From the NCBI GenBank assembly GCA_035308525.1, contig DATGGM010000144.1, positions 39,600 through 103,599 on the forward strand: a stretch of DNA of 64,000 bases, given 5' to 3'. This DNA is from Bryobacteraceae bacterium (GTDB lineage Bacteria; Acidobacteriota; Terriglobia; Bryobacterales; Bryobacteraceae). The notes under the pieces are model-generated. The model saw nothing but the letters and a program-made list of their open reading frames with translations. It had not been told where the DNA came from and searched no databases. The first letter of the stretch is position 1. The number at the start of each line of letters is the position of its first letter. This document shows positions 1-64,000 of this stretch, one piece after another. The position numbers and the translations under genes are program-made.

Positions 1-3000
1 GGGCCGGCCTCAATTTCGCGCAGTGCGGCCGCGGCGCCCCCATCCAGCGGGATCATCTCGATGCCGCGCGCCAAAAACTGCTGCCGCACTTCTTCGGAAA
101 CCATGCCGCTCGATCCCCATGGCCCCCAATTCACAGCCACCACGCGCGCCGGCCACTGGGCCGACAGGATCACCGACAGGCCGTTCATGAAACCGTTGCC
201 CGCCGCGTAGTCAGCCTGCCCGCGATTGCCAAACGCCGCCGTCACCGAGGACATCAGCAGCAGGCACCGCAGGCTCTCAGGCCGCAGCTTTTGGCTCAGT
301 ACCAGTGCCGAATCGGCCTTGGTGTGCAACACGCGGTCGAACGATTCCGGTGTTTTGTCGCGAATAAGCTTGTCTTCGATGATGCCGGCGCCATGCACCA
401 CCACGTCCAGGCGGCCGTGCTCGCGGTAGACGCGGTCAATCAATTCGCCGAAGGCCTCCTCGTTTCGTACGTCCACCGGGTGATATTCCACGGTCGCCCC
501 AGCGCGGCGCAGTTCTTCGAGCGTTTCGACAATCTCGCGATCCTTCAACAGCCGCTGCAACGCCGCCTCCACGGCGGCCGGCTTCACCGGGCTGGCCGAG
601 GACGCGCGCAGCCTGGCTAACAGTGCGGCTTTCAGCCGGGGAAGTTCGGTGATCCCCGCGGTATCGGACGCTTCGGGCCCGCTCGGGAGCGGAGAAGCGC
701 CGGCCAGGATCAGGGTTGGACGATAACGCGCGGCAAGCTGCCTGGCGATCTCGGCGGTGACGCCGCGCGCGCCTCCAGTCAGCAGTACCACCCAGTCGCG
801 CTGGATTTTCCGGGTGATTTCGCCATCCACAGCGGCCACTTGCGGCGCTAACTGCGGCACAACCGTCAATCGGCGGTCGCCGGGCAGGCCCACCTGCAAC
901 ATGTCGTCCAGAGAGGTAAGCTCGTCGATCAGTTTTTGGCGGAGGATGGGAACCGGATCGGTGGCATCCAGATCGAGCACTTTGCACCGCACACCGTCGA
1001 ATTCCAATGCCAGCGTTTTAGTGAAATCCGCAACCGCGAAATGCGTAGCCGGACAGGGTCCATTGGGCTGCAGGCCGAACGCTCCGCCGCGAGCCGTGAT
1101 GGCCGCGAACAGCGCGCCGCCGGCGCTACCCGTTTGTTTCAGATCGTTCTCGCAGGCGCGCGCCAGCAGGAAGAGCGAGCGGACGTCCGTCCGTAAATGA
1201 CCGCGCCATTCGGCGAAGGTGGCTTTCTCCGAAGAGGGCCCTGCGCGCAAAGGCAGCAAATGAATGACCGCACCGATGGTGCCGTGCTGGCGCCGAATGC
1301 TGGCGAGCAGCGTTTCCACGGCCCCTGGATCGGTCAGGTCCGTGGCGTCCCCACCGTGGCGCACCACCACGGCACGCTCGCCGTGGCGTTGCAGGTCATC
1401 CGCCAGACCAGTGGCGATGCCGGTCTCATCATCCGTGATCACCGACACGCGGCCCGGATAGTAATGGGGCTCCGGTTGCAGACGTTGCTGGTCCGCTACA
1501 GTCAGAATGAAGCGCGGGACTTCGGTGGACGGCGCGGGGGCTGCCGGCGCGGGAGCCACACTTACTGCCGCGGTGATGTGATCCGCGATCTCGCGCAACG
1601 TGCGCGCACTGGTCAGCTGGGTCATGATGCCCTGCACCGCCTGCTGTTGCTCGGGAGTGCCGAGCTTTTGCAGTGCCGTCAGGATCTCCACGCGCTTGAT
1701 CGAGTCGATCCCCAGGTCCGATTCGATACCGGCGTCCAGGTCCAGCATCTCGGGCGGGTAACCCGTGCGTTCGGCTGCCACCGCGCGCAATTCGGTCACG
1801 AAATCGCGTCCGGCGGCAGCCGGGGCTGGAGGCGCGCAACCGCTACCGGCGGCGCCGCCAATCAGCTCCGCGATCTCACGCAGCGTGCGCGCGCTGGTCA
1901 GTTTGTTCATGATGCCCTGCACGGCTTGCTGTTGTTGGGGTGAGCCAAGCTGCTGCAAGGCCGTCAGGATCTCGACGCGCTTGATGGAGTCGATCCCCAA
2001 GTCCGATTCGATGCCTGCGTCCAGATCCAGCATCTCCGGCGGGTAACCCGTGCGTTCCGCCGCGACGGCGCGCAATTCGGTCACGAAGTCGCGACCGGCG
2101 GCAGCCGGGGCTGGAGGCAGCGAAGAGCTACCGGCGGCGCCGCCAATCAGCTCCGCGATCTCGCGCAGCGTGCGGGCGCTGGTCAGCTCAGCCATGATGC
2201 CCTGCACCGCCTGCTGTTGCTCGGGATTACCGAGCTTTTGCAGTGCCGTCAGGATCTCCACGCGCTTGATGGAGTCGATCCCCAGGTCCGATTCGATGCC
2301 GGCGTCCAGATCCAGCATCTCCGGCGGGTAGCCCGTGCGTTCGGCGGCGACGGCTCGCAATTCGGTCACGAAATCGCGTCCGGCGGCAGCCGCGGCTGGA
2401 GGTGCGGAACCGCTACCGGCGGCGCCGCCAATCAGCTCCGCGATCTCGCGTAGCGTGCGGGCGCTGGTCAGCTCAGCCATGATGGCCTGCACCGCTTGCT
2501 GTTGTTTGGGTGAGCCAAGCTTCTGCAAGGCCGTCAAGATTTCCACGCGCTTGATGGAGTCGATCCCCAGGTCCGATTCGATGCCTGCGTCCAGATCCAG
2601 CATCTCCGGCGGGTAACCCGTGCGTTCGGCCGCGACGGCCCGCAGCTCCGTGGTGAAGTCACGTCCGGCAGGCGCTACTTCGGGGGCGCGGGCCGGCGGC
2701 ATCGGCGCCGCGGCGTGCACCGGCGCAGGCGCAACCGGCAACGGCGGAAGTGCCGGCAGTGTGGGTTTCTCAATAACTGCCGGGCCACCCTGCAGGTAAG
2801 CGGTCATGATGGTGGTCTGCGATTCCAGCACCTGCTTCATGAGCTGCTGAAACTGCAGCATCACGGCATCGCTGGCGCCGGATACGGGCACCGCGGCTTG
2901 CGGAACAGGCGCCGCCACTGGAATCGGCGCGGGAGCCGGCGGCGGCATCGCGGAAGACATCACCAGATCGAGCGGCGACACCACCTGCGGCGGTTTGGAT

Positions 3001-6000
3001 CGCGGGAATGCTTTCAGGCCATTCACCATCCAACCGCTATCGCGCACGGCTGGCTCCGGCCCGGCGACCCGTCCGCGAAGAAGCTGCGCCGCATCCACCG
3101 GCACGCCTTCGGCAGCCAACTGCGCCAGTGCATGCAGCAACGCCACCAGGCCGGCGCGATCGCTGTCGATCTGCACGAACCGGGCATCCTTACCATCCAG
3201 AATCTGCCGTGCCAGGCCGGTCAGTACGCCCTTCGGCCCGACTTCCACAAACACGCGCGCGCCCGCATCGTGCATGGCGCGGATCTCATCCACAAACTTC
3301 ACCGGGCGCACCAGATGGCTCGCCAGCAGCGCCGCGATTTCGGCGGGATCTTCCGGATACTGGCTGCCCAGTGTATTCGAAAAGACCGCCGCGGTGGGCC
3401 GGGCGAACGTCTGCCGTGCCAGCACTCCGCCGAACTGGACGCGGGCCGGTTCCATCAGCGGCGAGTGAAACGCGCAAGCCACGGGGATCAACCGCGCCGC
3501 CAGTCCGGCTGCTTCCAGCTTGGGAATCGCCGCGCGCACCGCCGCATTAGACCCCGAAATCACCGTTTGACGCGGGCTGTTGTGATTCGCCAGCGTGATG
3601 CCGTCAATGCCATCCAGCGCCTTGGCGATGGCATCGGCGTCGGCCGATACAGCCGCCATGGTACCGGCTTCGTCGTGGGTGGTATCTTTGATCGCGCGGC
3701 CGCGGGCTTCGGAGAGATCGAACAGCGCGTGATCCGAAATCACGCCCGCGGCGGCCAGGGCCACGTACTCGCCATAGCTGTGCCCGGCGGTCATGTCGGC
3801 GCGGACGCCCAGCCGTTCCAGGACGCGGCATAGCCCGATCTCGACTACGCCCAACGCAGGTTGCGCAATCAGAGTATCGGTCAATTCCAGATTCTGCTGT
3901 TTTTCCGTGTCGGGACTGAATGCCGGCGGCGGATAGATGTAGGCGGACAGCTTCTTCGGCAACCGTCCGGCGAGCACTTGTTCGGCCTGCTCCAGGCCGG
4001 CACGCAGTTCCGGGAAGTGCAGGGCCAGGTCGCGCAGCATGTGCGTCTTCTGCGAGCCCTGCCCGGGAAACAGGAATGCCACTTTGCCGCGCGGGGAACC
4101 ATAAGCCAGATAAATCCCCTGCGCATCGTTGAGCGTCTGCCTGGCTTCGAGCGCTGTTTTCGCCTTGGCCAGCTTCGCGCGCAGATCCTCCGCGGAGCCC
4201 GCTACAATCGCCAGCCGTGTTTGCGCCGACGCAGAAACGTGGGTGTCGCGCCCCCGCCCTTCCACCAGGTCCGCCGGTGTGGGATCGTTCCAGATGTAGA
4301 GTTCGGCGGGCCACTGCTCGAACTGCGCCACGTCGGCGGGATCCGTCAGCCCGCCCTGAAACTCTTCCAACACCGCATGGAAATTGGTTCCGCCAAAGCC
4401 GAACGCGCTCACACCACCGCGGCGCGGCGTACCCGCGGGAGGGATCCACGGCAGGGTTTCGGTGTTCACGAAGATCGGGGTGCCGGGCTCCAGCAGCTTG
4501 GGGTTGGGCTTCTCCACGTGCAGCGTGGGCGGTAGGGTCTGGTGATACAGCGCCAGCGCCACCTTCATCAGTCCGGTGATCCCCGCGGCGGACTTGGTAT
4601 GGCCCACCATGGATTTCACCGACCCGATGGCGCAGCTCGACGGAGTCGCTCCATCCGCCTGAAATACATCTGCCACGGCGGCTAGTTCGCTGGCATCCCC
4701 CAGTGTGGTGCCGGTGCCATGCGCTTCAATCAAGCCGACGGTCGACGGGCGAATTCCAGCGCGGGCGTAGGCGCGCTGCAACGCAACGATCTGGCCTTCC
4801 AGACGCGGCGCCGTCATGCTGCGGCCCTTGCCGTCGCTCGATCCGGCCACGCCCTTGATCACCGCATAAATGCGATCCCCATCGCGCTCGGCGTCTTCCA
4901 GACGCTTCAGCACCATCATGCTGATGCCTTCGCTGATAGCGATCCCATCGGCGCTTTCATCGAACGTGCGGCAGCGGCCCCGGCCCGAAAGTGCCTGCGC
5001 CTTTGCGAAGCAGAGGTACCCGAACGGGCTTTGCGCCGTGTCCACGCCGCCCACGATGGCCATGTCGCTCGAATGATCGGCCAACTCGCGCGCCGCCAGG
5101 TAGACCGCCGCCAGCGACGAGGCGCACGCCGCATCCACGCTGAAGTTCACGCCGCCCAGGTCGAAGCGGTTGGCCACGCGCCCCGCCGCGACATTCAGCA
5201 GCAGGCCCGCGAAAGAATCTTCGGTCCACTCCGGCAGTTCCTGCAACAATTCCGCGGGCGGTTTGCTGATGAATTGTTGCAGCATGGAGCGTACCGCGTA
5301 TTGCAGGCCCACATCGCCCAGTCCGCCGCTCAGTCCCAGGATCACCGAGGTCTTCTCGCGCGCAAACTCCCGATCCTGATAGCCGGCATCGCGCAGCGCC
5401 TGGTCCACCGTGACCAGCGCCAGCAATTGCAGCGGATCGATCGACGGCAACGCGTTCGGCGGAATACCGTAACGCATCGGATCGAACGGCACGGCATCCA
5501 GGAAGCCGCCCCAGCGCGAGTGGATCTTGTCTTTGGCTTTGCGGTCGGGATCGTAATACAGGTCAATGTTGAAGCGCTCTTTGGGAACTTCGCCTATGGC
5601 ATCGACTTTATTCAGAATGTTGGCCCAAAACTCGCGCACGTTGGGTGCCTTGGGCAGCAGGCAGCCCATGCCGATGATGGCTACATCGAACGGCTTGGGC
5701 GGAGGCATCTGCGCCACGCGCGGAGCGTCGAATGGCACGGTTAGTCCAGCGATCAGCCGGGCGCCTTCGTCGGCGACGCTCGCATCCGCCAGGATGCCGA
5801 TACGCGCCCCTTTCTCCGCCAGAGGCGCGAAAAGTACAGCCGCCATGGCTGCCGAACGACCGTCGGATATGCCGGAAAATACGATCTGCCGGGCCTCCAG
5901 GGCGTCCGATACGGCGCTGTCGGTCCAACCCTCGATCACATGCACATCGCTACCAGCGCCGGACGCCGCATCCAGACGCGCATGTTTCTTCGCTAAAAGC

Positions 6001-6458
6001 ACATGCTCGCGGATCGCTTCACGCAGGCCGCGCAAGATGCCCGGAACCGTACGGAAGCGCTGCGCCAGCGCCGTCCACAATGGGTCGGAAGCATCCAGCA
6101 CCACGCCCGCCGCGCCGCCGGCATACCAGGCTGCCGCGGAATGCGGCCCGATGCCACCCGATCCCCATAACGGAACGGGCGAATCGAGCGGCGTCCGGGA
6201 AACCACGCCGTCGAAACCGAGCTCGCCGGCCAAGGCGGCTTCTTCCGGCGTCGAGACCTCCAGGAGCACGCGCTGAGAGTGCGAGCGCCCCTGTTTCAGC
6301 AATTCTTTGGTGCGCTTGCGGCCCGCGGCAGCCACGATCACGCACACGGCATCGGGCGAAAGCGGTGCCCCGGCGGCCAGCCGGACAGCGAATAAGCCGT
6401 CTCTCTGCCGGATGCGCTCCGGCGCGTTCAAAATGAGGAATTCGAACTTTTCCGGCAT
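1..6458 (-). CDS. pfaA: PfaA-like multidomain PUFA/polyketide-type synthase (N-terminal ~250-aa extension, KS, AT, 4 tandem ACP, KR); 3' end runs off the window
   Basis: Own reverse-strand translation from ATG at 6458 (in-frame TAG upstream at 6482-6480): MPEKFEFLILNA... KS starts ~5700 (DVAIIGMGCLLPKA), with active-site DAACASSLAAV (~5120-5140) and FGFGGTNFHAVLEE (~4400). AT has FLFPGQGSQ (~4060) and GHSYGEY (~3780). Four ACPs each carry DLGIDSIKRVEIL. KR has LLTGGARGVTAEIA (~750-800) and ADYAAGN (~195-215). Missing from the ORF track because no stop lies in the window. The + strand ORFs listed between 226 and 6436 are Arg/Ala/Gly-rich shadow frames. Confidence 0.9.
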   Translation of the reverse strand, partial: MPEKFEFLILNAPERIRQRDGLFAVRLAAGAPLSPDAVCVIVAAAGRKRTKELLKQGRSHSQRVLLEVSTPEEAALAGELGFDGVVSRTPLDSPVPLWGSGGIGPHSAAAWYAGGAAGVVLDASDPLWTALAQRFRTVPGILRGLREAIREHVLLAKKHARLDAASGAGSDVHVIEGWTDSAVSDALEARQIVFSGISDGRSAAMAAVLFAPLAEKGARIGILADASVADEGARLIAGLTVPFDAPRVAQMPPPKPFDVAIIGMGCLLPKAPNVREFWANILNKVDAIGEVPKERFNIDLYYDPDRKAKDKIHSRWGGFLDAVPFDPMRYGIPPNALPSIDPLQLLALVTVDQALRDAGYQDREFAREKTSVILGLSGGLGDVGLQYAVRSMLQQFISKPPAELLQELPEWTEDSFAGLLLNVAAGRVANRFDLGGVNFSVDAACASSLAAVYLAARELADHSSDMAIVGGVDTAQSPFGYLCFAKAQALSGRGRCRTFDESADGIAISEGISMMVLKRLEDAERDGDRIYAVIKGVAGSSDGKGRSMTAPRLEGQIVALQRAYARAGIRPSTVGLIEAHGTGTTLGDASELAAVADVFQADGATPSSCAIGSVKSMVGHTKSAAGITGLMKVALALYHQTLPPTLHVEKPNPKLLEPGTPIFVNTETLPWIPPAGTPRRGGVSAFGFGGTNFHAVLEEFQGGLTDPADVAQFEQWPAELYIWNDPTPADLVEGRGRDTHVSASAQTRLAIVAGSAEDLRAKLAKAKTALEARQTLNDAQGIYLAYGSPRGKVAFLFPGQGSQKTHMLRDLALHFPELRAGLEQAEQVLAGRLPKKLSAYIYPPPAFSPDTEKQQNLELTDTLIAQPALGVVEIGLCRVLERLGVRADMTAGHSYGEYVALAAAGVISDHALFDLSEARGRAIKDTTHDEAGTMAAVSADADAIAKALDGIDGITLANHNSPRQTVISGSNAAVRAAIPKLEAAGLAARLIPVACAFHSPLMEPARVQFGGVLARQTFARPTAAVFSNTLGSQYPEDPAEIAALLASHLVRPVKFVDEIRAMHDAGARVFVEVGPKGVLTGLARQILDGKDARFVQIDSDRAGLVALLHALAQLAAEGVPVDAAQLLRGRVAGPEPAVRDSGWMVNGLKAFPRSKPPQVVSPLDLVMSSAMPPPAPAPIPVAAPVPQAAVPVSGASDAVMLQFQQLMKQVLESQTTIMTAYLQGGPAVIEKPTLPALPPLPVAPAPVHAAAPMPPARAPEVAPAGRDFTTELRAVAAERTGYPPEMLDLDAGIESDLGIDSIKRVEILTALQKLGSPKQQQAVQAIMAELTSARTLREIAELIGGAAGSGSAPPAAAAAGRDFVTELRAVAAERTGYPPEMLDLDAGIESDLGIDSIKRVEILTALQKLGNPEQQQAVQGIMAELTSARTLREIAELIGGAAGSSSLPPAPAAAGRDFVTELRAVAAERTGYPPEMLDLDAGIESDLGIDSIKRVEILTALQQLGSPQQQQAVQGIMNKLTSARTLREIAELIGGAAGSGCAPPAPAAAGRDFVTELRAVAAERTGYPPEMLDLDAGIESDLGIDSIKRVEILTALQKLGTPEQQQAVQGIMTQLTSARTLREIADHITAAVSVAPAPAAPAPSTEVPRFILTVADQQRLQPEPHYYPGRVSVITDDETGIATGLADDLQRHGERAVVVRHGGDATDLTDPGAVETLLASIRRQHGTIGAVIHLLPLRAGPSSEKATFAEWRGHLRTDVRSLFLLARACENDLKQTGSAGGALFAAITARGGAFGLQPNGPCPATHFAVADFTKTLALEFDGVRCKVLDLDATDPVPILRQKLIDELTSLDDMLQVGLPGDRRLTVVPQLAPQVAAVDGEITRKIQRDWVVLLTGGARGVTAEIARQLAARYRPTLILAGASPLPSGPEASDTAGITELPRLKAALLARLRASSASPVKPAAVEAALQRLLKDREIVETLEELRRAGATVEYHPVDVRNEEAFGELIDRVYREHGRLDVVVHGAGIIEDKLIRDKTPESFDRVLHTKADSALVLSQKLRPESLRCLLLMSSVTAAFGNRGQADYAAGNGFMNGLSVILSAQWPARVVAVNWGPWGSSGMVSEEVRQQFLARGIEMIPLDGGAAAALREIEAG
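1480..2619 (-). repeat. Four tandem 285-bp repeats encoding the ACP domains of the synthase
   Basis: The shadow ORFs 1765-2046, 2050-2331 and 2335-2616 have almost identical 93-aa translations at an exact 285-nt period. A fourth, slightly more diverged unit lies at ~1480-1764. Each unit contains the reverse complement of GGIESDLGIDSIKRVEIL (e.g. cgcgcttgatggagtcgatcccca). Confidence 0.9.
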
Positions 6459-6594
6459 TCTTACCCGTTCCCCGCCTGGCTACTTGTGACGGAATCAATA
6501 CAGATCTTTCGTCCGACTTCGCCGTGGAAGAGGGTGGCGCGACAGCCAATCCCAGTATAGGAGCCGAACGCCCTTCGGCACCATGTATCTAAAG

Positions 6595-6600
6595 ATTATA
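6595..6600 (-). promoter_or_regulatory. Possible -10 hexamer (TATAAT on the minus strand) upstream of the synthase gene
   Basis: attata on the + strand gives a perfect TATAAT on the coding strand, ~137 nt upstream of ATG 6458, inside the only sizeable gap (6459-6648) of this co-oriented block. A 6-bp-stem hairpin gccgaa-cgccc-ttcggc (6563-6579) lies in the putative leader. No convincing -35 found. Confidence 0.2.
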
Positions 6601-6648
6601 GACCCTTCCTTCCCAAACCGTCCTACTGGGGATTTGCCCCTGCGGGTA

Positions 6649-7125
6649 CTAGCAGGTTTCAATCACACGCCCGTCGCGCACCATGACGAAGGGAATTCGA
6701 CAGCGCGCGGCGAGCAGCCGGTCGCGCTCGCCGTCGCCGATGAGCAGCGAGCCGGCCAGATCGATGTCCCACTTCCGCTGCGCCGCCATCACCATTCCCG
6801 GCAATGGCTTACGGCAATCGCAGGCGCCGTCCTGGTGGGGACAATAGACCACGTCGTCCAGGACGGCGCCCTGTGCCGCGAGTTCGGCGCGCATCCTGTC
6901 GTGCAGCTCCAGCAGGTCGGCCTCGGACATCAGGCCCAGGGCGACACCGCGCTGATTGGTGATCACGATCGCCAGATAGCCCGCCGCTTTGAACAACCGG
7001 ATCCAGGCGACCGCTTCCGGCAGCACCTTGAACTCATCCCAGCTTCGAATGTATTCGCCCTTCAGGGGTGCGGCGTTAATCACCCCGTCCCGGTCCAGAA
7101 ACAGGCAGCGCTTCATTGTTTTCAC
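6649..7125 (-). CDS. gmhB: D-glycero-D-manno-heptose 1,7-bisphosphate phosphatase (HAD-IIIA, GmhB-type)
   Basis: 158 aa. HAD motif I is LFLDRDGVIN. The Zn-finger-like insert CPHQDGACDCRKPLPGM is typical of GmhB, and IGDGERD is motif IV. Confidence 0.8.
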   Translation of the reverse strand: MKTMKRCLFLDRDGVINAAPLKGEYIRSWDEFKVLPEAVAWIRLFKAAGYLAIVITNQRGVALGLMSEADLLELHDRMRAELAAQGAVLDDVVYCPHQDGACDCRKPLPGMVMAAQRKWDIDLAGSLLIGDGERDRLLAARCRIPFVMVRDGRVIETC

Positions 7126-7144
7126 CGTTTTCAGCGGAACCTGG

Positions 7145-8143
7145 CTACACGCTCGCCATGCGATATCCCGCCCGGTTCTGAAAAATAATCTTGCTCCCGT
7201 CCGGATCGAGCGCGATCGGCAGTTCGCGGTAACTCTCCATCGCCTTGCGCACCGCCTTATGATGCGCCGGGTCGCAATAGATCAGCAGGAACCCGCCGCC
7301 GCCGGCCCCGCAGATCTTGCCGCCGGAAGCTCCCGCGCTCAATGCCAGATCGTACATCTGCTCGATCTCGGGACTGCTGATGCCCTCCGCCAGCTGGCGC
7401 TTCAACTGCCAGCCGTCGTTCAATACGCGTCCCACCTCCCAAAGGCGCAGCCGGTCCAGCGCCTCCGCCGTGCGCGCCGCCAGTGCTTTCAGGCAGTGAA
7501 GCTGCTCCAGGTTCACCTCCGTGCGCTGATCCTGCACGCTCAGAATGTTCCCGGCCTTGCGCGTGCGCCCCGTGTAAAACAGCATGATGTTGCGCGACAG
7601 TTCGTGGAACAACTCCGGGGTGCGGCGGAACTGCTTCACGTCCACAGTGTCGTCTTTGCGGAAAATGAACTGGCACACGCCGCCATACGCCGCGATGTAC
7701 TGGTCCTGCTTGCCGATGGGCTTTCCGCAGATCTCGATCTCGATCTCGCAGGCCTCCCGCGCCAGTTGTTCAGCCGTCACCAGCCTGCCCTTGTAGGCAT
7801 AGAGTGCGTGCAATAGCCCCACCGTCACGGTGCTCGATGAACCCAGCCCGGACCCCTCCGACGGCACGTCCGCCAGCGTGGTGATCTCGACGCCATTCTC
7901 CACACCCGTGCGCAGCATGGCTTCCCGCACCAGCTCATGCTTCAGATCCCGCACGTTCTCGACAGTCTCTTTCTTGGTGTAATTGACAATGATCAACTCG
8001 TCGAACCGTGGCACGACCACCACGTAGACATACTTGTCGATGGCCGAGCTGACCACCGCGCCCTCGTGTTCCCGATAATAACGGCTGAAATCCGTGCCGC
8101 CGCCCGCAAAGCTGACGCGCAGCGGCGTTTGTGAAATGATCAT
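7145..8143 (-). CDS. hddA: GHMP-family sugar kinase, D-glycero-alpha-D-manno-heptose 7-phosphate kinase-like (HddA-type)
   Basis: 332 aa. The N-terminus MIISQTPLRVSFAGGGTDF is characteristic of HddA-type kinases. GHMP ATP loop PSEGSGLGSSSTVTVG is present, and GGKICGAGGGGF near the C-terminus. Confidence 0.8.
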   Translation of the reverse strand: MIISQTPLRVSFAGGGTDFSRYYREHEGAVVSSAIDKYVYVVVVPRFDELIIVNYTKKETVENVRDLKHELVREAMLRTGVENGVEITTLADVPSEGSGLGSSSTVTVGLLHALYAYKGRLVTAEQLAREACEIEIEICGKPIGKQDQYIAAYGGVCQFIFRKDDTVDVKQFRRTPELFHELSRNIMLFYTGRTRKAGNILSVQDQRTEVNLEQLHCLKALAARTAEALDRLRLWEVGRVLNDGWQLKRQLAEGISSPEIEQMYDLALSAGASGGKICGAGGGGFLLIYCDPAHHKAVRKAMESYRELPIALDPDGSKIIFQNRAGYRMASV

Positions 8144-8859
8144 GATCCCTCGCGCGCGCGGCAGGCGGCTGCATAATCCGCCTGCGCGCAGTAGTAATTA
8201 TCCAGCGTACCGATATCTATGAAGTAGCTGCCGATGGGTAGCCCTTTGGCCTGCCCTGCCAGCGCCGGCATGAGCGACCGGCCCACATCCGCCGGCACCT
8301 CGGGCGGGAGATACTGCCGCACCGCCGGGCGAAACGCGTACAAGCCCGCATTCACCAGGTTGCCCGGAGGGTTTTCGGGCTTCTCCCAAAATCCCGTCAC
8401 CAGGCCGGAGCCATCCAGTTCCACCACGCCGCACGCCGACGGATTCGGCGAGCGAAACAGCGCCATCGACGCGATCCGGTCGTGCGTCGCATGAAACGCC
8501 ACCAGGTCCGAGAGCCGGAAAGTGGTGAGATTGTCGCCATACACCACCAGAAACGATTCGCCGCCATCCACAAAACTCCAGTTCGCCGCAATGGTCCCAG
8601 CGCTGCCGAGCAGGGTCGGCTCATAGGCCAGGGTGACGGGCACGCCGCGCCGCGCCGCCACGAATTCCTCCACCCGCTCCGCCAGATGGTGCGTATTCAC
8701 CAGCACGCCCTCCACATCCGCCCGCTCGCATTCGCGCAGCCACAACTCCAGCAGCGGCACGCCATTGATGGGCACCAGACATTTGGGAGTCGTCAACGTG
8801 ATGGGGCGCAGGCGGGTCCCCAATCCCGCCGCCAGGATGATCGCCTTCATTAGGGCCAA
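8140..8859 (-). CDS. hddC: Sugar-1-phosphate nucleotidyltransferase, D-glycero-alpha-D-manno-heptose 1-phosphate guanylyltransferase-like (HddC-type)
   Basis: 239 aa. Nucleotidyltransferase signature AIILAAGLGTRLRPIT..PK. Its stop overlaps the hddA start by 4 nt (8140-8143). Context with hddA and gmhB supports the heptose assignment. Confidence 0.7.
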   Translation of the reverse strand: MALMKAIILAAGLGTRLRPITLTTPKCLVPINGVPLLELWLRECERADVEGVLVNTHHLAERVEEFVAARRGVPVTLAYEPTLLGSAGTIAANWSFVDGGESFLVVYGDNLTTFRLSDLVAFHATHDRIASMALFRSPNPSACGVVELDGSGLVTGFWEKPENPPGNLVNAGLYAFRPAVRQYLPPEVPADVGRSLMPALAGQAKGLPIGSYFIDIGTLDNYYCAQADYAAACRAREGS

Positions 8860-9008
8860 ACCAATCTTAACAACTCGACTTCCACACCGCTGCTATTGCA
8901 ATCGCCCTCGTAAACCTTGGTTACAACGAATTCCGGCCCGGCCCAGTACTTACACCACCACCCGGCCCCTCAACCCGTGGTATCTTAACAAGATCGGTGT
9001 AGTGCAAA

Positions 9009-9170
9009 ATGGAGCAGGAACCTCAAAAAAAGACCTTAACGGACTCCCCCAAACCGCCGGCCGGCGCGGAGAACCCTCCCGATGCCAGTGCTGAACCCGA
9101 ACAGGTGATTCGTCCCGAGGACGAGGCCTTGGTTGTAGAGCGGTTGCGGGAATTGGGCTATATCGAATAG
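9009..9170 (+). CDS. Small ORF (53 aa) upstream of the sulfatase-fold gene, acidic/Pro-rich with an ERLRELGYIE tail
   Basis: ATG 9009 to TAG 9168-9170, below the ORF-track length cut-off. Translation: MEQEPQKKTLTDSPKPPAGAENPPDASAEPEQVIRPEDEALVVERLRELGYIE. GC-rich third positions in the second half. Ends 37 nt before the next start. Confidence 0.3.
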   Translation: MEQEPQKKTLTDSPKPPAGAENPPDASAEPEQVIRPEDEALVVERLRELGYIE

Positions 9171-9207
9171 GCGCCGCCAAGCCGGGATGCGCGGCCATTA
9201 AGAATCC

Positions 9208-10539
9208 ATGCAGGCTAAACCGAATATTATTTTGATCAGCGCCGATTCCTTGCGCGCCAACCACCTGGGGTGCTATGGCTACTCGCTCCCCACCAGCCCC
9301 CACATCGACGCGTTCGCCTGCCAGGGGGCCCTCTTTGAAAAGACCTTCGCCCCGGCCATTCCCACGCAGCCCTCGCATACCACCATCTTCACCGGACAGC
9401 ATGCCATCACTCATGGCGTGGTAGCGCATGGCGGCAAAGCCAAGCTGGGCCGCGGAACGCCGTTCCTGCCGGAAATCCTCTCGGGCGAAGGTTACACCAC
9501 CTGCGCCGTGGACACTCTCTTCCGCGAGCGCATCTGGTTCGGCCGCGGCTGGGAGTACATCATCGACCCCAGCCTGCACCACGTCTTTTATGCATCGGTC
9601 ACCCAGGAAGAACTGAACGACCGCGCCATTCAGTGGATGAAGACGGTTCCCAACCAGAAGCCGTTCTTCATGTTCATCCACTACTGGGATGTGCATTACC
9701 CCTACACCCCGCCCGATCGCATGCGCGGGCTGTTCTATAAGGGCGGTAATCCTACCGACCCCGCGAACCACCAGCTCGATGAATGGTGGGACCACCCCGT
9801 CGGCGCCATGGCGCGCGACACCTGGCTGCGCACCGCTAACGGCCTGATCACCGATCCCAACTACGTCACCGCGCTGTACGACCGCGAGATCCGCTACCTC
9901 GACGAAGGCATCGCCCACCTCTCGGACGCGCTCGAAAAGCTGGGCATCGCCGACAACACCATCGTGGTCCTGCTCGCCGATCACGGCGAAAGCATGACCG
10001 ATCACCGCATCTACTACGACCATTACGGGCTGCATGACTGCGTGGTGAACGTGCCCATGATGGTGCGCTGGCCGGCCGGCAAATTGAAAGCGGGCACCCG
10101 TTTCGCACCCTTCCGCCAGTTGTCCGACGTGGCGCCTACATTGCTCGAGGCCGCCGGCAGCGATCTTCCGGACGATCTCGATGGCAGGAGTTTCCTGCCC
10201 CAGTTAACAGGCAAGGAAGAACCCTCCGGTTACGACAAGGTCGTCGGGCTGGAATCCACCTGGCAATCGAAGTATTATCTGCGCACGGACCGCTACAAGT
10301 TCATTCTGGCGCGCTATCCTGATCTGCTCGGCAATCCGGACCGGGAACTGTTCGACCTGCAGGCGGATCCGCACGAGAACCACAACATCGCCGCGGAGCA
10401 GCCGCAGTTAGCCGCCGAAATGGAAAAGGAACTGGAAGCCTTCATCGCCCAGAAAATGGAGGCGGCCGGCCGGGACGAAGACCCGGTCCGTAAAGAAGGC
10501 CCGGTGGCCGTGGAAATCTGGGAACAACATAGAGGATGA
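9208..10539 (+). CDS. Sulfatase-fold (alkaline-phosphatase superfamily) enzyme with Thr/His in place of the formylglycine Cys/Ser and Arg
   Basis: 443 aa. The N-terminus PNIILISADSLRANHLGCYG is a typical sulfatase metal-binding start. The signature position reads T-Q-P-S-H-T-T-I-F-T-G where sulfatases have C/S-x-P-S-R-x-x-x-x-T-G. No signal peptide or TM segment seen. Confidence 0.75.
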   Translation: MQAKPNIILISADSLRANHLGCYGYSLPTSPHIDAFACQGALFEKTFAPAIPTQPSHTTIFTGQHAITHGVVAHGGKAKLGRGTPFLPEILSGEGYTTCAVDTLFRERIWFGRGWEYIIDPSLHHVFYASVTQEELNDRAIQWMKTVPNQKPFFMFIHYWDVHYPYTPPDRMRGLFYKGGNPTDPANHQLDEWWDHPVGAMARDTWLRTANGLITDPNYVTALYDREIRYLDEGIAHLSDALEKLGIADNTIVVLLADHGESMTDHRIYYDHYGLHDCVVNVPMMVRWPAGKLKAGTRFAPFRQLSDVAPTLLEAAGSDLPDDLDGRSFLPQLTGKEEPSGYDKVVGLESTWQSKYYLRTDRYKFILARYPDLLGNPDRELFDLQADPHENHNIAAEQPQLAAEMEKELEAFIAQKMEAAGRDEDPVRKEGPVAVEIWEQHRG

Positions 10540-10949
10540 ACCAAATGGACAATCAAGTCGTACCCCAAACAGATCTGAAATCGCTCGCGCAGGCTTACCT
10601 GGACGCGTTTCACGCCCGCGATATGGAGCGCTGTCTGGAATTCTTCGCCGACGACGCCACCGTGGACTTCAACAAGACCATCTACACCGGCCGCGAGAGC
10701 ATCACCGAGTGGCACAAAGACCGCTTTGCCGCCGAGCTGAAGATGATCAAGATGAACTCCATGACGGTGGATGGCGATACGGTCGTGGTGGACGGAGCAG
10801 TGGCTTCCAAGCGGCTGGCGGCCTGGCGGCTCAAGGCGCTGAGCGGCCGCGTCACCATGAAGTTCGAGAACGGCAAGATCAAACACGGCAAGCTGGCTCC
10901 GCGCATGACCAACCCCTTCAACATGATGCGCGAAGATATGGGCGCTTAG
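10536..10949 (+). CDS. SnoaL/NTF2-like small protein
   Basis: 137 aa. AYLDAFHARDMERCLEFFADDATVDF is the usual SnoaL-like opening. ATGA start/stop overlap with the sulfatase-fold gene. Confidence 0.55.
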   Translation: MNQMDNQVVPQTDLKSLAQAYLDAFHARDMERCLEFFADDATVDFNKTIYTGRESITEWHKDRFAAELKMIKMNSMTVDGDTVVVDGAVASKRLAAWRLKALSGRVTMKFENGKIKHGKLAPRMTNPFNMMREDMGA

Positions 10950-11467
10950 CGGAGCGTGCCTCCGTGCGGTTTGTCGTGCAGCCGTTTCTCAAACGCTTCG
11001 TAGTCGTTGGCAATGGCCTGCGCCAGCGCGAATAATTTGCTCAGCAGCTCTTCGGGCGATTCAAACTGGACCTGTAGTGCGCCCGGGCTCAACACCACGC
11101 CGGCCGGCAGGTCCGGCAATCTGTGACTGAGCATCTGCGGCTTAACCGGGATCTCCAGCCGCGCGCCGGCCTGCAAACGCCGCATGGCCTCCAACCGTTC
11201 CGCCAGGCGTTCCTTACGCCGCCATTCCATCCTGAAACCGGGACTCTCGCGAATCTGTTCGAGCTGCGCCAGTAGTTTGGGCCGGTCGATCAGGAAAGTG
11301 CGGCCGGCTTGATAACCCCCGAAGCCGCGGATCAGGTCGATGGCGCGCCGGCGGCGCAGGCCGAACAGGCGCTCGCATGTGGCGCGGTCCACCACCGGCA
11401 CGTCCAGCGCCGACAACTCCGCCAGGATCTCGGGGACATGCAGCAGCCATTGTGCTTTAGCCGGCAT
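10946..11467 (-). CDS. Hypothetical protein (173 aa)
   Basis: Complete ORF with ordinary composition and GC-rich third positions. No motif recognised. Its stop overlaps the SnoaL stop region by 4 nt (convergent). Confidence 0.5.
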   Translation of the reverse strand: MPAKAQWLLHVPEILAELSALDVPVVDRATCERLFGLRRRRAIDLIRGFGGYQAGRTFLIDRPKLLAQLEQIRESPGFRMEWRRKERLAERLEAMRRLQAGARLEIPVKPQMLSHRLPDLPAGVVLSPGALQVQFESPEELLSKLFALAQAIANDYEAFEKRLHDKPHGGTLR

Positions 11468-11484
11468 CTCAAGAGTTTATCGGG

Positions 11485-11763
11485 CTACCATCCCTGTTTC
11501 TGCGAGTTGAGCCAGGCGGTATCCAGCATGTGGTGGATTTCCATCCAAAACCCTCCCGGCTCGGTACTCAACACTTGGCCGAGCAGCAGTTGTTCGTCCC
11601 ATTCCAGGCGCACGGCAGCGCCGAATTTCAACGACACGTCCGCCGCCAGGTGCACGGATTTGCCGGAAAGCTCCAGGATGCGCGCCGGCCGCACCGTGCA
11701 GGCACCGTGGTCCAACACGCTCAGCGCCGCGGATTGCTCCGGCTTCCAGCTCAGCTCGCGCAT
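11485..11763 (-). CDS. Small hypothetical protein, possibly a degenerate PilZ-like beta-barrel
   Basis: 92 aa. ILELSGKSVHL...GAAVRLEW...LLLGQVLSTEP resembles the D/NxSxxG half of PilZ domains, but no RxxxR motif is visible. Diverges from the initiating sugar transferase across only 35 bp. Confidence 0.3.
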   Translation of the reverse strand: MRELSWKPEQSAALSVLDHGACTVRPARILELSGKSVHLAADVSLKFGAAVRLEWDEQLLLGQVLSTEPGGFWMEIHHMLDTAWLNSQKQGW

Positions 11764-11798
11764 ACCCTTCGCTGCCCAGTGTACTATGCGTTAAGGCG

Positions 11799-13145
11799 AT
11801 GTCCTCCTTTTTCCGGCACGTTCTATCCGCCCGCATGCTCAGTCTGGTGATTCCAGAGACCATCCTTCTTTTTTTCTGCTATATCCTGGCGGCATATTGG
11901 CTAGGCGGAACGGACCCCTCGGTCTTTCTGTTCTACGACAATGGCCTGCTGCAGATCGGCTTCGTGGTGGCCGGCATGCTTGTTGGCCTGCAGCTCAACA
12001 ACCTGTATGTGCAGGCCGGCGTGCGCTCCAAGATTTTGCTTGCGCAGCAGCTTTCGCTTGCGCTGGGCGTGACCTTCCTACTGGAAGCCCTATTGAGCTA
12101 TTTAAGGAACCCGGATCTCCTGCTGGCGCCTTCCATCATGCTGCTCGGCAGCGCCTTCACGCTGGTGGTGCTATTGGGCTGGAGGTTGTTTTACAGCGCG
12201 CTGATCTGGAAGAGCCTGGGCCTGCGGCGGGTGCTGTTTTGCGGCGCCGGCGCGGCCGCCCGGGAAGCCAGCGACAGCCTCGCCGTGCATCCCGAATTTG
12301 GCCTCGCGACCGCCGGTTTTATTGACGACGACTATCCGCCCGGTACGCTGTTGAACGGAGCCCAGGTGCTGGGTACATCCGCGGAGCTGGCCCAGGTGAT
12401 CTCGGCTGTGCGGCCGGATCGCATTGTGGCCGGCGTGACTGGCCGAGGCGCCGGCCTGCCATTCCGTGAACTGCTGGATCTGGAGTTCCGCGGCGTTGAA
12501 ATCCAGCGCGTGGCCGATCTCTATGAACTGGCCTGCGAGCGTGTCTGTGTGGCCGAGTTGCGGCCTTCACAGTTGATCTTTTCCGACGAATTGGAGGCCC
12601 GCCGCGGAGCCATCGCGCTGCAGGCCATCTATTCCAACATTGCGGCGCTCGCCGGACTCGCGGTGCTGGCGGTTCTGGCGCTGCCCATTGCACTGGCGAT
12701 CAAGTTGTCTTCACCCGGCCCGGTCGTCGAAGGGCGCGAGCGGTGGGGCCTGAACCGGGTGCCTTTCACTCTTTACCGTTTTCGCTGCCGGCGCCCGGAC
12801 GGCGAGTTTACGCGCGTGGGCGGCTGGCTGCGCCACCTGCGTTTGGACGGCCTGCCGCAACTGCTGAACGTGATCCGCGGGGAAATGTCCCTGGTGGGGC
12901 CGCGTCCGCATCGTCTGGAATTCATCCCGGTGCTGATGCAGCAAATGCCTTATTATGCCCAGCGGCATACGGTGCGGCCGGGCATTCTGGGATGGAGCCA
13001 GCTCAACTGCGACTACGGCACGCGCCTGCGCGACGCCCGGGAGTCATTGGAATACGACTTGTACTACATCAAACACATGTCTCCGGCGCTCGACGCGTAT
13101 ATCATCCTGCATAGTTTGATGGAGATACCGTTTCGGGAAGGCTAG
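11799..13145 (+). CDS. Polyprenyl-phosphate hexose-1-phosphate transferase (bacterial sugar transferase, WbaP/EpsB-type initiating enzyme)
   Basis: 448 aa. N-terminal TM segments, a Rossmann-like RVLFCGAGAAAREA stretch, and a C-terminal catalytic domain with LPQLLNVIRGEMSLVGPRP and RPGILGWSQL. Confidence 0.85.
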   Translation: MSSFFRHVLSARMLSLVIPETILLFFCYILAAYWLGGTDPSVFLFYDNGLLQIGFVVAGMLVGLQLNNLYVQAGVRSKILLAQQLSLALGVTFLLEALLSYLRNPDLLLAPSIMLLGSAFTLVVLLGWRLFYSALIWKSLGLRRVLFCGAGAAAREASDSLAVHPEFGLATAGFIDDDYPPGTLLNGAQVLGTSAELAQVISAVRPDRIVAGVTGRGAGLPFRELLDLEFRGVEIQRVADLYELACERVCVAELRPSQLIFSDELEARRGAIALQAIYSNIAALAGLAVLAVLALPIALAIKLSSPGPVVEGRERWGLNRVPFTLYRFRCRRPDGEFTRVGGWLRHLRLDGLPQLLNVIRGEMSLVGPRPHRLEFIPVLMQQMPYYAQRHTVRPGILGWSQLNCDYGTRLRDARESLEYDLYYIKHMSPALDAYIILHSLMEIPFREG

Positions 13146-14556
13146 GCGAAGCTACCGGGCTCTTCGCTTCACTGGTTGTGATTTCGGCAAATTTTTCGGT
13201 TAGTGTCTGCCGCAAAAGGTCGACAAACGGCGCCACGGTCATGGGTAGGATGGCGGATGCATAGGGCCGCTCCAGCACCGCGTAATCGCCGTTGGCCAGC
13301 GGTACCCGCGCGGTCCATCCGGGAGCGGCGGATTCGCCCGCGGAGTATTCATAAATCTCGCCGGCCAGGCAGAATCGTGCCTGTTGGAATCCGAATTTTG
13401 GGCAATTCTCGCGGATCACTTCCCAGCATTCGGCGGGCGTCGCGGCGGCCGCCAGCGCGGCGTGGAACTTGCGCAGTTCCAGTTGAGCGGAAACCGTGCG
13501 CTGGAGTTCGCCGCCGAACAACAGCCGGCTGGCGAGATCGAACTCGGCGTAGCCCAGATACTGGATGCCCACCAGCACAAAAACACAGAACAGCACGATG
13601 AGCGCGCCCGCGAAGCTGTGCACCACGCTCTGCAAGAGCGAGAACGCCGCGGCCAGGCCACACAGACCGTAAAGCATCAGAACGACGCGGCGCGGCGTAA
13701 ATCCGCGATCCAGCAGCCGGTGATGGATGTGGCCTCGATCGGCTGTAAAGATAGGTTGACGCCGCAGGAAACGCCGTACGACGGCCAGGGCGGCATCCAG
13801 CAAGGGTACCGAGAGCGCCATCAGCGGCGCCGTCATGCCCAGCAGCGTGGCGGATTTATTACTCCAGATCGCCGCATAACAGCCCAACAGGAACCCGATC
13901 AGCAGGCTGCCGGAATCGCCCAGAAAAATTGTGGCCGGATTGAAGTTGTAGCACAGAAAGGCCAGCAGCGCGCCGGCCAGCGGAAAGGTGGCGACCGCCA
14001 GCACCATGTTGTGCTGCATCATAGCGGCGGCAAAAACCGTCAGCGTGGCGAACAGACCGATGCCGGCGGCTAAGCCATCCAGCCCATCTACCAGGTTGAA
14101 TGCATTCATACAGGCGATCAGCCACAGAATGGTCAAAGGAATGTTCCACCAGGCATTCGTCGAAGCGCCGCCGATCGAGAGGATGCGCACTCCCCCGAAG
14201 ACCGCCAGGCTGGCTGCGCCGAGTTGCCCGAGAAGCTTGATCCATGCCTGCAGGTTGAACAGGTCATCGACCAATCCGATGGCGAAAGCCAGCGCGGCGC
14301 CCGGAAGCAGCCTCCACACCAGCGACACCTGCTGCGCGAGCGGACTTCCTTCGGCCGGATGAACCAGAACATATGCCAACAGGTAGGAAACGGCGATCGC
14401 CAGGCCCCCTACCCGGGGGATAGGATGACTGTGGATCTTACGAACCGCATCCGGTTCATCCACTACGCCGTACGACCGGAAGACGTCCCGGCAAATCGGG
14501 CTTAACACCAGGGAGATGATGAACGCTCTGAATCCTAACCAGAGCAGCGAATACAC
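13102..14556 (-). CDS. MraY/WecA-family polyprenyl-phosphate HexNAc-1-phosphate transferase with a ~140-aa C-terminal soluble extension
   Basis: 484 aa. Motifs VDEPDAVRKIHSHPIPRVGG, NAFNLVDGLDGLAAGIG and FLGDSGSLLIGF. The 3' end overlaps the convergent transferase gene by 44 nt. Confidence 0.8.
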   Translation of the reverse strand: MYSLLWLGFRAFIISLVLSPICRDVFRSYGVVDEPDAVRKIHSHPIPRVGGLAIAVSYLLAYVLVHPAEGSPLAQQVSLVWRLLPGAALAFAIGLVDDLFNLQAWIKLLGQLGAASLAVFGGVRILSIGGASTNAWWNIPLTILWLIACMNAFNLVDGLDGLAAGIGLFATLTVFAAAMMQHNMVLAVATFPLAGALLAFLCYNFNPATIFLGDSGSLLIGFLLGCYAAIWSNKSATLLGMTAPLMALSVPLLDAALAVVRRFLRRQPIFTADRGHIHHRLLDRGFTPRRVVLMLYGLCGLAAAFSLLQSVVHSFAGALIVLFCVFVLVGIQYLGYAEFDLASRLLFGGELQRTVSAQLELRKFHAALAAAATPAECWEVIRENCPKFGFQQARFCLAGEIYEYSAGESAAPGWTARVPLANGDYAVLERPYASAILPMTVAPFVDLLRQTLTEKFAEITTSEAKSPVASPSLPETVSPSNYAG

Positions 14557-14760
14557 GGCGGAACCTCCGGCTTACTCTTCCTGATGGTGGCGCACCCCAC
14601 CTCGCCGTGTCAAGGCAAATGAATTCAGTTATTTCCGGTTTGTACCGTACCGGTCTACCGTGCTTGTAACGCATTTTTGGACGGTGGCTATCCACGGTGG
14701 TTGAGCTTGACACCGCTCCTTCCGGCGCGTCAGAGTGAATGTTTGAAACACAATCACTCG

Positions 14761-16143
14761 ATGGAAATTCCTTGGAACATCGGAGGCCCTTTGCTGCTTG
14801 TTCGAACAACTCTATTCTTCGGCTGCGCGCTATGCCTGATTGCGCAGACCGATACTCCACAGCCGGATACCTCGCAGACTAGTGCGGGGGAAGAGTATAG
14901 CGGACCCGCGATTCTAAGCAGGGGCGATACCCCCAATGCGCAGGCTAAGACACCCATGGCATTCCGGCCCTACATCGGCCTGAGCGCCATTTACGACACC
15001 GGCCTGGTGCCGCTCTCGCTCACCCCCGCCGGCCAAATCCCCACCACCGACGAGTATGGAGTCGAATTGAACCTGGGCGCATACACTTACCGTGCCTGGA
15101 AACACACAACGCTGTCACTGGATTACCGCTCCAATTTCCGTCACTATTCAAACTCTCTGTGGGACGGCACCGATCAACTTCTGTCGCTGGCCCTCACCCA
15201 CAAGCCCACCCGGCGCATTACGATCACGCTGCGAAACTCAGCCGGCACATTCAAGCAGAACTACTTGCCTGGCTCTACGCCGGGCGCTTCGGACGGTTAC
15301 TTGCAGCTTCCACAGAATGACATCTACTATAACCGGGTCATCTTCTTGAGCACTTCGGCTGACCTGACTTACCAGCAGTCGGCCCGCCTGTCATTTAATT
15401 TCGGGGGGGAAGGCAATCTCATCAGCCGCCAGTCCGCCGCGCTTTACGGCATGACTGGAGCGGTCGCGCACGCTGACATGCAGTACCGGTTCACCCGGCA
15501 CACAACCCTAGGGGTGGACTATCGTTTTACGCACTATTCGTACACCAGGAGCTTCGGCACGGCGGACATACACTCGGTCGGTCTCAACTTGAGCACCCAG
15601 TTCTCTCCCCACGTGCAGTTTTCCGTGCGCGCCGGCGGCGCGCGGGTGGAGAGTCTTAGCCTGACCCAGGTCACACTCGACCCGGCGATCGCGGCGCTAC
15701 TCGGAGTTTCACAGGGCATTCAAGCCGCCTATCGCCTGAACTACGTTCCCGACGTGCAGGCGCGGCTGACGGATTCCTTCCGCCGTTCGCAGTTCTCCCT
15801 GATATATTCCGACGCCGTTTCTCCAGGCAACGGCGTTTACCTCACATCGAGAAACAACACCGGGACTGCCTCGTATAGCTACTCCGGCCTGCACTACTGG
15901 AACTTTGGCGTGGACACAACCTACGGCCGCCTGAGCGCCATCCTGCAGACTATTGGTGCGTACACGACCTACGGCGCAGGCGCCGGTGCCACCAGAGAGC
16001 TGGGGAAGGGACTGCACGCCGTGCTGCGCATAGACGCGCGCCATTACAACGTCAACAGCGAGGCGGCCTTCAAGCATACTGAGTACCGGGCGACGCTCGG
16101 GTTCGACTACAGTCCCGGAGAGGTCCCTCTGAGGCTCTGGTAG
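14761..16143 (+). CDS. Putative outer-membrane beta-barrel protein of the glycan locus
   Basis: ATG at 14761 gives a signal-like MEIPWNIGGPLLLVRTTLFFGCALCLIAQ (the track's TTG at 14677 is probably too far upstream). Alternating amphipathic strands (TLGVDYRFTHYSYT, VGLNLSTQFSPHVQFSVRAGG) and an aromatic C-terminus ...LRLW. Confidence 0.55.
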   Translation: MEIPWNIGGPLLLVRTTLFFGCALCLIAQTDTPQPDTSQTSAGEEYSGPAILSRGDTPNAQAKTPMAFRPYIGLSAIYDTGLVPLSLTPAGQIPTTDEYGVELNLGAYTYRAWKHTTLSLDYRSNFRHYSNSLWDGTDQLLSLALTHKPTRRITITLRNSAGTFKQNYLPGSTPGASDGYLQLPQNDIYYNRVIFLSTSADLTYQQSARLSFNFGGEGNLISRQSAALYGMTGAVAHADMQYRFTRHTTLGVDYRFTHYSYTRSFGTADIHSVGLNLSTQFSPHVQFSVRAGGARVESLSLTQVTLDPAIAALLGVSQGIQAAYRLNYVPDVQARLTDSFRRSQFSLIYSDAVSPGNGVYLTSRNNTGTASYSYSGLHYWNFGVDTTYGRLSAILQTIGAYTTYGAGAGATRELGKGLHAVLRIDARHYNVNSEAAFKHTEYRATLGFDYSPGEVPLRLW

Positions 16144-16159
16144 CCCGGCGGTATCCGTT

Positions 16160-17260
16160 TCAGCCCAGTAGCGCGGTGTATATCTCGCCCATTCTCCGGG
16201 CGGCCGCCTCTCTGGAGAAGCGGACCGGGACAAACCGGGCTGCTTTGGAAGCCATTTGGCCGCGCCGCTCGGGATCGCGCGCCAGCTGTTGCAATATTGC
16301 GGCCAGTGCCGCGGCATCGCCCGGCGCGAACAGCATGCCCGTTTCTCCATGCGTAACCAACTCCGGGTTGCCGCCAACCCTGGATGCAACTACGCAGCAG
16401 CCGCAGGCCATAGCCTCCATCAGCGAATTGGAGAGCGCCTCGGAAAGCGACGGCAGTACGAAGATATCGATCGCGCGCAGCCAATCGGCCACTCGTTTGG
16501 TGGCTGGTTCAAAGATGCAGTCACGCAAAATTCCCAGAGCCTGAGCACGGCGCTCTAGATCCGGCAGGCACGGTCCGCTGCCGACTATCGCCAACCGCAT
16601 GCCCGGCACGATGGCGTGCACCGCCGCAAAGGCTTCGAGCAGCGTTGCCAGCCCCTTCTCCGGCCGCAGGCCGCATACCACTCCCACCACCAGGGAAGAT
16701 TCTCGTAAGGCTTCGGTCCGCCCGCGCGATTCCGGTTGGAAAACGGAAGTATCGATGCCGTTGTAGCAGAGGTGGATCAGTCCTGGCGGGATCTTCTCGT
16801 CCTCGCGCAAATGCTGGCGCAGAAACTCGCAATTGACCACGATGCCGTCCACCAGGTGATCGGTGACGCGCAGCCCATGCCGCACGTACCCTGGCCAGAG
16901 CCCTCGGTGTACGCGTTGGCTGGAAACCACAACCGCGGAACCCGCCATGCGCGCGGCCGGGACCGCGCAGAGATTGGCGGGCGTGTCGAAGGTATGCACC
17001 AGGCGAATGCCCTGTTTCCGGATGTACCTGGCGATTTGCACCGCGCCTTTGATAGTGGCCAGCGACGGCACCGGAAAGTGCACGATGGGCACACCGCCGG
17101 AGCGCAGCTCGTCACCGCGCATGCCGGTGGGACGGAAACAGCCCACCCGTGGATCGAATCGGGAGCGGTCCAGCGACAGGGCCGTCTCGGCCATTTGCCG
17201 CTCGCTGCCGCCTGAGTCGAGTTCACGCACCATCAGTAGCATGGGAATCGGATCAGGCAT
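16160..17260 (-). CDS. GT4-family glycosyltransferase
   Basis: Track ORF 16160-17779 trimmed to ATG 17260 (MPDPIPMLLMVRELDSGGSERQ...). The upstream 173 codons are antisense to asnB and look like a shadow frame. The C-terminal half has the GT4 pattern FVLPSLSEALSNSLMEAMACGCCVVASRVGGNPELV. Confidence 0.8.
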   Translation of the reverse strand: MPDPIPMLLMVRELDSGGSERQMAETALSLDRSRFDPRVGCFRPTGMRGDELRSGGVPIVHFPVPSLATIKGAVQIARYIRKQGIRLVHTFDTPANLCAVPAARMAGSAVVVSSQRVHRGLWPGYVRHGLRVTDHLVDGIVVNCEFLRQHLREDEKIPPGLIHLCYNGIDTSVFQPESRGRTEALRESSLVVGVVCGLRPEKGLATLLEAFAAVHAIVPGMRLAIVGSGPCLPDLERRAQALGILRDCIFEPATKRVADWLRAIDIFVLPSLSEALSNSLMEAMACGCCVVASRVGGNPELVTHGETGMLFAPGDAAALAAILQQLARDPERRGQMASKAARFVPVRFSREAAARRMGEIYTALLG

Positions 17261-17323
17261 CCATACTTCACTGTATCCTAGTGACTTTCGGTCGAATGTT
17301 AGAGTAGGGCAAGGCATCGATTC

Positions 17324-19180
17324 ATGTGCGGCATAGCTGGATTCTTTCTGCGCGAGGACAAGGCCGATCTGGCCACGGTGCGCGCCATGTGCGATCAAAT
17401 CCGGCATCGCGGGCCGGACGACGAAGGCTACCACGTGGACGGCGGCTGCGCCCTCGGCATGCGCCGGCTCAGCATCATCGACCTGAATACCGGCCACCAA
17501 CCCATGACCAATGAGGATGAATCGGTCTGGGTGGTTTTCAACGGTGAAATCTACAATTATCAGGAACTGCGCCGTGACCTGCTGGCGCGCGGCCACCGCT
17601 TCACCACCAATAGCGACACGGAAACCCTCGTCCATCTTTACGAAGAGGAGGGCGTTGACGGGTTGCGGCGTTTGCGCGGCATGTTCGCCTACGCCATCTG
17701 GGATTCCCGGCAGCGGCTCATGTTTCTGGCTCGCGATCGCTTTGGGAAGAAACCTCTTTACTACGCCGTATTGCCGCAAGGCCTGTATTTCTCAAGCGAG
17801 CTGAAGTGTCTTCGCGTCGCGGGTGTGCCGGCGGAAATCGATGCCGAAGCTCTACGGCTCTTTTTTCAGTTCACTTACATTCCCGAGCCGTACAGTTGTT
17901 TTCTGGCCGTGAAAAAGCTTGCTCCGGGTACTTGGCTGACCTACGGCGCCGACGGCAGCGTTCATCATGGCCGCTACTGGCAGTTCCCCGCCCCGGTTTC
18001 CGGAACGCCCGCGGAACTTCCGGATGCGGAGCTATGTACCCGCCTGCGCGGCAAGTTCGATGAATCCGTGCGCATCCGTATGGTCGCGGATGTGCCGCTG
18101 GGCGCGTTTCTGAGCGGTGGTATTGATTCGAGTTCAGTGGTGGCTTCCATGGCGTTGGCATCTCCCGAACCGGTGCGGACCTTCTCCATCGGCTTTGAGG
18201 AGAGCGCCTTCAATGAACTGGAATTTGCCGGTATGGTGGCGCGCCAGTATCATACGGACCATCATGAAATCCTTGTGCGTCCAGACGCGGTGGACCTGGT
18301 TTCCCGGTTGGTTCGCCACTTCGACGAGCCTTTTGGGGACTCTTCCGCCATCCCCACTTTTATTGTTTCTGAATTCGCGGTGCGCCACGTAAAGGTCGCG
18401 CTAAGCGGTGACGGCGGCGATGAATTGTTCGCGGGCTACGATCGTTTTCAGGCGCTCGAACGCCTCCGGAAGTTGGACCGCATTCCGCAGCGGGTTCGCG
18501 CATTCGTCTCTTGGGCTGCTGATCGCCTGCCTTATTCAGCCTATGGCAAGAATTTCCTGCACATGTTGAGCCGCCCCACTGCGCTGGAGCGCTATTTCGA
18601 AAGTAATTTCGCGCCCTGGCTCTTGCGCAAGGAATTGCTCGCTCCCAACTGGATGCTGCCGGCGGACGGGGCGTACCTCACACACGCCATGGCGGCCTTT
18701 TTGCTTCCTGCCGAATCAAACTTGCTCTCGCAAGCCCTGTTCTTCGAGACTACCCAGAACCTGCCTGCGGATATGCTGGTGAAGGTTGACCGGATGTCGA
18801 TGGCGAATTCACTGGAAGTGCGCTGCCCGATGCTCGATCAGCAGTTTGGGGAATTGGCTGCTTCTATTCCGCACGGTTGGAAGATTCGCGGAGGAAAAGG
18901 CAAATACATTCTGTTGCGGGCGCTAGGTGACCGGCTGCCGGCCGCACTGTTGAATCGACCGAAGATGGGCTTCGGTGTGCCGTTGTCCTTATGGTTTCGT
19001 GGAGCCCTTCGTGCCTACCTTTGGGATCATCTCACCAGCAATCGCGCGATGGAACGCGGTATTGTCTCGCCATCGTTTGTGCGGCGTATGCTGTCCGAGC
19101 ACGACTCGGGACGCCGGGACAACTCGCATTGGCTCTGGTCGCTCTTGATGCTCGAATCATGGCTTCAGCAGGTCGTTTAG
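17324..19180 (+). CDS. asnB: Asparagine synthetase (glutamine-hydrolysing) family amidotransferase
   Basis: 618 aa. N-terminal nucleophile MCGIAGFF, Ntn domain RGPDDEG, and PP-loop FLSGGIDSS. Such paralogues are common in EPS loci. Confidence 0.9.
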   Translation: MCGIAGFFLREDKADLATVRAMCDQIRHRGPDDEGYHVDGGCALGMRRLSIIDLNTGHQPMTNEDESVWVVFNGEIYNYQELRRDLLARGHRFTTNSDTETLVHLYEEEGVDGLRRLRGMFAYAIWDSRQRLMFLARDRFGKKPLYYAVLPQGLYFSSELKCLRVAGVPAEIDAEALRLFFQFTYIPEPYSCFLAVKKLAPGTWLTYGADGSVHHGRYWQFPAPVSGTPAELPDAELCTRLRGKFDESVRIRMVADVPLGAFLSGGIDSSSVVASMALASPEPVRTFSIGFEESAFNELEFAGMVARQYHTDHHEILVRPDAVDLVSRLVRHFDEPFGDSSAIPTFIVSEFAVRHVKVALSGDGGDELFAGYDRFQALERLRKLDRIPQRVRAFVSWAADRLPYSAYGKNFLHMLSRPTALERYFESNFAPWLLRKELLAPNWMLPADGAYLTHAMAAFLLPAESNLLSQALFFETTQNLPADMLVKVDRMSMANSLEVRCPMLDQQFGELAASIPHGWKIRGGKGKYILLRALGDRLPAALLNRPKMGFGVPLSLWFRGALRAYLWDHLTSNRAMERGIVSPSFVRRMLSEHDSGRRDNSHWLWSLLMLESWLQQVV

Positions 19181-19390
19181 CCTTATGATTAAACCCACGT
19201 AGATCGGCATTTGACGTGAGGTTGGCCGTAAGCCGAACCGGTGAACCATGTGCACCACCATAAATCGGGTGCCCGCTTCATGAGTCTGCCCGTAACGAAA
19301 GGGTACTTCGTATGTGCTTAATCGTAAATAGCTGCTTTCTTGGGGCGCTGAGACGCTTATAAACTATTGAAAATAAATGGTACTGTTCTG

Positions 19391-19502
19391 TTACGCCCAA
19401 ACACATCCAGCGATCCCGTCTGTTATGAGCAGGTTGCAAGTCGTTTACGCACAGGCACACACGCCTTACGATGAAACCCATGGCGCTTACGCTCAAGCAC
19501 AT
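19391..19502. promoter_or_regulatory. Iteron-like direct repeats (consensus TTACGCnCAAnCACAT) in an AT-richer intergenic region upstream of the RepA-like gene
   Basis: ttacgcccaaacacat at 19391-19406; ttacgcacaggcacac at 19445-19460; ttacgatgaaacccat at 19466-19481; ttacgctcaagcacat at 19487-19502. The last three are spaced exactly 21 bp apart. TTACG half-sites recur at 19551 and at 19782 (overlapping the GTG start). A tandem atggttt-atggttt lies at 19591-19604. Confidence 0.45.
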
Positions 19503-19785
19503 GTCCGGCGCACCCCAAGGTATTCTTGCAAGACGTTGAAAAATATGATTTTACGTCACGCTTCGAACCTGTTTGAAGACCCTATATGGTATGGTTTATG
19601 GTTTGGATAAACTCTTACCAATAAGTATGCTCCCCGCACACCTGGCAGCGGATCATGGATGGTTTGGCGTGTGCTTCACAATAAAGACTATGGAGTCTCA
19701 TGGGCTTCATCGTAAATGTCTAGAACAAGATACCGGACTAATGTTACAAAAACAGAGGATGCACTTCCTGTTCTGAGGCGCTTAC

Positions 19786-21381
19786 GTGACAAAATACAAC
19801 CCGAAACCGGCGTTGGTGAATCTGTCCGTCGAGGAGGAGAACCTGGCGGCTATTCCTTTTGCCGTCCTGGAACGCCGAGTCGGCAAGCGAGTTGGCAAGA
19901 TCGAGATCAAAGGCACCAAAATCCTTCCCAACGGCAGCGAGATGGAAGTTGTCTGGCAGATTCAAGGCAACAATGAGCTGGGCCTGCCAACCGAACAGGA
20001 CCTCGATATCTTTGTGGTTCTGGGCGTGCTCACGTTCCGCAACAACTTTGCCAAGACGGTGACCTTCAGCGGCCGGGAAATTGCCCGGATGTTGAACATC
20101 AGTTCTGTGCATGGCAAGTTCTACCAGCGGCTCAAGCTTGCCATGGACCGGTTCATCCCCTTGCGGTTTCGCGCGCTCACGGCTACCGACCAGCAGGAAG
20201 AGGTCAAATGGAGCAATGTTTTCCAGGAGGCCAGTTTCCTGTTGGATCGCGAGAGCGGCCGTTGTACCGGCAGCATTACGTGGACCGACAAGCTGATTCA
20301 ATCCATCAACAACGGCTTCTTCCGGGTACTCGACGCAGGCCGCTACATGGAGTTGGACGGAATTACGGCCAAGCACTTATATCGCTTCCTGGCGATGGCC
20401 TTCGAGAAGACCGACCTGATTGTGGTGGATGCCCGTAAACTGGCGATGGAGCACGTGGGCATTCTGAACCCGCCGCACTATTTCTCCCGGCTCATGCAGA
20501 CCCTCGAACCGGCATTCGACCAGCTGATTAAGATTCAAGTGCTCGGGTCGTACAACGTGATTTCCGCAGAAGAGTGGCGGATTGCCCTGCATCGCCACCC
20601 TGCCTATGTGCCTGAGCGTAAGAGTCTCATGCTGCAGAGTACAACGTGTCCGGAATTGAGCCGCGCACACTGTCAGAACGTGCTGGAGAAGGCCGGCTTC
20701 TCCTACAGGCCCGCAGCCGCTTGGGCCATGGCGGCCGAAACCCCCGAACAGTTATACGCACTGGAACGCGCGGCGCAACTTGTGCTTGCCATGAAGCAGG
20801 AAGGAGTGCTGCCGCATGTTGCCGCCAGTTACGTATCGCGCGCGCTCGATATGGGCGGGCATACCGGCGAAGGCCAGGAACTGCTGGACTTCTGCGAAAT
20901 GGCGCTGGATCTCTGCCGACAAAAGCAGCAGAGTGGCCAAAGCTTGAAGAACGCCGCCGGACTACTGGTCAAGATAGTGAAAGATCCGGCAGCCCGCCGC
21001 CGCTCCATTGATGAACAGATGGAGAACGCCGCCAAGATGCGCTACCGCCAGCGGGAACGTTCCATTCTGCGGCAGAACCAGGAAGCCGAGGAGCGCACCC
21101 TGATTCTGGAATACGAACAGTTCCGTCAGTCCATGGCGCAGACCGCATTCGAGCAGCTCAGCGATTCCTCCAGGCTGGCGCTTGCCAAGGAGAAGTCCGA
21201 CGTGCTGCGCAGGGAAGGCCGCCTGGAAAGGATTGCCCCGGACGTGCGCGAGCACGAGGTAACCGAACTGATCTTGCAGGATCTCGCCAAAAACGAAGTT
21301 CCCCCTTACAGCCGATGGCTGCTCCGGAAACGCGCGGGGCAGGCCATGCTTCCATTTGCCTCCGAGACCGCCGTCGTCTAA
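19786..21381 (+). CDS. Replication initiator protein A (RepA/RPA)-like protein
   Basis: 531 aa, GTG start. The N-terminal pattern matches the order of conserved blocks in RPA-family plasmid initiators as I remember them: LAAIPFAVLERR...IEI...VVWQIQGNNELGLPTEQDLDIFVVLGVL...TVTFSGREIARML. More A/T at third codon positions than its neighbours. Confidence 0.55.
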   Translation: MTKYNPKPALVNLSVEEENLAAIPFAVLERRVGKRVGKIEIKGTKILPNGSEMEVVWQIQGNNELGLPTEQDLDIFVVLGVLTFRNNFAKTVTFSGREIARMLNISSVHGKFYQRLKLAMDRFIPLRFRALTATDQQEEVKWSNVFQEASFLLDRESGRCTGSITWTDKLIQSINNGFFRVLDAGRYMELDGITAKHLYRFLAMAFEKTDLIVVDARKLAMEHVGILNPPHYFSRLMQTLEPAFDQLIKIQVLGSYNVISAEEWRIALHRHPAYVPERKSLMLQSTTCPELSRAHCQNVLEKAGFSYRPAAAWAMAAETPEQLYALERAAQLVLAMKQEGVLPHVAASYVSRALDMGGHTGEGQELLDFCEMALDLCRQKQQSGQSLKNAAGLLVKIVKDPAARRRSIDEQMENAAKMRYRQRERSILRQNQEAEERTLILEYEQFRQSMAQTAFEQLSDSSRLALAKEKSDVLRREGRLERIAPDVREHEVTELILQDLAKNEVPPYSRWLLRKRAGQAMLPFASETAVV

Positions 21382-21411
21382 TCGCCTGCATACAACACGG
21401 CGTGCGCTACA

Positions 21412-22269
21412 GTGGGGATCATGGGTGTGACCTCGCAGGAAGAGATCACCGCCGGCCGGCGCTTTGCCTTTGGAGAAAACTGGCGGCGATTTCTTTCCGT
21501 TCTTGACGAAAGCCGCATACTCAGTGCGGAAAGCTCCCTGCGCGGCATGCTCGAAGTATCCGATCTTGGAGGCAAGAGCTTCCTGGACGTCGGATGCGGC
21601 AGCGGCCTCTTCAGTCTGGCGGCGCGGCGGTTAGGAGCGCGCGTCCACTCTTTCGACTACGATCCGCAATCCGTAGCCTGCGCGCACGAACTGCGCCGCC
21701 GGTATTTCCCACAGGAAAGGGATTCAGACTGGCATATTGACGAGGCATCGGTGCTTGATCCCGTATATCTCGCCGGCCTCGGGACGTACGACGTAGTGTA
21801 CGCCTGGGGTGTTCTGCATCATACGGGCGCCATGTGGCAGGCTCTCGAAAACGCCGCCGGGCTGGTGGCGCCCGAAGGTAAGTTGTTCCTTGCCATTTAC
21901 AACGATCAGGGAAACATCAGCCATCGCTGGCGCTTCATTAAGCAGACTTACAACCGGCTGCCCACCGGTACGCGCTTCATCGTAAGTCTACCTGTGTTGG
22001 TGCACCTGTACTGGCGGCGCACGCTTAGAGACCTGTTGCGCCTGCGCCCCTTTGAAACCTGGCGCAACGAAGGCCGGCAACGCGGCATGTCCCCCTGGCG
22101 CGACGTTGTCGACTGGGTGGGAGGCTACCCATTCGAAGTGGCCAAGCCCGAAAGCATCGTGGATTTCTATTTGCGCCGCGGCTTTCGTCTCGCGCGCCTG
22201 GTCACCTGCGGGGGCTCGTTGGGCTGCAATGAATTCGTCTTTGTGCGCGCGGACCCGTTTGCCGCGTAG
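21412..22269 (+). CDS. Class I SAM-dependent methyltransferase
   Basis: 285 aa. Motif I FLDVGCGSGLFSLAAARRLGA and post-I/II YDVVYAWGVLHH. Confidence 0.8.
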   Translation: MGIMGVTSQEEITAGRRFAFGENWRRFLSVLDESRILSAESSLRGMLEVSDLGGKSFLDVGCGSGLFSLAARRLGARVHSFDYDPQSVACAHELRRRYFPQERDSDWHIDEASVLDPVYLAGLGTYDVVYAWGVLHHTGAMWQALENAAGLVAPEGKLFLAIYNDQGNISHRWRFIKQTYNRLPTGTRFIVSLPVLVHLYWRRTLRDLLRLRPFETWRNEGRQRGMSPWRDVVDWVGGYPFEVAKPESIVDFYLRRGFRLARLVTCGGSLGCNEFVFVRADPFAA

Positions 22270-22300
22270 GAGCGCGCAATAGTAGAGTAGGTTGTTGGCT

Positions 22301-23347
22301 ATGAAGGCTCTTATCACCGGCTCGGGCGGGTTGATCGGGTCGGAGTGCGTACGTCAGCTTTCCGCTCAGGGCTGGGAAGTGGTCGGGATCGACAACGACA
22401 TGCGCCGGCAGTTCTTCGGCGAACAGGGCACCACGCAGCCGGTTGTTGAGGAGCTTCGCGCCACACTGCCGCGCTACCGGCATTTGCCCATCGACATACG
22501 CGATCGCCAGGCGGTGCGGCAGGTGTTCGAGAGCGAGCGGCCGCAGTTCGTCATTCATACCGCGGCGCAGCCTTCCCATGACAAGGCGGCATCCATACCC
22601 TACGACGATTTCGATGTGAATGCTCTCGGCACCATGAATATGCTGGTGGCTGCCCGCGATTTCTGCCGCGAATCGCCGTTCTGCTTCACCAGCACCAACA
22701 AGGTCTATGGCGACCGGCCGAACTGCCTGCCGCTCGTCGAACTCGAAAAGCGCTACGACTACGCCGGCGGCTTGGACGGCATTGACGAAAGCATGTCGAT
22801 CGACCAGTGCCTGCATTCAGTTTTCGGAGCCTCCAAGGTCGCCGCGGATGTGATGTGCCAGGAATTCGGCCGTTATTTTCAAATGCCGGTGGGCATATTC
22901 CGCGGCGGATGCCTGACCGGGCCGCAGCATGCCGCTGTCGAATTACACGGCTACCTGGCCTACATAGTCCATTGCGCCGCGGCCGGCAAAGAATATACGA
23001 TCAACGGCTACAAAGGCAAGCAGGTACGCGATCAGATCCATAGTTGCGATGTGGCGCATCTGTTTCTGGAGTTCTTTCGTTCCCCGCGCTGCGGCGAAGT
23101 GTACAACCTGGGAGGCGGTCGCAAAAACAGTCTCTCGATTCTCGAGACGGTTGACGCGCTTGCCGCCATGGGCCTGCATCTGCGCTACAGCTACCAGGAT
23201 ACGAACCGGGTGGGCGACCATATCTGCTATATTTCTGACCTGAGCAAACTGCATAGCCATTTTCCGGATTGGAAGATGCAGTACGATCTGCCGCGCATTT
23301 TGGACGAGATCGTGAGCCGGCACACCTGCGGGGTCAGCACGAAATGA
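22301..23347 (+). CDS. NAD-dependent sugar-nucleotide epimerase/dehydratase (extended SDR, CDP-paratose-2-epimerase-like)
   Basis: ATG 22301 (the track's TTG at 22292 adds 3 codons). MKALITGSGGLIGSE Rossmann motif, catalytic region FGASKVAAD (YxxxK equivalent), and YNLGGGRKNSLSILE. Confidence 0.75.
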   Translation: MKALITGSGGLIGSECVRQLSAQGWEVVGIDNDMRRQFFGEQGTTQPVVEELRATLPRYRHLPIDIRDRQAVRQVFESERPQFVIHTAAQPSHDKAASIPYDDFDVNALGTMNMLVAARDFCRESPFCFTSTNKVYGDRPNCLPLVELEKRYDYAGGLDGIDESMSIDQCLHSVFGASKVAADVMCQEFGRYFQMPVGIFRGGCLTGPQHAAVELHGYLAYIVHCAAAGKEYTINGYKGKQVRDQIHSCDVAHLFLEFFRSPRCGEVYNLGGGRKNSLSILETVDALAAMGLHLRYSYQDTNRVGDHICYISDLSKLHSHFPDWKMQYDLPRILDEIVSRHTCGVSTK

Positions 23348-24129
23348 AACTCTCCGTCGTCATCCCGGCGCGCGATGAGGAAGGCTCCATCGAGCAGACC
23401 GTGGCGGAAGTGGCCCAGGCGCTGACCGGAGAGCAAATCCCGTTCGAGATCGTGGTGGTCGATGACGGCAGCTCGGATCAGACAGCTCGCTCTGTCCTCG
23501 AATTCGCGCAGCGCTGCGCGGGCGTCCGGCTGGTGAGCAATAACGGCCCGCACGGGTTTGGTCTGGCGGTGCGTGCCGGACTGGCGCAAGCCGCCGGCGA
23601 GGCCATCGCCGTCATGATGGCGGACGGCTCCGACAGCCCCCGGGACCTCGTGCAGTATTACCGGAAAGTGCAGGCAGGCTACGATTGCGCGTTTGGGTCC
23701 CGGTTCATCCACGGCAGCCGAATCGTGGACTATCCCGTGCACAAACTCGCCATCAACCGCATGGCGAACTGGTTCATCCGGATCTTGTTCGGGCTGCGAT
23801 ACAACGACATCACCAATGCTTTCAAGTGCTATAAACGGTCGGCTATAGACGGCATGCAGCCGCTCATCTCGCCGCATTTCAATCTGACCGTGGAGATGCC
23901 GTTAAAAGCCATCGTGCGCGGCTACACGTACGCGGTAGTGCCGATTTCGTGGACCAATCGCAAATCAGGCATGTCCAAGCTCAAGATCAAGGAGATGGGG
24001 AGCCGGTATCTGTTCATCGTGCTGTATCTGTGGCTGGAACGCCACCTTTCGCGCGGTGACTACTTGCGTCGGCGGGAACAGACCGAAGAGAACGCTGCGG
24101 CGATGTCGAGAAACAGCGCCAGCACCTAG
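23344..24129 (+). CDS. GT2 polyprenyl-phosphate glycosyltransferase (Dpm1/GtrB/ArnC-like)
   Basis: ATG 23344 overlaps the SDR stop (ATGA). MKLSVVIPARDEEGSI, VVVDDGSSDQT, MMADGSDSP (DxD region), NAFKCYKRSAI, and a C-terminal hydrophobic segment YLFIVLYLWL. Confidence 0.8.
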   Translation: MKLSVVIPARDEEGSIEQTVAEVAQALTGEQIPFEIVVVDDGSSDQTARSVLEFAQRCAGVRLVSNNGPHGFGLAVRAGLAQAAGEAIAVMMADGSDSPRDLVQYYRKVQAGYDCAFGSRFIHGSRIVDYPVHKLAINRMANWFIRILFGLRYNDITNAFKCYKRSAIDGMQPLISPHFNLTVEMPLKAIVRGYTYAVVPISWTNRKSGMSKLKIKEMGSRYLFIVLYLWLERHLSRGDYLRRREQTEENAAAMSRNSAST

Positions 24130-24245
24130 CCCAGTTCAGTCGCCGGTATGTGCCCGGGACGAACACCGCGCGGCAGGAAAGAATGCGCTCCAGCAGCGCG
24201 GCCGCAGGGCCGGAAACGTGCGGCTCTCGTTACAGGGAATGCGGG

Positions 24246-25133
24246 TCATCGGCAGGATTCACGTTTTCGCGCCGTGGCCATCAAGCCACTGGCGGATAGC
24301 AACATGTGCCGGTGCGCCAGCCCTTCGGGAACCATCCGCCGCAACAGGCCGAACAGTGGACTCAACAGCGGCACCCGGAACCGGTCAAAGTGGCGACAGA
24401 GGTAGTCGATCGTCAGGATCTTCCGGCTTGGCGCGATACGGATTTCATCAAAGCCGCACTGTTCCAGCAGGCGCCGCATGGAAGCGGGGCTAAAATAGAA
24501 CAGGTGTTCGACTTTATATTCCAGCCAGTGACGGCCCAGGAACCGCCGCGTCCAGCTATCCAGCGACGGCGTCACCAGCAAAACTTCGCCGGCGTTGGCC
24601 AGTAGTTCCCGGATCCGCATCAGGAAACCTATCGGATCGCGCACGTGCTCGATGACGTCTACGGCTACCACCGCGCCGAAATGGCTCGCCGGTAGTAGAA
24701 CAGCCTCCAGCGGGCCGGCCCGTACAGTCTCCGCACCCAGACGCCGGTTGGCGGCCGCCGCGGCGTGCGGCGAAACCTCGACGCCGCAAACCCGAAACCC
24801 GCGCCGCCGGGCTTCGAGCGACAGTTCTCCCTGGCCGCAGCCGATTTCCAGTAAATCCGTATCGCGCGGCGAGACCAGCCTCGACAGCGCGTCGATATAT
24901 AGTGCCCCGCTCGCGCTTTTCATCCGCGCCCGCCGCTCGGCGTCGACGCCATTTTCGTCACCCAGGAAATACCGATCGCCGTAAATGCCGTCCAAAACGG
25001 ACTCGTCCGGCTGCGGGTGCAGGAACTCAAACCTGCATTCGCGGCAAGCCCATAACGCATAGTTCCGAACGGCACGCGCTGAACAGGCTGGCCGTTCGCA
25101 TATCGGACAGCGAGGGGATAGGCTGCTTTGCAA
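24246..25133 (-). CDS. Class I SAM-dependent methyltransferase with N-terminal Cys4 zinc-ribbon
   Basis: 295 aa. CPICE...CRECRF at the N-terminus, motif I LLEIGCGQGELS, and VVAVDVIEHV. Confidence 0.8.
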   Translation of the reverse strand: MQSSLSPRCPICERPACSARAVRNYALWACRECRFEFLHPQPDESVLDGIYGDRYFLGDENGVDAERRARMKSASGALYIDALSRLVSPRDTDLLEIGCGQGELSLEARRRGFRVCGVEVSPHAAAAANRRLGAETVRAGPLEAVLLPASHFGAVVAVDVIEHVRDPIGFLMRIRELLANAGEVLLVTPSLDSWTRRFLGRHWLEYKVEHLFYFSPASMRRLLEQCGFDEIRIAPSRKILTIDYLCRHFDRFRVPLLSPLFGLLRRMVPEGLAHRHMLLSASGLMATARKRESCR

Positions 25134-25270
25134 AGGACTCCAGAGTATCAGGGTTTTAAACGCGCGGCGGCGCGATCGCCCCAGGTACGGATGATTAGTA
25201 CACTTCCGATGAAAACCGTGCCCAAAAGATGCGGGCAGGCGATATACTTCAGTCTTTGGGTCAAACCGTT

Positions 25271-28200
25271 ATGAAATCATCAAAGCATACAGGGCGGGCT
25301 GTGGCGCTGCTCTGTGTACTAAGCACGGTGTCAATGGCCGCGACGGACGTCAGAAGTGCGTCCGGAGAAGCAACCGCCCGCGCCTTGGCGAACTACGGCC
25401 GGCTGCCCTTGATATTCGAAGAGAATCGCGGGCAGTCGGATCCGCGCGTGAAGTTTCTATCGCACGGGAATGCTCACTCGGTTCTGTTCGCCCCTTCCCA
25501 GGTCCAGCTGAATCTGCAACCCGCGGGCAAAGCCTCCCGCCAATCCTCCATCCGCATGCGATTCCCGGGCGCCAGCCGATCTCCCGTTTTGACCGGCGGC
25601 GAGCTCCAAAGCGCCGTAAGCAGCTACTTTGTGGGCCACGATCCCTCGAAGTGGGTGTCCGGTACGCCGAACTACCGACGGGTTCGTTATCGAGAGCTGT
25701 ACCCCGGCGTAGACCTGGTGTTTTACGGGAATCAGGGCCAGCTGGAGTACGACTTCGTGGTAGCCCCGGGCGCCAATCCCGCCGCCATCCGCCTGAACTT
25801 TGACGGTGTGAACAGCATGCGTCTGGATTCCGATGGCGATTTGCTGCTCGGCACGGCAAATGGAGAGATCCGCCAGCACAAGCCCATCGTCTATCAGGAA
25901 AGCGCCGGCACGCGCCAAACTATCGCGGGCCGCTACGTGCTCCGGCCGCGCCACCACGTGGCGTTTCAGGTTGCGCGCTACGACCCGCACCTTCCGCTAG
26001 TGATCGACCCCACTCTCTCATTTGCTACGTACCTCGGCTCGCCCGGAGCCGAGGAGTTCGGCATTTCGGCGACGGCCACCACTGCCAGCTATCCGGCGGT
26101 TGCGGTGGACGTGCAAGGAAACGTGTACCTGACCGGATATACCGGCGACGGGACCAGCTTCAGCGGGCACCCTCAGATCCTGACAAGCACCGGCCCCGAA
26201 GCCGGCGGCGGCTCCAAGGTATTTCTGGTCAAAATGAATGCGGCGGGGACCGCATTGTTTTATTCGGTCGTCTTTGGTGGTGGCCTGACCGACGGCGGCG
26301 GCGGAGTCGCGGTGGACGCACAGGGTAATGCCTATGTTACCGGCTTCACTGGCTCCACCAATTTCCCGGTCACCACGGGTGCGCCGCAAACCGCCAACAA
26401 TGGCTCAAATAATGCGTTCGTGACTAAGGTGAATGCCAGCGGAACGGCGCTGCTTTACTCCACCTTCCTGGGCGGAAGCGGCAATTTCTACGGGCGGGCA
26501 ATCGGTGTCGATCATTCCGGCAACGCATACGTTACAGGAACCGCCGCGCCGGCCGGGAGCACACCTTTTCCCGTAGTCAACCCTATCCCGGGTAGTACGG
26601 CATCCTCAGGATTTCTCACGGAGGTCAACGCGGCCGGCACGGCATTCACCTACTCCACCTATCTGCAGGCGGGCATCGGATACGGCATTGCCGTGGATGG
26701 CAGCGCAAATGTTTATGTGGCCGGATCCACCGGAACCGTGCTGTCCCCTTCGCCGGCGCAGGGATACGTTCTGAAAGTTAACGCCGGCGGGACCCGTATC
26801 GATTATGGCCCGGTGCTTCTGGGACACAATACCGTGAGCCAAACCGTCGGCTTCGGAATCGCCGTGGACGCGCTCGGCAGTGCCTATGTAACCGGCATGA
26901 CCAACGATCCGAGCTTTCCGCAACTCAAAAACGCCGCGCAAGCCACGTATGGCGGCGGCTCGTATGACGCCTTCGCGGTCAAGTTGGATTCTGGCGGCAA
27001 TCTGGTTTACGGCACGTACATCGGCGGCCTGGGCGGCAATATTCTCCCGGAACGGGGATCGGGCATTGCAGTGGATGTGCTGGGGAACGCGTATGTGGCC
27101 GGCACCACCCAGTGCATCGGTTTTCCCACCACGAACTCGATTTCCGCGACGCGAAATGGCGGATCTGCCGTACTGATGCACGGCACCGTGCAAGGTGTGA
27201 CTTCAGAGTGGTCCCCCGCCACCCTGGCCGGCAGTTTCGACCAGGTCACCGCGCTGGCCTTCGATTCGAACGGCAACCTGTACGCCGGCGCTAGTGCAGT
27301 CTCCGCCGCTGGCGGTGGGATATACAAGCTGTTGTCCGGCGAGAGCGCTTGGACGTCTGCGTCGAGCGGCATCACTTCGACCACGATCGACTCCATCGCG
27401 GTGGACCCGAACAATGCGTCCGCCGTTTACGCGGCAGGCGGAGGTAACATTTATCAGACCTTCAATGGTGGCGGGAACTGGACCCAACTTCCCCAAGGCA
27501 TCGGTTCTCCCGCTGTTCTGGCGGTTGCCAAGACCAGCCCGTCGACGATCTATGTGGGCACCCCCACGAGTGTAATGTACAGCACAAACGCCGGCTCTAC
27601 CTGGAATAACCCGGTGATTGGGCCGTCCGGTACTATCAATGCCATTGTCGTAGATCCAAATAGTTCCAAAACGGCGTACGCGGGCACCTCCAAGGGCGCA
27701 TATATGACGGTTGATGCCGGCGTCAACTGGACTTTGGTGACCCATCTATCCAACGGTACGCTGGGAGCCGTGACCGGCCTGGCTGTCTACAGCGGCACCA
27801 ACCCGAGCACTGTATTTGCCGCGGCTAGCAACGGATTGTTCTACACCACAAACGCCAGTGCCGGTTGGTCGCCGGTAAGTTTCGCGCCGGGATTCACCGG
27901 GACGCCGCAACTCGTGGCCGTGGATGCCGCCGAAAATGTTTATGTGGCCTTACCAGGATCTGGTATCGTGACTGCCACCGGTGGAGGCACGCTGCAAAGT
28001 GACTGGAGCCCGCTCACCTACAACGGGCTTACCCAAAACCAGATCTTGGCCCTGTCCGTGCCGCCCACAGGGGCAGGAGCTTACGCCGGCATTGTTTCAG
28101 CCACCACGGCGTTCCTGACTGAAATCAGTCCGACCGGAGCATTCCTGTCTTCCACCTGCATTGGCGGATCCGACAACAACATGGGCCAGAGCATAGCGGT

Positions 28201-30040
28201 AACGCCGGGCTTCGTATATGTTTCGGGTCTGACTACCGCCACGAATTTCCCAGCCACCCCAAGCGCTATCCAGACGTCGAACGCCGGGCTCTATGATGCG
28301 TTCGTGATGGGGATCTATACCAATACCGTAATTACCTCATCGCCTGCAGGCGCCTCCATTACGGTGGCGGGAAGCGGCTGCTCTCCCGGACCCTATACAG
28401 CACCCGTGGGCCTTACATGGAATGCGGGAGTTTCTTGTACGGTCACCTTTACTGATCCGCAAAACATCGGCGGTATTGAGTACGAATTCCAATCTTCAAC
28501 CGTGGATGGCAGCGAGATCTCGCACGCCAACCCGATAACTGTTAACTCCGGCAATGGCTTTGTGCAGATTAATGCAACCTTCAGTGCGGTCACCGGTACC
28601 GGACCGGGAATGGCCACGCATTTCTCGGTGGCGGCCCCGTCAAACGCGACGGCGGGGACTCCCATTCAATTTACTGTGACGGCTCTCGATTCCAATAACC
28701 AGACAGCCACGAGCTATACCGATCCGGTGCACTTCACAAGCACGGATCCCGCGGCTACGTTGCCGGGGGATGGCACGTTGACCAATGGCGTAGGAACGTT
28801 CTCGGCGTCACTGGTTACTGAGGGCTCCATCACGATTACGGCCGGGGATTTATTGCAGCCCCTCATTAACGGGACCAGCAACAGCATCACGGTGTCCCTG
28901 TCTACCGCCGGGTTGCGTTTTGTTTCCATGCCTCCCTGCCGCGTGGTGGACACACGCGACAACAGCAAGCCTTCCGGCTTTGGTCCGCCATCCATGACCG
29001 GTGGTACGTCGCGTTCCTTTGCCGTTCCCAACGGACCTTGTGCAGGTATTCCGGGCTCCGCTCAGGCTTATGCACTGAACGTGACGGTGGTGCCCCAGGT
29101 TGAACTGGGCTATCTAACCATATGGCCTACCGGCCAAAACCAGCCACTGGCGTCGACGCTGAATTCCCTGGATGGGCGAATCAAAGCCAACGCGGCGATC
29201 GTGCCGGCAGGGAGCGGCGGGGCTGTTAGCGTCTTTGTGACCGACAACACGGACGTGGTCCTGGACATCAATGGTTACTTTGTGCCGGCTTCGGATTCCA
29301 GCGCATTAGCTTTCTATCCGATGGCTCCCTGCCGGCTGGTGGATACACGGCCGGGCGCGCCGTCCACCGTCATCACCGGACAGTTGGCGGCGGATAGTAC
29401 AACCACGCTGCCAATCCTGTCGAGCACTTGCAACGTACCGTCGGTGGCGCAGGCCTACTCGTTGAACTTCACGCTAGTGCCTCCAGCGCCAGTGGGGTAT
29501 CTGACGGTGTGGCCTACAGGTCAGAGTCAGCCGACTGTATCCACGCTGAACGACCTGACGGGAACGATTGTGGCGAACGCGGCGATAGAGCCGGCGGGAA
29601 CAAGTGGGGATATCAATGTATTTGTGACCAGCGCGACCGATCTGGTGGTGGATATCAACGGGTATTTCGCGCCCCCGGCAACCGGAGGCTTGTCACTGTA
29701 TAACCTGCCGCCGTGCCGGGTGCTGGACACGCGCACGCCTTTGGGTTCTCCGCCGTTCGTGGGGGCAATCAATGTGAACGTGCAGGGGAGCGGATGCGGG
29801 GGAACCGGTGCGGTGCTGGGGTATGTGTTCAATGCCACCGTGGTGCCGGCCGGCCCGCTGGGCTACCTGACATTATGGCCGCAAGGGAGCGCGCAGCCGG
29901 TGGTTTCGACGCTGAACGCGCTGGATGGAGCCATAACCAGCAACATGGCGATCGTACCCACGAACAACACCGATGTCAGTGCCTTTGCTACAAGCACCAC
30001 TTATTTGATCCTCGACATTTTCGGGTATTTTGGACCATAG
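25271..30040 (+). CDS. Giant secreted protein 1: N-terminal conserved domain, SBBP beta-propeller repeats, Asp-box/BNR-like propeller, then the shared C-terminal cassette (InlB-B-repeat-like, Ig-like, 3x unassigned module)
   Basis: ATG 25271 gives MKSSKHTGRAVALLCVLSTVSMAA (an alternative ATG at 25229 is also possible). SBBP-type turns: GNVYLTGYTG, GNAYVTGFTGSTNFPVT, GSAYVTGMTNDPSFPQL. Asp-box-like turns: FNGGGNWT, STNAGSTWN, TVDAGVNWT, TTNASAGWS. Cassette runs from VITSSPAGASITVAGSGC (28328) to the stop. Confidence 0.85.
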   Translation: MKSSKHTGRAVALLCVLSTVSMAATDVRSASGEATARALANYGRLPLIFEENRGQSDPRVKFLSHGNAHSVLFAPSQVQLNLQPAGKASRQSSIRMRFPGASRSPVLTGGELQSAVSSYFVGHDPSKWVSGTPNYRRVRYRELYPGVDLVFYGNQGQLEYDFVVAPGANPAAIRLNFDGVNSMRLDSDGDLLLGTANGEIRQHKPIVYQESAGTRQTIAGRYVLRPRHHVAFQVARYDPHLPLVIDPTLSFATYLGSPGAEEFGISATATTASYPAVAVDVQGNVYLTGYTGDGTSFSGHPQILTSTGPEAGGGSKVFLVKMNAAGTALFYSVVFGGGLTDGGGGVAVDAQGNAYVTGFTGSTNFPVTTGAPQTANNGSNNAFVTKVNASGTALLYSTFLGGSGNFYGRAIGVDHSGNAYVTGTAAPAGSTPFPVVNPIPGSTASSGFLTEVNAAGTAFTYSTYLQAGIGYGIAVDGSANVYVAGSTGTVLSPSPAQGYVLKVNAGGTRIDYGPVLLGHNTVSQTVGFGIAVDALGSAYVTGMTNDPSFPQLKNAAQATYGGGSYDAFAVKLDSGGNLVYGTYIGGLGGNILPERGSGIAVDVLGNAYVAGTTQCIGFPTTNSISATRNGGSAVLMHGTVQGVTSEWSPATLAGSFDQVTALAFDSNGNLYAGASAVSAAGGGIYKLLSGESAWTSASSGITSTTIDSIAVDPNNASAVYAAGGGNIYQTFNGGGNWTQLPQGIGSPAVLAVAKTSPSTIYVGTPTSVMYSTNAGSTWNNPVIGPSGTINAIVVDPNSSKTAYAGTSKGAYMTVDAGVNWTLVTHLSNGTLGAVTGLAVYSGTNPSTVFAAASNGLFYTTNASAGWSPVSFAPGFTGTPQLVAVDAAENVYVALPGSGIVTATGGGTLQSDWSPLTYNGLTQNQILALSVPPTGAGAYAGIVSATTAFLTEISPTGAFLSSTCIGGSDNNMGQSIAVTPGFVYVSGLTTATNFPATPSAIQTSNAGLYDAFVMGIYTNTVITSSPAGASITVAGSGCSPGPYTAPVGLTWNAGVSCTVTFTDPQNIGGIEYEFQSSTVDGSEISHANPITVNSGNGFVQINATFSAVTGTGPGMATHFSVAAPSNATAGTPIQFTVTALDSNNQTATSYTDPVHFTSTDPAATLPGDGTLTNGVGTFSASLVTEGSITITAGDLLQPLINGTSNSITVSLSTAGLRFVSMPPCRVVDTRDNSKPSGFGPPSMTGGTSRSFAVPNGPCAGIPGSAQAYALNVTVVPQVELGYLTIWPTGQNQPLASTLNSLDGRIKANAAIVPAGSGGAVSVFVTDNTDVVLDINGYFVPASDSSALAFYPMAPCRLVDTRPGAPSTVITGQLAADSTTTLPILSSTCNVPSVAQAYSLNFTLVPPAPVGYLTVWPTGQSQPTVSTLNDLTGTIVANAAIEPAGTSGDINVFVTSATDLVVDINGYFAPPATGGLSLYNLPPCRVLDTRTPLGSPPFVGAINVNVQGSGCGGTGAVLGYVFNATVVPAGPLGYLTLWPQGSAQPVVSTLNALDGAITSNMAIVPTNNTDVSAFATSTTYLILDIFGYFGP
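28328..30037 (+). repeat. Shared 3' cassette, copy 1 (570 codons); internal triplicated module at 28910-29302, 29303-29686 and 29687-30037
   Basis: Collinear with 31798-33510 and 35952-37664 at the protein level and largely at the nucleotide level. The internal repeat boundaries were read from GLRFVSMPPCR, ALAFYPMAPCR and GLSLYNLPPCR. Confidence 0.85.
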
Positions 30041-30083
30041 AGTCCTGACTCGGGTTCGAATGCACAGCCGGCCCGCCGCCTTC

Positions 30084-30116
30084 CCCGGCGCTGGGAGCCG
30101 GGTACTGGCGGTACCC
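30084..30116 (+). terminator. Two overlapping GC-rich hairpins downstream of giant protein 1 (possible weak terminator)
   Basis: cccggc-gctggga-gccggg (30084-30102) and gggtac-tggcg-gtaccc (30100-30116) share three G residues, so they are mutually exclusive. No U-tract follows. Confidence 0.2.
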
Positions 30117-30156
30117 GGAGTTTCGAGATAACAGCAGCGTTCACGATCCTGTCTAT

Positions 30157-33100
30157 ATGGGACCCGTTCGAAGGCGTGGCATTAACATGACAACCGGCCG
30201 CTGCTTGCGGCGGCTTTGTCGGGCACTATTGTTGGAATCATGCGGGCTGGCGGCCTTCTTCAACCTGCAGGCACAGGTCAATGTCACCACTTTTCACAAT
30301 GACAATGCCCGCGACGGCCAGAACCTCAGCGAATACGTCCTGACCCCTGCCAATGTCGGCTCGAGTCAATTCGGTCAGCTATTTGTTCAACCCGTGGACG
30401 GAAATGTTTATGCCCAGCCGCTGTACGTCTCCAACGTGCAGATCGCCGGGGCCACGCACAACGTGGTGTACCTGGTCACCGAACATGATAGTGTCTACGC
30501 TTTCGACGCCGACAGTAACTCCGGGCCGAACGCCGGACCGCTGTGGCACGTGAGCTTTATCAACCCGGCGGCCGGAGTCACCACTGTCAACAGTCAGAAC
30601 GATTTGAATTGCCCGAACATTGCCCCGGAAGTAGGCATTACCGGAACGCCGGCTATTGATCTGAGCTCGAACACGCTGTATGTCGTGGCCAAGACAAAGG
30701 AAAACAATACCTTCGTCCAGCGTCTCCATGCTCTGGATATCACCAGCGGAGTGGAGAAGTTCGGCGGGCCGGTAATGATCCAGGCGGTCGTGCCGGGCAC
30801 GGGAGCCGGCAGCAGCGGCGGACAGGTGACCTTCGATCCGCAGTGGGAGAACCAGCGTTCGGGCCTTTTCCTGCTGAACGGCATGGTTTACATTGGCTGG
30901 GCCGCACACTGCGATATCCCTCCGTATCACGGCTGGATGATGGCATATGACGCCCAATCGCTGCAGCAGGTCGCCGTGTGGAATGCCACGCCCAACGGGT
31001 CGGATGGCGGCGTGTGGCAGAGCGGTGCGGCGCCCGCCGTCGACACTGCGGGGAACATCTACCTGGCCACCGGAAACGGAACTTTTGATCTGAATACTGA
31101 CGGCCGGGATGCCGGCGACAGTGTGCTGAGATTCGGGGCCCCCGGCAGCGGCGTCGGTATTCCAATTCTGGACTACTTTACTCCGTACAACCAGGCCACT
31201 CTCAGCGTCGAAGATGCCGACCTTGGATCGGGAGGCGTCATCCTGCTGCCCGACCAGCCGCCAGGATCTCCGCACCAGCACCTGTTGGTCGAAATCGACA
31301 AAGAGGGTTCGGTATATCTGATTAACCGCGATAATATGGGTCACTTCAACGCCGCCAACAATATCCAGATCGTGCAATGGCTGCCCCAAATTCTCGGTGG
31401 CCTCTGGGGAACGCCGGCCTTCTGGAATAACAGGTTCTACGTGGGAGCCAGGAACGATTCCCTGCAGGCTTTTTTGTTTAACGCGAATAACGCCGGCATG
31501 CTGTCGACCTCCCCGATATCGGCCTCTCAGAACACTTTCTACTATCCGGGGACGACGCCGTCGATTTCAGCCAACGGAGACACGAACGCGATAGTGTGGG
31601 CTCTCGACGTGGGCAACAACTCCGCGATACTGCATGCCTATGATGCCACCAACCTCGCCACTGAGCTGTATAACTCGACTCAGAATGGGCCGCCGCCCGG
31701 GCCGTCAATCAACTTCATTGTCCCCACCATCGCCAACGGCAAAGTGTTTGTGGGTACGGCTACCCAGCTGGCGGTCTATGGCCTGCTCACCAATCGCGTC
31801 ACGATTACGTCATCGCCTTCGGGCGCGTCCCTGACGCTGGCGGGAACCGGCTGCGTTCCGGGAATCTACACAACACCGGCGTACCTGACCTGGAGCGCGG
31901 GAGTTTCCTGCACCATCAATTTCACGGACCCACAAAAGATAGCCGGCATGGAATACGAGTTCCAGTCTTCTGGTGTGAATGGCAGCGCGGTGTCTCACGC
32001 CAACCCGCAGATCCTTTATTACGGCGGCGGTACCATGCTGATCAATGCCACTTTCGGTGTGGTTAGTGGCACCGGGCCGGGAACAGCCCAGCATTTCTCG
32101 GTGGTGGCTCCGTCCGTCGCGACGGCGGGGACGCCTGTTCAGTTCACGGTGACGGCATTGGATGGTTCTGGTCATATGGTCACCACCTATACCGACCCGG
32201 TGCACTTTGCCAGTACGGACCCGGCCGCCGTGTTGCCTGGGGATGCCGTGTTGACCAATGGCGTAGGAACATTTTCGGCAGCGTTGCTCACGGCGGGCGT
32301 GGTCACGCTCACAGCCAGCGACTTGTTGTGGCCGGCCATCGCCGGAACCAGCGGCGGTATCGCAGTGTCGCAGTCCACCGCGGGATTGCGTTTCGTTACC
32401 ATGCCTCCCTGCCGCTTGGTGGATACACGGGATAACCTCAAGCCGGGGGGCTTTGGTCCGCCGTCCATCTCCGGAGGCGCGTCGCGTTCCTTCGCCATCC
32501 CTGACGGACCGTGCGCCGGTATCCCTGCCGCGGCCCAGGCTTATTCTCTCAACGTTACGGTGGTGCCGCATGGCGAACTAAGCTATTTGACCGTGTGGCC
32601 CACAGGCCAGAGCCAACCTCTTGTATCCACACTGAATTCTTTGGATGGTCGCATCAAAGCCAACGCCGCCGTCATCTCAGCCGGCACCGCCGGTGCCATA
32701 AGCGTGTTTGCCACCAACAATATGGACCTGGTTTTGGACATCGACGGTTATTTCGTACCCGCCTCGGACTCGGCGGCCTTGGCTTTCTATCCGATGACTC
32801 CCTGCCGGCTGGTGGACACACGGCCGGGTGCGCCGTCCACTATCATCACCGGACGGTTGGCGGCCAATAGCACGACCACGCTGCCGATCCCGTCGAGCAG
32901 TTGCCAGGTTCCGTCGGCGGCGCAGGCCTACTCACTGAACTTCACGTTGGTGCCGCCGGGACCGGTGGCTTATCTGACGGTGTGGCCTACCGGCCAAAGT
33001 CAGCCGATTGTATCCACGCTGAATGACCTGACGGGGACGATCGTGGCGAACGCCGCAATCACTCCGGTGGGGACGGAGGGCGATATCGATGTATTTGTGA

Positions 33101-33513
33101 CCGGCGCGACGGATCTGGTGGTGGATATCAACGGGTATTTCGCGCCTGCGTCAACTGCAGGATTGTCCTTATACACGCTGCCGCCGTGCCGGGTGCTGGA
33201 CACGCGTATGCCGCCGGGTTCCCCGCCTTTCACTGGGGCAATCAATGTGAACGTGGAGGCGAGCGGATGCGGGGGAACCGGTGCGGCGCTGGGGTATGTG
33301 CTCAATGCCTCCGTGGTACCGGCGGGCCTGCTGGGCTACCTGACGTTGTGGCCGCAAGGGAGCCCGCAGCCGGTGGCATCGACGCTGAACGCGCTGGACG
33401 GGGCGATTACCAGCAACATGGCCATCGTGCCCACCGGCAACACGGAAGTCAGCGCGTTTGCCGCGGCCAACACATATCTGATTCTCGACCTGTTTGGCTA
33501 TTTTGCGCCCTAA
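30157..33513 (+). CDS. Giant secreted protein 2: PQQ/BamB-like beta-propeller head plus the shared C-terminal cassette
   Basis: 1118 aa (alternative ATG at 30187: MTTGRCLRRLCRALLLESCGLAAFFNLQAQ). The head starts VTTFHNDNARDGQN...GNVYAQPLYV...VYLVTEHDSVYAFDA, typical of PQQ-like propeller proteins. Cassette runs from VTITSSPSGASLTLAGTGC (31798). Confidence 0.85.
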   Translation: MGPVRRRGINMTTGRCLRRLCRALLLESCGLAAFFNLQAQVNVTTFHNDNARDGQNLSEYVLTPANVGSSQFGQLFVQPVDGNVYAQPLYVSNVQIAGATHNVVYLVTEHDSVYAFDADSNSGPNAGPLWHVSFINPAAGVTTVNSQNDLNCPNIAPEVGITGTPAIDLSSNTLYVVAKTKENNTFVQRLHALDITSGVEKFGGPVMIQAVVPGTGAGSSGGQVTFDPQWENQRSGLFLLNGMVYIGWAAHCDIPPYHGWMMAYDAQSLQQVAVWNATPNGSDGGVWQSGAAPAVDTAGNIYLATGNGTFDLNTDGRDAGDSVLRFGAPGSGVGIPILDYFTPYNQATLSVEDADLGSGGVILLPDQPPGSPHQHLLVEIDKEGSVYLINRDNMGHFNAANNIQIVQWLPQILGGLWGTPAFWNNRFYVGARNDSLQAFLFNANNAGMLSTSPISASQNTFYYPGTTPSISANGDTNAIVWALDVGNNSAILHAYDATNLATELYNSTQNGPPPGPSINFIVPTIANGKVFVGTATQLAVYGLLTNRVTITSSPSGASLTLAGTGCVPGIYTTPAYLTWSAGVSCTINFTDPQKIAGMEYEFQSSGVNGSAVSHANPQILYYGGGTMLINATFGVVSGTGPGTAQHFSVVAPSVATAGTPVQFTVTALDGSGHMVTTYTDPVHFASTDPAAVLPGDAVLTNGVGTFSAALLTAGVVTLTASDLLWPAIAGTSGGIAVSQSTAGLRFVTMPPCRLVDTRDNLKPGGFGPPSISGGASRSFAIPDGPCAGIPAAAQAYSLNVTVVPHGELSYLTVWPTGQSQPLVSTLNSLDGRIKANAAVISAGTAGAISVFATNNMDLVLDIDGYFVPASDSAALAFYPMTPCRLVDTRPGAPSTIITGRLAANSTTTLPIPSSSCQVPSAAQAYSLNFTLVPPGPVAYLTVWPTGQSQPIVSTLNDLTGTIVANAAITPVGTEGDIDVFVTGATDLVVDINGYFAPASTAGLSLYTLPPCRVLDTRMPPGSPPFTGAINVNVEASGCGGTGAALGYVLNASVVPAGLLGYLTLWPQGSPQPVASTLNALDGAITSNMAIVPTGNTEVSAFAAANTYLILDLFGYFAP
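31798..33510 (+). repeat. Shared 3' cassette, copy 2 (571 codons); internal modules at 32383-32775, 32776-33159 and 33160-33510
   Basis: The 35-nt string gatctggtggtggatatcaacgggtatttcgcgcc is identical at 33112-33146 and 29639-29673. I count 19 differences in the last 117 aa against copy 1. Confidence 0.85.
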
Positions 33514-33581
33514 GACCAGGATTACGCGGAACCTGAGGTGTAAGCCCTAAAGAGATCTGGTGAAATTACCGATCTAGTGGC

Positions 33582-36500
33582 ATGAACTCGCTTGTTCGTG
33601 CCTGCCTGGTCGCCGTTCTCTTGGCCGGTTGGTCCTTCGCGTTCTCGGCCCGAAGTTACGAAAACCTCCCGTTGACATTTGAACGGCGCGCGATGGAAAC
33701 CGGCGGGCAGCGATTCGTCGCGCATGTTTCCGGGCACAGGGTGGCATTTGGCTATTCCGGCGCAGTCTTCGAGAGCCCCGGCCCCGGCGGTAATCGGCCC
33801 GAACCGGTGCTGCGTTTCGCGGGTGCCCGCCCGCACACGCTGCCGCAAGCGGCCGGACCACAAGCCGGTAGCGCCAACTATTTTCTGGGCCCGCATCCCG
33901 AGCAATGGCGCACCGGTGTCCCACTGTTCAGGCAAATTAAATATCCCGGCCTTTATCCTGGCATTGACCTGATCTTTTACGGAAACCAAAACCGGCTGGA
34001 ATACGATCTCGTTGTGGCGTCCGGCGCATCCTGGCGAGCCGTCCGCTTGGCCTTTAGCAGCGCCGAAGATGTTCAAATCGACGGCCACGGCGCCCTGAGA
34101 TTGCGGACCGGTTCCGGCTGGATCACGCAAGCGCAGCCGGTCATCTATCAGCAAGCCGGCGCAGGCCGGCGGCGGATCTCCGGGCATTATGCCGTCACCG
34201 GCGTCAATGAGGTTGGGTTCGAAATCGGCCCTTATGACCCGGGCTTGCCGTTGATCATCGATCCGACACTGGCATTCGCCAGCTACCTGGGCGGCAGCGG
34301 CGACGATTACGGCCATGCGGTTGCCATCGACGGCCAGGGATGCGCTTACGTCGTTGGAGAAACCGGATCGGCGGATTTTCCCATGCTGAATCCCGAACAG
34401 GCCTCGCGGTCGGGCGCCAGCGACGTGTTTGTCACCAAGTGGAATGCAAGTGGTACGAGCTTGGTCTACGCCACCTATATCGGCGGCGGCAGCCGGGATG
34501 TGGGCCTGGGCGTGGCGCTGGATGCGGCCGGCAACGCCTACGTCACCGGCTTCACCTATTCCGCGGATTTCCCTCTCACCCAGGGAGTCTTGCGCGGCAA
34601 TTTTGCGGGCATCAGCAAAGCCTTCGTCCTCAAGTTGAATCCGAGTGGCAACGCACTGATTTACTCGACTTTCCTGGGCGGCAGCGGCGATGATTACGCC
34701 GCCGGAATCGCCGTGGACCCAGCCGGGGAAGCGCACATTGCCGGCTATACCTCCTCTATGGATTTTCCAGCCACAGCCGGGGCGTTTCAGCCCACTTACG
34801 GCGGCGGTTCTTATGACGGATTCATGGCCAAGCTGAACCCGGCGGGATCCGCCCTCGTCTATGCCACCTACCTGGGAGGCATCGCCAACGATACGGCCGC
34901 CGCTATCGCGCTGGACCCGTCCGGGAATATCTATGTGACGGGCCAGACGCAATCATCGAATTTTCCGACGTTGAACCCCGTCCAGCCCGTCAATAGCGAA
35001 AGTGACGCCTTCGTCGTGAAGATGAATGCGGCCGGCCGGGTTGCCTACGCTACGTTTTTGGGGGGAACGGGACTCAATAGCGGAACCGCCATCGCGGCGG
35101 ACGCGGCCGGGAATGCGTATGTCACCGGCTTTACCGACGCATCGGATTTTCCGGTCACCTATGGCGCCTACCAGATCAACAACAGCAGCTCTTATGATGT
35201 CTTTGTAGCCGTATTGAACCCATCCGGCAGCAGCATACTGAGCGCGACCTACTTGGGCGGCTCCGGATCGGATATCGGTTACGGAATTGCGCTGGATGGA
35301 TCGGGTAACGTCTTCGTCGCAGGTTCGACGAACTCGATCGACTTCCCCGTGTACGCTCCCATGAGTTCTGGATATCAGGGTAATGGCGATGCCTTCGTCG
35401 CCTCTTTTAATAATGGATTGACCAGCCTGTTGTATAGCGCTTATTTCGGGGGAAGCGGGAGCGATGTGGCGGCCGGCGCCGCCGTGGACAGCACTGGAAA
35501 TGCATTCATCACGGGATGGACGAGCAGCGGAACATCGTCCGTGGGCCTGCCCGTCACGCCAGGTGCATTTCAACCCATGGGTTTAGGCGGCTTAGACGCC
35601 TTTCTGGCGAAAATCGCCAGCCTTGCTGATCCGCCCCAGTCCCCCGCGGCGAACACGAGTATGCCGGCGGCGGTAACCAGCAGCACCGCCACACTGACCG
35701 GATCCGTGAATCCGAATGGGGCTGATACTCAAATCTACTTCAGCTACAGCACGAACAGCTCCATGAATGGCAGCATCTCCACACCTCGGCAGGATGCCGG
35801 CGCCGGTACGGGTACGCTGCCGGTCAACGCCGGCATCACAGGTCTCATCCCAAACACCACATATTACTTTCAAGCCCGCGCGTCCAACAGCGCGGGGAGT
35901 GCACAAGGGGGAGTGATGAGCTTCACGACGGCTTCACTTGCCGCTGTCGCCGTCACCCTGACTTCATCGCCGTCCGGCGCTTCCATCACGTTGGCGGGTA
36001 CCGGCTGCGCTCCCGGGAGTTATACAACATCGGCGGATGTGACCTGGAGCGCGGGAATTGCATGTACGATTAGCTTCACGGATCCACAAAGTATCGGTGG
36101 CGTGGAATACCAGTTCCAGTCCTCCACGGTCAATGGCAGCGCGGTCACTCATGCCAATCCGATTATTCTTGACCCGGCCGGCGGTGCTCTGTCGATCAAT
36201 GCGGTCTTCACCGCGGTCAACGGTACCGGCACCACCACGCATTTCTCGGTAATGGCTCCGTCCACCGCCACGGCAGGGATACCCCTCTCATTCACCGTGA
36301 CGGCGCTGGATGCGAGTAATAGAACAGTCACCACCTACTCCGATCCGGTGCACTTCACCAGCACGGATCCCTCGGCGGTTTTGCCTGGCGATGCGCTGCT
36401 GAGCAAAGGCGTAGGGACCTTTTCGTCGTCGTTGGTCACTGTGGGCACAGCCACGCTCACCGCCGGCGACCTGTTATCATCCGGCATTAACGGTACCAGC

Positions 36501-37667
36501 GGGGCTATCGCGGTGTCACAGTCGGCCGCGGGATTGCGTTTTATATCGATGCCGCCCTGCCGGGTTGTAGACACACGGGATGCTACCAAGCCGTCCGGCT
36601 TTGGTCCGCCGTCGATGGCCGGCGCCACATCGCGTTCCTTTCCCTTTCCCGAGGGACCTTGCGGCATTCCAGCCACCGCCCAGGCGTATTCACTGAACGT
36701 GACTGTTGTTCCGCATGTCGGCCTGGGTTACTTGACCATCTGGCCGGCCGGCCAGAGTGAGCCGGTGGTCTCGACGCTGAATTCTCTGGATGGCCGGATC
36801 AAAGCCAACGCGGCGATTGTCCCGGCGGGTAGCCAGGGAGCCATCAGCGTGTTTGCCACCAATGCTACCGATGTGGTGCTGGATATCAACGGCTACTTTG
36901 TGCCGGCTACGGATTCCGGCGCCTTAGCTTTCTTTCCGATGCCGCCCTGCCGGTTGGCCGACACGCGGCCAGGCGCGCCGTCCACCATCATCACTGGGAT
37001 ATTGGCGGCGGGGAGCATCACCACGCTGCCGGTCCTGTCAGGCAACTGCCATGTACCGCCGGCGGCCCAGGCGTATTCGCTGAACTTCACACTAGTGCCG
37101 CCTGGACCGGTGGCATATTTGACCGTGTACCCCACGGGAGAGAACCGGCCTACGACATCGGCTCTGAACGATCTGACGGGGACCATCGTCGCCGATGCTG
37201 CGATTGCACCGGCGGGCTCCGGAGGCAGCCTCGATGTTTTTGTAACCCAAACGACGGACCTGGTGGTGGATATCAATGGATACTTTGCACCCGCTGCGGC
37301 AGGAGGGTTGTCGCTGTATAGTCTGCCGCCCTGCCGGGTGCTGGACACGCGCACGCCGCAGGGTACGCCGCCTTTCGCAGGAGCCATGAATGTAAACGTG
37401 GAGGCCAGCGGATGCGGAGGAACGGCTGCGGCGCAGGCGTATGTCTTCAATGCCACGGTAGTCCCGGCTGCTTCGCTGGGCTACCTGACGTTATGGCCGG
37501 AAGGGAGCGCGCAGCCGTTGGCTTCGACCTTGAACGCGCTGGATGCAGCCATCACCAGCAATATGGCGATCGTGCCCACGAACGACACGAACAACACGGA
37601 AGTCAGCGCCTTTGCGGCGAATAATACCTACTTGATTCTCGACGTGTTCGGTTATTTCGCGCCGTAA
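33582..37667 (+). CDS. Giant secreted protein 3: N-terminal conserved domain, SBBP repeats, FN3-like unit, plus the shared C-terminal cassette
   Basis: 1361 aa. Signal-like MNSLVRACLVAVLLAGWSFAFSA. LPLTFE...GNQNRLEYDLVV is similar to the protein 1 N-terminal domain. Many GNAYVTGFT..DFP turns. FN3-like LTGSVNPNGADTQIYFSYS...LIPNTTYYFQARASNSAG. Cassette runs from VTLTSSPSGASITLAGTGC (35952). Confidence 0.85.
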   Translation: MNSLVRACLVAVLLAGWSFAFSARSYENLPLTFERRAMETGGQRFVAHVSGHRVAFGYSGAVFESPGPGGNRPEPVLRFAGARPHTLPQAAGPQAGSANYFLGPHPEQWRTGVPLFRQIKYPGLYPGIDLIFYGNQNRLEYDLVVASGASWRAVRLAFSSAEDVQIDGHGALRLRTGSGWITQAQPVIYQQAGAGRRRISGHYAVTGVNEVGFEIGPYDPGLPLIIDPTLAFASYLGGSGDDYGHAVAIDGQGCAYVVGETGSADFPMLNPEQASRSGASDVFVTKWNASGTSLVYATYIGGGSRDVGLGVALDAAGNAYVTGFTYSADFPLTQGVLRGNFAGISKAFVLKLNPSGNALIYSTFLGGSGDDYAAGIAVDPAGEAHIAGYTSSMDFPATAGAFQPTYGGGSYDGFMAKLNPAGSALVYATYLGGIANDTAAAIALDPSGNIYVTGQTQSSNFPTLNPVQPVNSESDAFVVKMNAAGRVAYATFLGGTGLNSGTAIAADAAGNAYVTGFTDASDFPVTYGAYQINNSSSYDVFVAVLNPSGSSILSATYLGGSGSDIGYGIALDGSGNVFVAGSTNSIDFPVYAPMSSGYQGNGDAFVASFNNGLTSLLYSAYFGGSGSDVAAGAAVDSTGNAFITGWTSSGTSSVGLPVTPGAFQPMGLGGLDAFLAKIASLADPPQSPAANTSMPAAVTSSTATLTGSVNPNGADTQIYFSYSTNSSMNGSISTPRQDAGAGTGTLPVNAGITGLIPNTTYYFQARASNSAGSAQGGVMSFTTASLAAVAVTLTSSPSGASITLAGTGCAPGSYTTSADVTWSAGIACTISFTDPQSIGGVEYQFQSSTVNGSAVTHANPIILDPAGGALSINAVFTAVNGTGTTTHFSVMAPSTATAGIPLSFTVTALDASNRTVTTYSDPVHFTSTDPSAVLPGDALLSKGVGTFSSSLVTVGTATLTAGDLLSSGINGTSGAIAVSQSAAGLRFISMPPCRVVDTRDATKPSGFGPPSMAGATSRSFPFPEGPCGIPATAQAYSLNVTVVPHVGLGYLTIWPAGQSEPVVSTLNSLDGRIKANAAIVPAGSQGAISVFATNATDVVLDINGYFVPATDSGALAFFPMPPCRLADTRPGAPSTIITGILAAGSITTLPVLSGNCHVPPAAQAYSLNFTLVPPGPVAYLTVYPTGENRPTTSALNDLTGTIVADAAIAPAGSGGSLDVFVTQTTDLVVDINGYFAPAAAGGLSLYSLPPCRVLDTRTPQGTPPFAGAMNVNVEASGCGGTAAAQAYVFNATVVPAASLGYLTLWPEGSAQPLASTLNALDAAITSNMAIVPTNDTNNTEVSAFAANNTYLILDVFGYFAP
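35952..37664 (+). repeat. Shared 3' cassette, copy 3 (571 codons); internal modules at 36531-36920, 36921-37304 and 37305-37664
   Basis: Same domain order and motifs as the other copies. Carries one 1-codon deletion (EGPCGIP) and one 3-codon insertion (NDTNNTEV) relative to copies 1 and 2. Confidence 0.85.
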
Positions 37668-37886
37668 GACCGGCAATCCCTTGTCGATTCAACGAGGGCT
37701 GGCAAGTCCCGGCCGGGCACCAAGCGGAAACAGGCATCTCGCGCGTGGTGATTTGCACCCTTTGATGCTATTACTCGCGATATAATTCGTCATGAGGCTT
37801 CGAGAGCCGGCGCGGTCGTGTCGCCGCCGCCGCGAATCGGGCCGCCCGCAATATAGTCGCCAGAGATTTGTTATCGGCCTGTCCGA

Positions 37887-40016
37887 ATGGCTCAAACACC
37901 ATCGCTCGTCAATTCACCTCCTAAGAGCGCCGCGACGAGAGTCTTTTTTTCAACGCTAGCCGGCAATCCAGGCTTGTATGCCTGGGTGGGCCTCGTGTTC
38001 GCGATCGCATGTGTCTTTAAAGCATTGCCGTCGAAATCAATGTACCTTTGGGTGTCCAGCGATACCCTGTGGCCGGTGGATCTCTTTATCGATACGCTTC
38101 ACGACGGATTTTCATTTCACGGCTGGTTCTTTTCGGTTGGGCCCTGTTGGATTCCTGACATCGTTCTTGTAGGCCTGTGCTATCTACCGCTGCGAGACCC
38201 GATTTTAACGACCCTCGTCGCGGGAGCGCTCCACCTCATCATCCTGGCCGCTGGGTTGTGCCTGTGCTGGCGCGCGCTGAGGCTGGCATACCGGAAGCTG
38301 GCAGACACGTTAACGCTGGCCTCCGGGATCGCCATTACTCTATGGGTTGCGTTCCATTCCGATGTGCTGTATCCGGGGTTGTACCAGTTCCTGCTGCCGC
38401 AAACGCATGTCGGAAATCTCATCATGCATGTCTACGCCATCTGGCTGGCGCTGCTGCTGATCCAACTCCCGCGCGGTCGTAGGCGCGTCTTTGCCGCCGC
38501 TGGATTTTCCGTCGTCTGCATGCTGGCGGGTTTGAGTAATCTGATGTTTTTCCCGCACACCGTCGTCCCGCTTTCCATGGCAGCGCTGGCCCTGGCCCTT
38601 GCGGGAGCCCTGCCGGTGCGGCGGGCCGCACTGCCCGTGCTTCTTGCCTGGCCGTCGGCGGTGGCCGGGGCAGCCGCCTACCGGATCTTCTTTCCGGCCA
38701 TGGGTCTCGGTGCACAGTCGTCGATCGGATATGCAGCCTGGGGAAAAGCCGCGCGTACCTTTGTTGTAGGTGCGTTTGCTGCATTTGCCCGTTTTGACCT
38801 GCTGCATATTGCCGCCGCGTTGTGGTTTGCCGCCTGCGTGCTTGGAGGCGCGATTCTCTTACGGCGCCTCCGTCGTGCGAAAAACGTTCAACCCGAACGT
38901 CGTGTGCTCCTCGTGTTTTTTTTCTTCACGTCTGCCGCGGCGTCGCTTCTCGGACCGGCCACTATGATCATCGGCGGAAGCAATGGCTTGACGCAGTTCA
39001 ATAACTACATGTGGACGATGCACTACATGCACCCCACATTCCTCCTTCCGTTGCTCGCCTGGCCTTCGCTGCTCGCCTTAGTCCCTGCGTTTTCCCTTCC
39101 TCGGGTCATCCGGCGCGCCCTACGCGCTTCAGCCGCGCTGGCATGCGTGATTGTGCCGTTGATGGCCTTCGAGCGTCTTCCGGCCCCAGCCTTCCCCTTG
39201 TCGCAGTATGCGCCCGAGTTTGTCCGCGCTCTCGACCGGGAAGCCCGGCAGTATGGAATAAGGTACGGACTCGCGGGCTATTGGCAGGCGCGCCTCATCA
39301 CGCTGCTCTCGCGCACGGGACTGCGAGTGTACCCGGTGGATGGGTCGATCAACCCCTTCCTGATCGTCTCCAACCGGGAGTGGTTCGCCAAATCGCTCGA
39401 AAACCGGTCGCGGAAGCCCTGCTTCAGTTTCGTAGTCCTCAATGACCCGTTATGGAAGCTTACCCGTGCCACCGCCGTAGAGCACGCTGGGGAACCCTCA
39501 AACCAATTCGACGCCGCGGGCGTGCCCGTGCTCGTGTATGCAAAAGAAGAAACCGGGCATGTTGTGCCGCGCTGCGACGCGTTGACGTTGCCCAACGTCG
39601 ATACGACCATCACAATGGACCGGCGGTTGTCCGGCTACAGAAGCGCTATGAGCAGTCCTGTCGGAATGATTCGAGCGACGATCTCGGAAAGGATGCGCCT
39701 TCCTGTCCGTATCAGCAATCCCGGAAAAGAACCTTGGACTAGTGTCGGTAGTTTCCCGGTGACACTGAGTTATAAATGGTTCAAAGACGGCCGGATGTTG
39801 CCGATAGAAGGCGAGCGTACATCTCTGCTGGAAGCCTTGCTTCCCGGCGCGACAGCGTCATTGTCCGCCCGCGTCGTGGCGCCGCCGGAGCCGGGCAGTT
39901 ATACCCTTCGCTTTTCCCTCGTTCAAGAGGGCATTACCTGGTTCATGTCAGCGGGAGACAGGACCCTGGACATCCCAGCCAGCGTGATCGCAACGGGCGC
40001 TCAGCTGGGGCGCTGA
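37887..40016 (+). CDS. Polytopic membrane protein (putative GT-C-fold glycosyltransferase) with a C-terminal soluble region ending in an Ig-like domain
   Basis: 709 aa. Roughly a dozen hydrophobic segments over the first ~430 aa, with an acidic first loop SSDTLWPVDLFIDTLHDG. The C-terminal ~115 aa (~39670-40013) share the ...LSYKWF...YTLRFSLVQEGITWF pattern with the end of the 46981-48291 protein. Confidence 0.5.
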   Translation: MAQTPSLVNSPPKSAATRVFFSTLAGNPGLYAWVGLVFAIACVFKALPSKSMYLWVSSDTLWPVDLFIDTLHDGFSFHGWFFSVGPCWIPDIVLVGLCYLPLRDPILTTLVAGALHLIILAAGLCLCWRALRLAYRKLADTLTLASGIAITLWVAFHSDVLYPGLYQFLLPQTHVGNLIMHVYAIWLALLLIQLPRGRRRVFAAAGFSVVCMLAGLSNLMFFPHTVVPLSMAALALALAGALPVRRAALPVLLAWPSAVAGAAAYRIFFPAMGLGAQSSIGYAAWGKAARTFVVGAFAAFARFDLLHIAAALWFAACVLGGAILLRRLRRAKNVQPERRVLLVFFFFTSAAASLLGPATMIIGGSNGLTQFNNYMWTMHYMHPTFLLPLLAWPSLLALVPAFSLPRVIRRALRASAALACVIVPLMAFERLPAPAFPLSQYAPEFVRALDREARQYGIRYGLAGYWQARLITLLSRTGLRVYPVDGSINPFLIVSNREWFAKSLENRSRKPCFSFVVLNDPLWKLTRATAVEHAGEPSNQFDAAGVPVLVYAKEETGHVVPRCDALTLPNVDTTITMDRRLSGYRSAMSSPVGMIRATISERMRLPVRISNPGKEPWTSVGSFPVTLSYKWFKDGRMLPIEGERTSLLEALLPGATASLSARVVAPPEPGSYTLRFSLVQEGITWFMSAGDRTLDIPASVIATGAQLGR

Positions 40017-40978
40017 ACGGCGAGGATGTCGAGGTGACTGTCGGCAGCCACTGCCGCGGCATGGTCTAAGAGGGCGGCTGCATTCAGATACCGCGGCCCC
40101 GAGCTTTCCAAAACAGCCAGCGCATATCCTCTCGAAGTGAACAACTCCAGGTACTCTGCTGGCGATATTCGCGAAACTAGCGGCAGCGTGGACGGCGTGA
40201 ATTCGCTGAAGATAATCGGTCGATCGCGTTCCACAAGATCGCGCATGCCGCGCAGGGCCTTCCCTTCGGCCCCCTCGACATCTATCTTGACCACCTGAAT
40301 GGATAAAGATCGCGGCAGACAGGCGTCCAGCGGCAGCGCCATCACGGGTTCAGGGAAATCGTCAGGGTGCCGGCCGGAGGCTTCCAGCGCAGCGCCGTTA
40401 GAGCAATCCGTCGATAACGAGAGAACTTCCCAGCGGTCGCTGGCCGCTGCTTGAATAATCTCCACGTGGCGAAATTGATTGTGCGCGCGCGTCGCCGAAA
40501 GGAAGGCGACATTTCTGGGGTTCGGCTCGACCGCCCACACCCGCCCCGGCGGACCCACCCGGGCAGCCGCCAGAAAGGTGAAGTATCCGATGTTGGCGCC
40601 TATATCCAGCACATTCATGCCGGGCTTCAGATGTTCGGCGAAAACCCGTGAAACATGCGGCTCATACTCAAGGTGATCCAGGATATGCCTGCCTACCGCC
40701 AAGTCCGCCGGCGAGGCGTAAAGCTCGAACCCGGGCAAGCGGGCCAGCGCCGGCTTGCGGCCGGAGTTCCGGACTTTTTGGTATTCCGCCGAACCCACGT
40801 ACTTGGCCGTCACGGCAGCGAGCGGCTGGCCGGCAAGGGCGCGATGTCCCGCCCATTCTTCTTGGCTCGGATAGCGGCCCAGAATGAGTCGAAAGCAATT
40901 GTATATGTCCCGTTCGCAGGCAGCGTCGCCAAAGGCAATGCGGTCTTCCAGGGTGACCATCTTCTGAGAGAATTCCAT
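40001..40978 (-). CDS. FkbM-family methyltransferase with N-terminal DUF4214-like segment
   Basis: Start taken at ATG 40978 (MEFSQKMVTLEDR...). The track's 41023 start adds 15 codons. VLDIGANIGYFTFLAA, AVEPNP and KIDVEGAEGKALRG are FkbM hallmarks. IYNCFRLILGRYPSQEEWAGH resembles DUF4214. The 3' end overlaps the upstream convergent gene by 16 nt. Confidence 0.8.
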   Translation of the reverse strand: MEFSQKMVTLEDRIAFGDAACERDIYNCFRLILGRYPSQEEWAGHRALAGQPLAAVTAKYVGSAEYQKVRNSGRKPALARLPGFELYASPADLAVGRHILDHLEYEPHVSRVFAEHLKPGMNVLDIGANIGYFTFLAAARVGPPGRVWAVEPNPRNVAFLSATRAHNQFRHVEIIQAAASDRWEVLSLSTDCSNGAALEASGRHPDDFPEPVMALPLDACLPRSLSIQVVKIDVEGAEGKALRGMRDLVERDRPIIFSEFTPSTLPLVSRISPAEYLELFTSRGYALAVLESSGPRYLNAAALLDHAAAVAADSHLDILAVQRPS

Positions 40979-43091
40979 GTCGATCCAGCCGAATCCGGAA
41001 AACCTCATTGTACGCACACCCATGCGTCAAAGGCATGGCCGCCTTTGGGAGACCCAAGACATAGCGTTCCGGCCACGATGGGAAGTCTTGCTAAGATCGA
41101 GTGAAGTGACCAAACTGGACGCATGTGCCACGGTGTTTTTCGGCGATGGCCAGGGGAGCGCCGGGCAGCCTCCCATTTCGCCGTTCCTCGAACAAATGTG
41201 GCGTAGATTCGGGCGAGCAAACCCAGGTTCGGCTGAGCCGGAGGAACGGGAACGTTTTGTCTTCTGGTATATCCTGGATTTTTATGAGCGCCAGGGCCAG
41301 CAATGGCCGCTGCCACCGGAATTGCTGACGTGGCTGAATGCGGCGGCCGTGGATGTAACTCAGGAGGTCCGTGAAGCCCCGGGCCTTCGCGGAACGCGGC
41401 AGGATACCGGGCCAAAATATCTCTCCCGGTACATGCGGCATATTTGGCGGACGTCCACGCAACCATTCAACGTAAAAGAAATGGACGGCTTTTTCGGCTT
41501 TCTGGCCTGGTACGCCTTCCGTTTCATGCCCGAACACCACATACCGCCGGTGCTTCTACCGGGGGCGCTATTAGAGCAGTTGAACCGGCCCGCGGATGAC
41601 GAGCGCCTGCCTTTGAGCACGGGGATGCTGATATTTGCCAGGATCGAGCGCCCAGCCCAATTCGATCAGCTCTTGGATGCCCCAAAAGCGAGACGCTACG
41701 CGATTTGCTACGAGTTGATGAGAGATGTGCTGGCGTTCGGGAATCCACGCTTGGTTCCCCCGTTTGTGTCGAAGTTCTGGCGCAGCGCCGCTGGTGACGG
41801 CGAAACGGCCTTCGATTACGTCACTAGCCTGGCTGAAGCAGGGCGCCCCTCTAGTTTACGGCTGCCCATCGAGGCACCCCTGGCACATCTGTTTTCCAGC
41901 TTCGCCCCAGCACCGGAAGCAGTCCAAGAGCTCGCGCCGGTGCGGCCTTCCATGCTATCCATTGTCTCTTACCGCGACCATACGACCGTCTGTGGTTTGG
42001 CGAAGTCGGGAGCTTATGCTATCGAGTCGCTGCGTGCGGCGGGAATTGAGATCGTCGACCTCGACTACAATATCCCGAGAACGAACCTGAAACAAGAATC
42101 GGTTTGGAACGCACGCATTTCCAACAACAGCGTGCGGAGTGTGCACGTGTTCAATCTCAATCCGGAGCATGTTCTGGAATGCGCCATGTGTAACCTAAGC
42201 CGGATCAGGGAGAACGATTATCTCATTGGCCAGTTCTTTTGGGAGTTGTCCGACACGTGCGCCGTACACGAGCCAGGCTTGAGACTGATGGATGAAATCT
42301 GGGTGTCCAGCGACTTCCTGGTGAACGTATACCAGCGTCGCGTTAGTGTTCCGGTCCTGAATACGGGAACAGCAGTGGCCCCCAGCCCCCTTCAGAGACC
42401 GTATACTCGCGGCGAGTTCGGTCTCCGCGAAGGTGACTACCTGTTTTTGGTAAACTTCGATACCCGCTCGGTCGTCGAGCGGAAGAACCCTCTGGCGGCG
42501 GTCGAGGCCTTTGCGGAGGCGTTCCCGAAAGGGAATGAAAAGGTCGGGCTGGCCATCAAGACGAGAAATGTGGCGAATATTTCCTGGGCTGCGGACCGCG
42601 AGCACTGGGCGCGAACCGCCAGGCGTATCGAGAAGGATCCGCGGATCACCGTGATCGATGCGACGCTATCCGAGGACGTAATGTCCGGTTTGTATTCGAT
42701 AACAGATTGTTACGTATCACTCCATCGCTCCGAGGGCTTCGGAAACGCTCCCGCTGAGGCGCTGTATTGGGGCAAGCCGGTAATTGTGACAGCGTTCTCC
42801 GGCGTATTGGATTTTTGTACGGATTCCACCGCCAAACTGGTGGATTACCAGCTCGTCGCGGTGAATCCCGGAGAGTACCCCTTTGTCGACAGCGAGGGGT
42901 CGCATTTTTGGGCTCAGCCGAACCTGGAAACCGCCAGCCGCCATATGCGGACACTGTACGAGAATCCGCAGTCGGGGGTGGATCTGGCAAATCAAGGCCA
43001 GCGCCTCGTTCGCGGCCGGTATAGCCTGAAAGCTCTTTCTCAAAGGTATGTGACCCGGTTGACCGAGCTAGGGTTTACTTCCAGTTCTTAG
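40977..43091 (+). CDS. Glycosyltransferase with C-terminal GT4 domain and a ~400-aa N-terminal region of unknown function; start uncertain (40977, 41022, 41133 or 41196)
   Basis: The C-terminal half has FLVNFDTRSVVERKNPLAAVEAF...VSLHRSEGFGNAPAEALYWGKPVIVT (GT4 EX7E region). The longest ORF start would overlap the divergent FkbM start codon, so a later start is likely. Confidence 0.7.
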   Translation: MSIQPNPENLIVRTPMRQRHGRLWETQDIAFRPRWEVLLRSSEVTKLDACATVFFGDGQGSAGQPPISPFLEQMWRRFGRANPGSAEPEERERFVFWYILDFYERQGQQWPLPPELLTWLNAAAVDVTQEVREAPGLRGTRQDTGPKYLSRYMRHIWRTSTQPFNVKEMDGFFGFLAWYAFRFMPEHHIPPVLLPGALLEQLNRPADDERLPLSTGMLIFARIERPAQFDQLLDAPKARRYAICYELMRDVLAFGNPRLVPPFVSKFWRSAAGDGETAFDYVTSLAEAGRPSSLRLPIEAPLAHLFSSFAPAPEAVQELAPVRPSMLSIVSYRDHTTVCGLAKSGAYAIESLRAAGIEIVDLDYNIPRTNLKQESVWNARISNNSVRSVHVFNLNPEHVLECAMCNLSRIRENDYLIGQFFWELSDTCAVHEPGLRLMDEIWVSSDFLVNVYQRRVSVPVLNTGTAVAPSPLQRPYTRGEFGLREGDYLFLVNFDTRSVVERKNPLAAVEAFAEAFPKGNEKVGLAIKTRNVANISWAADREHWARTARRIEKDPRITVIDATLSEDVMSGLYSITDCYVSLHRSEGFGNAPAEALYWGKPVIVTAFSGVLDFCTDSTAKLVDYQLVAVNPGEYPFVDSEGSHFWAQPNLETASRHMRTLYENPQSGVDLANQGQRLVRGRYSLKALSQRYVTRLTELGFTSSS

Positions 43092-43104
43092 AAGCTGTGC
43101 GATC

Positions 43105-45369
43105 ATGCCGCCCAAGGTGCTCATAGAGGGTCCGTTCGAAAGCGACTATTCCCTCGCAATCGTAAATAGAAATTTGGCTTATGGCATGTTGGACGCCGGC
43201 TATGAGATAGGGCTTCATCAGCGTGATAACACCACGTCCTATCCGCCATCCGCGGCATTCTTGCAGTTGCACCCAAGGCTCGCCGCCGGTTTTCAAACTT
43301 TGGACCCAGGCGCCCGCCCCGACATCCATACACGTTACATTTATCCACCGCATTGCGACCGCATGATCGGCTCGGTACGAGCATTTCACTGCTACGGATG
43401 GGAGGAGTCGGCTTTTCCGCAGCAGTATGCCATGGGTTTCGATAGCGGTCTCGACTTGGTGACGGTGATGTCCCGCTACGTCATGCAGGTCTTGCGCGAC
43501 AACGGCGTGACCGTCCCGATCGAAGTGGTTGGCCTGGGCGCAGACCACATTCTGGGTTCATCCCCGGTTCCGATCGACGGTTTGCAGACTGGAGCTTTCA
43601 ACTTTCTTCACGTGTCGTCTTGCTTTCCGCGAAAGGGCGCCGACGTGTTGGTGCGAGCGTTCTGCGAGGAGTTCCGGCGGTCGGAGGATGTGCAACTGAT
43701 CATCAAAACCTTTGCGAATCCCCACAACAAAATCGAAGAACTCGTCGCGGAGGCAGACAGAAGATATCGTGGCCACCCGCCGATTCAGGTCATTTGGGAT
43801 TCGCTGGCGGCCGGTCAGATGCGATTTTTACTCGAGAATGCGAACTGCCTTGTTTCGGCGAGCCGTGGCGAAGGCTTTGGGCTGCCGGTGGCGGAGGCCA
43901 TGCTGGTAGGCTGTCCCGTGATCGCCACCATACATGGCGGTCAAGCCGACCTGTGCTCTGCCGAGTGGTGCTGGCCGGTCGAATTTCAGATCGCTCCGGC
44001 AAAAACCCATTTGACAGAAGGCCCATCCTTTTGGGCGGAGCCTTCGGTGGATTCGTTGCGCGAGCAGATGCGCAAGCTCGTTAACGCGCCGCGCGCGGAG
44101 GTGACCGCCCGCACCGCGCGGGCTCGCACGCATATCATCACGAACTTCACGTGGAGTCAAGTGGCGCGGCGGCATCTGGCGGCGTGCGAGGCGGTAATGG
44201 CTGAAAAATCGCGCGAGGGCGCGCCCCGGCGATTCCAGGTTGCCGGCCATATTGGATTCATTTCGACCTGGAACACGAAATGCGGCATTGCCGAATATAC
44301 GCGATATCTGGCGGAGAGCCTGGACCAGGGAAATACCTATTCGATTCTTGCCGACCGGGCGACTATGACGGTCCGGCCGGACACGGACAACGTGTCTCGG
44401 TGTTGGAACCAAAGCCAGGAGCCGGGCCAATCGCCGAATGAGGTCCCGGCGCTCGTCGAGCGGATCGTGCATCGCGGAGTCGATGTGGTTTCGCTGCAGT
44501 ATAACTTTGGCTTTTTCCCGCCCGCACTTGTGGAAGATCTCGTGGATCGGCTGCACGCGCGCGGCGTTGCGGTGATGATCACCCTGCACTCCACGAGCCA
44601 CGCGAATTTTACCAAGCTGATCGGCGCACTGCTTCGTGCCGACGCGGTAATCGTGCACAGGCAAGATGACTGGACAAAACTTCTGGACTGTGGAGTGCAA
44701 CGCGCCGTGATGCAAAATCAGGGAATCTATGTTCCGCCAAACCGGCCTGACAGGAGTAGAGCCTCCGTATCACAGCCGCTGGCGTTCACGGTTGCCTGCT
44801 TCGGTTTCTTTCTTCCGCCGAAAGGCATCGGGGAGCTGCTTCAGGCATTTGAGGCGGCCATACAGGTGAACCCGGTGCTTCGCTTGAAACTGCTGAATTC
44901 ACTTTACCCGGGGACTGCGTCTGCCACGTACGCCGCTGCGTGTCTGCGTTTTGCGGAAGAGCGCCGGCTGGCGGAGCGCATGCAGGTCTATACGGATTTT
45001 CTGAACGACGATGAGATTCTGCGGGAACTCTCCAATGCGGATCTGATCGTTCTCCCCTACACTACATCCAGCGAATCATCGAGTGCGGCCATTCGATTGC
45101 CATTAGCCTCGGGAACGCCCATCTTGTGTTCCGACCTGCCGCTGTTTGATGAGTTTGCCGGGGTCGTGCATCGCTACGCCGCCAATGACGTCGCGGCGTT
45201 GGCAAACCGGCTTTGCGATTTGTCCACGAACGCCGGAGAACTCCGGCGGTTTGCGGACCGTCAGAAGGCGCTGGTCGAGGAGCTTTCCTGGAAGCGGGTT
45301 GCAGCGCGATTCCAGGCCTTGGCGGCGTCCTGCCAGCGGTTGAGGATGGGAGCTTCGGTGGCCATGTGA
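43105..45369 (+). CDS. Two-domain GT4 glycosyltransferase (WbdA-like tandem architecture)
   Basis: 754 aa. First GT4 module: VSASRGEGFGLPVAEAMLVGCPVIAT. Second module: IVLPYTTSSESSSAAIRLPLASGTPILCSD. Confidence 0.8.
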   Translation: MPPKVLIEGPFESDYSLAIVNRNLAYGMLDAGYEIGLHQRDNTTSYPPSAAFLQLHPRLAAGFQTLDPGARPDIHTRYIYPPHCDRMIGSVRAFHCYGWEESAFPQQYAMGFDSGLDLVTVMSRYVMQVLRDNGVTVPIEVVGLGADHILGSSPVPIDGLQTGAFNFLHVSSCFPRKGADVLVRAFCEEFRRSEDVQLIIKTFANPHNKIEELVAEADRRYRGHPPIQVIWDSLAAGQMRFLLENANCLVSASRGEGFGLPVAEAMLVGCPVIATIHGGQADLCSAEWCWPVEFQIAPAKTHLTEGPSFWAEPSVDSLREQMRKLVNAPRAEVTARTARARTHIITNFTWSQVARRHLAACEAVMAEKSREGAPRRFQVAGHIGFISTWNTKCGIAEYTRYLAESLDQGNTYSILADRATMTVRPDTDNVSRCWNQSQEPGQSPNEVPALVERIVHRGVDVVSLQYNFGFFPPALVEDLVDRLHARGVAVMITLHSTSHANFTKLIGALLRADAVIVHRQDDWTKLLDCGVQRAVMQNQGIYVPPNRPDRSRASVSQPLAFTVACFGFFLPPKGIGELLQAFEAAIQVNPVLRLKLLNSLYPGTASATYAAACLRFAEERRLAERMQVYTDFLNDDEILRELSNADLIVLPYTTSSESSSAAIRLPLASGTPILCSDLPLFDEFAGVVHRYAANDVAALANRLCDLSTNAGELRRFADRQKALVEELSWKRVAARFQALAASCQRLRMGASVAM

Positions 45370-45459
45370 CCTGCACCACTGCGCGGCGGCCATTACCCGC
45401 CAATCCAGGAGGAAAATCTGATTCCGGATACTGAATTTCTAAGAGAAATCGCCGCTCAG

Positions 45460-46893
45460 GTGCGCGTCGGCAGCGTCTCCAGTGGACCGGTGAGCGAAAC
45501 CACCGCTCTGCGCAATGAGGATGTCGAGCAGCGGCTGACCGCGACCGAAGCTCTAATCGAAGGCGTCCTGGATGGTTCAACGCTGGTCGGAGAAATGCCT
45601 CCACAGCCGCCGACCCTCAGGGCAAGGATTGGCCGAATACCAGTCAGCATCGTCCGGCGGGCCGTTTTCTGGCTGAGCCATCAGATCCGCGATTTTCAGA
45701 TGGCTGTCATGGCGAGCCAACGAGAGCATGCTCACTTGTTGCGCGCGCAAGGGGCGGCGTTGCGCGCCCATTCGGAACAAATGCTCAAACTCCAGCAAGC
45801 GCTTGAAGCTGTCCGGACCAAACAGGAGAACGCCATCCAAGACGTGCTGGACCAAGTTGAAGAATTGAAGAAAGACTTGGGTGCTCGAATTGAAGAACTG
45901 AAGAAAGACGTGCTGGTTCGATTTGAAGCTGTCCGGACCAAACAAGAGAACGCCATCCAAGACGTGCAGGTCCAAGTTGAAGAACTGAAGAAAGCCGTGC
46001 TGGTTCGGGTTGGAGAACTGCAGACACAGATCCGCGAGCAGCAGGCGCAGGCAAGTCAATTGCAGAGCGGCTCGCGGCAAGTAGACAGCTATCTGCATCA
46101 AACGCGTATGCAGACTGCGTTGCTGGAACGGCGCTTAACTACGCTATTCGAGGAAGCCCGCCGGAGTGCGGCGCAAATGTTGGCCGACGCGGAAAGCCAT
46201 GGACAGGATACGGCCGCCGCCCCGCTCATAACCGACCCGCTGTATGTGGAATTTGAAAATCGTTTTCGCGGAGACCGGGCCGACATCAAGCAGCGTTTTG
46301 AATATTACATTCCGCGGCTGAAGAATTCCAGGCTCGGACATCCGGAAATGGCGGTGCTGGATCTGGGCTGCGGACGCGGGGAGTGGTTGGAGTTGCTTCG
46401 CGACGAGGGACTGGAGGGTTCCGGCGTAGATATGAATCCGGTGATGATTGAGGAATGCCGCAGCCGGGGCTTATCGGTGGCGTTGAGAGACGCGATCGCC
46501 TACCTGCGTGCTCTTCCAGCCGGCAGCCAGGGGGTGGTGACGGGATTTCACATCGTGGAACACCTGCCGTTAAGCCACCTGCTCGCGCTTCTGGATGAGA
46601 CCAACCGCGTTCTGAAAACGGGAGGCATGGCCATCTTTGAAACTCCAAATCCGTCTAATCTGCAGGTGAGCATGGAAAACTTCTACCTGGATCCCACGCA
46701 CCGAAATCCTCTTCCGAAAGCGTTGCTCGCATTCCTGATGGAGGCTCGGGGTCTCTGTGACATCGAGGTACTGCCGCTGCATGCCTATCCGGAGAGCTAC
46801 CGTATCGTGGATGACGGGCAGCCGGCGACACGCTTGCTGAATCAATTGATGTTCAGCGAACAGGATTATGCCGTGATCGGGCGGAAGGCGTAA
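45460..46893 (+). CDS. Coiled-coil protein with C-terminal class I SAM methyltransferase domain (WbdD-like terminator/ruler candidate); true start probably upstream (CTG 45418 or ATT 45421)
   Basis: Track ORF starts at GTG 45460, but the frame is open from 45370. AGGAGG (45407-45412) sits 5 nt before an in-frame CTG, and the extra residues (LIPDTEFLREIAAQ) match the N-terminus of the paralogue at 49463 (KNSFLRHIQTEM). A heptad-rich segment spans ~45700-46150. MT motif I VLDLGCGRGEWLE, plus GFHIVEHL. Confidence 0.75.
   Translation: MRVGSVSSGPVSETTALRNEDVEQRLTATEALIEGVLDGSTLVGEMPPQPPTLRARIGRIPVSIVRRAVFWLSHQIRDFQMAVMASQREHAHLLRAQGAALRAHSEQMLKLQQALEAVRTKQENAIQDVLDQVEELKKDLGARIEELKKDVLVRFEAVRTKQENAIQDVQVQVEELKKAVLVRVGELQTQIREQQAQASQLQSGSRQVDSYLHQTRMQTALLERRLTTLFEEARRSAAQMLADAESHGQDTAAAPLITDPLYVEFENRFRGDRADIKQRFEYYIPRLKNSRLGHPEMAVLDLGCGRGEWLELLRDEGLEGSGVDMNPVMIEECRSRGLSVALRDAIAYLRALPAGSQGVVTGFHIVEHLPLSHLLALLDETNRVLKTGGMAIFETPNPSNLQVSMENFYLDPTHRNPLPKALLAFLMEARGLCDIEVLPLHAYPESYRIVDDGQPATRLLNQLMFSEQDYAVIGRKA
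45805..46044 (+). repeat. In-frame 120-bp tandem duplication (2 x 40 codons) inside the coiled coil
   Basis: Unit 1 (45805-45924) encodes EAVRTKQENAIQDVLDQVEELKKDLGARIEELKKDVLVRF. Unit 2 (45925-46044) encodes EAVRTKQENAIQDVQVQVEELKKAVLVRVGELQTQIREQQ. The first ~72 nt of the two units differ at only a handful of positions. Confidence 0.85.
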
Positions 46894-46980
46894 CCGTGAT
46901 CTGCGGCAACGTAATAGGGTATGCTCCGGTTCGGTGATGCCCTGCCACGGCGCTAGAATGTGTACTCGCGTGTTCTTCCG

Positions 46981-48291
46981 ATGCCTGATTTAGTCCTTCG
47001 ACAAGAAGGGGTTAGCGGCTACGTGTTGCTCGTAGCGTGTGCGGATCCTGACGAGGGCAAGGCTGGCGGTATCTACAGCTTTGACGGCCGGCTGACCCGC
47101 AGGATCGACTCCGTTGATTCATCCGGCGTGGCGCTGGCTGGCGACCACCTTGTGCGGCTGCGCTGGTCGCATGCCGCTGACGATACGGGCCTGTTCGTGT
47201 ATGACGCGGGCGGACTTAAGCACTATCACCGTCTCGATGGGCTCGGCGACGCACACCAGGTCGCCTGGGATGGAGAGCATTTTGTGGTGGTCTCCACCGC
47301 CACCAACCGCTTGGTCTGGGTCTCGCCGGCTGGTGAGTGCAAAGAGTGGAAAGCGCCGGGCGAAGGTGACGCGTGGCATCTCAACGGGTTGTTTCTGTTC
47401 GATAATGACATTTTCGTATCTGCATTTGGACGTTTCTTCACAGACCGGGCCTGGGATAAATGCCGTAATAGCCACTGCGGCATCGTTTTTCGCCTGTCGA
47501 CAGGGGCGGATGTGCTCAGCCGGCTCAACTGTCCCCACCATGCACGATATATGGACGGGGCTTGGGTAGTGTGTAACTCCTCGGATCATGATCTTCTGCA
47601 GATTCGGGACGGCATGGTGCAGCGGCGCGTGTGTTTAGGGGGGTGGACGCGAGGCATTGCAGTCAGTGATGACTTCCTTTTTGTCGGCGTCAGCGCTCCG
47701 CGCCACGATCGGGATGCCGCCGTTCAGACAGGAAGCATCGCGGTGCTGTCGCGGACCTCGTGGGAGATACAGTGTGTGCTGCCCATCGCGGCGCGCGAAA
47801 TTTCAGACCTTGCTCTCGTCCCGCTCTCGCTGGCCGAAGGTGTGCGCCGCGCCGGCGCTCTCGATTCTTTTGGTTTGGAAACGCCCCGCATGCGGCCGAT
47901 CCATCCCGGCGACGCAGACCAGTTCCACGTCGAGCCGGTCGAGGTTCCGGACGCTGTCGTGGCAGGCCGGGAGTTCGAATGTATGGTGCGCGTGGTCAAC
48001 AGATCCAATTATCTGCTGCAAAGTGCTCCTGCGAACCCTGTGCATCTGTCCTACCACTGGCTGGACCAGGAATCGGTCCCCGTCGTTTTTGACGGCCTGC
48101 GGACCCGCCTGCAGCCGGTGCTCTATCCGGAGATGGCTAACACATACCGGTTAACGGTGCGGTCCCCTGAAGAGGATGGAGTCTATCGGCTTCGGCTGAC
48201 ACTCGTACAAGAGGGTGTGCGCTGGTTCGATACGCCGCCGACAAATGCCTATTTTGACGCACATGTAAGCGTAGTCCGCTCGATCCCCTAG
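46981..48291 (+). CDS. DUF4915/TIGR03032-like beta-propeller-type protein with C-terminal Ig-like domain
   Basis: ATG 46981 (MPDLVLRQEG...); the track's GTG at 46960 adds 7 codons. NCPHHARYMDGAWVVCNSSDHDLLQI...GGWTRGIAVSDDFLFVGVSAPRH matches my memory of the DUF4915 pattern (PHS.R...G.LWV.NS...RGL...A.VG.S). The C-terminal ~120 aa carry the LVQEGVRWF Ig-like domain. Confidence 0.5.
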   Translation: MPDLVLRQEGVSGYVLLVACADPDEGKAGGIYSFDGRLTRRIDSVDSSGVALAGDHLVRLRWSHAADDTGLFVYDAGGLKHYHRLDGLGDAHQVAWDGEHFVVVSTATNRLVWVSPAGECKEWKAPGEGDAWHLNGLFLFDNDIFVSAFGRFFTDRAWDKCRNSHCGIVFRLSTGADVLSRLNCPHHARYMDGAWVVCNSSDHDLLQIRDGMVQRRVCLGGWTRGIAVSDDFLFVGVSAPRHDRDAAVQTGSIAVLSRTSWEIQCVLPIAAREISDLALVPLSLAEGVRRAGALDSFGLETPRMRPIHPGDADQFHVEPVEVPDAVVAGREFECMVRVVNRSNYLLQSAPANPVHLSYHWLDQESVPVVFDGLRTRLQPVLYPEMANTYRLTVRSPEEDGVYRLRLTLVQEGVRWFDTPPTNAYFDAHVSVVRSIP

Positions 48292-48433
48292 AACCTGAAG
48301 AGGACCATCGCGCCTCTCAGCGCCTTCTTTTAGAAACGCCCTCACGTATAATAGTTCCTTCGGCGGTTGGCGGGAACCGCCAGGAGCCGAAAATAAGATA
48401 CGGCCTTTGGAGGCCAGGACTCGTTCCACCGAT

Positions 48434-49447
48434 ATGAGCAAATGTGCGCTGATTACAGGAATCACCGGGCAAGACGGATCTTATCTTGCGGAGCTTCTTC
48501 TTTCAAAAGGATACGAAGTTCACGGCGCCGTGCGGCGAGTCGCTCTCGAAGATCCGGAGCACCGGCTTGTCCGGCTGGGCGCGATCCGGGACCACATCAA
48601 ATTGCACGCAGCCTCCCTCGAGAGCTTTGCCAGCGTCTATCAACTGGTAGCCAAGGTGACGCCCGATGAATGTTATCACCTGGCCGCGCAGAGTTTCGTG
48701 AGCTACTCTTTCGACGACGAGTTTTCCACGCTCAATACGAACATCAATGGCACACACTTCCTGCTCTCGGCGGTCAAGGACCTGGTCCCCCAATGCCGCT
48801 TCTATTTTGCGGGGTCGAGCGAGATGTTCGGCAAGGCGGAAGAGCTTCCTCAGAACGAGCACACGCGGTTCCACCCGCGGTCGAGCTACGGCATCAGCAA
48901 GGTCTGCGGCTTTGAGTTGACGCGCAATTATCGTGAAGCATATGGGCTGCACGCGAGCAGCGGCATCCTGTTCAACCATGAATCCCCGCGGCGTGGTTTC
49001 GAATTTGTCACACGTAAAATCACTTCTGGCGTGGCGCGTATTCTCGCCGGGCGGAGCACGGAGATCCCCCTTGGGAATCTCGAGGCGCAACGCGATTGGG
49101 GCCACGCCCGTGAGTATGTACAGGCGATGTGGCTCATGCTGCAACAACCCGATCCGGACGATTACGTGGTGGCTACCGGAGAGACGCATTCCGTGCGGGA
49201 GTTCGTGGAGCTGGCTTTTTCCCAGGTGGGGCGGGACTACCGCGATTACGTGGTCAGCGACCCGAACCTCTTCCGGCCGGCGGAAGTCAATCTCTTGCTG
49301 GGCGACTGCACCAAGGCGCGCACCAAACTCGGTTGGAAAGCCGGTATCGGCTTTGAAGCCTTGGTGCGCGAGATGGTGGAAGCCGACTGTCGCGCCCTGG
49401 GCGTATCCAGCCACGTTGTCAAGAGTCAGGCTATCCAGCACGCGTAG
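48434..49447 (+). CDS. gmd: GDP-mannose 4,6-dehydratase
   Basis: ATG 48434. MSKCALITGITGQDGSYLAELLLSKGYEVHG is the canonical Gmd N-terminus. Also SSEMFG, SSYGISK (YxxxK) and LFNHESPRRG. Confidence 0.9.
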   Translation: MSKCALITGITGQDGSYLAELLLSKGYEVHGAVRRVALEDPEHRLVRLGAIRDHIKLHAASLESFASVYQLVAKVTPDECYHLAAQSFVSYSFDDEFSTLNTNINGTHFLLSAVKDLVPQCRFYFAGSSEMFGKAEELPQNEHTRFHPRSSYGISKVCGFELTRNYREAYGLHASSGILFNHESPRRGFEFVTRKITSGVARILAGRSTEIPLGNLEAQRDWGHAREYVQAMWLMLQQPDPDDYVVATGETHSVREFVELAFSQVGRDYRDYVVSDPNLFRPAEVNLLLGDCTKARTKLGWKAGIGFEALVREMVEADCRALGVSSHVVKSQAIQHA

Positions 49448-49462
49448 AGACCGCCGACAATT

Positions 49463-50044
49463 GTGAAGAATAGCTTTCTGCGACACATTCAAACAGAAAT
49501 GGAGCGCTCATATCGCCCGCGCGACGCAGGAAAATCCGTCGAACCGGTGGTGGCCGGCGAAACCATGCTGGAACAGGCGGGCATTCAGGCCGCGCTGGCG
49601 GCTCTTCGGGGCAGTTACGCGCTGGTAGGGCAAATGCCGCCGGAGCCGCCCACCTGGCGCGGTCGTGTCGGCGCTAAGGTTGTGCGACTGGTAAAGCGAT
49701 TGCTTTTTTGGTACACGCCGCAGATCGTGCGTTTTCAATATTCCGCGTTGCGCGCTTTCGAGGAACAGGCCAAAGCCCTGGAAATCGCCAACCAACGTTT
49801 GCGGGAGTTGTATCGGCGGCAGGACGACGCCCGTGAGTCCGTCGATTCATATATCCGCCAACTGCAGGATCAGCTTGCCGACGAGCGCGCGCGCCACGAT
49901 GCCCTCCAAACCGGGTTGCAGGGCCTCTGCGCTTCAATGCCGGGCATGGCCTCGCAGATGGAAGCCTGCGGGCGGCGTGTGGAGCCCGTGGAGGACGATC
50001 GCCGCCCGCCGGAATCCGGCCCTCCTGACCAATCGGCTCGGTAG
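49463..50044 (+). CDS. Coiled-coil protein, paralogue of the N-terminal part of the 45460 methyltransferase but lacking any catalytic domain
   Basis: 193 aa. VGQMPPEPPTWRGRVGAKVVRLVKRLLFWYTPQIVRFQ aligns with VGEMPPQPPTLRARIGRIPVSIVRRAVFWLSHQIRDFQ of the larger protein, followed by a shorter heptad-rich stretch. Confidence 0.6.
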   Translation: MKNSFLRHIQTEMERSYRPRDAGKSVEPVVAGETMLEQAGIQAALAALRGSYALVGQMPPEPPTWRGRVGAKVVRLVKRLLFWYTPQIVRFQYSALRAFEEQAKALEIANQRLRELYRRQDDARESVDSYIRQLQDQLADERARHDALQTGLQGLCASMPGMASQMEACGRRVEPVEDDRRPPESGPPDQSAR

Positions 50045-50058
50045 GGAAACGCGTTGCA

Positions 50059-51105
50059 ATGCGAATTCTGATTGCCACCGTAAAAGTCCCCTTTGTCAAT
50101 GGTGGCGCCGAAATTCACGCCGTGGAGTTGCGCCAGGCGCTGATCGAGGCCGGCCATAGTGCCGAAATTGTGGCGATACCGTTCAAGTGGTATCCGCCAG
50201 AACGTATCCTCGATCAGATGCTGGCCTGCCGGCTTCTGGATCTGACGGAAACCGCCAGCGTGCCGGTGGACCGTTTGATCGCGCTGAAGTTCCCGGCCTA
50301 TCTGATTCCCCATCCGCGCAAAGTGATCTGGCTGCTCCACCAGCACCGCCAGGCGTACGATTTATGGCAACATCCCCTGAACGATCTTGATAAGTATGAG
50401 AACGGCGCGGATGTGCGCGCAGCCATTCAGCGTGCGGATACGGAACTGATTCCCCTGGCCGCCCACGTCTTCGCCAATTCCCGGAATGTCGCCCTCCGCC
50501 TGCGGACTTCCTGCGGCGTGGAGGCGCATCCGCTCTATCACCCTCCACAAGAGGCCGGCCTTTTCTATCATGCGCCCGCCGAGGATTTCCTGTATTTTCC
50601 GAGCCGGATCAATCCGCTCAAACGCCAGGACCTGGTGATGGAGGCCCTGGCCCTGACTCGAACGCCGGCGAAGGTTCGCTTCTCCGCGCCCGCCACCGAA
50701 CCAGCTTTGGAGCGAAAGTGTCTGGCGCTGGCGCGTGAAAATGCTCTGGCGGGACGAGTCGAATGGCTGGGCATGGTTTCGAACGAAGCCAAGCGGAATC
50801 TTTACGCGCGCTGCCTGGGCGTGCTGTATCCGCCGCTGGACGAAGACTACGGCTATATTACGCTGGAGGCGATGCTGGCCCGTAAGCCCGTCATCACTTG
50901 CGCCGATTCGGGTGGCCCACTTGAGTTTGTCGTACACCATGGGACGGGGATCGTGGCGGAGCCCCGGCCCGAAGCGCTGGCGGCTGCTATCGACGAATTG
51001 TGGGAGAATCGCCAAACGGCTGCGCGATGGGGTGAAGCCGGCCGGCAGCGTTACGATGAGTTGGGCATCGCCTGGGACCACGTTGTGGAGCAATTGCTCG
51101 CATGA
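50059..51105 (+). CDS. GT4-family glycosyltransferase (tandem paralogue A)
   Basis: 348 aa. MRILIATVKVPFVNGGAEIH...YPPLDEDYGYITLEAMLARKPVITCADSGGPLEFV. Confidence 0.8.
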   Translation: MRILIATVKVPFVNGGAEIHAVELRQALIEAGHSAEIVAIPFKWYPPERILDQMLACRLLDLTETASVPVDRLIALKFPAYLIPHPRKVIWLLHQHRQAYDLWQHPLNDLDKYENGADVRAAIQRADTELIPLAAHVFANSRNVALRLRTSCGVEAHPLYHPPQEAGLFYHAPAEDFLYFPSRINPLKRQDLVMEALALTRTPAKVRFSAPATEPALERKCLALARENALAGRVEWLGMVSNEAKRNLYARCLGVLYPPLDEDYGYITLEAMLARKPVITCADSGGPLEFVVHHGTGIVAEPRPEALAAAIDELWENRQTAARWGEAGRQRYDELGIAWDHVVEQLLA

Positions 51106-52151
51106 GAGTCCTGGTGGTGACCTCCGGCGTGCCGTTTATCAAAGGTGGCGCGGAGATTCTCGCTGACAATCTGGCGGATGCACTCCGGGCGGCGGGCCAC
51201 GCAGCGGAGTTGGTCTGCATTCCCTTTAAGCACTATCCACCGGACCGCATCCCCAATCAAATCCTCGCTTGCCGGCTATTGGATTTGACGGAAAGTTGTG
51301 GCGTCCGAATCGATCGCATCATCGGATTGAAATTCCCCGCGTACCTGATTCCCCATCCCAATAAGGTTATCTGGCTGCTGCACCAGCACCGCTCGGCCTA
51401 TGAACTCTGGGACCATCCGATCGCCGGAGATCTGATTCGCTGCCCGGATGGACCGGTCATCCGCGAAGCAGTCCGCCGGGCGGACCGCGAAATGATTCCC
51501 GAGGCGAAGGCGGTTTACACGTTGTCGGAAAACGTATCGCGGCGCTTGAGCCGTTTTTGCAACATATCCTCGCAACCACTGTATAATCCGCCGGCTCACG
51601 CTAAGTTGTTTCATAACGGTTCCGTTGAAGATTATTTCTTCTTTCCCAGCCGGATTACCGGCGTCAAGCGACAGATGCTGGTGCTTCAGGCGATGGCCAG
51701 GTGCCGGAAGCGCACGGTGGTGCGTTTTGCGGGCGAGGCCGACAATCCCGGAGAACTGGCTGCCTGTATGCAGGCCATACAGAATTTCAGGCTGGAAAGC
51801 CGGGTGGAGTGGCTGGGCTGGATTTCCGAAGAACGCAAACGGGAATTGTATGCCAACTGCCTTGGAGTTCTGTTCCCCCCGGTGGATGAAGACTACGGAT
51901 ACATAACGCTGGAGGCTATGTTATCTTCCAAGCCGGTTATCACGTGTTCGGATTCCGGTGGTCCCTTGGAGTTTGTGGTGAACCGCGAGACCGGGCTGGT
52001 CGCAGATCCCCAGCCCGAGTCCCTGGCGCAAGCCATGGATAGCCTGTGGATGGACCGCCGATTTTCGGCGGCCCTGGGCGATGCGGGACGCGCACGCTAC
52101 CAGGATTTGGGCATATCTTGGGATCACGTGGTGGAGAAGCTGTTGTGCTGA
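51102..52151 (+). CDS. GT4-family glycosyltransferase (tandem paralogue B)
   Basis: 349 aa. Collinear with paralogue A (MRVLVVTSGVPFIKGGAEIL...FPPVDEDYGYITLEAMLSSKPVITCSDSGGPLEFV). ATGA overlap with A. Confidence 0.8.
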   Translation: MRVLVVTSGVPFIKGGAEILADNLADALRAAGHAAELVCIPFKHYPPDRIPNQILACRLLDLTESCGVRIDRIIGLKFPAYLIPHPNKVIWLLHQHRSAYELWDHPIAGDLIRCPDGPVIREAVRRADREMIPEAKAVYTLSENVSRRLSRFCNISSQPLYNPPAHAKLFHNGSVEDYFFFPSRITGVKRQMLVLQAMARCRKRTVVRFAGEADNPGELAACMQAIQNFRLESRVEWLGWISEERKRELYANCLGVLFPPVDEDYGYITLEAMLSSKPVITCSDSGGPLEFVVNRETGLVADPQPESLAQAMDSLWMDRRFSAALGDAGRARYQDLGISWDHVVEKLLC

Positions 52152-53482
52152 AGATCAATTGGTTTTCACCGCTGCCTCCGGCGCACACCGGCATCGCTCA
52201 CTATGCGATGCAGATCCTGCCTATTCTGGCCCGGCGGCATGCAGTGGTCATATGGACGGACCAGGACCAGGTGGCGCCGGCGGTGCGCCGCATTGCGCGG
52301 GTCGCACAGTATAATCCGGCTGCCCCTCCCTGGCGAGAGATCAACGATGGTACGGTCTCGATTTACCACTTGGGCAACGATCCGGGCGTCCACGCCGGTA
52401 TATACTGCGTCAGCATCGGCCAACCGGGAATTGTCGTGTTGCACGATGTTTCTCTCCACGATTTCTTTTTTACGCTGGCCGCCCGCCAGGGAAAAAAGCA
52501 TGCCGGCTATCTGGCGGCCCTGCAGCGCTGGTATGGCGACGAGGGCCGTCGTGCGGGAGAGGCTTACTGCGCGGGAGGAATCCGCCCCGAAACCATGGCC
52601 CAGGAATATCCGATGACCCGCGAGGCTGTGTGGAACGCGCTTGGCGTTGTTACCCACTACCGCCGCGCGCTCGAGGAATTACACGAAACACCCACATGCC
52701 CGTCAGCCGCCCTGGAATTTCCATATTTGGCGAGTCGGGAATCGTCTTCGGAAAAGTCGGCGGCGCGCGGCGTGGCGCGGCCTCCGTTCTGGCTGGTGAC
52801 TTTCGGCTACATGAACCGAAACCGGCGGCTGGGGCCTCTCCTCGAAGCATTGGCCGGCATGCGTGAGCGTGATCAGTTCCGCCTGGATATTTGCGGGCAG
52901 ATCTGGGATGAAGGCCATATCCGCAGCGAAATTGAACGCTTCGGGTTGAATTCGCAGGTGAATCTGCACGGGTTTCTTTCAGAGAACCAATTGGACCATA
53001 AACTGAGCGTTGCGGACTTGGCCGTTAATCTCCGGTTCCCCTCGATGGGAGAAGCTTCTCTCAGCCAATTGCAATATTGGAACTATGGTCTGCCTACGCT
53101 GGTCACCCGTACCGGATGGTACGCATCGCTGCCGGAAGAGGCCGCCGTGTTTGTCCGGCCGGAACACGAGGTTGAAGACATTCAGGCCCACCTGCGAGCC
53201 TTTCTTGCTGACCCTGACGCTTTTCGTGCCATGGGCGAGCGCGGCAGGCAAGCGTTGAAAAACAACGATCCCGAGAAATATGTGGATGCCCTGACGCGGT
53301 TCGCATCCGAGGTCTTGCCGCTCGCGCCGGGTGTTCCGGCGCTGGCCCTGGCGCGCAAAATCGGCACCGATATGACGGATTGGCTGCACCCGGTGGCCGG
53401 CTCTTATCTGCTGGATCGCGCCAGCCGGGAGATTTGCAGGGTTTTTGGAGGAGCCGGCCATGAATGCTCATCCAGTGACTGA
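52145..53482 (+). CDS. GT4-family glycosyltransferase
   Basis: Start taken at in-frame GTG 52145 (VLKINWFSPLPPAHTGIAHY...), overlapping the previous stop. The track's upstream extension from 52046 overlaps paralogue B. C-terminal LRFPSMGEASLSQLQYWNYGLPTLVT. Confidence 0.7.
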   Translation: MLKINWFSPLPPAHTGIAHYAMQILPILARRHAVVIWTDQDQVAPAVRRIARVAQYNPAAPPWREINDGTVSIYHLGNDPGVHAGIYCVSIGQPGIVVLHDVSLHDFFFTLAARQGKKHAGYLAALQRWYGDEGRRAGEAYCAGGIRPETMAQEYPMTREAVWNALGVVTHYRRALEELHETPTCPSAALEFPYLASRESSSEKSAARGVARPPFWLVTFGYMNRNRRLGPLLEALAGMRERDQFRLDICGQIWDEGHIRSEIERFGLNSQVNLHGFLSENQLDHKLSVADLAVNLRFPSMGEASLSQLQYWNYGLPTLVTRTGWYASLPEEAAVFVRPEHEVEDIQAHLRAFLADPDAFRAMGERGRQALKNNDPEKYVDALTRFASEVLPLAPGVPALALARKIGTDMTDWLHPVAGSYLLDRASREICRVFGGAGHECSSSD

Positions 53483-54650
53483 ATGCTCCGCCGCTACAGA
53501 CCGGCAACTCGCCCCGTCTTTCCGGGGCGCCTGGATGGCGCTGGCCATATTTGGTGTTTCCCGGCTCATTATGCTCATGGGATTCGTGTTTTCGGTAACT
53601 TATGTCAAACCCAGCACCGCTCCCGGCCTTTGGAACATCTCCACGGCGTGGTGGCGCTATCTGCTTCGATTCGACTCCGCCTATTACTTGGACATCGCCC
53701 GCCAGGGTTATGCCTATAACGGGAATCCCCTGCAAATGCAGAATATTGTATTCTTTCCCGGATATCCTCTAATGGTCCGTCTGGCTGCCTGGGTGCTTCC
53801 GGTCTCGCTGCCGTTCAGCGCCATATTCGTATCTAACTTGTGTGCGGTGGGCGCGATCGTACTGCTGTACGGTTTGATCAGCCGTCTCTGGGGTCGCGAT
53901 GTCGCTCTCGTGACCGTAGCCCTTGTTTCGTTCTTTCCAACTTCTCTTTTTCTTTCCGCTGCATACTCGGAAGCCATCGCCTTGCTGTTCACCACGGCGG
54001 CCCTGACCTTTTTGTTCCGCGGCCGCCTCGCGCTGGCTTCCGTCTGCGCGGGATGTTTGTCCGCCACCCGCCCGATTGGATTTGTGCTCGCCGTTCCCCT
54101 GGCGTATGAGGTGTGGCTTCGCACCGGAAGGCGGTTCTCGTGGCGTTTCCTCGGTTACGCCGGCGCCGCGGCGGTTACCGCCGCGTCGGGTCTGATCGCC
54201 TTCGGTTTCTATTGCTGGATCCGGTTCCACGATCCGCTGGCTTTTCTGCACGCGCAGGCGGCATGGAGAGAAGCCGGTGGCACTGGCGGATTAGCCGCCT
54301 GGAGGCACCTTAAAGGTGGGCTCCGTGATCCTGGATTGCTCTATCAGCCGAACTTCAATGACGGATGGTTCTTTCTGGCCTTCCTGGTCATCACCATTGC
54401 GGCTTGGCGGCGCTTTCCCGCGGCCCTCAATCTGTACACTGCCGCCATCTTGGTCGCACTGATCGTAACCCGCGTGTTCGCGGAGCCGGGTTTCATCTCC
54501 ATGAACCGTTACCTGTTGCTCGTCTTCCCTTGCATGACCGGTGTCGCCTTGCTGGCCGGCCGCCGGCTGGCGCTCTTGATCTGCGCGCCTCTCGCCGCGC
54601 TGCTCCTCATTTATTCCGCATTGTTTGCCCAATGGCAATGGGCGGGTTAG
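53460..54650 (+). CDS. Polytopic GT-C-type membrane protein, PIG-V/mannosyltransferase-like
   Basis: ATG 53460 (the track's TTG is at 53445). RFDSAYYLDIARQGYAY...IVFFPGYPL is the motif I associate with PIG-V-like GT-C enzymes. Multiple TM segments follow. Confidence 0.55.
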   Translation: MNAHPVTECSAATDRQLAPSFRGAWMALAIFGVSRLIMLMGFVFSVTYVKPSTAPGLWNISTAWWRYLLRFDSAYYLDIARQGYAYNGNPLQMQNIVFFPGYPLMVRLAAWVLPVSLPFSAIFVSNLCAVGAIVLLYGLISRLWGRDVALVTVALVSFFPTSLFLSAAYSEAIALLFTTAALTFLFRGRLALASVCAGCLSATRPIGFVLAVPLAYEVWLRTGRRFSWRFLGYAGAAAVTAASGLIAFGFYCWIRFHDPLAFLHAQAAWREAGGTGGLAAWRHLKGGLRDPGLLYQPNFNDGWFFLAFLVITIAAWRRFPAALNLYTAAILVALIVTRVFAEPGFISMNRYLLLVFPCMTGVALLAGRRLALLICAPLAALLLIYSALFAQWQWAG

Positions 54651-54704
54651 CGTTCTTGGGGGGGGTGCTAAACTGATCCAAGACGGTGCCAACCACCTGA
54701 CTCC

Positions 54705-56072
54705 ATGCCTGCCGCGCGACCCGTAACACCCACTGTCCGTCCCGCCTATTACCTCACCGCCAGCTTCGTGTTTGTGGTGTTCGCCCGCGTGCCGGAAATC
54801 ATGGATCTGGTCCTGGGCGCGGCCGTGCATTCCGCGCGGTTGCTCATGGCTTTGTCAGTCCTGGCGATGATGTTTGGCGCCAGTATTAGGACCGTTTTCT
54901 CCAAGGTCGGCATCTGCCTGATGGCCTTTACCCTCTGGCTGTGTATCTGTACTCCGTTTAGCGTCTGGCGTGGCGGCAGCGCCCGCATGCTCAAGGATTC
55001 CTGGCTCTTGGCGCTGTTCTCCTATGCGATCATCGCGTCCACCGTCCAGGGCCTCCAGCAGTGCCGCAAGCTCATGTACACCTTGGCCGCCGCCACCGCC
55101 TTCATCGAGATCTTCACAATGGTGATCGGCCGCGTACAGCAGGGCCGCATGGCCCTGTTGGGAGGCACGCTGGCCAATGCCAACTATCTGGCCATGATGC
55201 TGCTCATGGGCGTGCCGTTCTGCCTCTTCGTGCTGCGCACCAAGCCCGGCATGTCGCCCTTGAGGCTCATCAGCCTGGTCATGCTGCTCGTCATTCCCGT
55301 CACGGTCGCGGCCACCGGTTCCCGCGGCGGCCTGGTCACGCTCATCTTCATGTTCCTGCTGTATTTTATGCCGCTGCCTTCCAGCCAGAAGGTGGTGGTG
55401 GCCGTCGCCTCGCTGATCCTCGCGGTGATCGCCATCGCCTGGTCCAGCCGCAGTGCGCTCGAACGGTACAAAACCATCTTCATCAATCCCGGCCAGGCGC
55501 GCCTGTCGGATTCCGAGCAGTCTGCCCTCGATTCCATGGGGCTGCGCAAGGAACTGCTGCTTGACAGTGTGCAATTAACTCTGCGGCATCCCTTGTTGGG
55601 CGTCGGGCCGGGTATGTTTTCGGTCGCCAATGCCAACTTTGTCGAGTCCACCACCGGGCGCGCGAACTGGAACGCATGGCATGAAACCCACAACACGTTC
55701 ACCCAGGTCTCCTGCGAGGATGGCCTGCCCGGACTGTTTCTGTATTGCCTGACGCTGTTCTACTGCTTCCGAATAGTGGGCGCCGCCGCCCGGCTGGCCC
55801 GCCAAAACCCGGCTCTATCCATGGTGGGGCACATGGCCTTCGCGCTGCGCCTTGCGCTCATCGCGTTTACCGGGACATCCCTTTTCTCCAGTAATGCCTA
55901 TGCGTATTACTTCCCCATGCTGGCGGGTTTGTGTGCGGCCCTGGAACGCGCCTGCGCCGACCAGGCGGCGGCCCTGATCCAGGCTGCTTCTCAGCCGGCG
56001 GCGGACAGCCGTCCCCGTACGGTTGGTATGATGGCGCGGCCCCGTCCGTCCGGCCTTCCACTGCGCCCGTGA
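54705..56072 (+). CDS. O-antigen ligase/polymerase family membrane protein (Wzy_C domain)
   Basis: 455 aa, ~10 TM segments. Central motif ATGSRGGLVTLIFMFLLYF and a periplasmic loop with RHPLLGVGPGMF...WHETHNTF, typical of the WaaL/Wzy family. Confidence 0.75.
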   Translation: MPAARPVTPTVRPAYYLTASFVFVVFARVPEIMDLVLGAAVHSARLLMALSVLAMMFGASIRTVFSKVGICLMAFTLWLCICTPFSVWRGGSARMLKDSWLLALFSYAIIASTVQGLQQCRKLMYTLAAATAFIEIFTMVIGRVQQGRMALLGGTLANANYLAMMLLMGVPFCLFVLRTKPGMSPLRLISLVMLLVIPVTVAATGSRGGLVTLIFMFLLYFMPLPSSQKVVVAVASLILAVIAIAWSSRSALERYKTIFINPGQARLSDSEQSALDSMGLRKELLLDSVQLTLRHPLLGVGPGMFSVANANFVESTTGRANWNAWHETHNTFTQVSCEDGLPGLFLYCLTLFYCFRIVGAAARLARQNPALSMVGHMAFALRLALIAFTGTSLFSSNAYAYYFPMLAGLCAALERACADQAAALIQAASQPAADSRPRTVGMMARPRPSGLPLRP

Positions 56073-59000
56073 CCGGATTCCACCATTGCCGGTTGCCCTT
56101 CTTGCTGGCTGCCTCCGCCGGATTCTCCCTGGCGGCGATTAGCGATGTGCGCATCATAGGCGCCACCGCCACGCAAGCCATCATCGCCTACACCGCGCCC
56201 GATCAGAGCCCCTGCGCTATCGTCGTCAGCGAGTACGGTTCCCTGGCGCCTCTGGTCCACGATGTGGACCCCACCATCTTCGACGGCGCCGACCAGGATA
56301 CCCGGCCCGGCAACCTCGTGAGCGGACCTGCTCGCGTTGCCGTGATCGGCAAGCGCTCGTCCGAATTGGCCACCGCCGGCCCCTTCGTCGGGGTCCGCCA
56401 CTACTCGCGCGCGCTGCAGGCCTACACCGCGCATTATGGACGCATCCTGTGCGGCGCCGACACCGCTACGTTCAACTTCACCACCACCAACATCCCACTG
56501 GGCAATACCTACGGAGACCCCTGGTTGCAGGACGCTGCGCATCCCGGTGAGCAGCCTTGGCCCGAATCCGTTGGCGGCCTCGCGCCCGAATCCTTCGTCG
56601 ATCCGCTCACCGGCGTGCTCCTGCGCCGTCTGGGTCTGCGCAGCAATGATTACAGACTGTGGAACAGCGCCAATGGGCCGCTGCCCGTCTTCGGATCGGC
56701 TTACAACCAGGGCCAAAACAATCCCTGCGATACCGCCGGTCCCTGGACGAACCCGTGCGGGACGATCGTCTCGGGCGGTTCCCGCAGCACCACGGTCGGC
56801 AACAGTCGGGCGCCGCTGGTGCTGCGGCCGCCGCTGAATACTCCCGGGAGCCCATGGCCCTGGAACTCCGGTTACGCAGGCAATTCATACAACCAGTTTT
56901 GGACTCTCGACCAGCTATCCGTCACCCTCACCGGCTCCGTGAATTCGCCCGTCAAATCCAACCGCGTGTTGGATGTGTGCCTCTCCCTGAACGGCGGCGC
57001 GTCCTGCGCCAGCGCCACGCAGCAGTTGACCCTCGACCAGTCCACCGGTTCGCAAACCGTCGGCCAGATGAATGCCGACAACTTCGGCGTGCTGCCTTGG
57101 TTGCTCGACACCAACCCGCGCTTCAACGCCCAGGAATCGTCCCCCAATGCCAGTCCTGGCGGCAGCCCCGGAGCCACCGCCAGCGGCAATACGCTCACCT
57201 GGACCGCCGGCAGCAATTACTGGAGCTTGTACTGGACCGCCGGAGGCAATGGCCGTATCCGCCTGTCCACTGTCTCCACGGCCGACGCCTGCGCCACGCC
57301 TCCGGCCGCCACCAGTTCTGCGGAATACATCATCACCGGTTTCATCGATGGCCTCCACATTACCGTCTCCCCACCCCCGCCCGGCGGCAATCTCTACTGG
57401 TGCGAGAACAATTTCGCGGTGATGGTCTGGCGCGACCAGGCGCCTTCCGATGGCAGCACCGTCACGCTCACCGCCGCCAATATGGCGATGCTGGAGAGTT
57501 TCCAGGACGCGTATCCGGATAACGGAGCCGGCACCGCCTGTTTCAACAAGCTGGTGCAGGACGGCTTCTTCTGTATCTACGGTGGCCTGTACTGGATCAA
57601 CCCGGCCACCGGAGCGTCGGTTGATTACGGCTTCATGTCCCTGCCGGGCCCCGGCATCGCCAACTCCTGGTATCCCATCGGAATCCTGGGTGCCGGCGAA
57701 ACGGCCAATATCGACCAGACGCAGAGCGTTTTCACTTTCTACAGCATTTCCTTCAGCCTCTCGACCGACCCCTCGGGCATTAGCCCCCTGGTCATTCAAG
57801 GCGTCTTTGATCCGGCCTCGATCACGCAGCCGCCGCCTTATGCAAACGGCAACCAGATCGGGAATGCTTCCATAACCGGCAAAACTGCCTATTCCGTCAC
57901 TTATAACAACGGCCTCACGTTCACCAACCTCACTCCCCAAAGTCTCAACCAGACCATCGTGCAGCAGATGGCCGCCTTCGACCCGTCGTTCAACGCGGTC
58001 AAGTTCAGTACCGGGCCGAACAGCTGGAATTGCCTTCCGTACGGTGACTCGATCGGCATCTTCTACTTCACGTGTTTCTCTCTCGGGGGGGACAGCCCGG
58101 CCTGGATCTTTGCATTCTCTCCCGGCGATGGAAATCCTGCCCACGCCGGATCCGCCAGTGGGCCGCATATCGCCGGAGCCATCAACACTTTCAACACACC
58201 GCCAGGGCCCGTGGCCCCCAATCAGACCGCCCTCACGGGCCGGGCCCTGCACGCCATCGGCGAAACCGGCGAGACCGGTTGGATCAATCTCAATTTGCAC
58301 CTCTGGCCGTCCATAAACACATCCGCCAACAGCGTGCCCGCCACCAGCGCCGATTGCGCGACGTTCGGCCATGACCTCCCATCCGGCAATCAGTGCGTCC
58401 TGCTGAATATCGACAGCCATACCAGCGGTGGAGTCACCGGCTACGAGCCCTACTTCTCGCCGCCGAGGTTTCAATTCACCGGAGCTCCCGGCGAGATGCG
58501 TACCACCCAAACCGGCGACACCGCTTGCGTCTCCCCCGGCCAGGCCGGCAGCTGCAATTGGTGGGATGGAACGAATGAGCTCCTGACGTTGGTGTATAAG
58601 GGCCCGAACGGCGCGTGGATCTTCGAGCGCAATCGCTATGGCGCCCAAAAAGCGATCCCCTCGGGGCCTGTGATTCTCTGGTGGCAAAGCTATCAATCCA
58701 GCCTGCCCCCTGGAGCCACCGTGGCTGTCAATGTGCCCAGCGCCATGACCGTCTACTGGAACCCCACCGCCGGATGTGGCGGCTTGCCCGACCCGCACGG
58801 CAACTGCCTCATGCAGGATACCAACGAAACCATCGGCCACGGCGAATGGCGCGACGGCGGCGAGGCCGTCTCCACTAACGTGCCGGTGTGGATCCAGCCG
58901 TTCTGGGGCTGGCCCACCGACTATCAGACCATCGTCGGCGGCGTGCCCGGAATCCTGAGCAAGCCCTTCGCCAACGAGACCCCCGCGCAGGCCCCCGGAG

Positions 59001-60082
59001 TGAACTACACGAGTACCGACCCGCCCTTCGCCGGAGTGTACGGGCATCCCTGGGGCTTCGATCTGGGGACCCATCCCAACCCGGCCGGCGCCAACGCCTC
59101 GGCCAATGAATCCATCCGCGCGTTCGACAACATCCCCGTGCAGGGAAGCGCCTACGATCCGCAGTTCACCTCCGTTGCCGGACAGCTCTACTCCGCGACA
59201 CCCGCCGCCGTAACCGACCCCGACAACATCTTCGGCGCCGGCAATACGCCCGCCATCAATCGCAAGTTGATGGCGCAGGGAAACAGTTGCGGCGCGCACC
59301 CGCTCGTCGATCTCAGCGGCCCGGGTTCCCACATCCCCTCGGACACGGCCGCTTCCTACACGGTGTGCTACGCGCGCGCCGGCGGCGAATGCTATCCCGG
59401 CAGTGCCGCCGGCCAGGTCTATGTCAATTGTCCCGGCGTCGTCTGGAATTATTGCTCCGGTACCAGCATTCATGGCGGTACGCCGTTGGGCGTCGGCAAC
59501 GATATCTGTGTCGGCAATCAAGGTGCCGCGTCGGATGCCGTCCGCCAGTTCACCCTCGACCGCACCGATCAGGCGGGAGCCTATACGCGCACGCTGGTGA
59601 CCGCCACGTCCCGCCTGCGCATGGTGACCGGTTTTGAAAACAACCGCCTGCTGCCCGACAATTCCTGGCTCCTGTTCCGCATGGAATTCCCTGAATACCA
59701 GTCGCAACAAATGTGGATGGCCAAGATGCCGCCTTATCCCCCCACCGATTCCATCGGCCGCGGCGCCTTCGTGCCCATGGTTCTCAACCTGCAGCCGCCG
59801 GCGGGTGTCAGCGTGGATAATGCAGTCGTCGAATTCGGCTATACGGAGTATTCCGGCAACTGCACCAGCCGCAAAGATCCCTGCCTCGCGAACGCCTCCA
59901 CGGTCGGCGCGCCGCCCTTCTTATTCGCCAGTGAGAATCCCCGCGGAGTGCCCTGCTCTTCCAGCTGCACCATCGCCGTACCCGCAATTTCACAGCGTGT
60001 GCTCTACTACCAGGTGATCTACCGCGACAAATCCGACCACACCGTCGCCGCCAGCCCTTATCAGGCCGCGGCCGTCCCGTAA
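56069..60082 (+). CDS. Orphan secreted protein, 1337 aa, Cys/Trp/Asn/Gly/Pro-rich, no recognisable domain
   Basis: Start taken at in-frame GTG 56069 (GTGA overlap with the preceding stop), giving a signal-like VTGFHHCRLPFLLAASAGFSLAA. The track's 55931 start overlaps the previous gene. GC-rich third positions and ordinary composition support the + frame over the 931-aa antisense ORF. Confidence 0.7.
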   Translation: MTGFHHCRLPFLLAASAGFSLAAISDVRIIGATATQAIIAYTAPDQSPCAIVVSEYGSLAPLVHDVDPTIFDGADQDTRPGNLVSGPARVAVIGKRSSELATAGPFVGVRHYSRALQAYTAHYGRILCGADTATFNFTTTNIPLGNTYGDPWLQDAAHPGEQPWPESVGGLAPESFVDPLTGVLLRRLGLRSNDYRLWNSANGPLPVFGSAYNQGQNNPCDTAGPWTNPCGTIVSGGSRSTTVGNSRAPLVLRPPLNTPGSPWPWNSGYAGNSYNQFWTLDQLSVTLTGSVNSPVKSNRVLDVCLSLNGGASCASATQQLTLDQSTGSQTVGQMNADNFGVLPWLLDTNPRFNAQESSPNASPGGSPGATASGNTLTWTAGSNYWSLYWTAGGNGRIRLSTVSTADACATPPAATSSAEYIITGFIDGLHITVSPPPPGGNLYWCENNFAVMVWRDQAPSDGSTVTLTAANMAMLESFQDAYPDNGAGTACFNKLVQDGFFCIYGGLYWINPATGASVDYGFMSLPGPGIANSWYPIGILGAGETANIDQTQSVFTFYSISFSLSTDPSGISPLVIQGVFDPASITQPPPYANGNQIGNASITGKTAYSVTYNNGLTFTNLTPQSLNQTIVQQMAAFDPSFNAVKFSTGPNSWNCLPYGDSIGIFYFTCFSLGGDSPAWIFAFSPGDGNPAHAGSASGPHIAGAINTFNTPPGPVAPNQTALTGRALHAIGETGETGWINLNLHLWPSINTSANSVPATSADCATFGHDLPSGNQCVLLNIDSHTSGGVTGYEPYFSPPRFQFTGAPGEMRTTQTGDTACVSPGQAGSCNWWDGTNELLTLVYKGPNGAWIFERNRYGAQKAIPSGPVILWWQSYQSSLPPGATVAVNVPSAMTVYWNPTAGCGGLPDPHGNCLMQDTNETIGHGEWRDGGEAVSTNVPVWIQPFWGWPTDYQTIVGGVPGILSKPFANETPAQAPGVNYTSTDPPFAGVYGHPWGFDLGTHPNPAGANASANESIRAFDNIPVQGSAYDPQFTSVAGQLYSATPAAVTDPDNIFGAGNTPAINRKLMAQGNSCGAHPLVDLSGPGSHIPSDTAASYTVCYARAGGECYPGSAAGQVYVNCPGVVWNYCSGTSIHGGTPLGVGNDICVGNQGAASDAVRQFTLDRTDQAGAYTRTLVTATSRLRMVTGFENNRLLPDNSWLLFRMEFPEYQSQQMWMAKMPPYPPTDSIGRGAFVPMVLNLQPPAGVSVDNAVVEFGYTEYSGNCTSRKDPCLANASTVGAPPFLFASENPRGVPCSSSCTIAVPAISQRVLYYQVIYRDKSDHTVAASPYQAAAVP

Positions 60083-60256
60083 CACAGGCGAAGCTGAACG
60101 CTTATTCCGGATGTTTCGCGTCCCCGGTCGTCCACTCCGATACGAACCTGCGGTCGAGAGCGCAAGGCGATCCTGATCGTGGCCTTCGCAGAAACAGGAT
60201 CGATTTCACCAAAGCGGGCTCGTTAGACCGCATATCCTACATGCCATACTGGTGTC

Positions 60257-61510
60257 GTGCCCGCCCCAAACGTCGCCGTACTCGGCCTGGGATACGTCGG
60301 CTCAGTCACTGCCGCCTGCCTTGCCCATCTCGGTCACCACGTCATCGGCGTGGACCCGGATGAGCACAAAGTAAACAGTATCCAGACTGCGCGCGCCCCT
60401 TTCTATGAGCCCGGATTGGCCGGGCTGATTCAGGAAGGAAGCGCCAACGGCCGCCTGTCCGCCACCACCATGCTGGAGCCCGCGCTCGCCCGCGCCGATA
60501 TCGCCCTGGTCGCCGTGGGCACTCCGTCCGAGCGCAACGGCAACCTCGGCCTCGAGCAGTTGCGCCGCGTACTCCGCCAGATCGCGGCCGCCCGCCCCGA
60601 AAAATCCGGCCGCCTGATCGTCGCCGTTCGCAGCACGGTTTTTCCCGGCACTTGTGAAGACCTGGCCGCCGAATGCTTCGCCGGTGCCCATCGCTTTACC
60701 GTGGTCTCCAACCCCGAGTTCCTGCGCGAAGGCAACGCCGTGAGTGACTTCCTCGAACCGTCCCTGGTGGTCGTGGGAGGCGATGACCGGTGCGCCGTGG
60801 AAACCGTGGCGGAGCTCTATCGTCCGCTCGGCCCGGAACCGTGCCTGGTGTCGCTGCGCGCCGCCGAGATGATCAAGTACGCCTGCAACACCTTTCATGC
60901 CCTCAAAGTAACTTTCGCCAATGAAATGGGCACGCTCAGCGCTGCCCTGGACATTCCTCCGGGCGAGGTCATGGACACCCTGTGCCGCGACACCCGGCTG
61001 AATATCTCACGCGCCTATCTGTCCCCCGGTTTCGCCTTCGGCGGCTCGTGCCTGCCCAAGGATCTGCGCGCCCTGGTCTACCGCGCCGGCCGGCTGGATC
61101 TCAAGGTGCCGTTACTCGAAACGGTCCTGCCCAGCAATGACGAGCACCTCCGTCGCGCGATCCGCCGCGTGATGGATCTGCCCGCCGAAAGGCTCGCCGT
61201 CTTCGGCCTGGCGTTCAAGGAAAACACGGACGACTTGCGCGAAAGCCCGGTGGTCGCCCTGCTCGAGCACCTCATCGGCAAAGGCCGCCAGGTGCGGGTC
61301 CACGATCCGCACATTCGCCTCGACGAGATCTACGGCAGCAATCAGCGCTTCGTGCTGTCCGCCATCCCGCACATCGCCAGCCTGTTCGAACCTGGCCTGG
61401 AGAAGATGCTCGCCTGGGCCGGCCACGTCATCATCACCCAGCGGCCGGCGCCCGAAGCTCTCGATCTCATCCACCGCAGCGGCCTCCCCGTTCTGGACCT
61501 GGCGCACTGA
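60257..61510 (+). CDS. UDP-glucose/GDP-mannose dehydrogenase family enzyme, closest by eye to GDP-mannose 6-dehydrogenase (AlgD-like)
   Basis: 417 aa, GTG start. VAVLGLGYVGSVTAACL, GRLSATT, VGTPSERNGNLGL, VRSTVFPGT, and catalytic-Cys motif GFAFGGSCLPKDLRAL. Several blocks mirror AlgD as I remember it. Confidence 0.7.
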   Translation: MPAPNVAVLGLGYVGSVTAACLAHLGHHVIGVDPDEHKVNSIQTARAPFYEPGLAGLIQEGSANGRLSATTMLEPALARADIALVAVGTPSERNGNLGLEQLRRVLRQIAAARPEKSGRLIVAVRSTVFPGTCEDLAAECFAGAHRFTVVSNPEFLREGNAVSDFLEPSLVVVGGDDRCAVETVAELYRPLGPEPCLVSLRAAEMIKYACNTFHALKVTFANEMGTLSAALDIPPGEVMDTLCRDTRLNISRAYLSPGFAFGGSCLPKDLRALVYRAGRLDLKVPLLETVLPSNDEHLRRAIRRVMDLPAERLAVFGLAFKENTDDLRESPVVALLEHLIGKGRQVRVHDPHIRLDEIYGSNQRFVLSAIPHIASLFEPGLEKMLAWAGHVIITQRPAPEALDLIHRSGLPVLDLAH

Positions 61511-61511
61511 A

Positions 61512-62363
61512 TCAGGGGGCCGTCTCGAGCAAATGCCCGATCCCCAGCCGATCGGCCACTTCATCCAGCGAATAATTCATATCCAGCTCCGACGATAAAT
61601 CCCGCGTAGCCTCCCGATGATTCGCCGCCGTGCGGTAATCGCGCATTCCGATCTCGCTGCAATGCCCCTCTTTCACCAGCCGCGCATCGATCGGCTGCAC
61701 CGCGCCATGGTAGCGGTCTCTCCAATACAGAATGCCCACGCCGCTGTCCCACGAATAGCGCTGCCGCCGCGCCCGCTCCTCTTCCGATCCGCATTTAGGG
61801 TGCATCGCGAAATTGCGCCACCAGCCGGCGCCGTTGTCGAATTGGCTCCGGCTCGCGCCCCTGGTCGTGCACCCGCACAGCTCCCAAAAGCGGTGCGATT
61901 TGAAGTTCAGGCTGTTGCGTAATCCGCCCTTGTCCAGCACCGCCGACATCTGGCCGTCCGCCAGCGCCGCGAACCGGGCCGCAAGCTCCTCCATCACGGG
62001 CAACCGGCAAAGCAGATCCGCGTGCCAAAAAGCCAGCCGCTCCGTGAACAGAAATGCAAATTCCAGAGGAAACAGCGGCCACATTACCGGAAAGCCAAAC
62101 GCCGCGTTGAAATCGATCGCCACGGCTTGCGGGATCAGCGGCGGCAGCCCTGCCCTGGGATCGCAGCCCACTACCGGAGTCCAGCCCGCATGCCTCACCA
62201 GCTTTTGCTGCAGGGTTGACCACCGCTGGCTCACGTTCCAGCACAGCCACGGCTTTTCAACCCCAGCCAGCTTCTGCTTCCAGTCCTCCGCGGCTTCGAA
62301 CACGCGCTCCAGCGGGATGCCAAACCCGTTCCAATCGCCTGTGCCGGATTTAGGGTCGGCCAT
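61512..62363 (-). CDS. Hypothetical cytoplasmic protein, Trp/Cys-rich, no recognisable domain
   Basis: Start taken at ATG 62363 (MADPKSGTGDWNG...), one nt after the flippase stop (62367-62365). The track's 62390 start overlaps the flippase gene. Confidence 0.5.
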   Translation of the reverse strand: MADPKSGTGDWNGFGIPLERVFEAAEDWKQKLAGVEKPWLCWNVSQRWSTLQQKLVRHAGWTPVVGCDPRAGLPPLIPQAVAIDFNAAFGFPVMWPLFPLEFAFLFTERLAFWHADLLCRLPVMEELAARFAALADGQMSAVLDKGGLRNSLNFKSHRFWELCGCTTRGASRSQFDNGAGWWRNFAMHPKCGSEEERARRQRYSWDSGVGILYWRDRYHGAVQPIDARLVKEGHCSEIGMRDYRTAANHREATRDLSSELDMNYSLDEVADRLGIGHLLETAP

Positions 62364-62364
62364 A

Positions 62365-63861
62365 CTATCCATTCGGCAACAGAACCGCAATCTTCCGCCG
62401 GACCAGGTCCTTCTCCTCGGGCGTTACGGCTCCCCCCACCAGAACGCCGCCCAAATAAACCATCGCAAACACCATGCCGCAACCGATCAGCACGACGATA
62501 GGCCGCTGACCCCGCAGTGGCAGCCGCACCGCCGCCGTCACCAGGGCGGCCGCCGCGGCCGCCAGCGCCACCTTGCCCACATCTTTCAGCAGCACGATGT
62601 CGGCCCGGCGCACGCCCAGGATGCGCCCGAACCGCACCGCCGTCACAATTCGCTCCGTCAGTGTGACGCTTACAACTACCGTGATCGCACCCGCTGGACC
62701 AAACCGCGTGGTCGCAAACCACAGCCCCGACACCAGCAGCACCAGCAGCGCCACCCGCAGCCGGATCAGAAAGAAGCGCTGCTCCCTGTAAGCGCGGAAT
62801 AACGGATCCTGCAGCAGGATGCCCGCCAACAGCAAAGTGAGATTGATCAAAAAGATGGGCACGCTGGCCAGGTACCGGCGGGTAAACGCAAAGCTGATCA
62901 GCTCCGGCGCCACCACCACTAGCAGTCCGTAAACGGGAAAATACGCCGCGGCCAGCTTGCGCGTGGCGCGCGCCAGCAGCAGCACGATCTCGCGCCCCTG
63001 GTTGAGATGCTCCAATTCGCTCACGCGCGGGATCAGCACGCCATTGGTGGCTTCCTGCAGCAGACCCATGAGCGGCAGGTCCACCGTTCCCACGGCGTAA
63101 ATGGCAAACGCCGCCGCCCCCAGCCGGTTCGAAACGAAGTAAGAGTGCAAATCCGTCTGCGCGATATACAAGATGCCCGCCAGCCCCAGCGGCGCCGCGT
63201 AAGATAACTGGCCGCGCATCAGGCCCCAGTCGAGGCGCGTCCGGAATCTCCCGAATCGCGACCGCGTGTACCAGCACAGCACCGCGGTCTGCAAAATACC
63301 CTGGGCCACTGCCGCGTACAGCAGCGCGCGCACTGTCCCGAATACCATCACGGCGCCCAGGTAAAGCATCGTGCGGGTCAGTTGCACGCTCAGGATCATC
63401 AGGCTGGCGATCTTCGTTTCGCCGTTGGCGATCGGAATCGTCTCCACCGCCGAAGCCATAATCCAGAGCATGATCACGACGCCCACCAGGCCCGAATAGC
63501 TTGCCAGCGCGGGCTGCCGGAAGACCATCCCCAAAATCCCCGGCCACACCGCCAGGCACCCGCAAGCCAGGCCGCCCACCGCCAGGTTGAATACGAAGAT
63601 GTTCCAGACCGTCTCGGCCCGCCGGTCTTTCTCCCGCGGCAGGAAGTAGTAGGAACTCATGGCGAAGCCCAACGGCAGCACCATCACGGCGGTCCCGATA
63701 ACCAGAAAGAGCTGCTGGTAGACTCCGAACTGCGTCAGGTTCAGTCGCCGCACGAGCACCAGCGGCAGAGCCACGTTGAAAAAGAACGCCAGCGTCTTTC
63801 CCAACATCAGCCAGGAGACATGCGCGGTGAGTGACCCGCCTCGCTCAGTGACTCTTGGCAT
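62365..63861 (-). CDS. wzx: Wzx-type polysaccharide flippase (MOP superfamily)
   Basis: 498 aa, ~12-14 TM segments. The N-terminus LMLGKTLAFFFNVALPLVLVRRLNLTQFGVYQQLFLV is typical of polysaccharide biosynthesis (Wzx/RfbX) proteins. Confidence 0.75.
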   Translation of the reverse strand: MPRVTERGGSLTAHVSWLMLGKTLAFFFNVALPLVLVRRLNLTQFGVYQQLFLVIGTAVMVLPLGFAMSSYYFLPREKDRRAETVWNIFVFNLAVGGLACGCLAVWPGILGMVFRQPALASYSGLVGVVIMLWIMASAVETIPIANGETKIASLMILSVQLTRTMLYLGAVMVFGTVRALLYAAVAQGILQTAVLCWYTRSRFGRFRTRLDWGLMRGQLSYAAPLGLAGILYIAQTDLHSYFVSNRLGAAAFAIYAVGTVDLPLMGLLQEATNGVLIPRVSELEHLNQGREIVLLLARATRKLAAAYFPVYGLLVVVAPELISFAFTRRYLASVPIFLINLTLLLAGILLQDPLFRAYREQRFFLIRLRVALLVLLVSGLWFATTRFGPAGAITVVVSVTLTERIVTAVRFGRILGVRRADIVLLKDVGKVALAAAAAALVTAAVRLPLRGQRPIVVLIGCGMVFAMVYLGGVLVGGAVTPEEKDLVRRKIAVLLPNG

Positions 63862-64000
63862 GCCGAAGTTTGTAGATATGCCGGTCGCGCCAATGATATA
63901 AGGTGTGCAGGAAGTGCGGTGCTACGCGCAACATCAGCAGCACCGCCGCCAGCCGCGGCGATCGGTAATGCGCGTTGGCCTGCCTCAGATGCTGGATGGC
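63845..64000 (-). CDS. 3' end of an unidentified CDS (51 codons visible), co-oriented with and overlapping the flippase start
   Basis: Own translation of the reverse strand: AIQHLRQANAHYRSPRLAAVLLMLRVAPHFLHTLYHWRDRHIYKLRHAKSH-stop (TGA at 63847-63845). GC-rich third positions. 17-nt overlap with wzx. Confidence 0.35.
   Translation of the reverse strand, partial: AIQHLRQANAHYRSPRLAAVLLMLRVAPHFLHTLYHWRDRHIYKLRHAKSH

Follow-up and report, generated by a model that had tools for sequence, protein, structure and literature searches.

The window, a stretch of 64,000 nucleotides from contig DATGGM010000144.1 of a soil Bryobacteraceae bacterium, contains three adjacent genes (P1, P2 and P3) that code for large secreted proteins ending in the same C-terminal cassette, and this cassette behaves as a module: in related genomes, tails of other kinds replace it at orthologous junctions, the tails match one another within a locus, and an old conversion tract links two of the three copies. 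The reading we favor, with moderate confidence, is an array of secreted propeller proteins with an exchangeable C-terminal address module, for which a tether to a surface glycan is the most likely role. Acidobacteriota are among the most abundant bacteria in soil and, to our knowledge, almost nothing is known of how they display proteins on their surfaces. The locus is a natural experiment in recombination at domain boundaries, with three non-homologous tail types swapped between arrays and matched within them, and is useful for studying the co-evolution of proteins and glycans at the cell surface.

The three genes and their common cassette

All three genes are transcribed rightwards, with P1 at 25271–30040, P2 at 30157–33513 and P3 at 33582–37667, and are separated by spacers of 116 and 68 bp, as a prior sequence-only reading of this DNA had described; the signal-peptide-like N-termini it reported are visible in all three translations. 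The P1 open reading frame begins at 25229, and the start codon at 25271 is favored because the corresponding residue is the first one in at least 20 orthologues; the P1 product has the same sequence as P0387, 'hypothetical protein VKR61_11070 [Bryobacteraceae bacterium]'. Following the signal peptide, P1 codes for a DUF7948 domain, an SBBP propeller and a Sortilin/BNR-like propeller, P2 for a PQQ-type beta-propeller head of ~547 aa (the Pfam match is weak, and its homologues are named 'pyrrolo-quinoline quinone'), and P3 for a DUF7948 domain, seven SBBP repeats and an FN3-like unit. The suggestion that the heads differ in kind holds for P2, whose head is unrelated to the other two, but not for P1 and P3, whose heads are paralogues sharing 39% identity over 660 aa (E = 2e-112).

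Each open reading frame ends in a collinear cassette of ~1.71 kb (~570 residues), composed of two Ig-like domains (segment A) and three jelly-roll repeats of ~125 aa (R1–R3). In copy 1, segment A (28328–28903) consists of a 2-Cys beta-sandwich (28328–28615) and a Big_1-like Ig domain (28616–28903; a weak match, E = 0.0017), and is followed by the triple repeat (28904–30037), with R1 at 28904–29290, R2 at 29291–29677 and R3 at 29678–30037. The copy 2 cassette (31798–33510) has segment A at 31798–32376, R1 at 32377–32763, R2 at 32764–33150 and R3 at 33151–33510, and that of copy 3 (35952–37664) has segment A at 35952–36524, R1 at 36525–36908, R2 at 36909–37295 and R3 at 37296–37664; all are on the plus strand.

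Pairwise blastn and protein comparisons bear out the claim that the cassettes are far more alike than the heads. Nucleotide identity is 77.9% over 1702 nt without gaps for copies 1 and 2, 74.8% for copies 1 and 3, and 74.5% for copies 2 and 3, and protein identity is 77%, 74% and 75% for the same pairs. The 5' borders are sharp, with unrelated sequence upstream of 28328, 31798 and 35952, and the similarity stops just past the stop codons, with TAAGACC following copies 2 and 3 as previously noted; the 19 differences counted earlier over the final 117 residues of copies 1 and 2 are confirmed exactly. A 35-nt string at 29639–29673 and 33112–33146 is, as claimed, perfectly identical, but it is not special: it encodes the conserved DLVVDINGYFAP motif and is the longest identical run among the copies, at about the chance level for the local identity (by our calculation, ~0.4 identical 35-nt runs are expected at ~85% local identity). 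Nor are the three copies more alike than is usual: triple-repeat modules from the same genome have a mean identity of 71–72%, whether or not they share a locus, and are 61% identical between genomes.

The repeat has no sequence match in Pfam, NCBIfam or the PDB, with the Pfam C1q and TNF models likewise giving none, and belongs to an uncatalogued family, a single repeat from the window matching 24,259 protein clusters (E ≤ 1e-3). The family is found in Acidobacteriota, on many kinds of head and, with few exceptions, as a set of three at the very C-terminus: exactly three units are present in 108 of 119 matching proteins, and in 114 of the 119 the triple repeat ends at the C-terminus, with nothing beyond the conserved GYFAP end. 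Positions R1–R3 are orthologous across the family, and the three repeats within one chain are 40–57% identical. The heads of family members are mostly propellers and Ig-like domains, not glycoside hydrolases, and one member, P0011, has no head and consists of a signal peptide and the cassette only. P1, P2 and P3 end in ...DIFGYFGP, ...DLFGYFAP and ...DVFGYFAP, respectively, with no hydrophobic tail; in agreement with the sequence-only reading, Pfam and NCBIfam searches of the proteins and the cassette gave no known sorting signal such as PEP-CTERM, LPXTG, the T9SS CTD or TIGR03437, and the cassette matches none of the NCBIfam models (E ≤ 0.01).

A single repeat is modeled at pLDDT 93, with a fold that resembles trimer-forming tips and lectins, including the Bd2133 fibre tip, Bc2L-C, BclA, phage tail-fibre tips and C1q proteins (TM 0.55–0.69 for the group), and also fucose lectins and CBM6/CBM35. 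The fold matches are weak, with PDB E-values of ~3e-3; TM is 0.60–0.61 for the Bd2133 tip, 0.34–0.37 for Bc2L-C, 0.33–0.50 for C1q-domain proteins in BFVD and up to 0.69 for tail-fibre tips. The cassette model has a pTM of 0.74 and linkers at pLDDT 91–93 which, together with the fixed count of three position-specific repeats, suggest that the repeats may pack together as a single unit that is rigid, pseudo-trimeric and lectin-like.

Tail replacement at the head/tail junction

Whereas P1, P2 and P3 of the window all carry the triple-repeat cassette, P1 and P2 have 3xSLH tails in three other genomes (L086, L087 and L088), and in L093 all three proteins have FG-GAP/VCBS tails. The SLH or FG-GAP tails of the P1 and P2 orthologues start at exactly the head/tail junction of the window, with homology to L086 stopping at 28302 and 31788, 3–9 codons from the cassette starts, and the proposal that a common C-terminal module has moved onto unrelated heads is thereby upheld. 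The P2 head elsewhere bears an SLH tail, an FG-GAP tail or none, with no triple repeat found among its 120 best homologues, and in the window it is fused to the same cassette as P1; the module was installed through recombination at the head/tail domain boundary. Tails match within a locus, at 74–77% identity for the triple-repeat tails of the window, 72–89% for SLH tails and 80–84% for the FG-GAP tails of P1 and P2, and a tree of 82 P1 heads requires no fewer than 16 changes of tail type; we infer that selection has kept all members of an array on one tail type. The array was also predicted to be variable, and gene content does differ between relatives, P2 missing from three triple-repeat-type loci and P3 from the SLH-type loci.

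The P3 genes of three relatives carry a divergent triple repeat, 52–61% identical to P1-type tails; those of L091 and L092 are 73% identical to each other. The P3 triple repeat of the window is 78% identical to those of its P1 and P2, and its head shares 75% identity with that of P3 in L093. In neighbor-joining trees, built from metagenomic contigs of which some have frameshifts, the P3 tail of the window groups with the P1 and P2 tails (85% bootstrap), apart from those of P3 in L091 and L092. The P3-type clade has 100% bootstrap, and its separation from the P1-type clade 98%. The tail phylogeny is incongruent with head orthology, and the relatives, some of which lack P2 or P3, do not share a fixed set of three genes. 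Because the P3 tail nests with those of P1 and P2 while the P3 tails of relatives diverge, the cassette spread within the lineage of the window, where a P1-type cassette replaced the native P3 tail.

Copies 1 and 2 later underwent gene conversion, of which there remains a tract of ~0.5 kb at 29316–29800 on the plus strand (with its partner in copy 2 at ~32789–33273), identified by a max-chi-square mosaic test. The statistic of 19.7, with a breakpoint at ~29316, was reached in 0 of 2000 permutations (p < 0.0005), and third codon positions alone give p = 0.002. The share of informative sites at which copies 1 and 2 agree rises from 32% ahead of the breakpoint to 53% beyond it, and pS is 0.18–0.38 in the tract versus 0.5–0.76 upstream. 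The idea that the cassette was spread or homogenized by gene conversion is therefore sustained by the P3 tail incongruence and by this tract, but not as a recent process: with dS among the copies at 0.74–0.98 the spread is old, and recent or ongoing homogenization is not supported by these values, by the lowest 60-codon pS among the copies (0.18) or by the length of the longest identical run. The pS values of 0.47–0.55 among cassette copies, 0.72 between heads 1 and 3 and 0.61–0.70 for the L086 orthologues, with saturation at 0.74, fit a cassette that is younger than the heads.

The high dS, a copy identity typical of same-genome modules and the paralogy of heads 1 and 3 would also be expected of ordinary old tandem paralogues whose tails stay alike by purifying selection, with no cassette transfer. 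This we regard as very improbable, since head 2 is unrelated to the others, orthologous heads elsewhere carry non-homologous tails, the pS between heads 1 and 3 is saturated and that between cassettes is not, the P3 tail is incongruent with its head, and a mosaic tract is present.

A putative address module in a glycan locus

The array is preceded by a conserved left arm (17324–25133) with genes coding for an Asn synthase, a 531-aa protein without assignment, a methyltransferase, an epimerase, a GT2 and a minus-strand methyltransferase, and followed by a variable right arm (37887–45369) with an unannotated polytopic membrane protein (37887–40016), a minus-strand FkbM-type methyltransferase and two GT4 genes. 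The left-arm proteins are 66–91% identical across SLH-, triple-repeat- and FG-GAP-type loci; orthologues of the right arm are found only in the triple-repeat-type L001 and L092, and are missing from the SLH-type L086 and the FG-GAP-type L093. A PS_pyruv_trans gene adjoins the SLH-type arrays L084–86 and L088 (wherever the downstream sequence suffices), and a pyruvyl-transferase gene lies near the array in two of the three genomes with SLH-tailed P1 and P2. No PS_pyruv_trans gene was found in the window or in L001, L002, L091 and L092, nor was a homologue of the PS_pyruv_trans-GT protein of L086 found in the window. Glycan genes thus co-vary with tail type among the few loci compared (two SLH-type, five triple-repeat-type and one FG-GAP-type), and many members of the triple-repeat family lie outside glycan loci, beside housekeeping genes.

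We think it probable that the shared tail serves as an exchangeable label for address or anchoring. The module would hold different heads at one common destination, most likely a glycan on the cell surface that the surrounding locus makes, much as SLH trimers tether to a pyruvylated polymer. Its occurrence at the SLH anchor position in orthologous genes points to an anchoring function, and gives a specific hypothesis about its role that can be tested; we know of no anchoring function for FG-GAP/VCBS tails, so the positional equivalence itself is evidence of a shared C-terminal function and not of anchoring as such. More tentatively, the triple repeat may be a new class of Acidobacteriota anchor, a single-chain pseudo-trimeric C1q/TNF-like lectin that is interchangeable with SLH, with Bryobacteraceae arrays switching tails along with glycan genes as a 'surface-coat haplotype'. 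If the anchoring role is true, the module could be used to display proteins on Acidobacteria.

The likeness of the repeat to adhesive fibre tips, fucose lectins and CBM6/CBM35, the FG-GAP tails at the same position and the many family members in non-glycan contexts could instead indicate a lectin- or CBM-like tip for external glycans (of plants, fungi or prey) on released adhesins or enzymes, in which case the tails would match because their target outside the cell is the same, without anchoring to the cell's own surface. We consider this rather unlikely, as the module is conserved and the heads are variable, the reverse of the usual pattern for recognition tips, the heads are for the most part propellers and Ig-like domains and not glycoside hydrolases, and at orthologous junctions the module takes the place of SLH, an established self-anchor. 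Less likely still is a secretion or sorting domain, similar to the T9SS C-terminal domain, that is read and perhaps removed by an export or attachment machinery; its strictly C-terminal position and its presence on thousands of signal-peptide proteins of one phylum agree with such a role, but at ~375 aa (570 aa with spacers) it is far above the size of known sorting domains, it has no match among the NCBIfam models for sorting signals, its fold is of a binding or trimerization type, and the head-less P0011 suggests that the module works alone.

Comparison with known systems

The address module we propose is reminiscent of the SLH-domain trimers, which bind pyruvylated secondary cell-wall polymers and so anchor surface proteins such as Sap/EA1 of Bacillus anthracis and SpaA of Paenibacillus alvei (PMC6081394, PMC6030368). 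In both, three tandem repeats form one terminal module common to functionally different proteins, the genes lie beside glycan genes, and SLH tails occupy the same junction in P1 and P2 orthologues. There is no sequence or fold relation, however: the SLH fold is helical and the window repeat is an 8-strand jelly roll, the SLH profile PF00395 does not match P1–P3 (even at E ≤ 10 on the repeats), a tblastn comparison of an SLH tail with the window found nothing, and the window is without the pyruvyl-transferase gene.

The CWB2 triple repeats of the Clostridioides difficile Cwp family constitute a pseudo-trimeric anchor in some 29 paralogous surface proteins with varied domains, and many of the cwp genes cluster beside a glycan locus. 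They share with the cassette the three tandem repeats on proteins with varied functional domains, but differ in fold and phylum, with no sequence similarity detected. The lineage-specific TIGR03437 Soli_cterm and PEP-CTERM elements of Acidobacteria and the T9SS C-terminal domain are similar in that one C-terminal element is common to many secreted proteins of a lineage, but there is no NCBIfam match, and the window proteins, which end in GYF[AG]P, lack both a PEP motif and a transmembrane helix at the terminus.

The best fold matches to one repeat are Bd2133 (8OND/8OK3) of the Bdellovibrio MAT fibre, the N-terminal lectin of Bc2L-C, BclA and tail-fibre tips. These trimeric beta-sandwich, TNF-like or C1q-like tips are all trimers, are mostly C-terminal, and several bind glycans (PMC10769870). 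They differ from the window proteins in being homotrimers of separate chains, whereas the cassette carries three diverged copies of the repeat in one chain.

Three genes and their shared cassette

The genes P1 (reading frame open from 25229, start codon at 25271, end at 30040), P2 (30157–33513) and P3 (33582–37667) are co-oriented on the forward strand and separated by 116 and 68 bp, and self-blastn of the window recovers three collinear matches of 1.70–1.73 kb each, confirming the ~1.7-kb 3′ cassettes described in the sequence-only reading. Copies 1 and 2 (28331–30032 versus 31804–33505) share 77.9% nucleotide identity without a gap, copies 1 and 3 (28334–30030 versus 35961–37657) share 74.8%, and copies 2 and 3 (31797–33517 versus 35951–37671) share 74.5%; the corresponding protein identities are 77%, 74% and 75%. 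The DNA 5′ of 28328, 31798 and 35952 is unrelated, and the likeness stops just past the stop codons, as had been stated. The 19 differences counted earlier over 117 residues are exact, as is the 35-nt identical string, but the string is rejected as a sign of recent conversion, its length being about the chance expectation at ~85% local identity. The heads were said to differ in kind, which holds for head 2 alone; heads 1 and 3, with 39% identity over 660 aa, are paralogues that both contain DUF7948 and SBBP.

A protein 100% identical to P1 is deposited from a Bryobacteraceae MAG (P0387; VKR61_11070), with its start at the residue encoded at 25385 and hence without the signal peptide (window 25229–25427). 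Since the alignments of at least 20 orthologues begin with the Met at 25271, the publicly annotated protein is probably truncated at its N-terminus. A promoter and terminator scan of 24000–41000 is uninformative on transcription units, since shuffled sequence gives as many sites.

Repeat family and predicted fold

The 570 residues of the cassette comprise, in order, a ~96-aa two-Cys beta-sandwich, a Big_1-like Ig domain (weak Pfam match, E = 0.0017) and three ~125-aa repeats (R1–R3), each spanning PCRxxDTR to D(I/L)xGYFxP. The repeat has no match in Pfam, even at E ≤ 10, in NCBIfam, or among PDB sequences in single-sequence and profile searches, and we found no description of it in the literature. 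At E ≤ 1e-3 a single repeat matches 24,259 representatives (50%-identity protein clusters), of which 13,560 remain at E ≤ 1e-10; nearly all of the best 150 proteins match in three stretches. Exactly three complete units are present in 108 of 119 close homologues, with the last unit forming the exact protein end in 114. For 108 of the 119 R1 units the closest unit in another protein is also an R1, and for 95 of the 119 R2 units it is an R2; unit positions are thus orthologous across proteins, and the triplication is therefore ancestral and fixed. The three-unit rule has a rare exception in the related locus L001 (14222–14647, reverse strand), where a gene beside the orthologue of window gene 37887–40016 carries an apparent single copy (41–48% identical).

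The matching genomes are all Acidobacteriota MAGs, bar one probably mis-binned contig, and include Bryobacterales, Acidobacteriaceae and Korobacteraceae. There are several family copies per genome, and tandem arrays of 2–5 are common. The heads carried on the cassette are highly varied (CarboxypepD_reg, BACON, FG-GAP, subtilase, GSDH, CAP, SBBP and others), and one member, P0011, is head-less, with a signal peptide and the cassette alone.

In the AlphaFold2 model the whole cassette is all-beta (pLDDT 85, pTM 0.74), and the inter-repeat linkers have pLDDT values of 91–93, which suggests that the triple repeat is a rigid unit. A fold search with the whole cassette gave generic multi-Ig matches alone (TM < 0.17), so a single-repeat model was needed; this is an 8-strand jelly roll (pLDDT 93). 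Its top PDB fold match (TM 0.60–0.61) is the trimeric Bd2133 fibre tip of Bdellovibrio, a beta-sandwich packed into a trimer (PMC10769870), followed by the trimeric lectins or tips Bc2L-C, BclA and BxpB and a phage cement protein, and then by jelly-roll capsids and CBM6/CBM35. The top matches among viral models are tail-fibre tips and C1q-domain proteins (TM 0.55–0.69, E down to 2e-5). From these models we infer that the triple repeat may form a single-chain pseudo-trimer.

Alternative tails on orthologous heads

Head 2 is a common stand-alone propeller of ~530 aa in Terriglobia. Its 15 closest homologues (68–72% identical) carry a C-terminal SLH tail in 12 cases and FG-GAP in two, and the triple repeat is absent from all of the best 120. 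The FG-GAP-tailed homologues P0269 and P0272 both lie outside the array and are rejected as members.

Comparison of orthologous loci settles how the cassette is to be interpreted. The locus of one of these head-2 homologues, L084–L086, is orthologous to the left arm of the window's glycan locus (17324–25133), with identities of 80% for a 531-aa protein, 74% for a methyltransferase, 90% for an epimerase, 75% for a GT2 and 66% for a second methyltransferase; head 1 is 61% identical over all 1033 aa and head 2 71.5%. Nucleotide homology with the window ends at 28302 and 31788, the cassette boundaries, and P1 and P2 of that locus end instead in another common tail of three SLH domains plus Ig (282 aa, 75.5% mutual identity). 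The same SLH-tailed P1–P2 pair recurs in L087 and L088. L093 has all three heads in the window's order (67%, 69% and 75% identical for P1, P2 and P3), each with an FG-GAP/VCBS tail, those of P1 and P2 being 80–84% identical. All three window genes carry the triple repeat, and in L002, L091 and L092 a triple-repeat P1 is followed directly by P3, itself with a triple-repeat tail, P2 being missing. The proposal of a variable array is therefore supported on an evolutionary time scale, by P1–P2, P1–P3 and P1–P2–P3 loci and three tail types.

A set of 120 head-1 homologues falls into discrete tail classes at one junction, including FG-GAP (58), SLH (19) and the long triple-repeat cassette (12). At least a fourth type seems to occur on this family, because JGI labels the head-1 homologue P0501 'TIGR03437 family', the Solibacter C-terminal domain. 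A neighbor-joining tree of 82 heads requires no fewer than 16 changes of tail type (16–18 in bootstrap replicates), against a possible minimum of 2 and a mean of 27 for shuffled labels.

The P3 triple-repeat tails of L091 and L092 share 73% identity with one another and just 52–61% with P1-type tails, and the divergent, frameshifted tail of L002 P3 is 50–56% identical to cassette copy 1; the window P3 triple repeat is 78% identical to those of P1 and P2. In the tail tree the three window tails group with 85% bootstrap and those of P1 and P2 with 92%; the L091 and L092 P3 tails group with 100%, and P3-type tails are excluded from the P1-type clade with 98%. Synonymous divergence (pS) is 0.47–0.55 among the cassette copies, against 0.61–0.70 for orthologues in the window and L086, 0.72 for heads 1 and 3 and a saturation level of 0.74, which agrees with within-lineage spread. 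The suggested gene-conversion check reveals a mosaic between copies 1 and 2, with a max-chi-square breakpoint at ~29316 (p < 0.0005; third positions, p = 0.002), the pattern shared by these two copies making up 32% of informative sites before it and 53% after it; pS within the tract is 0.18–0.38. Together, the P3-tail trees, synonymous divergence and this tract show that the cassette was copied onto P3 and P2, and that copies 1 and 2 later underwent partial conversion.

Neither event is recent, because dS among the copies is 0.74–0.98; of the earlier claim that the cassette was spread or homogenised, spread on an evolutionary time scale is supported, and recent or ongoing homogenisation is unsupported. 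Mean module identity is 71–72% within a genome versus 61% between genomes, whether or not at the same locus, and the window copies are no closer than same-genome modules in general. Episodic homogenisation occurs with other tail types too: the SLH tails of P1 and P2 in L088 (6030–12442) are 89% identical to each other versus 68–76% to those of other genomes, a clearer and more recent case than the window's. The contigs of L001, L002 and L092 have in-frame stops and frameshifts within conserved genes (e.g. GT4a and P3 heads) that split gene calls and are probably long-read assembly errors, not pseudogenes.

The glycan locus and a candidate anchor

The window represents a polysaccharide locus of the Wzx/Wzy type, its left arm and right arm (37887–45369) flanking the array. 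GC content dips to 0.54 at 18–20 kb versus 0.63–0.67 in the outer flanks, a pattern that fits a polysaccharide island subject to horizontal exchange. The 531-aa protein (19786–21381, forward strand), with just a weak, sub-threshold RPA match, has 80–90% identity in all of the orthologous loci (L086, L091, L092, L093) and is a strongly conserved left-arm component without an assigned family. Gene 37887–40016 (forward) encodes a 709-aa protein with ~12 predicted membrane spans, a C-terminal Ig-like domain and no Pfam or NCBIfam match, which may act as a GT-C-like transferase or polymerase in making the locus glycan; its orthologue in L001 (40% identical) adjoins P3, accompanied by two further copies of this C-terminal domain. 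A DUF4915/TIGR03032-family protein is encoded within the glycan locus at 46960–48291 (forward).

Because the head side offers no homology, simple homologous conversion cannot account for matched tails on unrelated heads; that such matching recurs with three non-homologous tail types implies that a common C-terminal function is under selection. SLH domains have an established role in anchoring to pyruvylated polymers (PMC6081394, PMC6030368). A PS_pyruv_trans–GT gene is present in SLH-type loci wherever the downstream sequence is long enough, and absent from the window and four other triple-repeat loci. Among the small number of loci compared, right-arm content varies by tail type: a sulfotransferase and pyruvyl transferase with SLH; the unannotated 12-TM protein, GT4a and GT4b with the triple repeat; and DegT, GT2 and a PglD-like protein with FG-GAP, which is not known to act as an anchor. 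Many members of the family are found away from glycan loci, and a universal link is rejected, P0105 and P0007 being among housekeeping genes. Our favoured hypothesis is that the triple-repeat cassette serves as a glycan-binding anchor, given the matched tails, SLH at the same position, tail-specific right arms and the polysaccharide locus.

Our literature searches turned up no account of this module or of three-way, locus-matched tail exchange, and both appear to be undescribed; the kind of system is already known, that of modular surface proteins with a common anchoring module.

Follow-up and report, generated by a model that had tools for sequence, protein, structure and literature searches.

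Three neighbouring genes for secreted proteins in a 64,000-nucleotide stretch of a Bryobacteraceae bacterium contig (the window) each carry, at the C-terminus of the product, the same block of three modules of ~125 residues, and the question raised by the locus is what kind of unit this block is and what it does for proteins that otherwise differ. Upstream of the block lies a further shared region, 77% identical between the product of gene A and residues 540-742 of that of gene B despite their different N-terminal passengers. A Pfam search with this region of A gave no match; in related proteins, Flg_new_2 (InlB B-repeat-like) was scored at the same position. The features are collected in Table 1.

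Table 1. Genes carrying the triple module and the position of each module within the window.
Feature	Coordinates	Strand	Length	Description
Gene A	25229..30040	+	1603 aa	signal peptide, DUF7948, SBBP + BNR/sortilin-type propellers, shared pre-module region (~200 aa), triple module (aa 1228-1603)
Pre-module region of A	28304..28909	+		aa 1026-1227
A module 1	28910..29302	+	131 aa	
A module 2	29303..29686	+	128 aa	AlphaFold on single module: pLDDT 95.8, 8 strands
A module 3	29687..30037	+	117 aa	first loop shorter; reaches C-terminus
Gene B	30157..33513	+	1118 aa	signal peptide, different (weakly propeller-like) N-terminal passenger, shared pre-module region, triple module
B module 1	32383..32775	+	131 aa	
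B module 2	32776..33159	+	128 aa	
B module 3	33160..33510	+	117 aa	
Gene C	33582..37667	+	1361 aa	signal peptide, DUF7948, SBBP propeller, FN3-like stretch, pre-module region, triple module
C module 1	36531..36920	+	130 aa	
C module 2	36921..37304	+	128 aa	
C module 3	37305..37664	+	120 aa	

The module repeat is far above chance: pairwise local alignments among the modules of A score 244-319, against 33-35 ± 6-7 for shuffled sequences (z = 30-45). Translation reproduces the module lengths given by an earlier, sequence-only reading of this DNA (393/384/351 nt in A and B, with the residue counts of Table 1 for all three genes) as well as its order of landmarks, PCRxxDTR, second Cys, AQAYxLNxT, GYLTxWP, STLN, NAAI and DxxGYF. 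The same reading had noted that equivalent modules are closer between proteins than modules inside one protein, which is indeed the case (75-85% against 37-55% identity), and had concluded that the triplication predates the spread of the cassette. This conclusion stands for the window's own subfamily, the 97 of 271 proteins with a differentiated 1-2-3 pattern; in most other family members, the copies within a triple are more alike, at 60-91% identity. Of 813 acidobacterial modules, 800 have both Cys, and all 18 actinobacterial modules lack the two, a co-occurrence compatible with one disulfide per module; together with the signal peptides on the proteins, the covarying pair in Acidobacteria points to the extracytoplasmic location that had been proposed.

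The module had initially resisted assignment to any named family, and the databases give the same answer. Whether the query was a single module, the triple or a whole protein, hmmscan against Pfam and NCBIfam produced no relevant match over the module even at E ≤ 1, and no PDB sequence model matches it. Among the families looked for by name, C1q (PF00386) and TNF (PF00229) were absent from the hmmscan output, SLH (PF00395) and CWB2 (PF04122) gave no hmmscan match, and no CBM family gave a profile match over the module, the CBM_6 match in protein P0172 sitting in C-terminal PPC-like repeats outside the triple. A PDB sequence match to the flocculin PA14 domain was rejected, as it covers 36 residues with E = 0.05 and spans a module junction; neither Pfam nor Foldseek returned PA14. 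For the listed relatives, the precomputed Pfam annotation is blank over the module, the families given there being of Ig-like, propeller or PKD types, and the NCBI and UniRef names of the carriers are either "hypothetical" or taken from a neighbouring domain; our literature searches found no description of the module. The expectation that the module would be widespread and uncharacterised is borne out by a family of 24,133 clusters at 50% identity, which predominates in Terriglobia (Acidobacteriota) and is also carried, at about 30% identity, by Streptomyces, Kitasatospora and Micrococcales. The occurrence of the motif order in Actinobacteria, which the sequence-only reading had also named, is verified by sequence, whereas the cell-wall hydrolases that it gave as occasional partners were not found in our sample, where PKD, LamG, cutinase and RHS domains appear instead.

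Throughout this range, the number of modules is fixed. Exactly three copies are present in 268 of 269 acidobacterial-type proteins, the sole call of four (P0032) being a short record that starts inside a module; three are likewise found in 98 of 109 stop-to-stop ORFs from 80 loci, where the exceptions that we re-examined are frameshifted or truncated MAG ORFs, in all 120 Streptomyces/Kitasatospora proteins and in six of six actinobacterial plasmid proteins. The number is still three where the copies in one protein reach 74-91% identity (e.g., P0123), and since unequal recombination between near-identical copies should otherwise alter it, the copy number appears to be held fixed. Part of this constancy could come from the block being inherited whole. 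In about 90% of 231 proteins, 15-16 residues separate the GYF motif from the Cys of the next module, and AlphaFold confidently predicts the triple as one rigid body of three 8-stranded jelly-rolls (pLDDT 96.0, pTM 0.92). Fixed copy number and rigid model together suggest that the functional unit is the triple and not the single module. The contrary position would be that each module is a spacer or stalk bead of its own, the three having no joint function and their number being a historical accident of the block that happened to spread. It is clear that the block travels as a cassette that includes about 200 residues upstream, and tandem Ig-like spacers are common in proteins of this type; the account is nevertheless very unlikely, as it leaves unexplained a copy number that is invariant across two phyla and even in homogenised triples, linkers that are short and constant in length, the high pTM of the three-domain model and the terminal, not internal, placement of the triple.

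The position of the triple within the protein is informative in its own right. Among 269 acidobacterial proteins, 266 have it at the extreme C-terminus, and this placement, behind otherwise unrelated passengers and in a large paralogous family, is what would be expected of a secretion or sorting domain read by dedicated export or attachment machinery, such as the C-terminal domain of the T9SS. The module is not, however, confined to the end of the cassette, as had been assumed from the window: the triple is N-terminal in P0172, where PPC repeats follow, in an ORF of the related locus L044, where He_PIG/PKD follows, and in cutinase and RHS proteins of Curtobacterium and Paenarthrobacter, and N-terminal triples stand directly after the signal peptide. 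We reject a C-terminal sorting signal because such N-terminal triples exist. The module is also found in monoderm Actinobacteria, the triple is, at 376 aa, far above known sorting tags, no NCBIfam sorting-domain model matched, and the three contexts that we inspected had no conserved neighbouring machinery; a secretion or sorting domain is thus scarcely probable. What the triple is joined to is varied, as the sequence-only reading had described, and includes various propeller and Ig-like domains; the passengers are mostly non-enzymatic, surface-type domains.

In structure prediction followed by Foldseek, the module comes out as a jelly-roll of the kind found in lectins and CBMs, with weak matches, and if the predicted fold is correct, the binding or tethering role first suggested for it is a reasonable one. 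Against the PDB, the top match of the triple is 5hzf, a single-chain C1q globular head (E 4e-5, TM 0.27), and the alignment covers each of the three domains; further matches include the STIV triple jelly-roll as well as CBM-like jelly-rolls. For the single module, the TM-score is at most 0.54, and the top matches include several beta-sandwiches that form trimers: the BC2L-C TNF-like lectin, the Bd2133 fibre tip, the KHP40 cement protein, OX40L, BclA and Pgp3. Among such proteins, TNF-like lectins and fibre tips are trimeric lectins or adhesins (PMC3164656, PMC10769870). Foldseek lists 5hzf, OX40L, BC2L-C-Nt and BclA at TM 0.27-0.45, and E is 1.8e-3 or higher for the single module. As the matches in the PDB and BFVD are weak and at the fold-class level only, we claim no homology; the low TM-scores imply that the fold can be assigned only as a jelly-roll sandwich and that the arrangement of the modules may differ from that in C1q and TNF. 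C1q/TNF-like heads (C1q, the engineered single-chain 5hzf, the BC2L-C N-terminal lectin, Bdellovibrio MAT fibre tips and BclA) are jelly-rolls of similar size, three units of which make a functional head that serves as a lectin or adhesin at the end of a protein; on the other hand, they trimerise from three separate chains, whereas the present triple is one chain, they have canonically 10 strands against the 8 of our model, and they are distant from it, with TM 0.27-0.54, 7-20% identity and no Pfam C1q/TNF match. Consecutive jelly-rolls within one chain, forming a pseudo-symmetric body, are also known from viral proteins (STIV A223, double-jelly-roll capsid proteins and picornavirus P1), but the structural matches are weak and the present proteins are cellular, secreted and non-viral, without a sequence match in a phage collection.

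Two further explanations turn on the fold and its conserved residues. As a self-assembly domain, the triple could oligomerise with copies on other proteins into a surface layer, a sheath or a matrix scaffold, comparable to the jelly-rolls of capsids. The structural matches include capsid and cement jelly-rolls and Ena spore-appendage subunits, some genomes have several paralogues and tandem gene arrays, and homotypic contacts would be compatible with the high conservation; yet every one of these matches is weak, there is no sign of higher-order assembly, and fusions to RHS toxins and cutinase are a poor fit, so we consider such a lattice improbable. An enzyme is hardly credible. Its catalytic residues would be the invariant set R11, D14, R16, N83, N92 and D117, polar residues that are kept in both phyla and at all three module positions, but the module has no similarity to any catalytic family, an active site repeated threefold would be unusual, and the conserved residues fall within the first strand and the last, which in jelly-roll CBMs are the usual sites of structural salt bridges or Ca2+.

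The explanation that we favour, with a rough probability of 0.45, is that the triple acts as an autonomous, single-chain, pseudo-trimeric binding or anchoring unit holding its passengers on the producer's own envelope. The three beta-sandwiches would form one compact body instead of independent beads, most probably packed about a pseudo-threefold axis like the subunits of a TNF/C1q-like trimer; the pTM of the model, the unvarying copy number and the constant linkers speak indirectly for such packing. Exported via a Sec signal peptide, this body would serve as an autonomous extracytoplasmic binding unit that can be fused at either end of propellers, Ig-like arrays, PPC repeats, cutinase or RHS toxins, and its likeliest job would be the non-covalent retention of the passenger on the cell's own envelope via a conserved envelope glycopolymer. 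The logic of anchoring would be that of the three-SLH and three-CWB2 pseudo-trimers on Gram-positive surface proteins: there, three non-identical tandem copies, all of them required, are found N- or C-terminally on diverse proteins and form a pseudo-trimer that binds wall polysaccharide (PMC4973711, PMC5817068, PMC6081394). The analogy is one of organisation only, consisting of exactly three tandem copies, placement at either terminus, many unrelated extracellular passengers and large paralogous families. There is no sequence relationship, SLH is helical and CWB2 alpha/beta while the present module is predicted as an all-beta jelly-roll, and our module is much larger, with about 125 aa per copy, and occurs mainly in diderm Acidobacteria.

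The 75-85% conservation of the triple between window paralogues with unrelated passengers indicates one common partner. Against one self-ligand for the whole family stands its occurrence in both diderm Acidobacteria and monoderm Actinobacteria: apart from peptidoglycan, the envelopes of the two have little in common. The sequence-only reading suggested that the passengers are perhaps tethered to a polysaccharide produced by neighbouring genes; in a rough phmmer test, 79 related loci were compared with the window's sugar genes over a distance of 8 kb, and 6 of them had a homologue, while three Pfam-annotated contexts that we inspected were unrelated to polysaccharide loci, for which reasons we have dropped the link as a general rule. 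On a separate point, we looked in the triple for a net-positive charge that would favour the binding of an anionic polymer and found it to be acidic (median pI 4.8), unlike a net-charge binder of such a polymer, which counts against the anchoring reading.

The partner could also lie outside the producing cell, the triple being a lectin or adhesin head for foreign ligands, such as plant or fungal polysaccharides, soil polymers or competitor cells, that targets its passenger to a substrate or a cell. The jelly-roll fold is common to CBM6, CBM4, CBM35, discoidin domains, TNF-like lectins and predatory or phage fibre tips, and the triple is joined to cutinase and RHS toxins, proteins that are usually targeted to a substrate or a receptor. 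Target-binding heads normally diversify, however, and the triple keeps 50-85% identity among paralogues and from one order to another and shows no binding loops that are clearly hypervariable, while most of its passengers are non-enzymes; we regard a foreign ligand as unlikely, though deserving of serious attention. CBM6, CBM4, CBM35 and discoidin/F5-8 type C domains resemble our module in general fold class, extracellular occurrence and attachment to other domains, but the module matches no sequence model, is an obligate triple where theirs is a variable copy number, and has mostly non-catalytic partners.

Few soil bacteria are as abundant as Acidobacteria, and their cell-surface organisation is poorly understood; this one unnamed block is carried by tens of thousands of the proteins that they secrete. 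The family merits a profile model, which would allow consistent annotation of thousands of "hypothetical proteins" in two phyla. If the triple is an anchor or a lectin, it offers a sequence handle on the acidobacterial surface proteome, a candidate surface-display tag and a way to identify the polymer that organises the acidobacterial surface; a natural single-chain trimeric jelly-roll head would, if true, also be a clear example of evolution from oligomer to repeat. A more far-reaching but doubtful reading is that the family constitutes a hitherto unrecognised system of surface display common to both phyla. The triple, as a natural single-chain TNF/C1q-like pseudo-trimer, would then be the acidobacterial and actinobacterial counterpart of the SLH/CWB2 anchors, binding one conserved envelope glycan and defining much of the surface proteome of soil Terriglobia. 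A possible parallel to the actinobacterial proteins that join the triple to RHS is found in Bacillus subtilis, where the RHS-type toxin WapA carries N-terminal CWB2 repeats.

The unit of this family is the triple, three tandem modules of about 125 residues, and not the single module in terms of which the sequence-only reading had framed it. With a copy-counting profile made from the window's nine modules, exactly three copies were found in 268 of the 269 acidobacterial-type proteins retrieved, the last of them at most five residues from the C-terminus in 266; the lone four-copy call, P0032, comes from a short record starting inside a module. Three copies were also counted in 6/6 actinobacterial plasmid proteins, in 120/120 Streptomyces/Kitasatospora proteins and in 98 of the 109 module-bearing stop-to-stop ORFs from 80 loci, where the re-examined exceptions were frameshift-split or truncated at the end of a contig or locus; these samples are weighted to high scorers, and rare exceptions are possible. 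The spacing is fixed: in ~90% of 231 proteins, GYF and the Cys of the following module are 15–16 residues apart. The differentiated 1-2-3 pattern of the window recurs in 97 of 271 acidobacterial proteins, about one-third, and in the remainder the copies within a protein are 60–91% identical (e.g., P0123). Copies so alike have been re-homogenised or re-triplicated, and as their number has nevertheless remained three, these sequences argue for selection on the number itself.

In the window, the triplication noticed earlier is confirmed: the adjacent genes A, B and C each end in a triple, the module lengths first given in nucleotides agree exactly with the translation, and the motif series is found in every module in the same order (PCRxxDTR, second Cys, AQAYxLNxT, GYLTxWP, STLN, NAAI, DxxGYF). 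Modules within one protein are 37–55% identical and same-position modules of different proteins 75–85%, while the inter-module local alignment scores of protein A lie 30–45 standard deviations over shuffled controls. Despite a 77% identity over the ~200 residues upstream of the triple, A and B differ in their N-terminal passengers; the block therefore travels as a cassette, one larger than the triple alone. The pre-triple region has no Pfam match in the window copies, and Flg_new_2 (InlB B-repeat-like) scored at this position in related proteins. Immediately downstream of gene C is an ORF that lacks the triple and matches no family significantly; its sole, weak hit is Ig-like and falls near the C-terminus.

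Positions of the features discussed, in window coordinates
Feature	Position	Strand	Details
Gene A	25229-30040	+	1603 aa; modules 131/128/117 aa
Gene B	30157-33513	+	1118 aa; modules 131/128/117 aa
Gene C	33582-37667	+	1361 aa; modules 130/128/120 aa
Pre-triple region, A	28304-28909		aa 1026-1227
Pre-triple region, B	31774-32382		aa 540-742
N-x-S/T example	29072-29080		LNVT
GC dip	18001-20000		0.544 vs ~0.60-0.62
ORF in polysaccharide locus	19786-21381		531 aa
ORF downstream of C	37887-40016		709 aa
Overlapping ORF	55931-60082	+	1383 aa
Overlapping ORF	56915-59710	-	931 aa

The domain block is real, statistically solid and very widespread, and has neither an existing family model nor a close solved structure. 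In hmmscan searches against Pfam-A and NCBIfam (E ≤ 1), the only matches were N-terminal domains, namely DUF7948 and SBBP in both A and C, plus BNR/sortilin-type propellers in A, and nothing matched the modules. A PDB sequence search gave a single 36-residue match (E = 0.05) to a flocculin PA14 domain, spanning a module junction; we discounted this match, as it has no backing from Pfam or from the fold comparisons. The module thus remains unassignable to a named family, as the sequence-only reading had held, and where sources name its carriers, they do so as 'hypothetical protein' or after another domain (e.g., 'PKD domain-containing protein'). A single-module query nevertheless hit 24,133 clusters (50% identity) at E ≤ 0.001 and 13,534 at E ≤ 1e-10, and the triple at least 5,479 clusters (90% identity). 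In a set with a single genome for each GTDB species, relatives are encoded in at least 542 places, with multiple loci from several single genomes; the best 78 loci are all from Acidobacteriota (Bryobacterales/Solibacteraceae, Acidobacteriaceae, Korobacteraceae and 'Angelobacter') save one MAG labelled Binatia. Plasmid tblastn recovered the whole triple at 25–33% identity and 65–99% query coverage in the actinobacterial genera Streptomyces (19 records), Curtobacterium, Arthrobacter, Paenarthrobacter and Aeromicrobium, and a Streptomyces triple as seed added no fewer than 3,024 proteins; the 120 matches listed come from Streptomyces or Kitasatospora wherever an organism was named. The sequence-only reading was therefore right that the motif order recurs in Actinobacteria; the partners seen in these proteins were PKD, LamG, cutinase and RHS domains instead of cell-wall hydrolases. 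Phage genomes gave no match.

An AlphaFold2 model of the 376-residue triple, built from 79 aligned sequences, has a mean pLDDT of 96.0 and a pTM of 0.92 (single-module model: pLDDT 95.8), with eight strands per module, the first and last long. The high pTM indicates a defined mutual arrangement of the three modules, whose packing symmetry we infer. In Foldseek searches of the PDB, the top match of the triple was 5hzf, an engineered single-chain C1q globular head (E 4.4e-5 over 382 aligned columns, TM just 0.27), followed by CBM-like jelly-rolls (Cry and Vip3 toxins, Xyn30D, EngBF, factor V) and the STIV triple jelly-roll; a viral library returned picornavirus P1 polyproteins, giant-virus ORFs and tail-fibre proteins. 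The single module had no PDB match at E 1e-3 (highest TM 0.54), and several leading matches are beta-sandwiches working as homotrimers: BC2L-C-Nt, a TNF-like fucose lectin (PMC3164656), KHP40 cement protein, OX40L, BclA/BxpB and Pgp3. Others were small-virus capsid jelly-rolls, CBM6 and CBM4. The models point to an all-beta jelly-roll sandwich, with weak fold-class matches and no close solved relative.

The SLH and CWB2 triplets are pseudo-trimer folds that tie many different surface proteins to wall polysaccharide (PMC4973711, PMC5817068, PMC6081394). Like them, the triple has an obligate three copies, linkers that are short and uniform in length, a rigid structure predicted with confidence, placement at either terminus, varied and mostly non-enzymatic extracellular passengers and strong conservation between paralogues; unlike them, it is all-beta, with trimeric lectin and adhesin heads among its nearest neighbours. 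By this analogy, it may be an obligate triplet of jelly-roll binding domains, and we give a probability of roughly 0.45 to its being an autonomous single-chain pseudo-trimeric binding module, most likely one retaining its passenger on the producer's envelope. The main rival, in which the same body is a lectin for foreign ligands, we consider less likely, and a self-assembly domain, a sorting signal, an inert spacer or an enzyme less likely still.

The triple, usually C-terminal, is N-terminal in several proteins, just after the signal peptide: it precedes four PPC-like repeats in P0172, He_PIG/PKD domains in an ORF of locus L044 and the repeats of Curtobacterium and Paenarthrobacter RHS proteins, and occupies residues 46–423 of a Curtobacterium 'cutinase family protein' (cutinase, 852–1059). 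These examples and the carriers among monoderm Actinobacteria contradict the less likely reading of the triple as a sorting signal. In a varied set of 41 acidobacterial members, most passengers are propellers (SBBP 9, NHL 5, FG-GAP 3, sortilin 3) or Ig-like arrays (Flg_new_2 11, BACON 9, DUF11 4), and catalytic domains are rare. Tandem triple-bearing genes are common, with two or more in 22 of 80 loci; among L001–L078 such genes often form same-strand arrays of 2–5, and several MAG copies are frameshift-split. On the Streptomyces plasmid loci L082 and L085, a PKD+triple gene adjoins vWA-domain, DUF4097 and D-Ala-D-Ala carboxypeptidase genes, followed in L085 by an 'immunity 49 family' gene. 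On the small Curtobacterium and Paenarthrobacter plasmids (L083, L084, L087), genes combining an N-terminal triple with a cutinase domain or RHS repeats adjoin conjugation genes (TraM-recognition coupling protein, relaxase).

As first described, A, B and C sit amid polysaccharide genes, in the middle of a large Wzx/Wzy-type locus with an initiating sugar transferase, a WecA-like GT4, several GT1 enzymes, a GT2, GDP-mannose dehydratase, UDP-glucose dehydrogenase, an epimerase, methyltransferases, an AsnB-like amidotransferase, a Wzy_C protein and a flippase. This setting is not general for the family: of 79 related loci, just 6 have a homologue of any window sugar gene within 8 kb, and three neighbourhoods annotated with Pfam are unrelated. 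The suggested glycan-binding tether is reasonable in view of the jelly-roll fold, but its link to the local polysaccharide finds no support beyond the window. Within the locus, a GC dip coincides with an ORF matching Replication initiator protein A below the Pfam cut-off (E 8.5e-6), and the region may be a mobile insertion. Farther on, two ORFs overlap on opposite strands, the longer without a Pfam match, and GC skew is strongly negative from ~56 kb onward.

In 813 acidobacterial modules, conservation reaches 90% or more at about 30 positions. The triple has an acidic median pI of 4.8. R11, D14, R16, A51, D117 and G120 are kept across both phyla, and T15, N83, N92 and Y121 mostly so, these positions falling in the first and last strands. 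Both Cys are present in 800 of the 813 acidobacterial modules and both missing in 18/18 actinobacterial ones, as would be expected of a disulfide pair gained in one lineage. An N-x-S/T tripeptide at profile columns 55–57, found in 769/813 acidobacterial and 8/18 actinobacterial modules, probably represents a pair of polar residues with a structural role on one strand.
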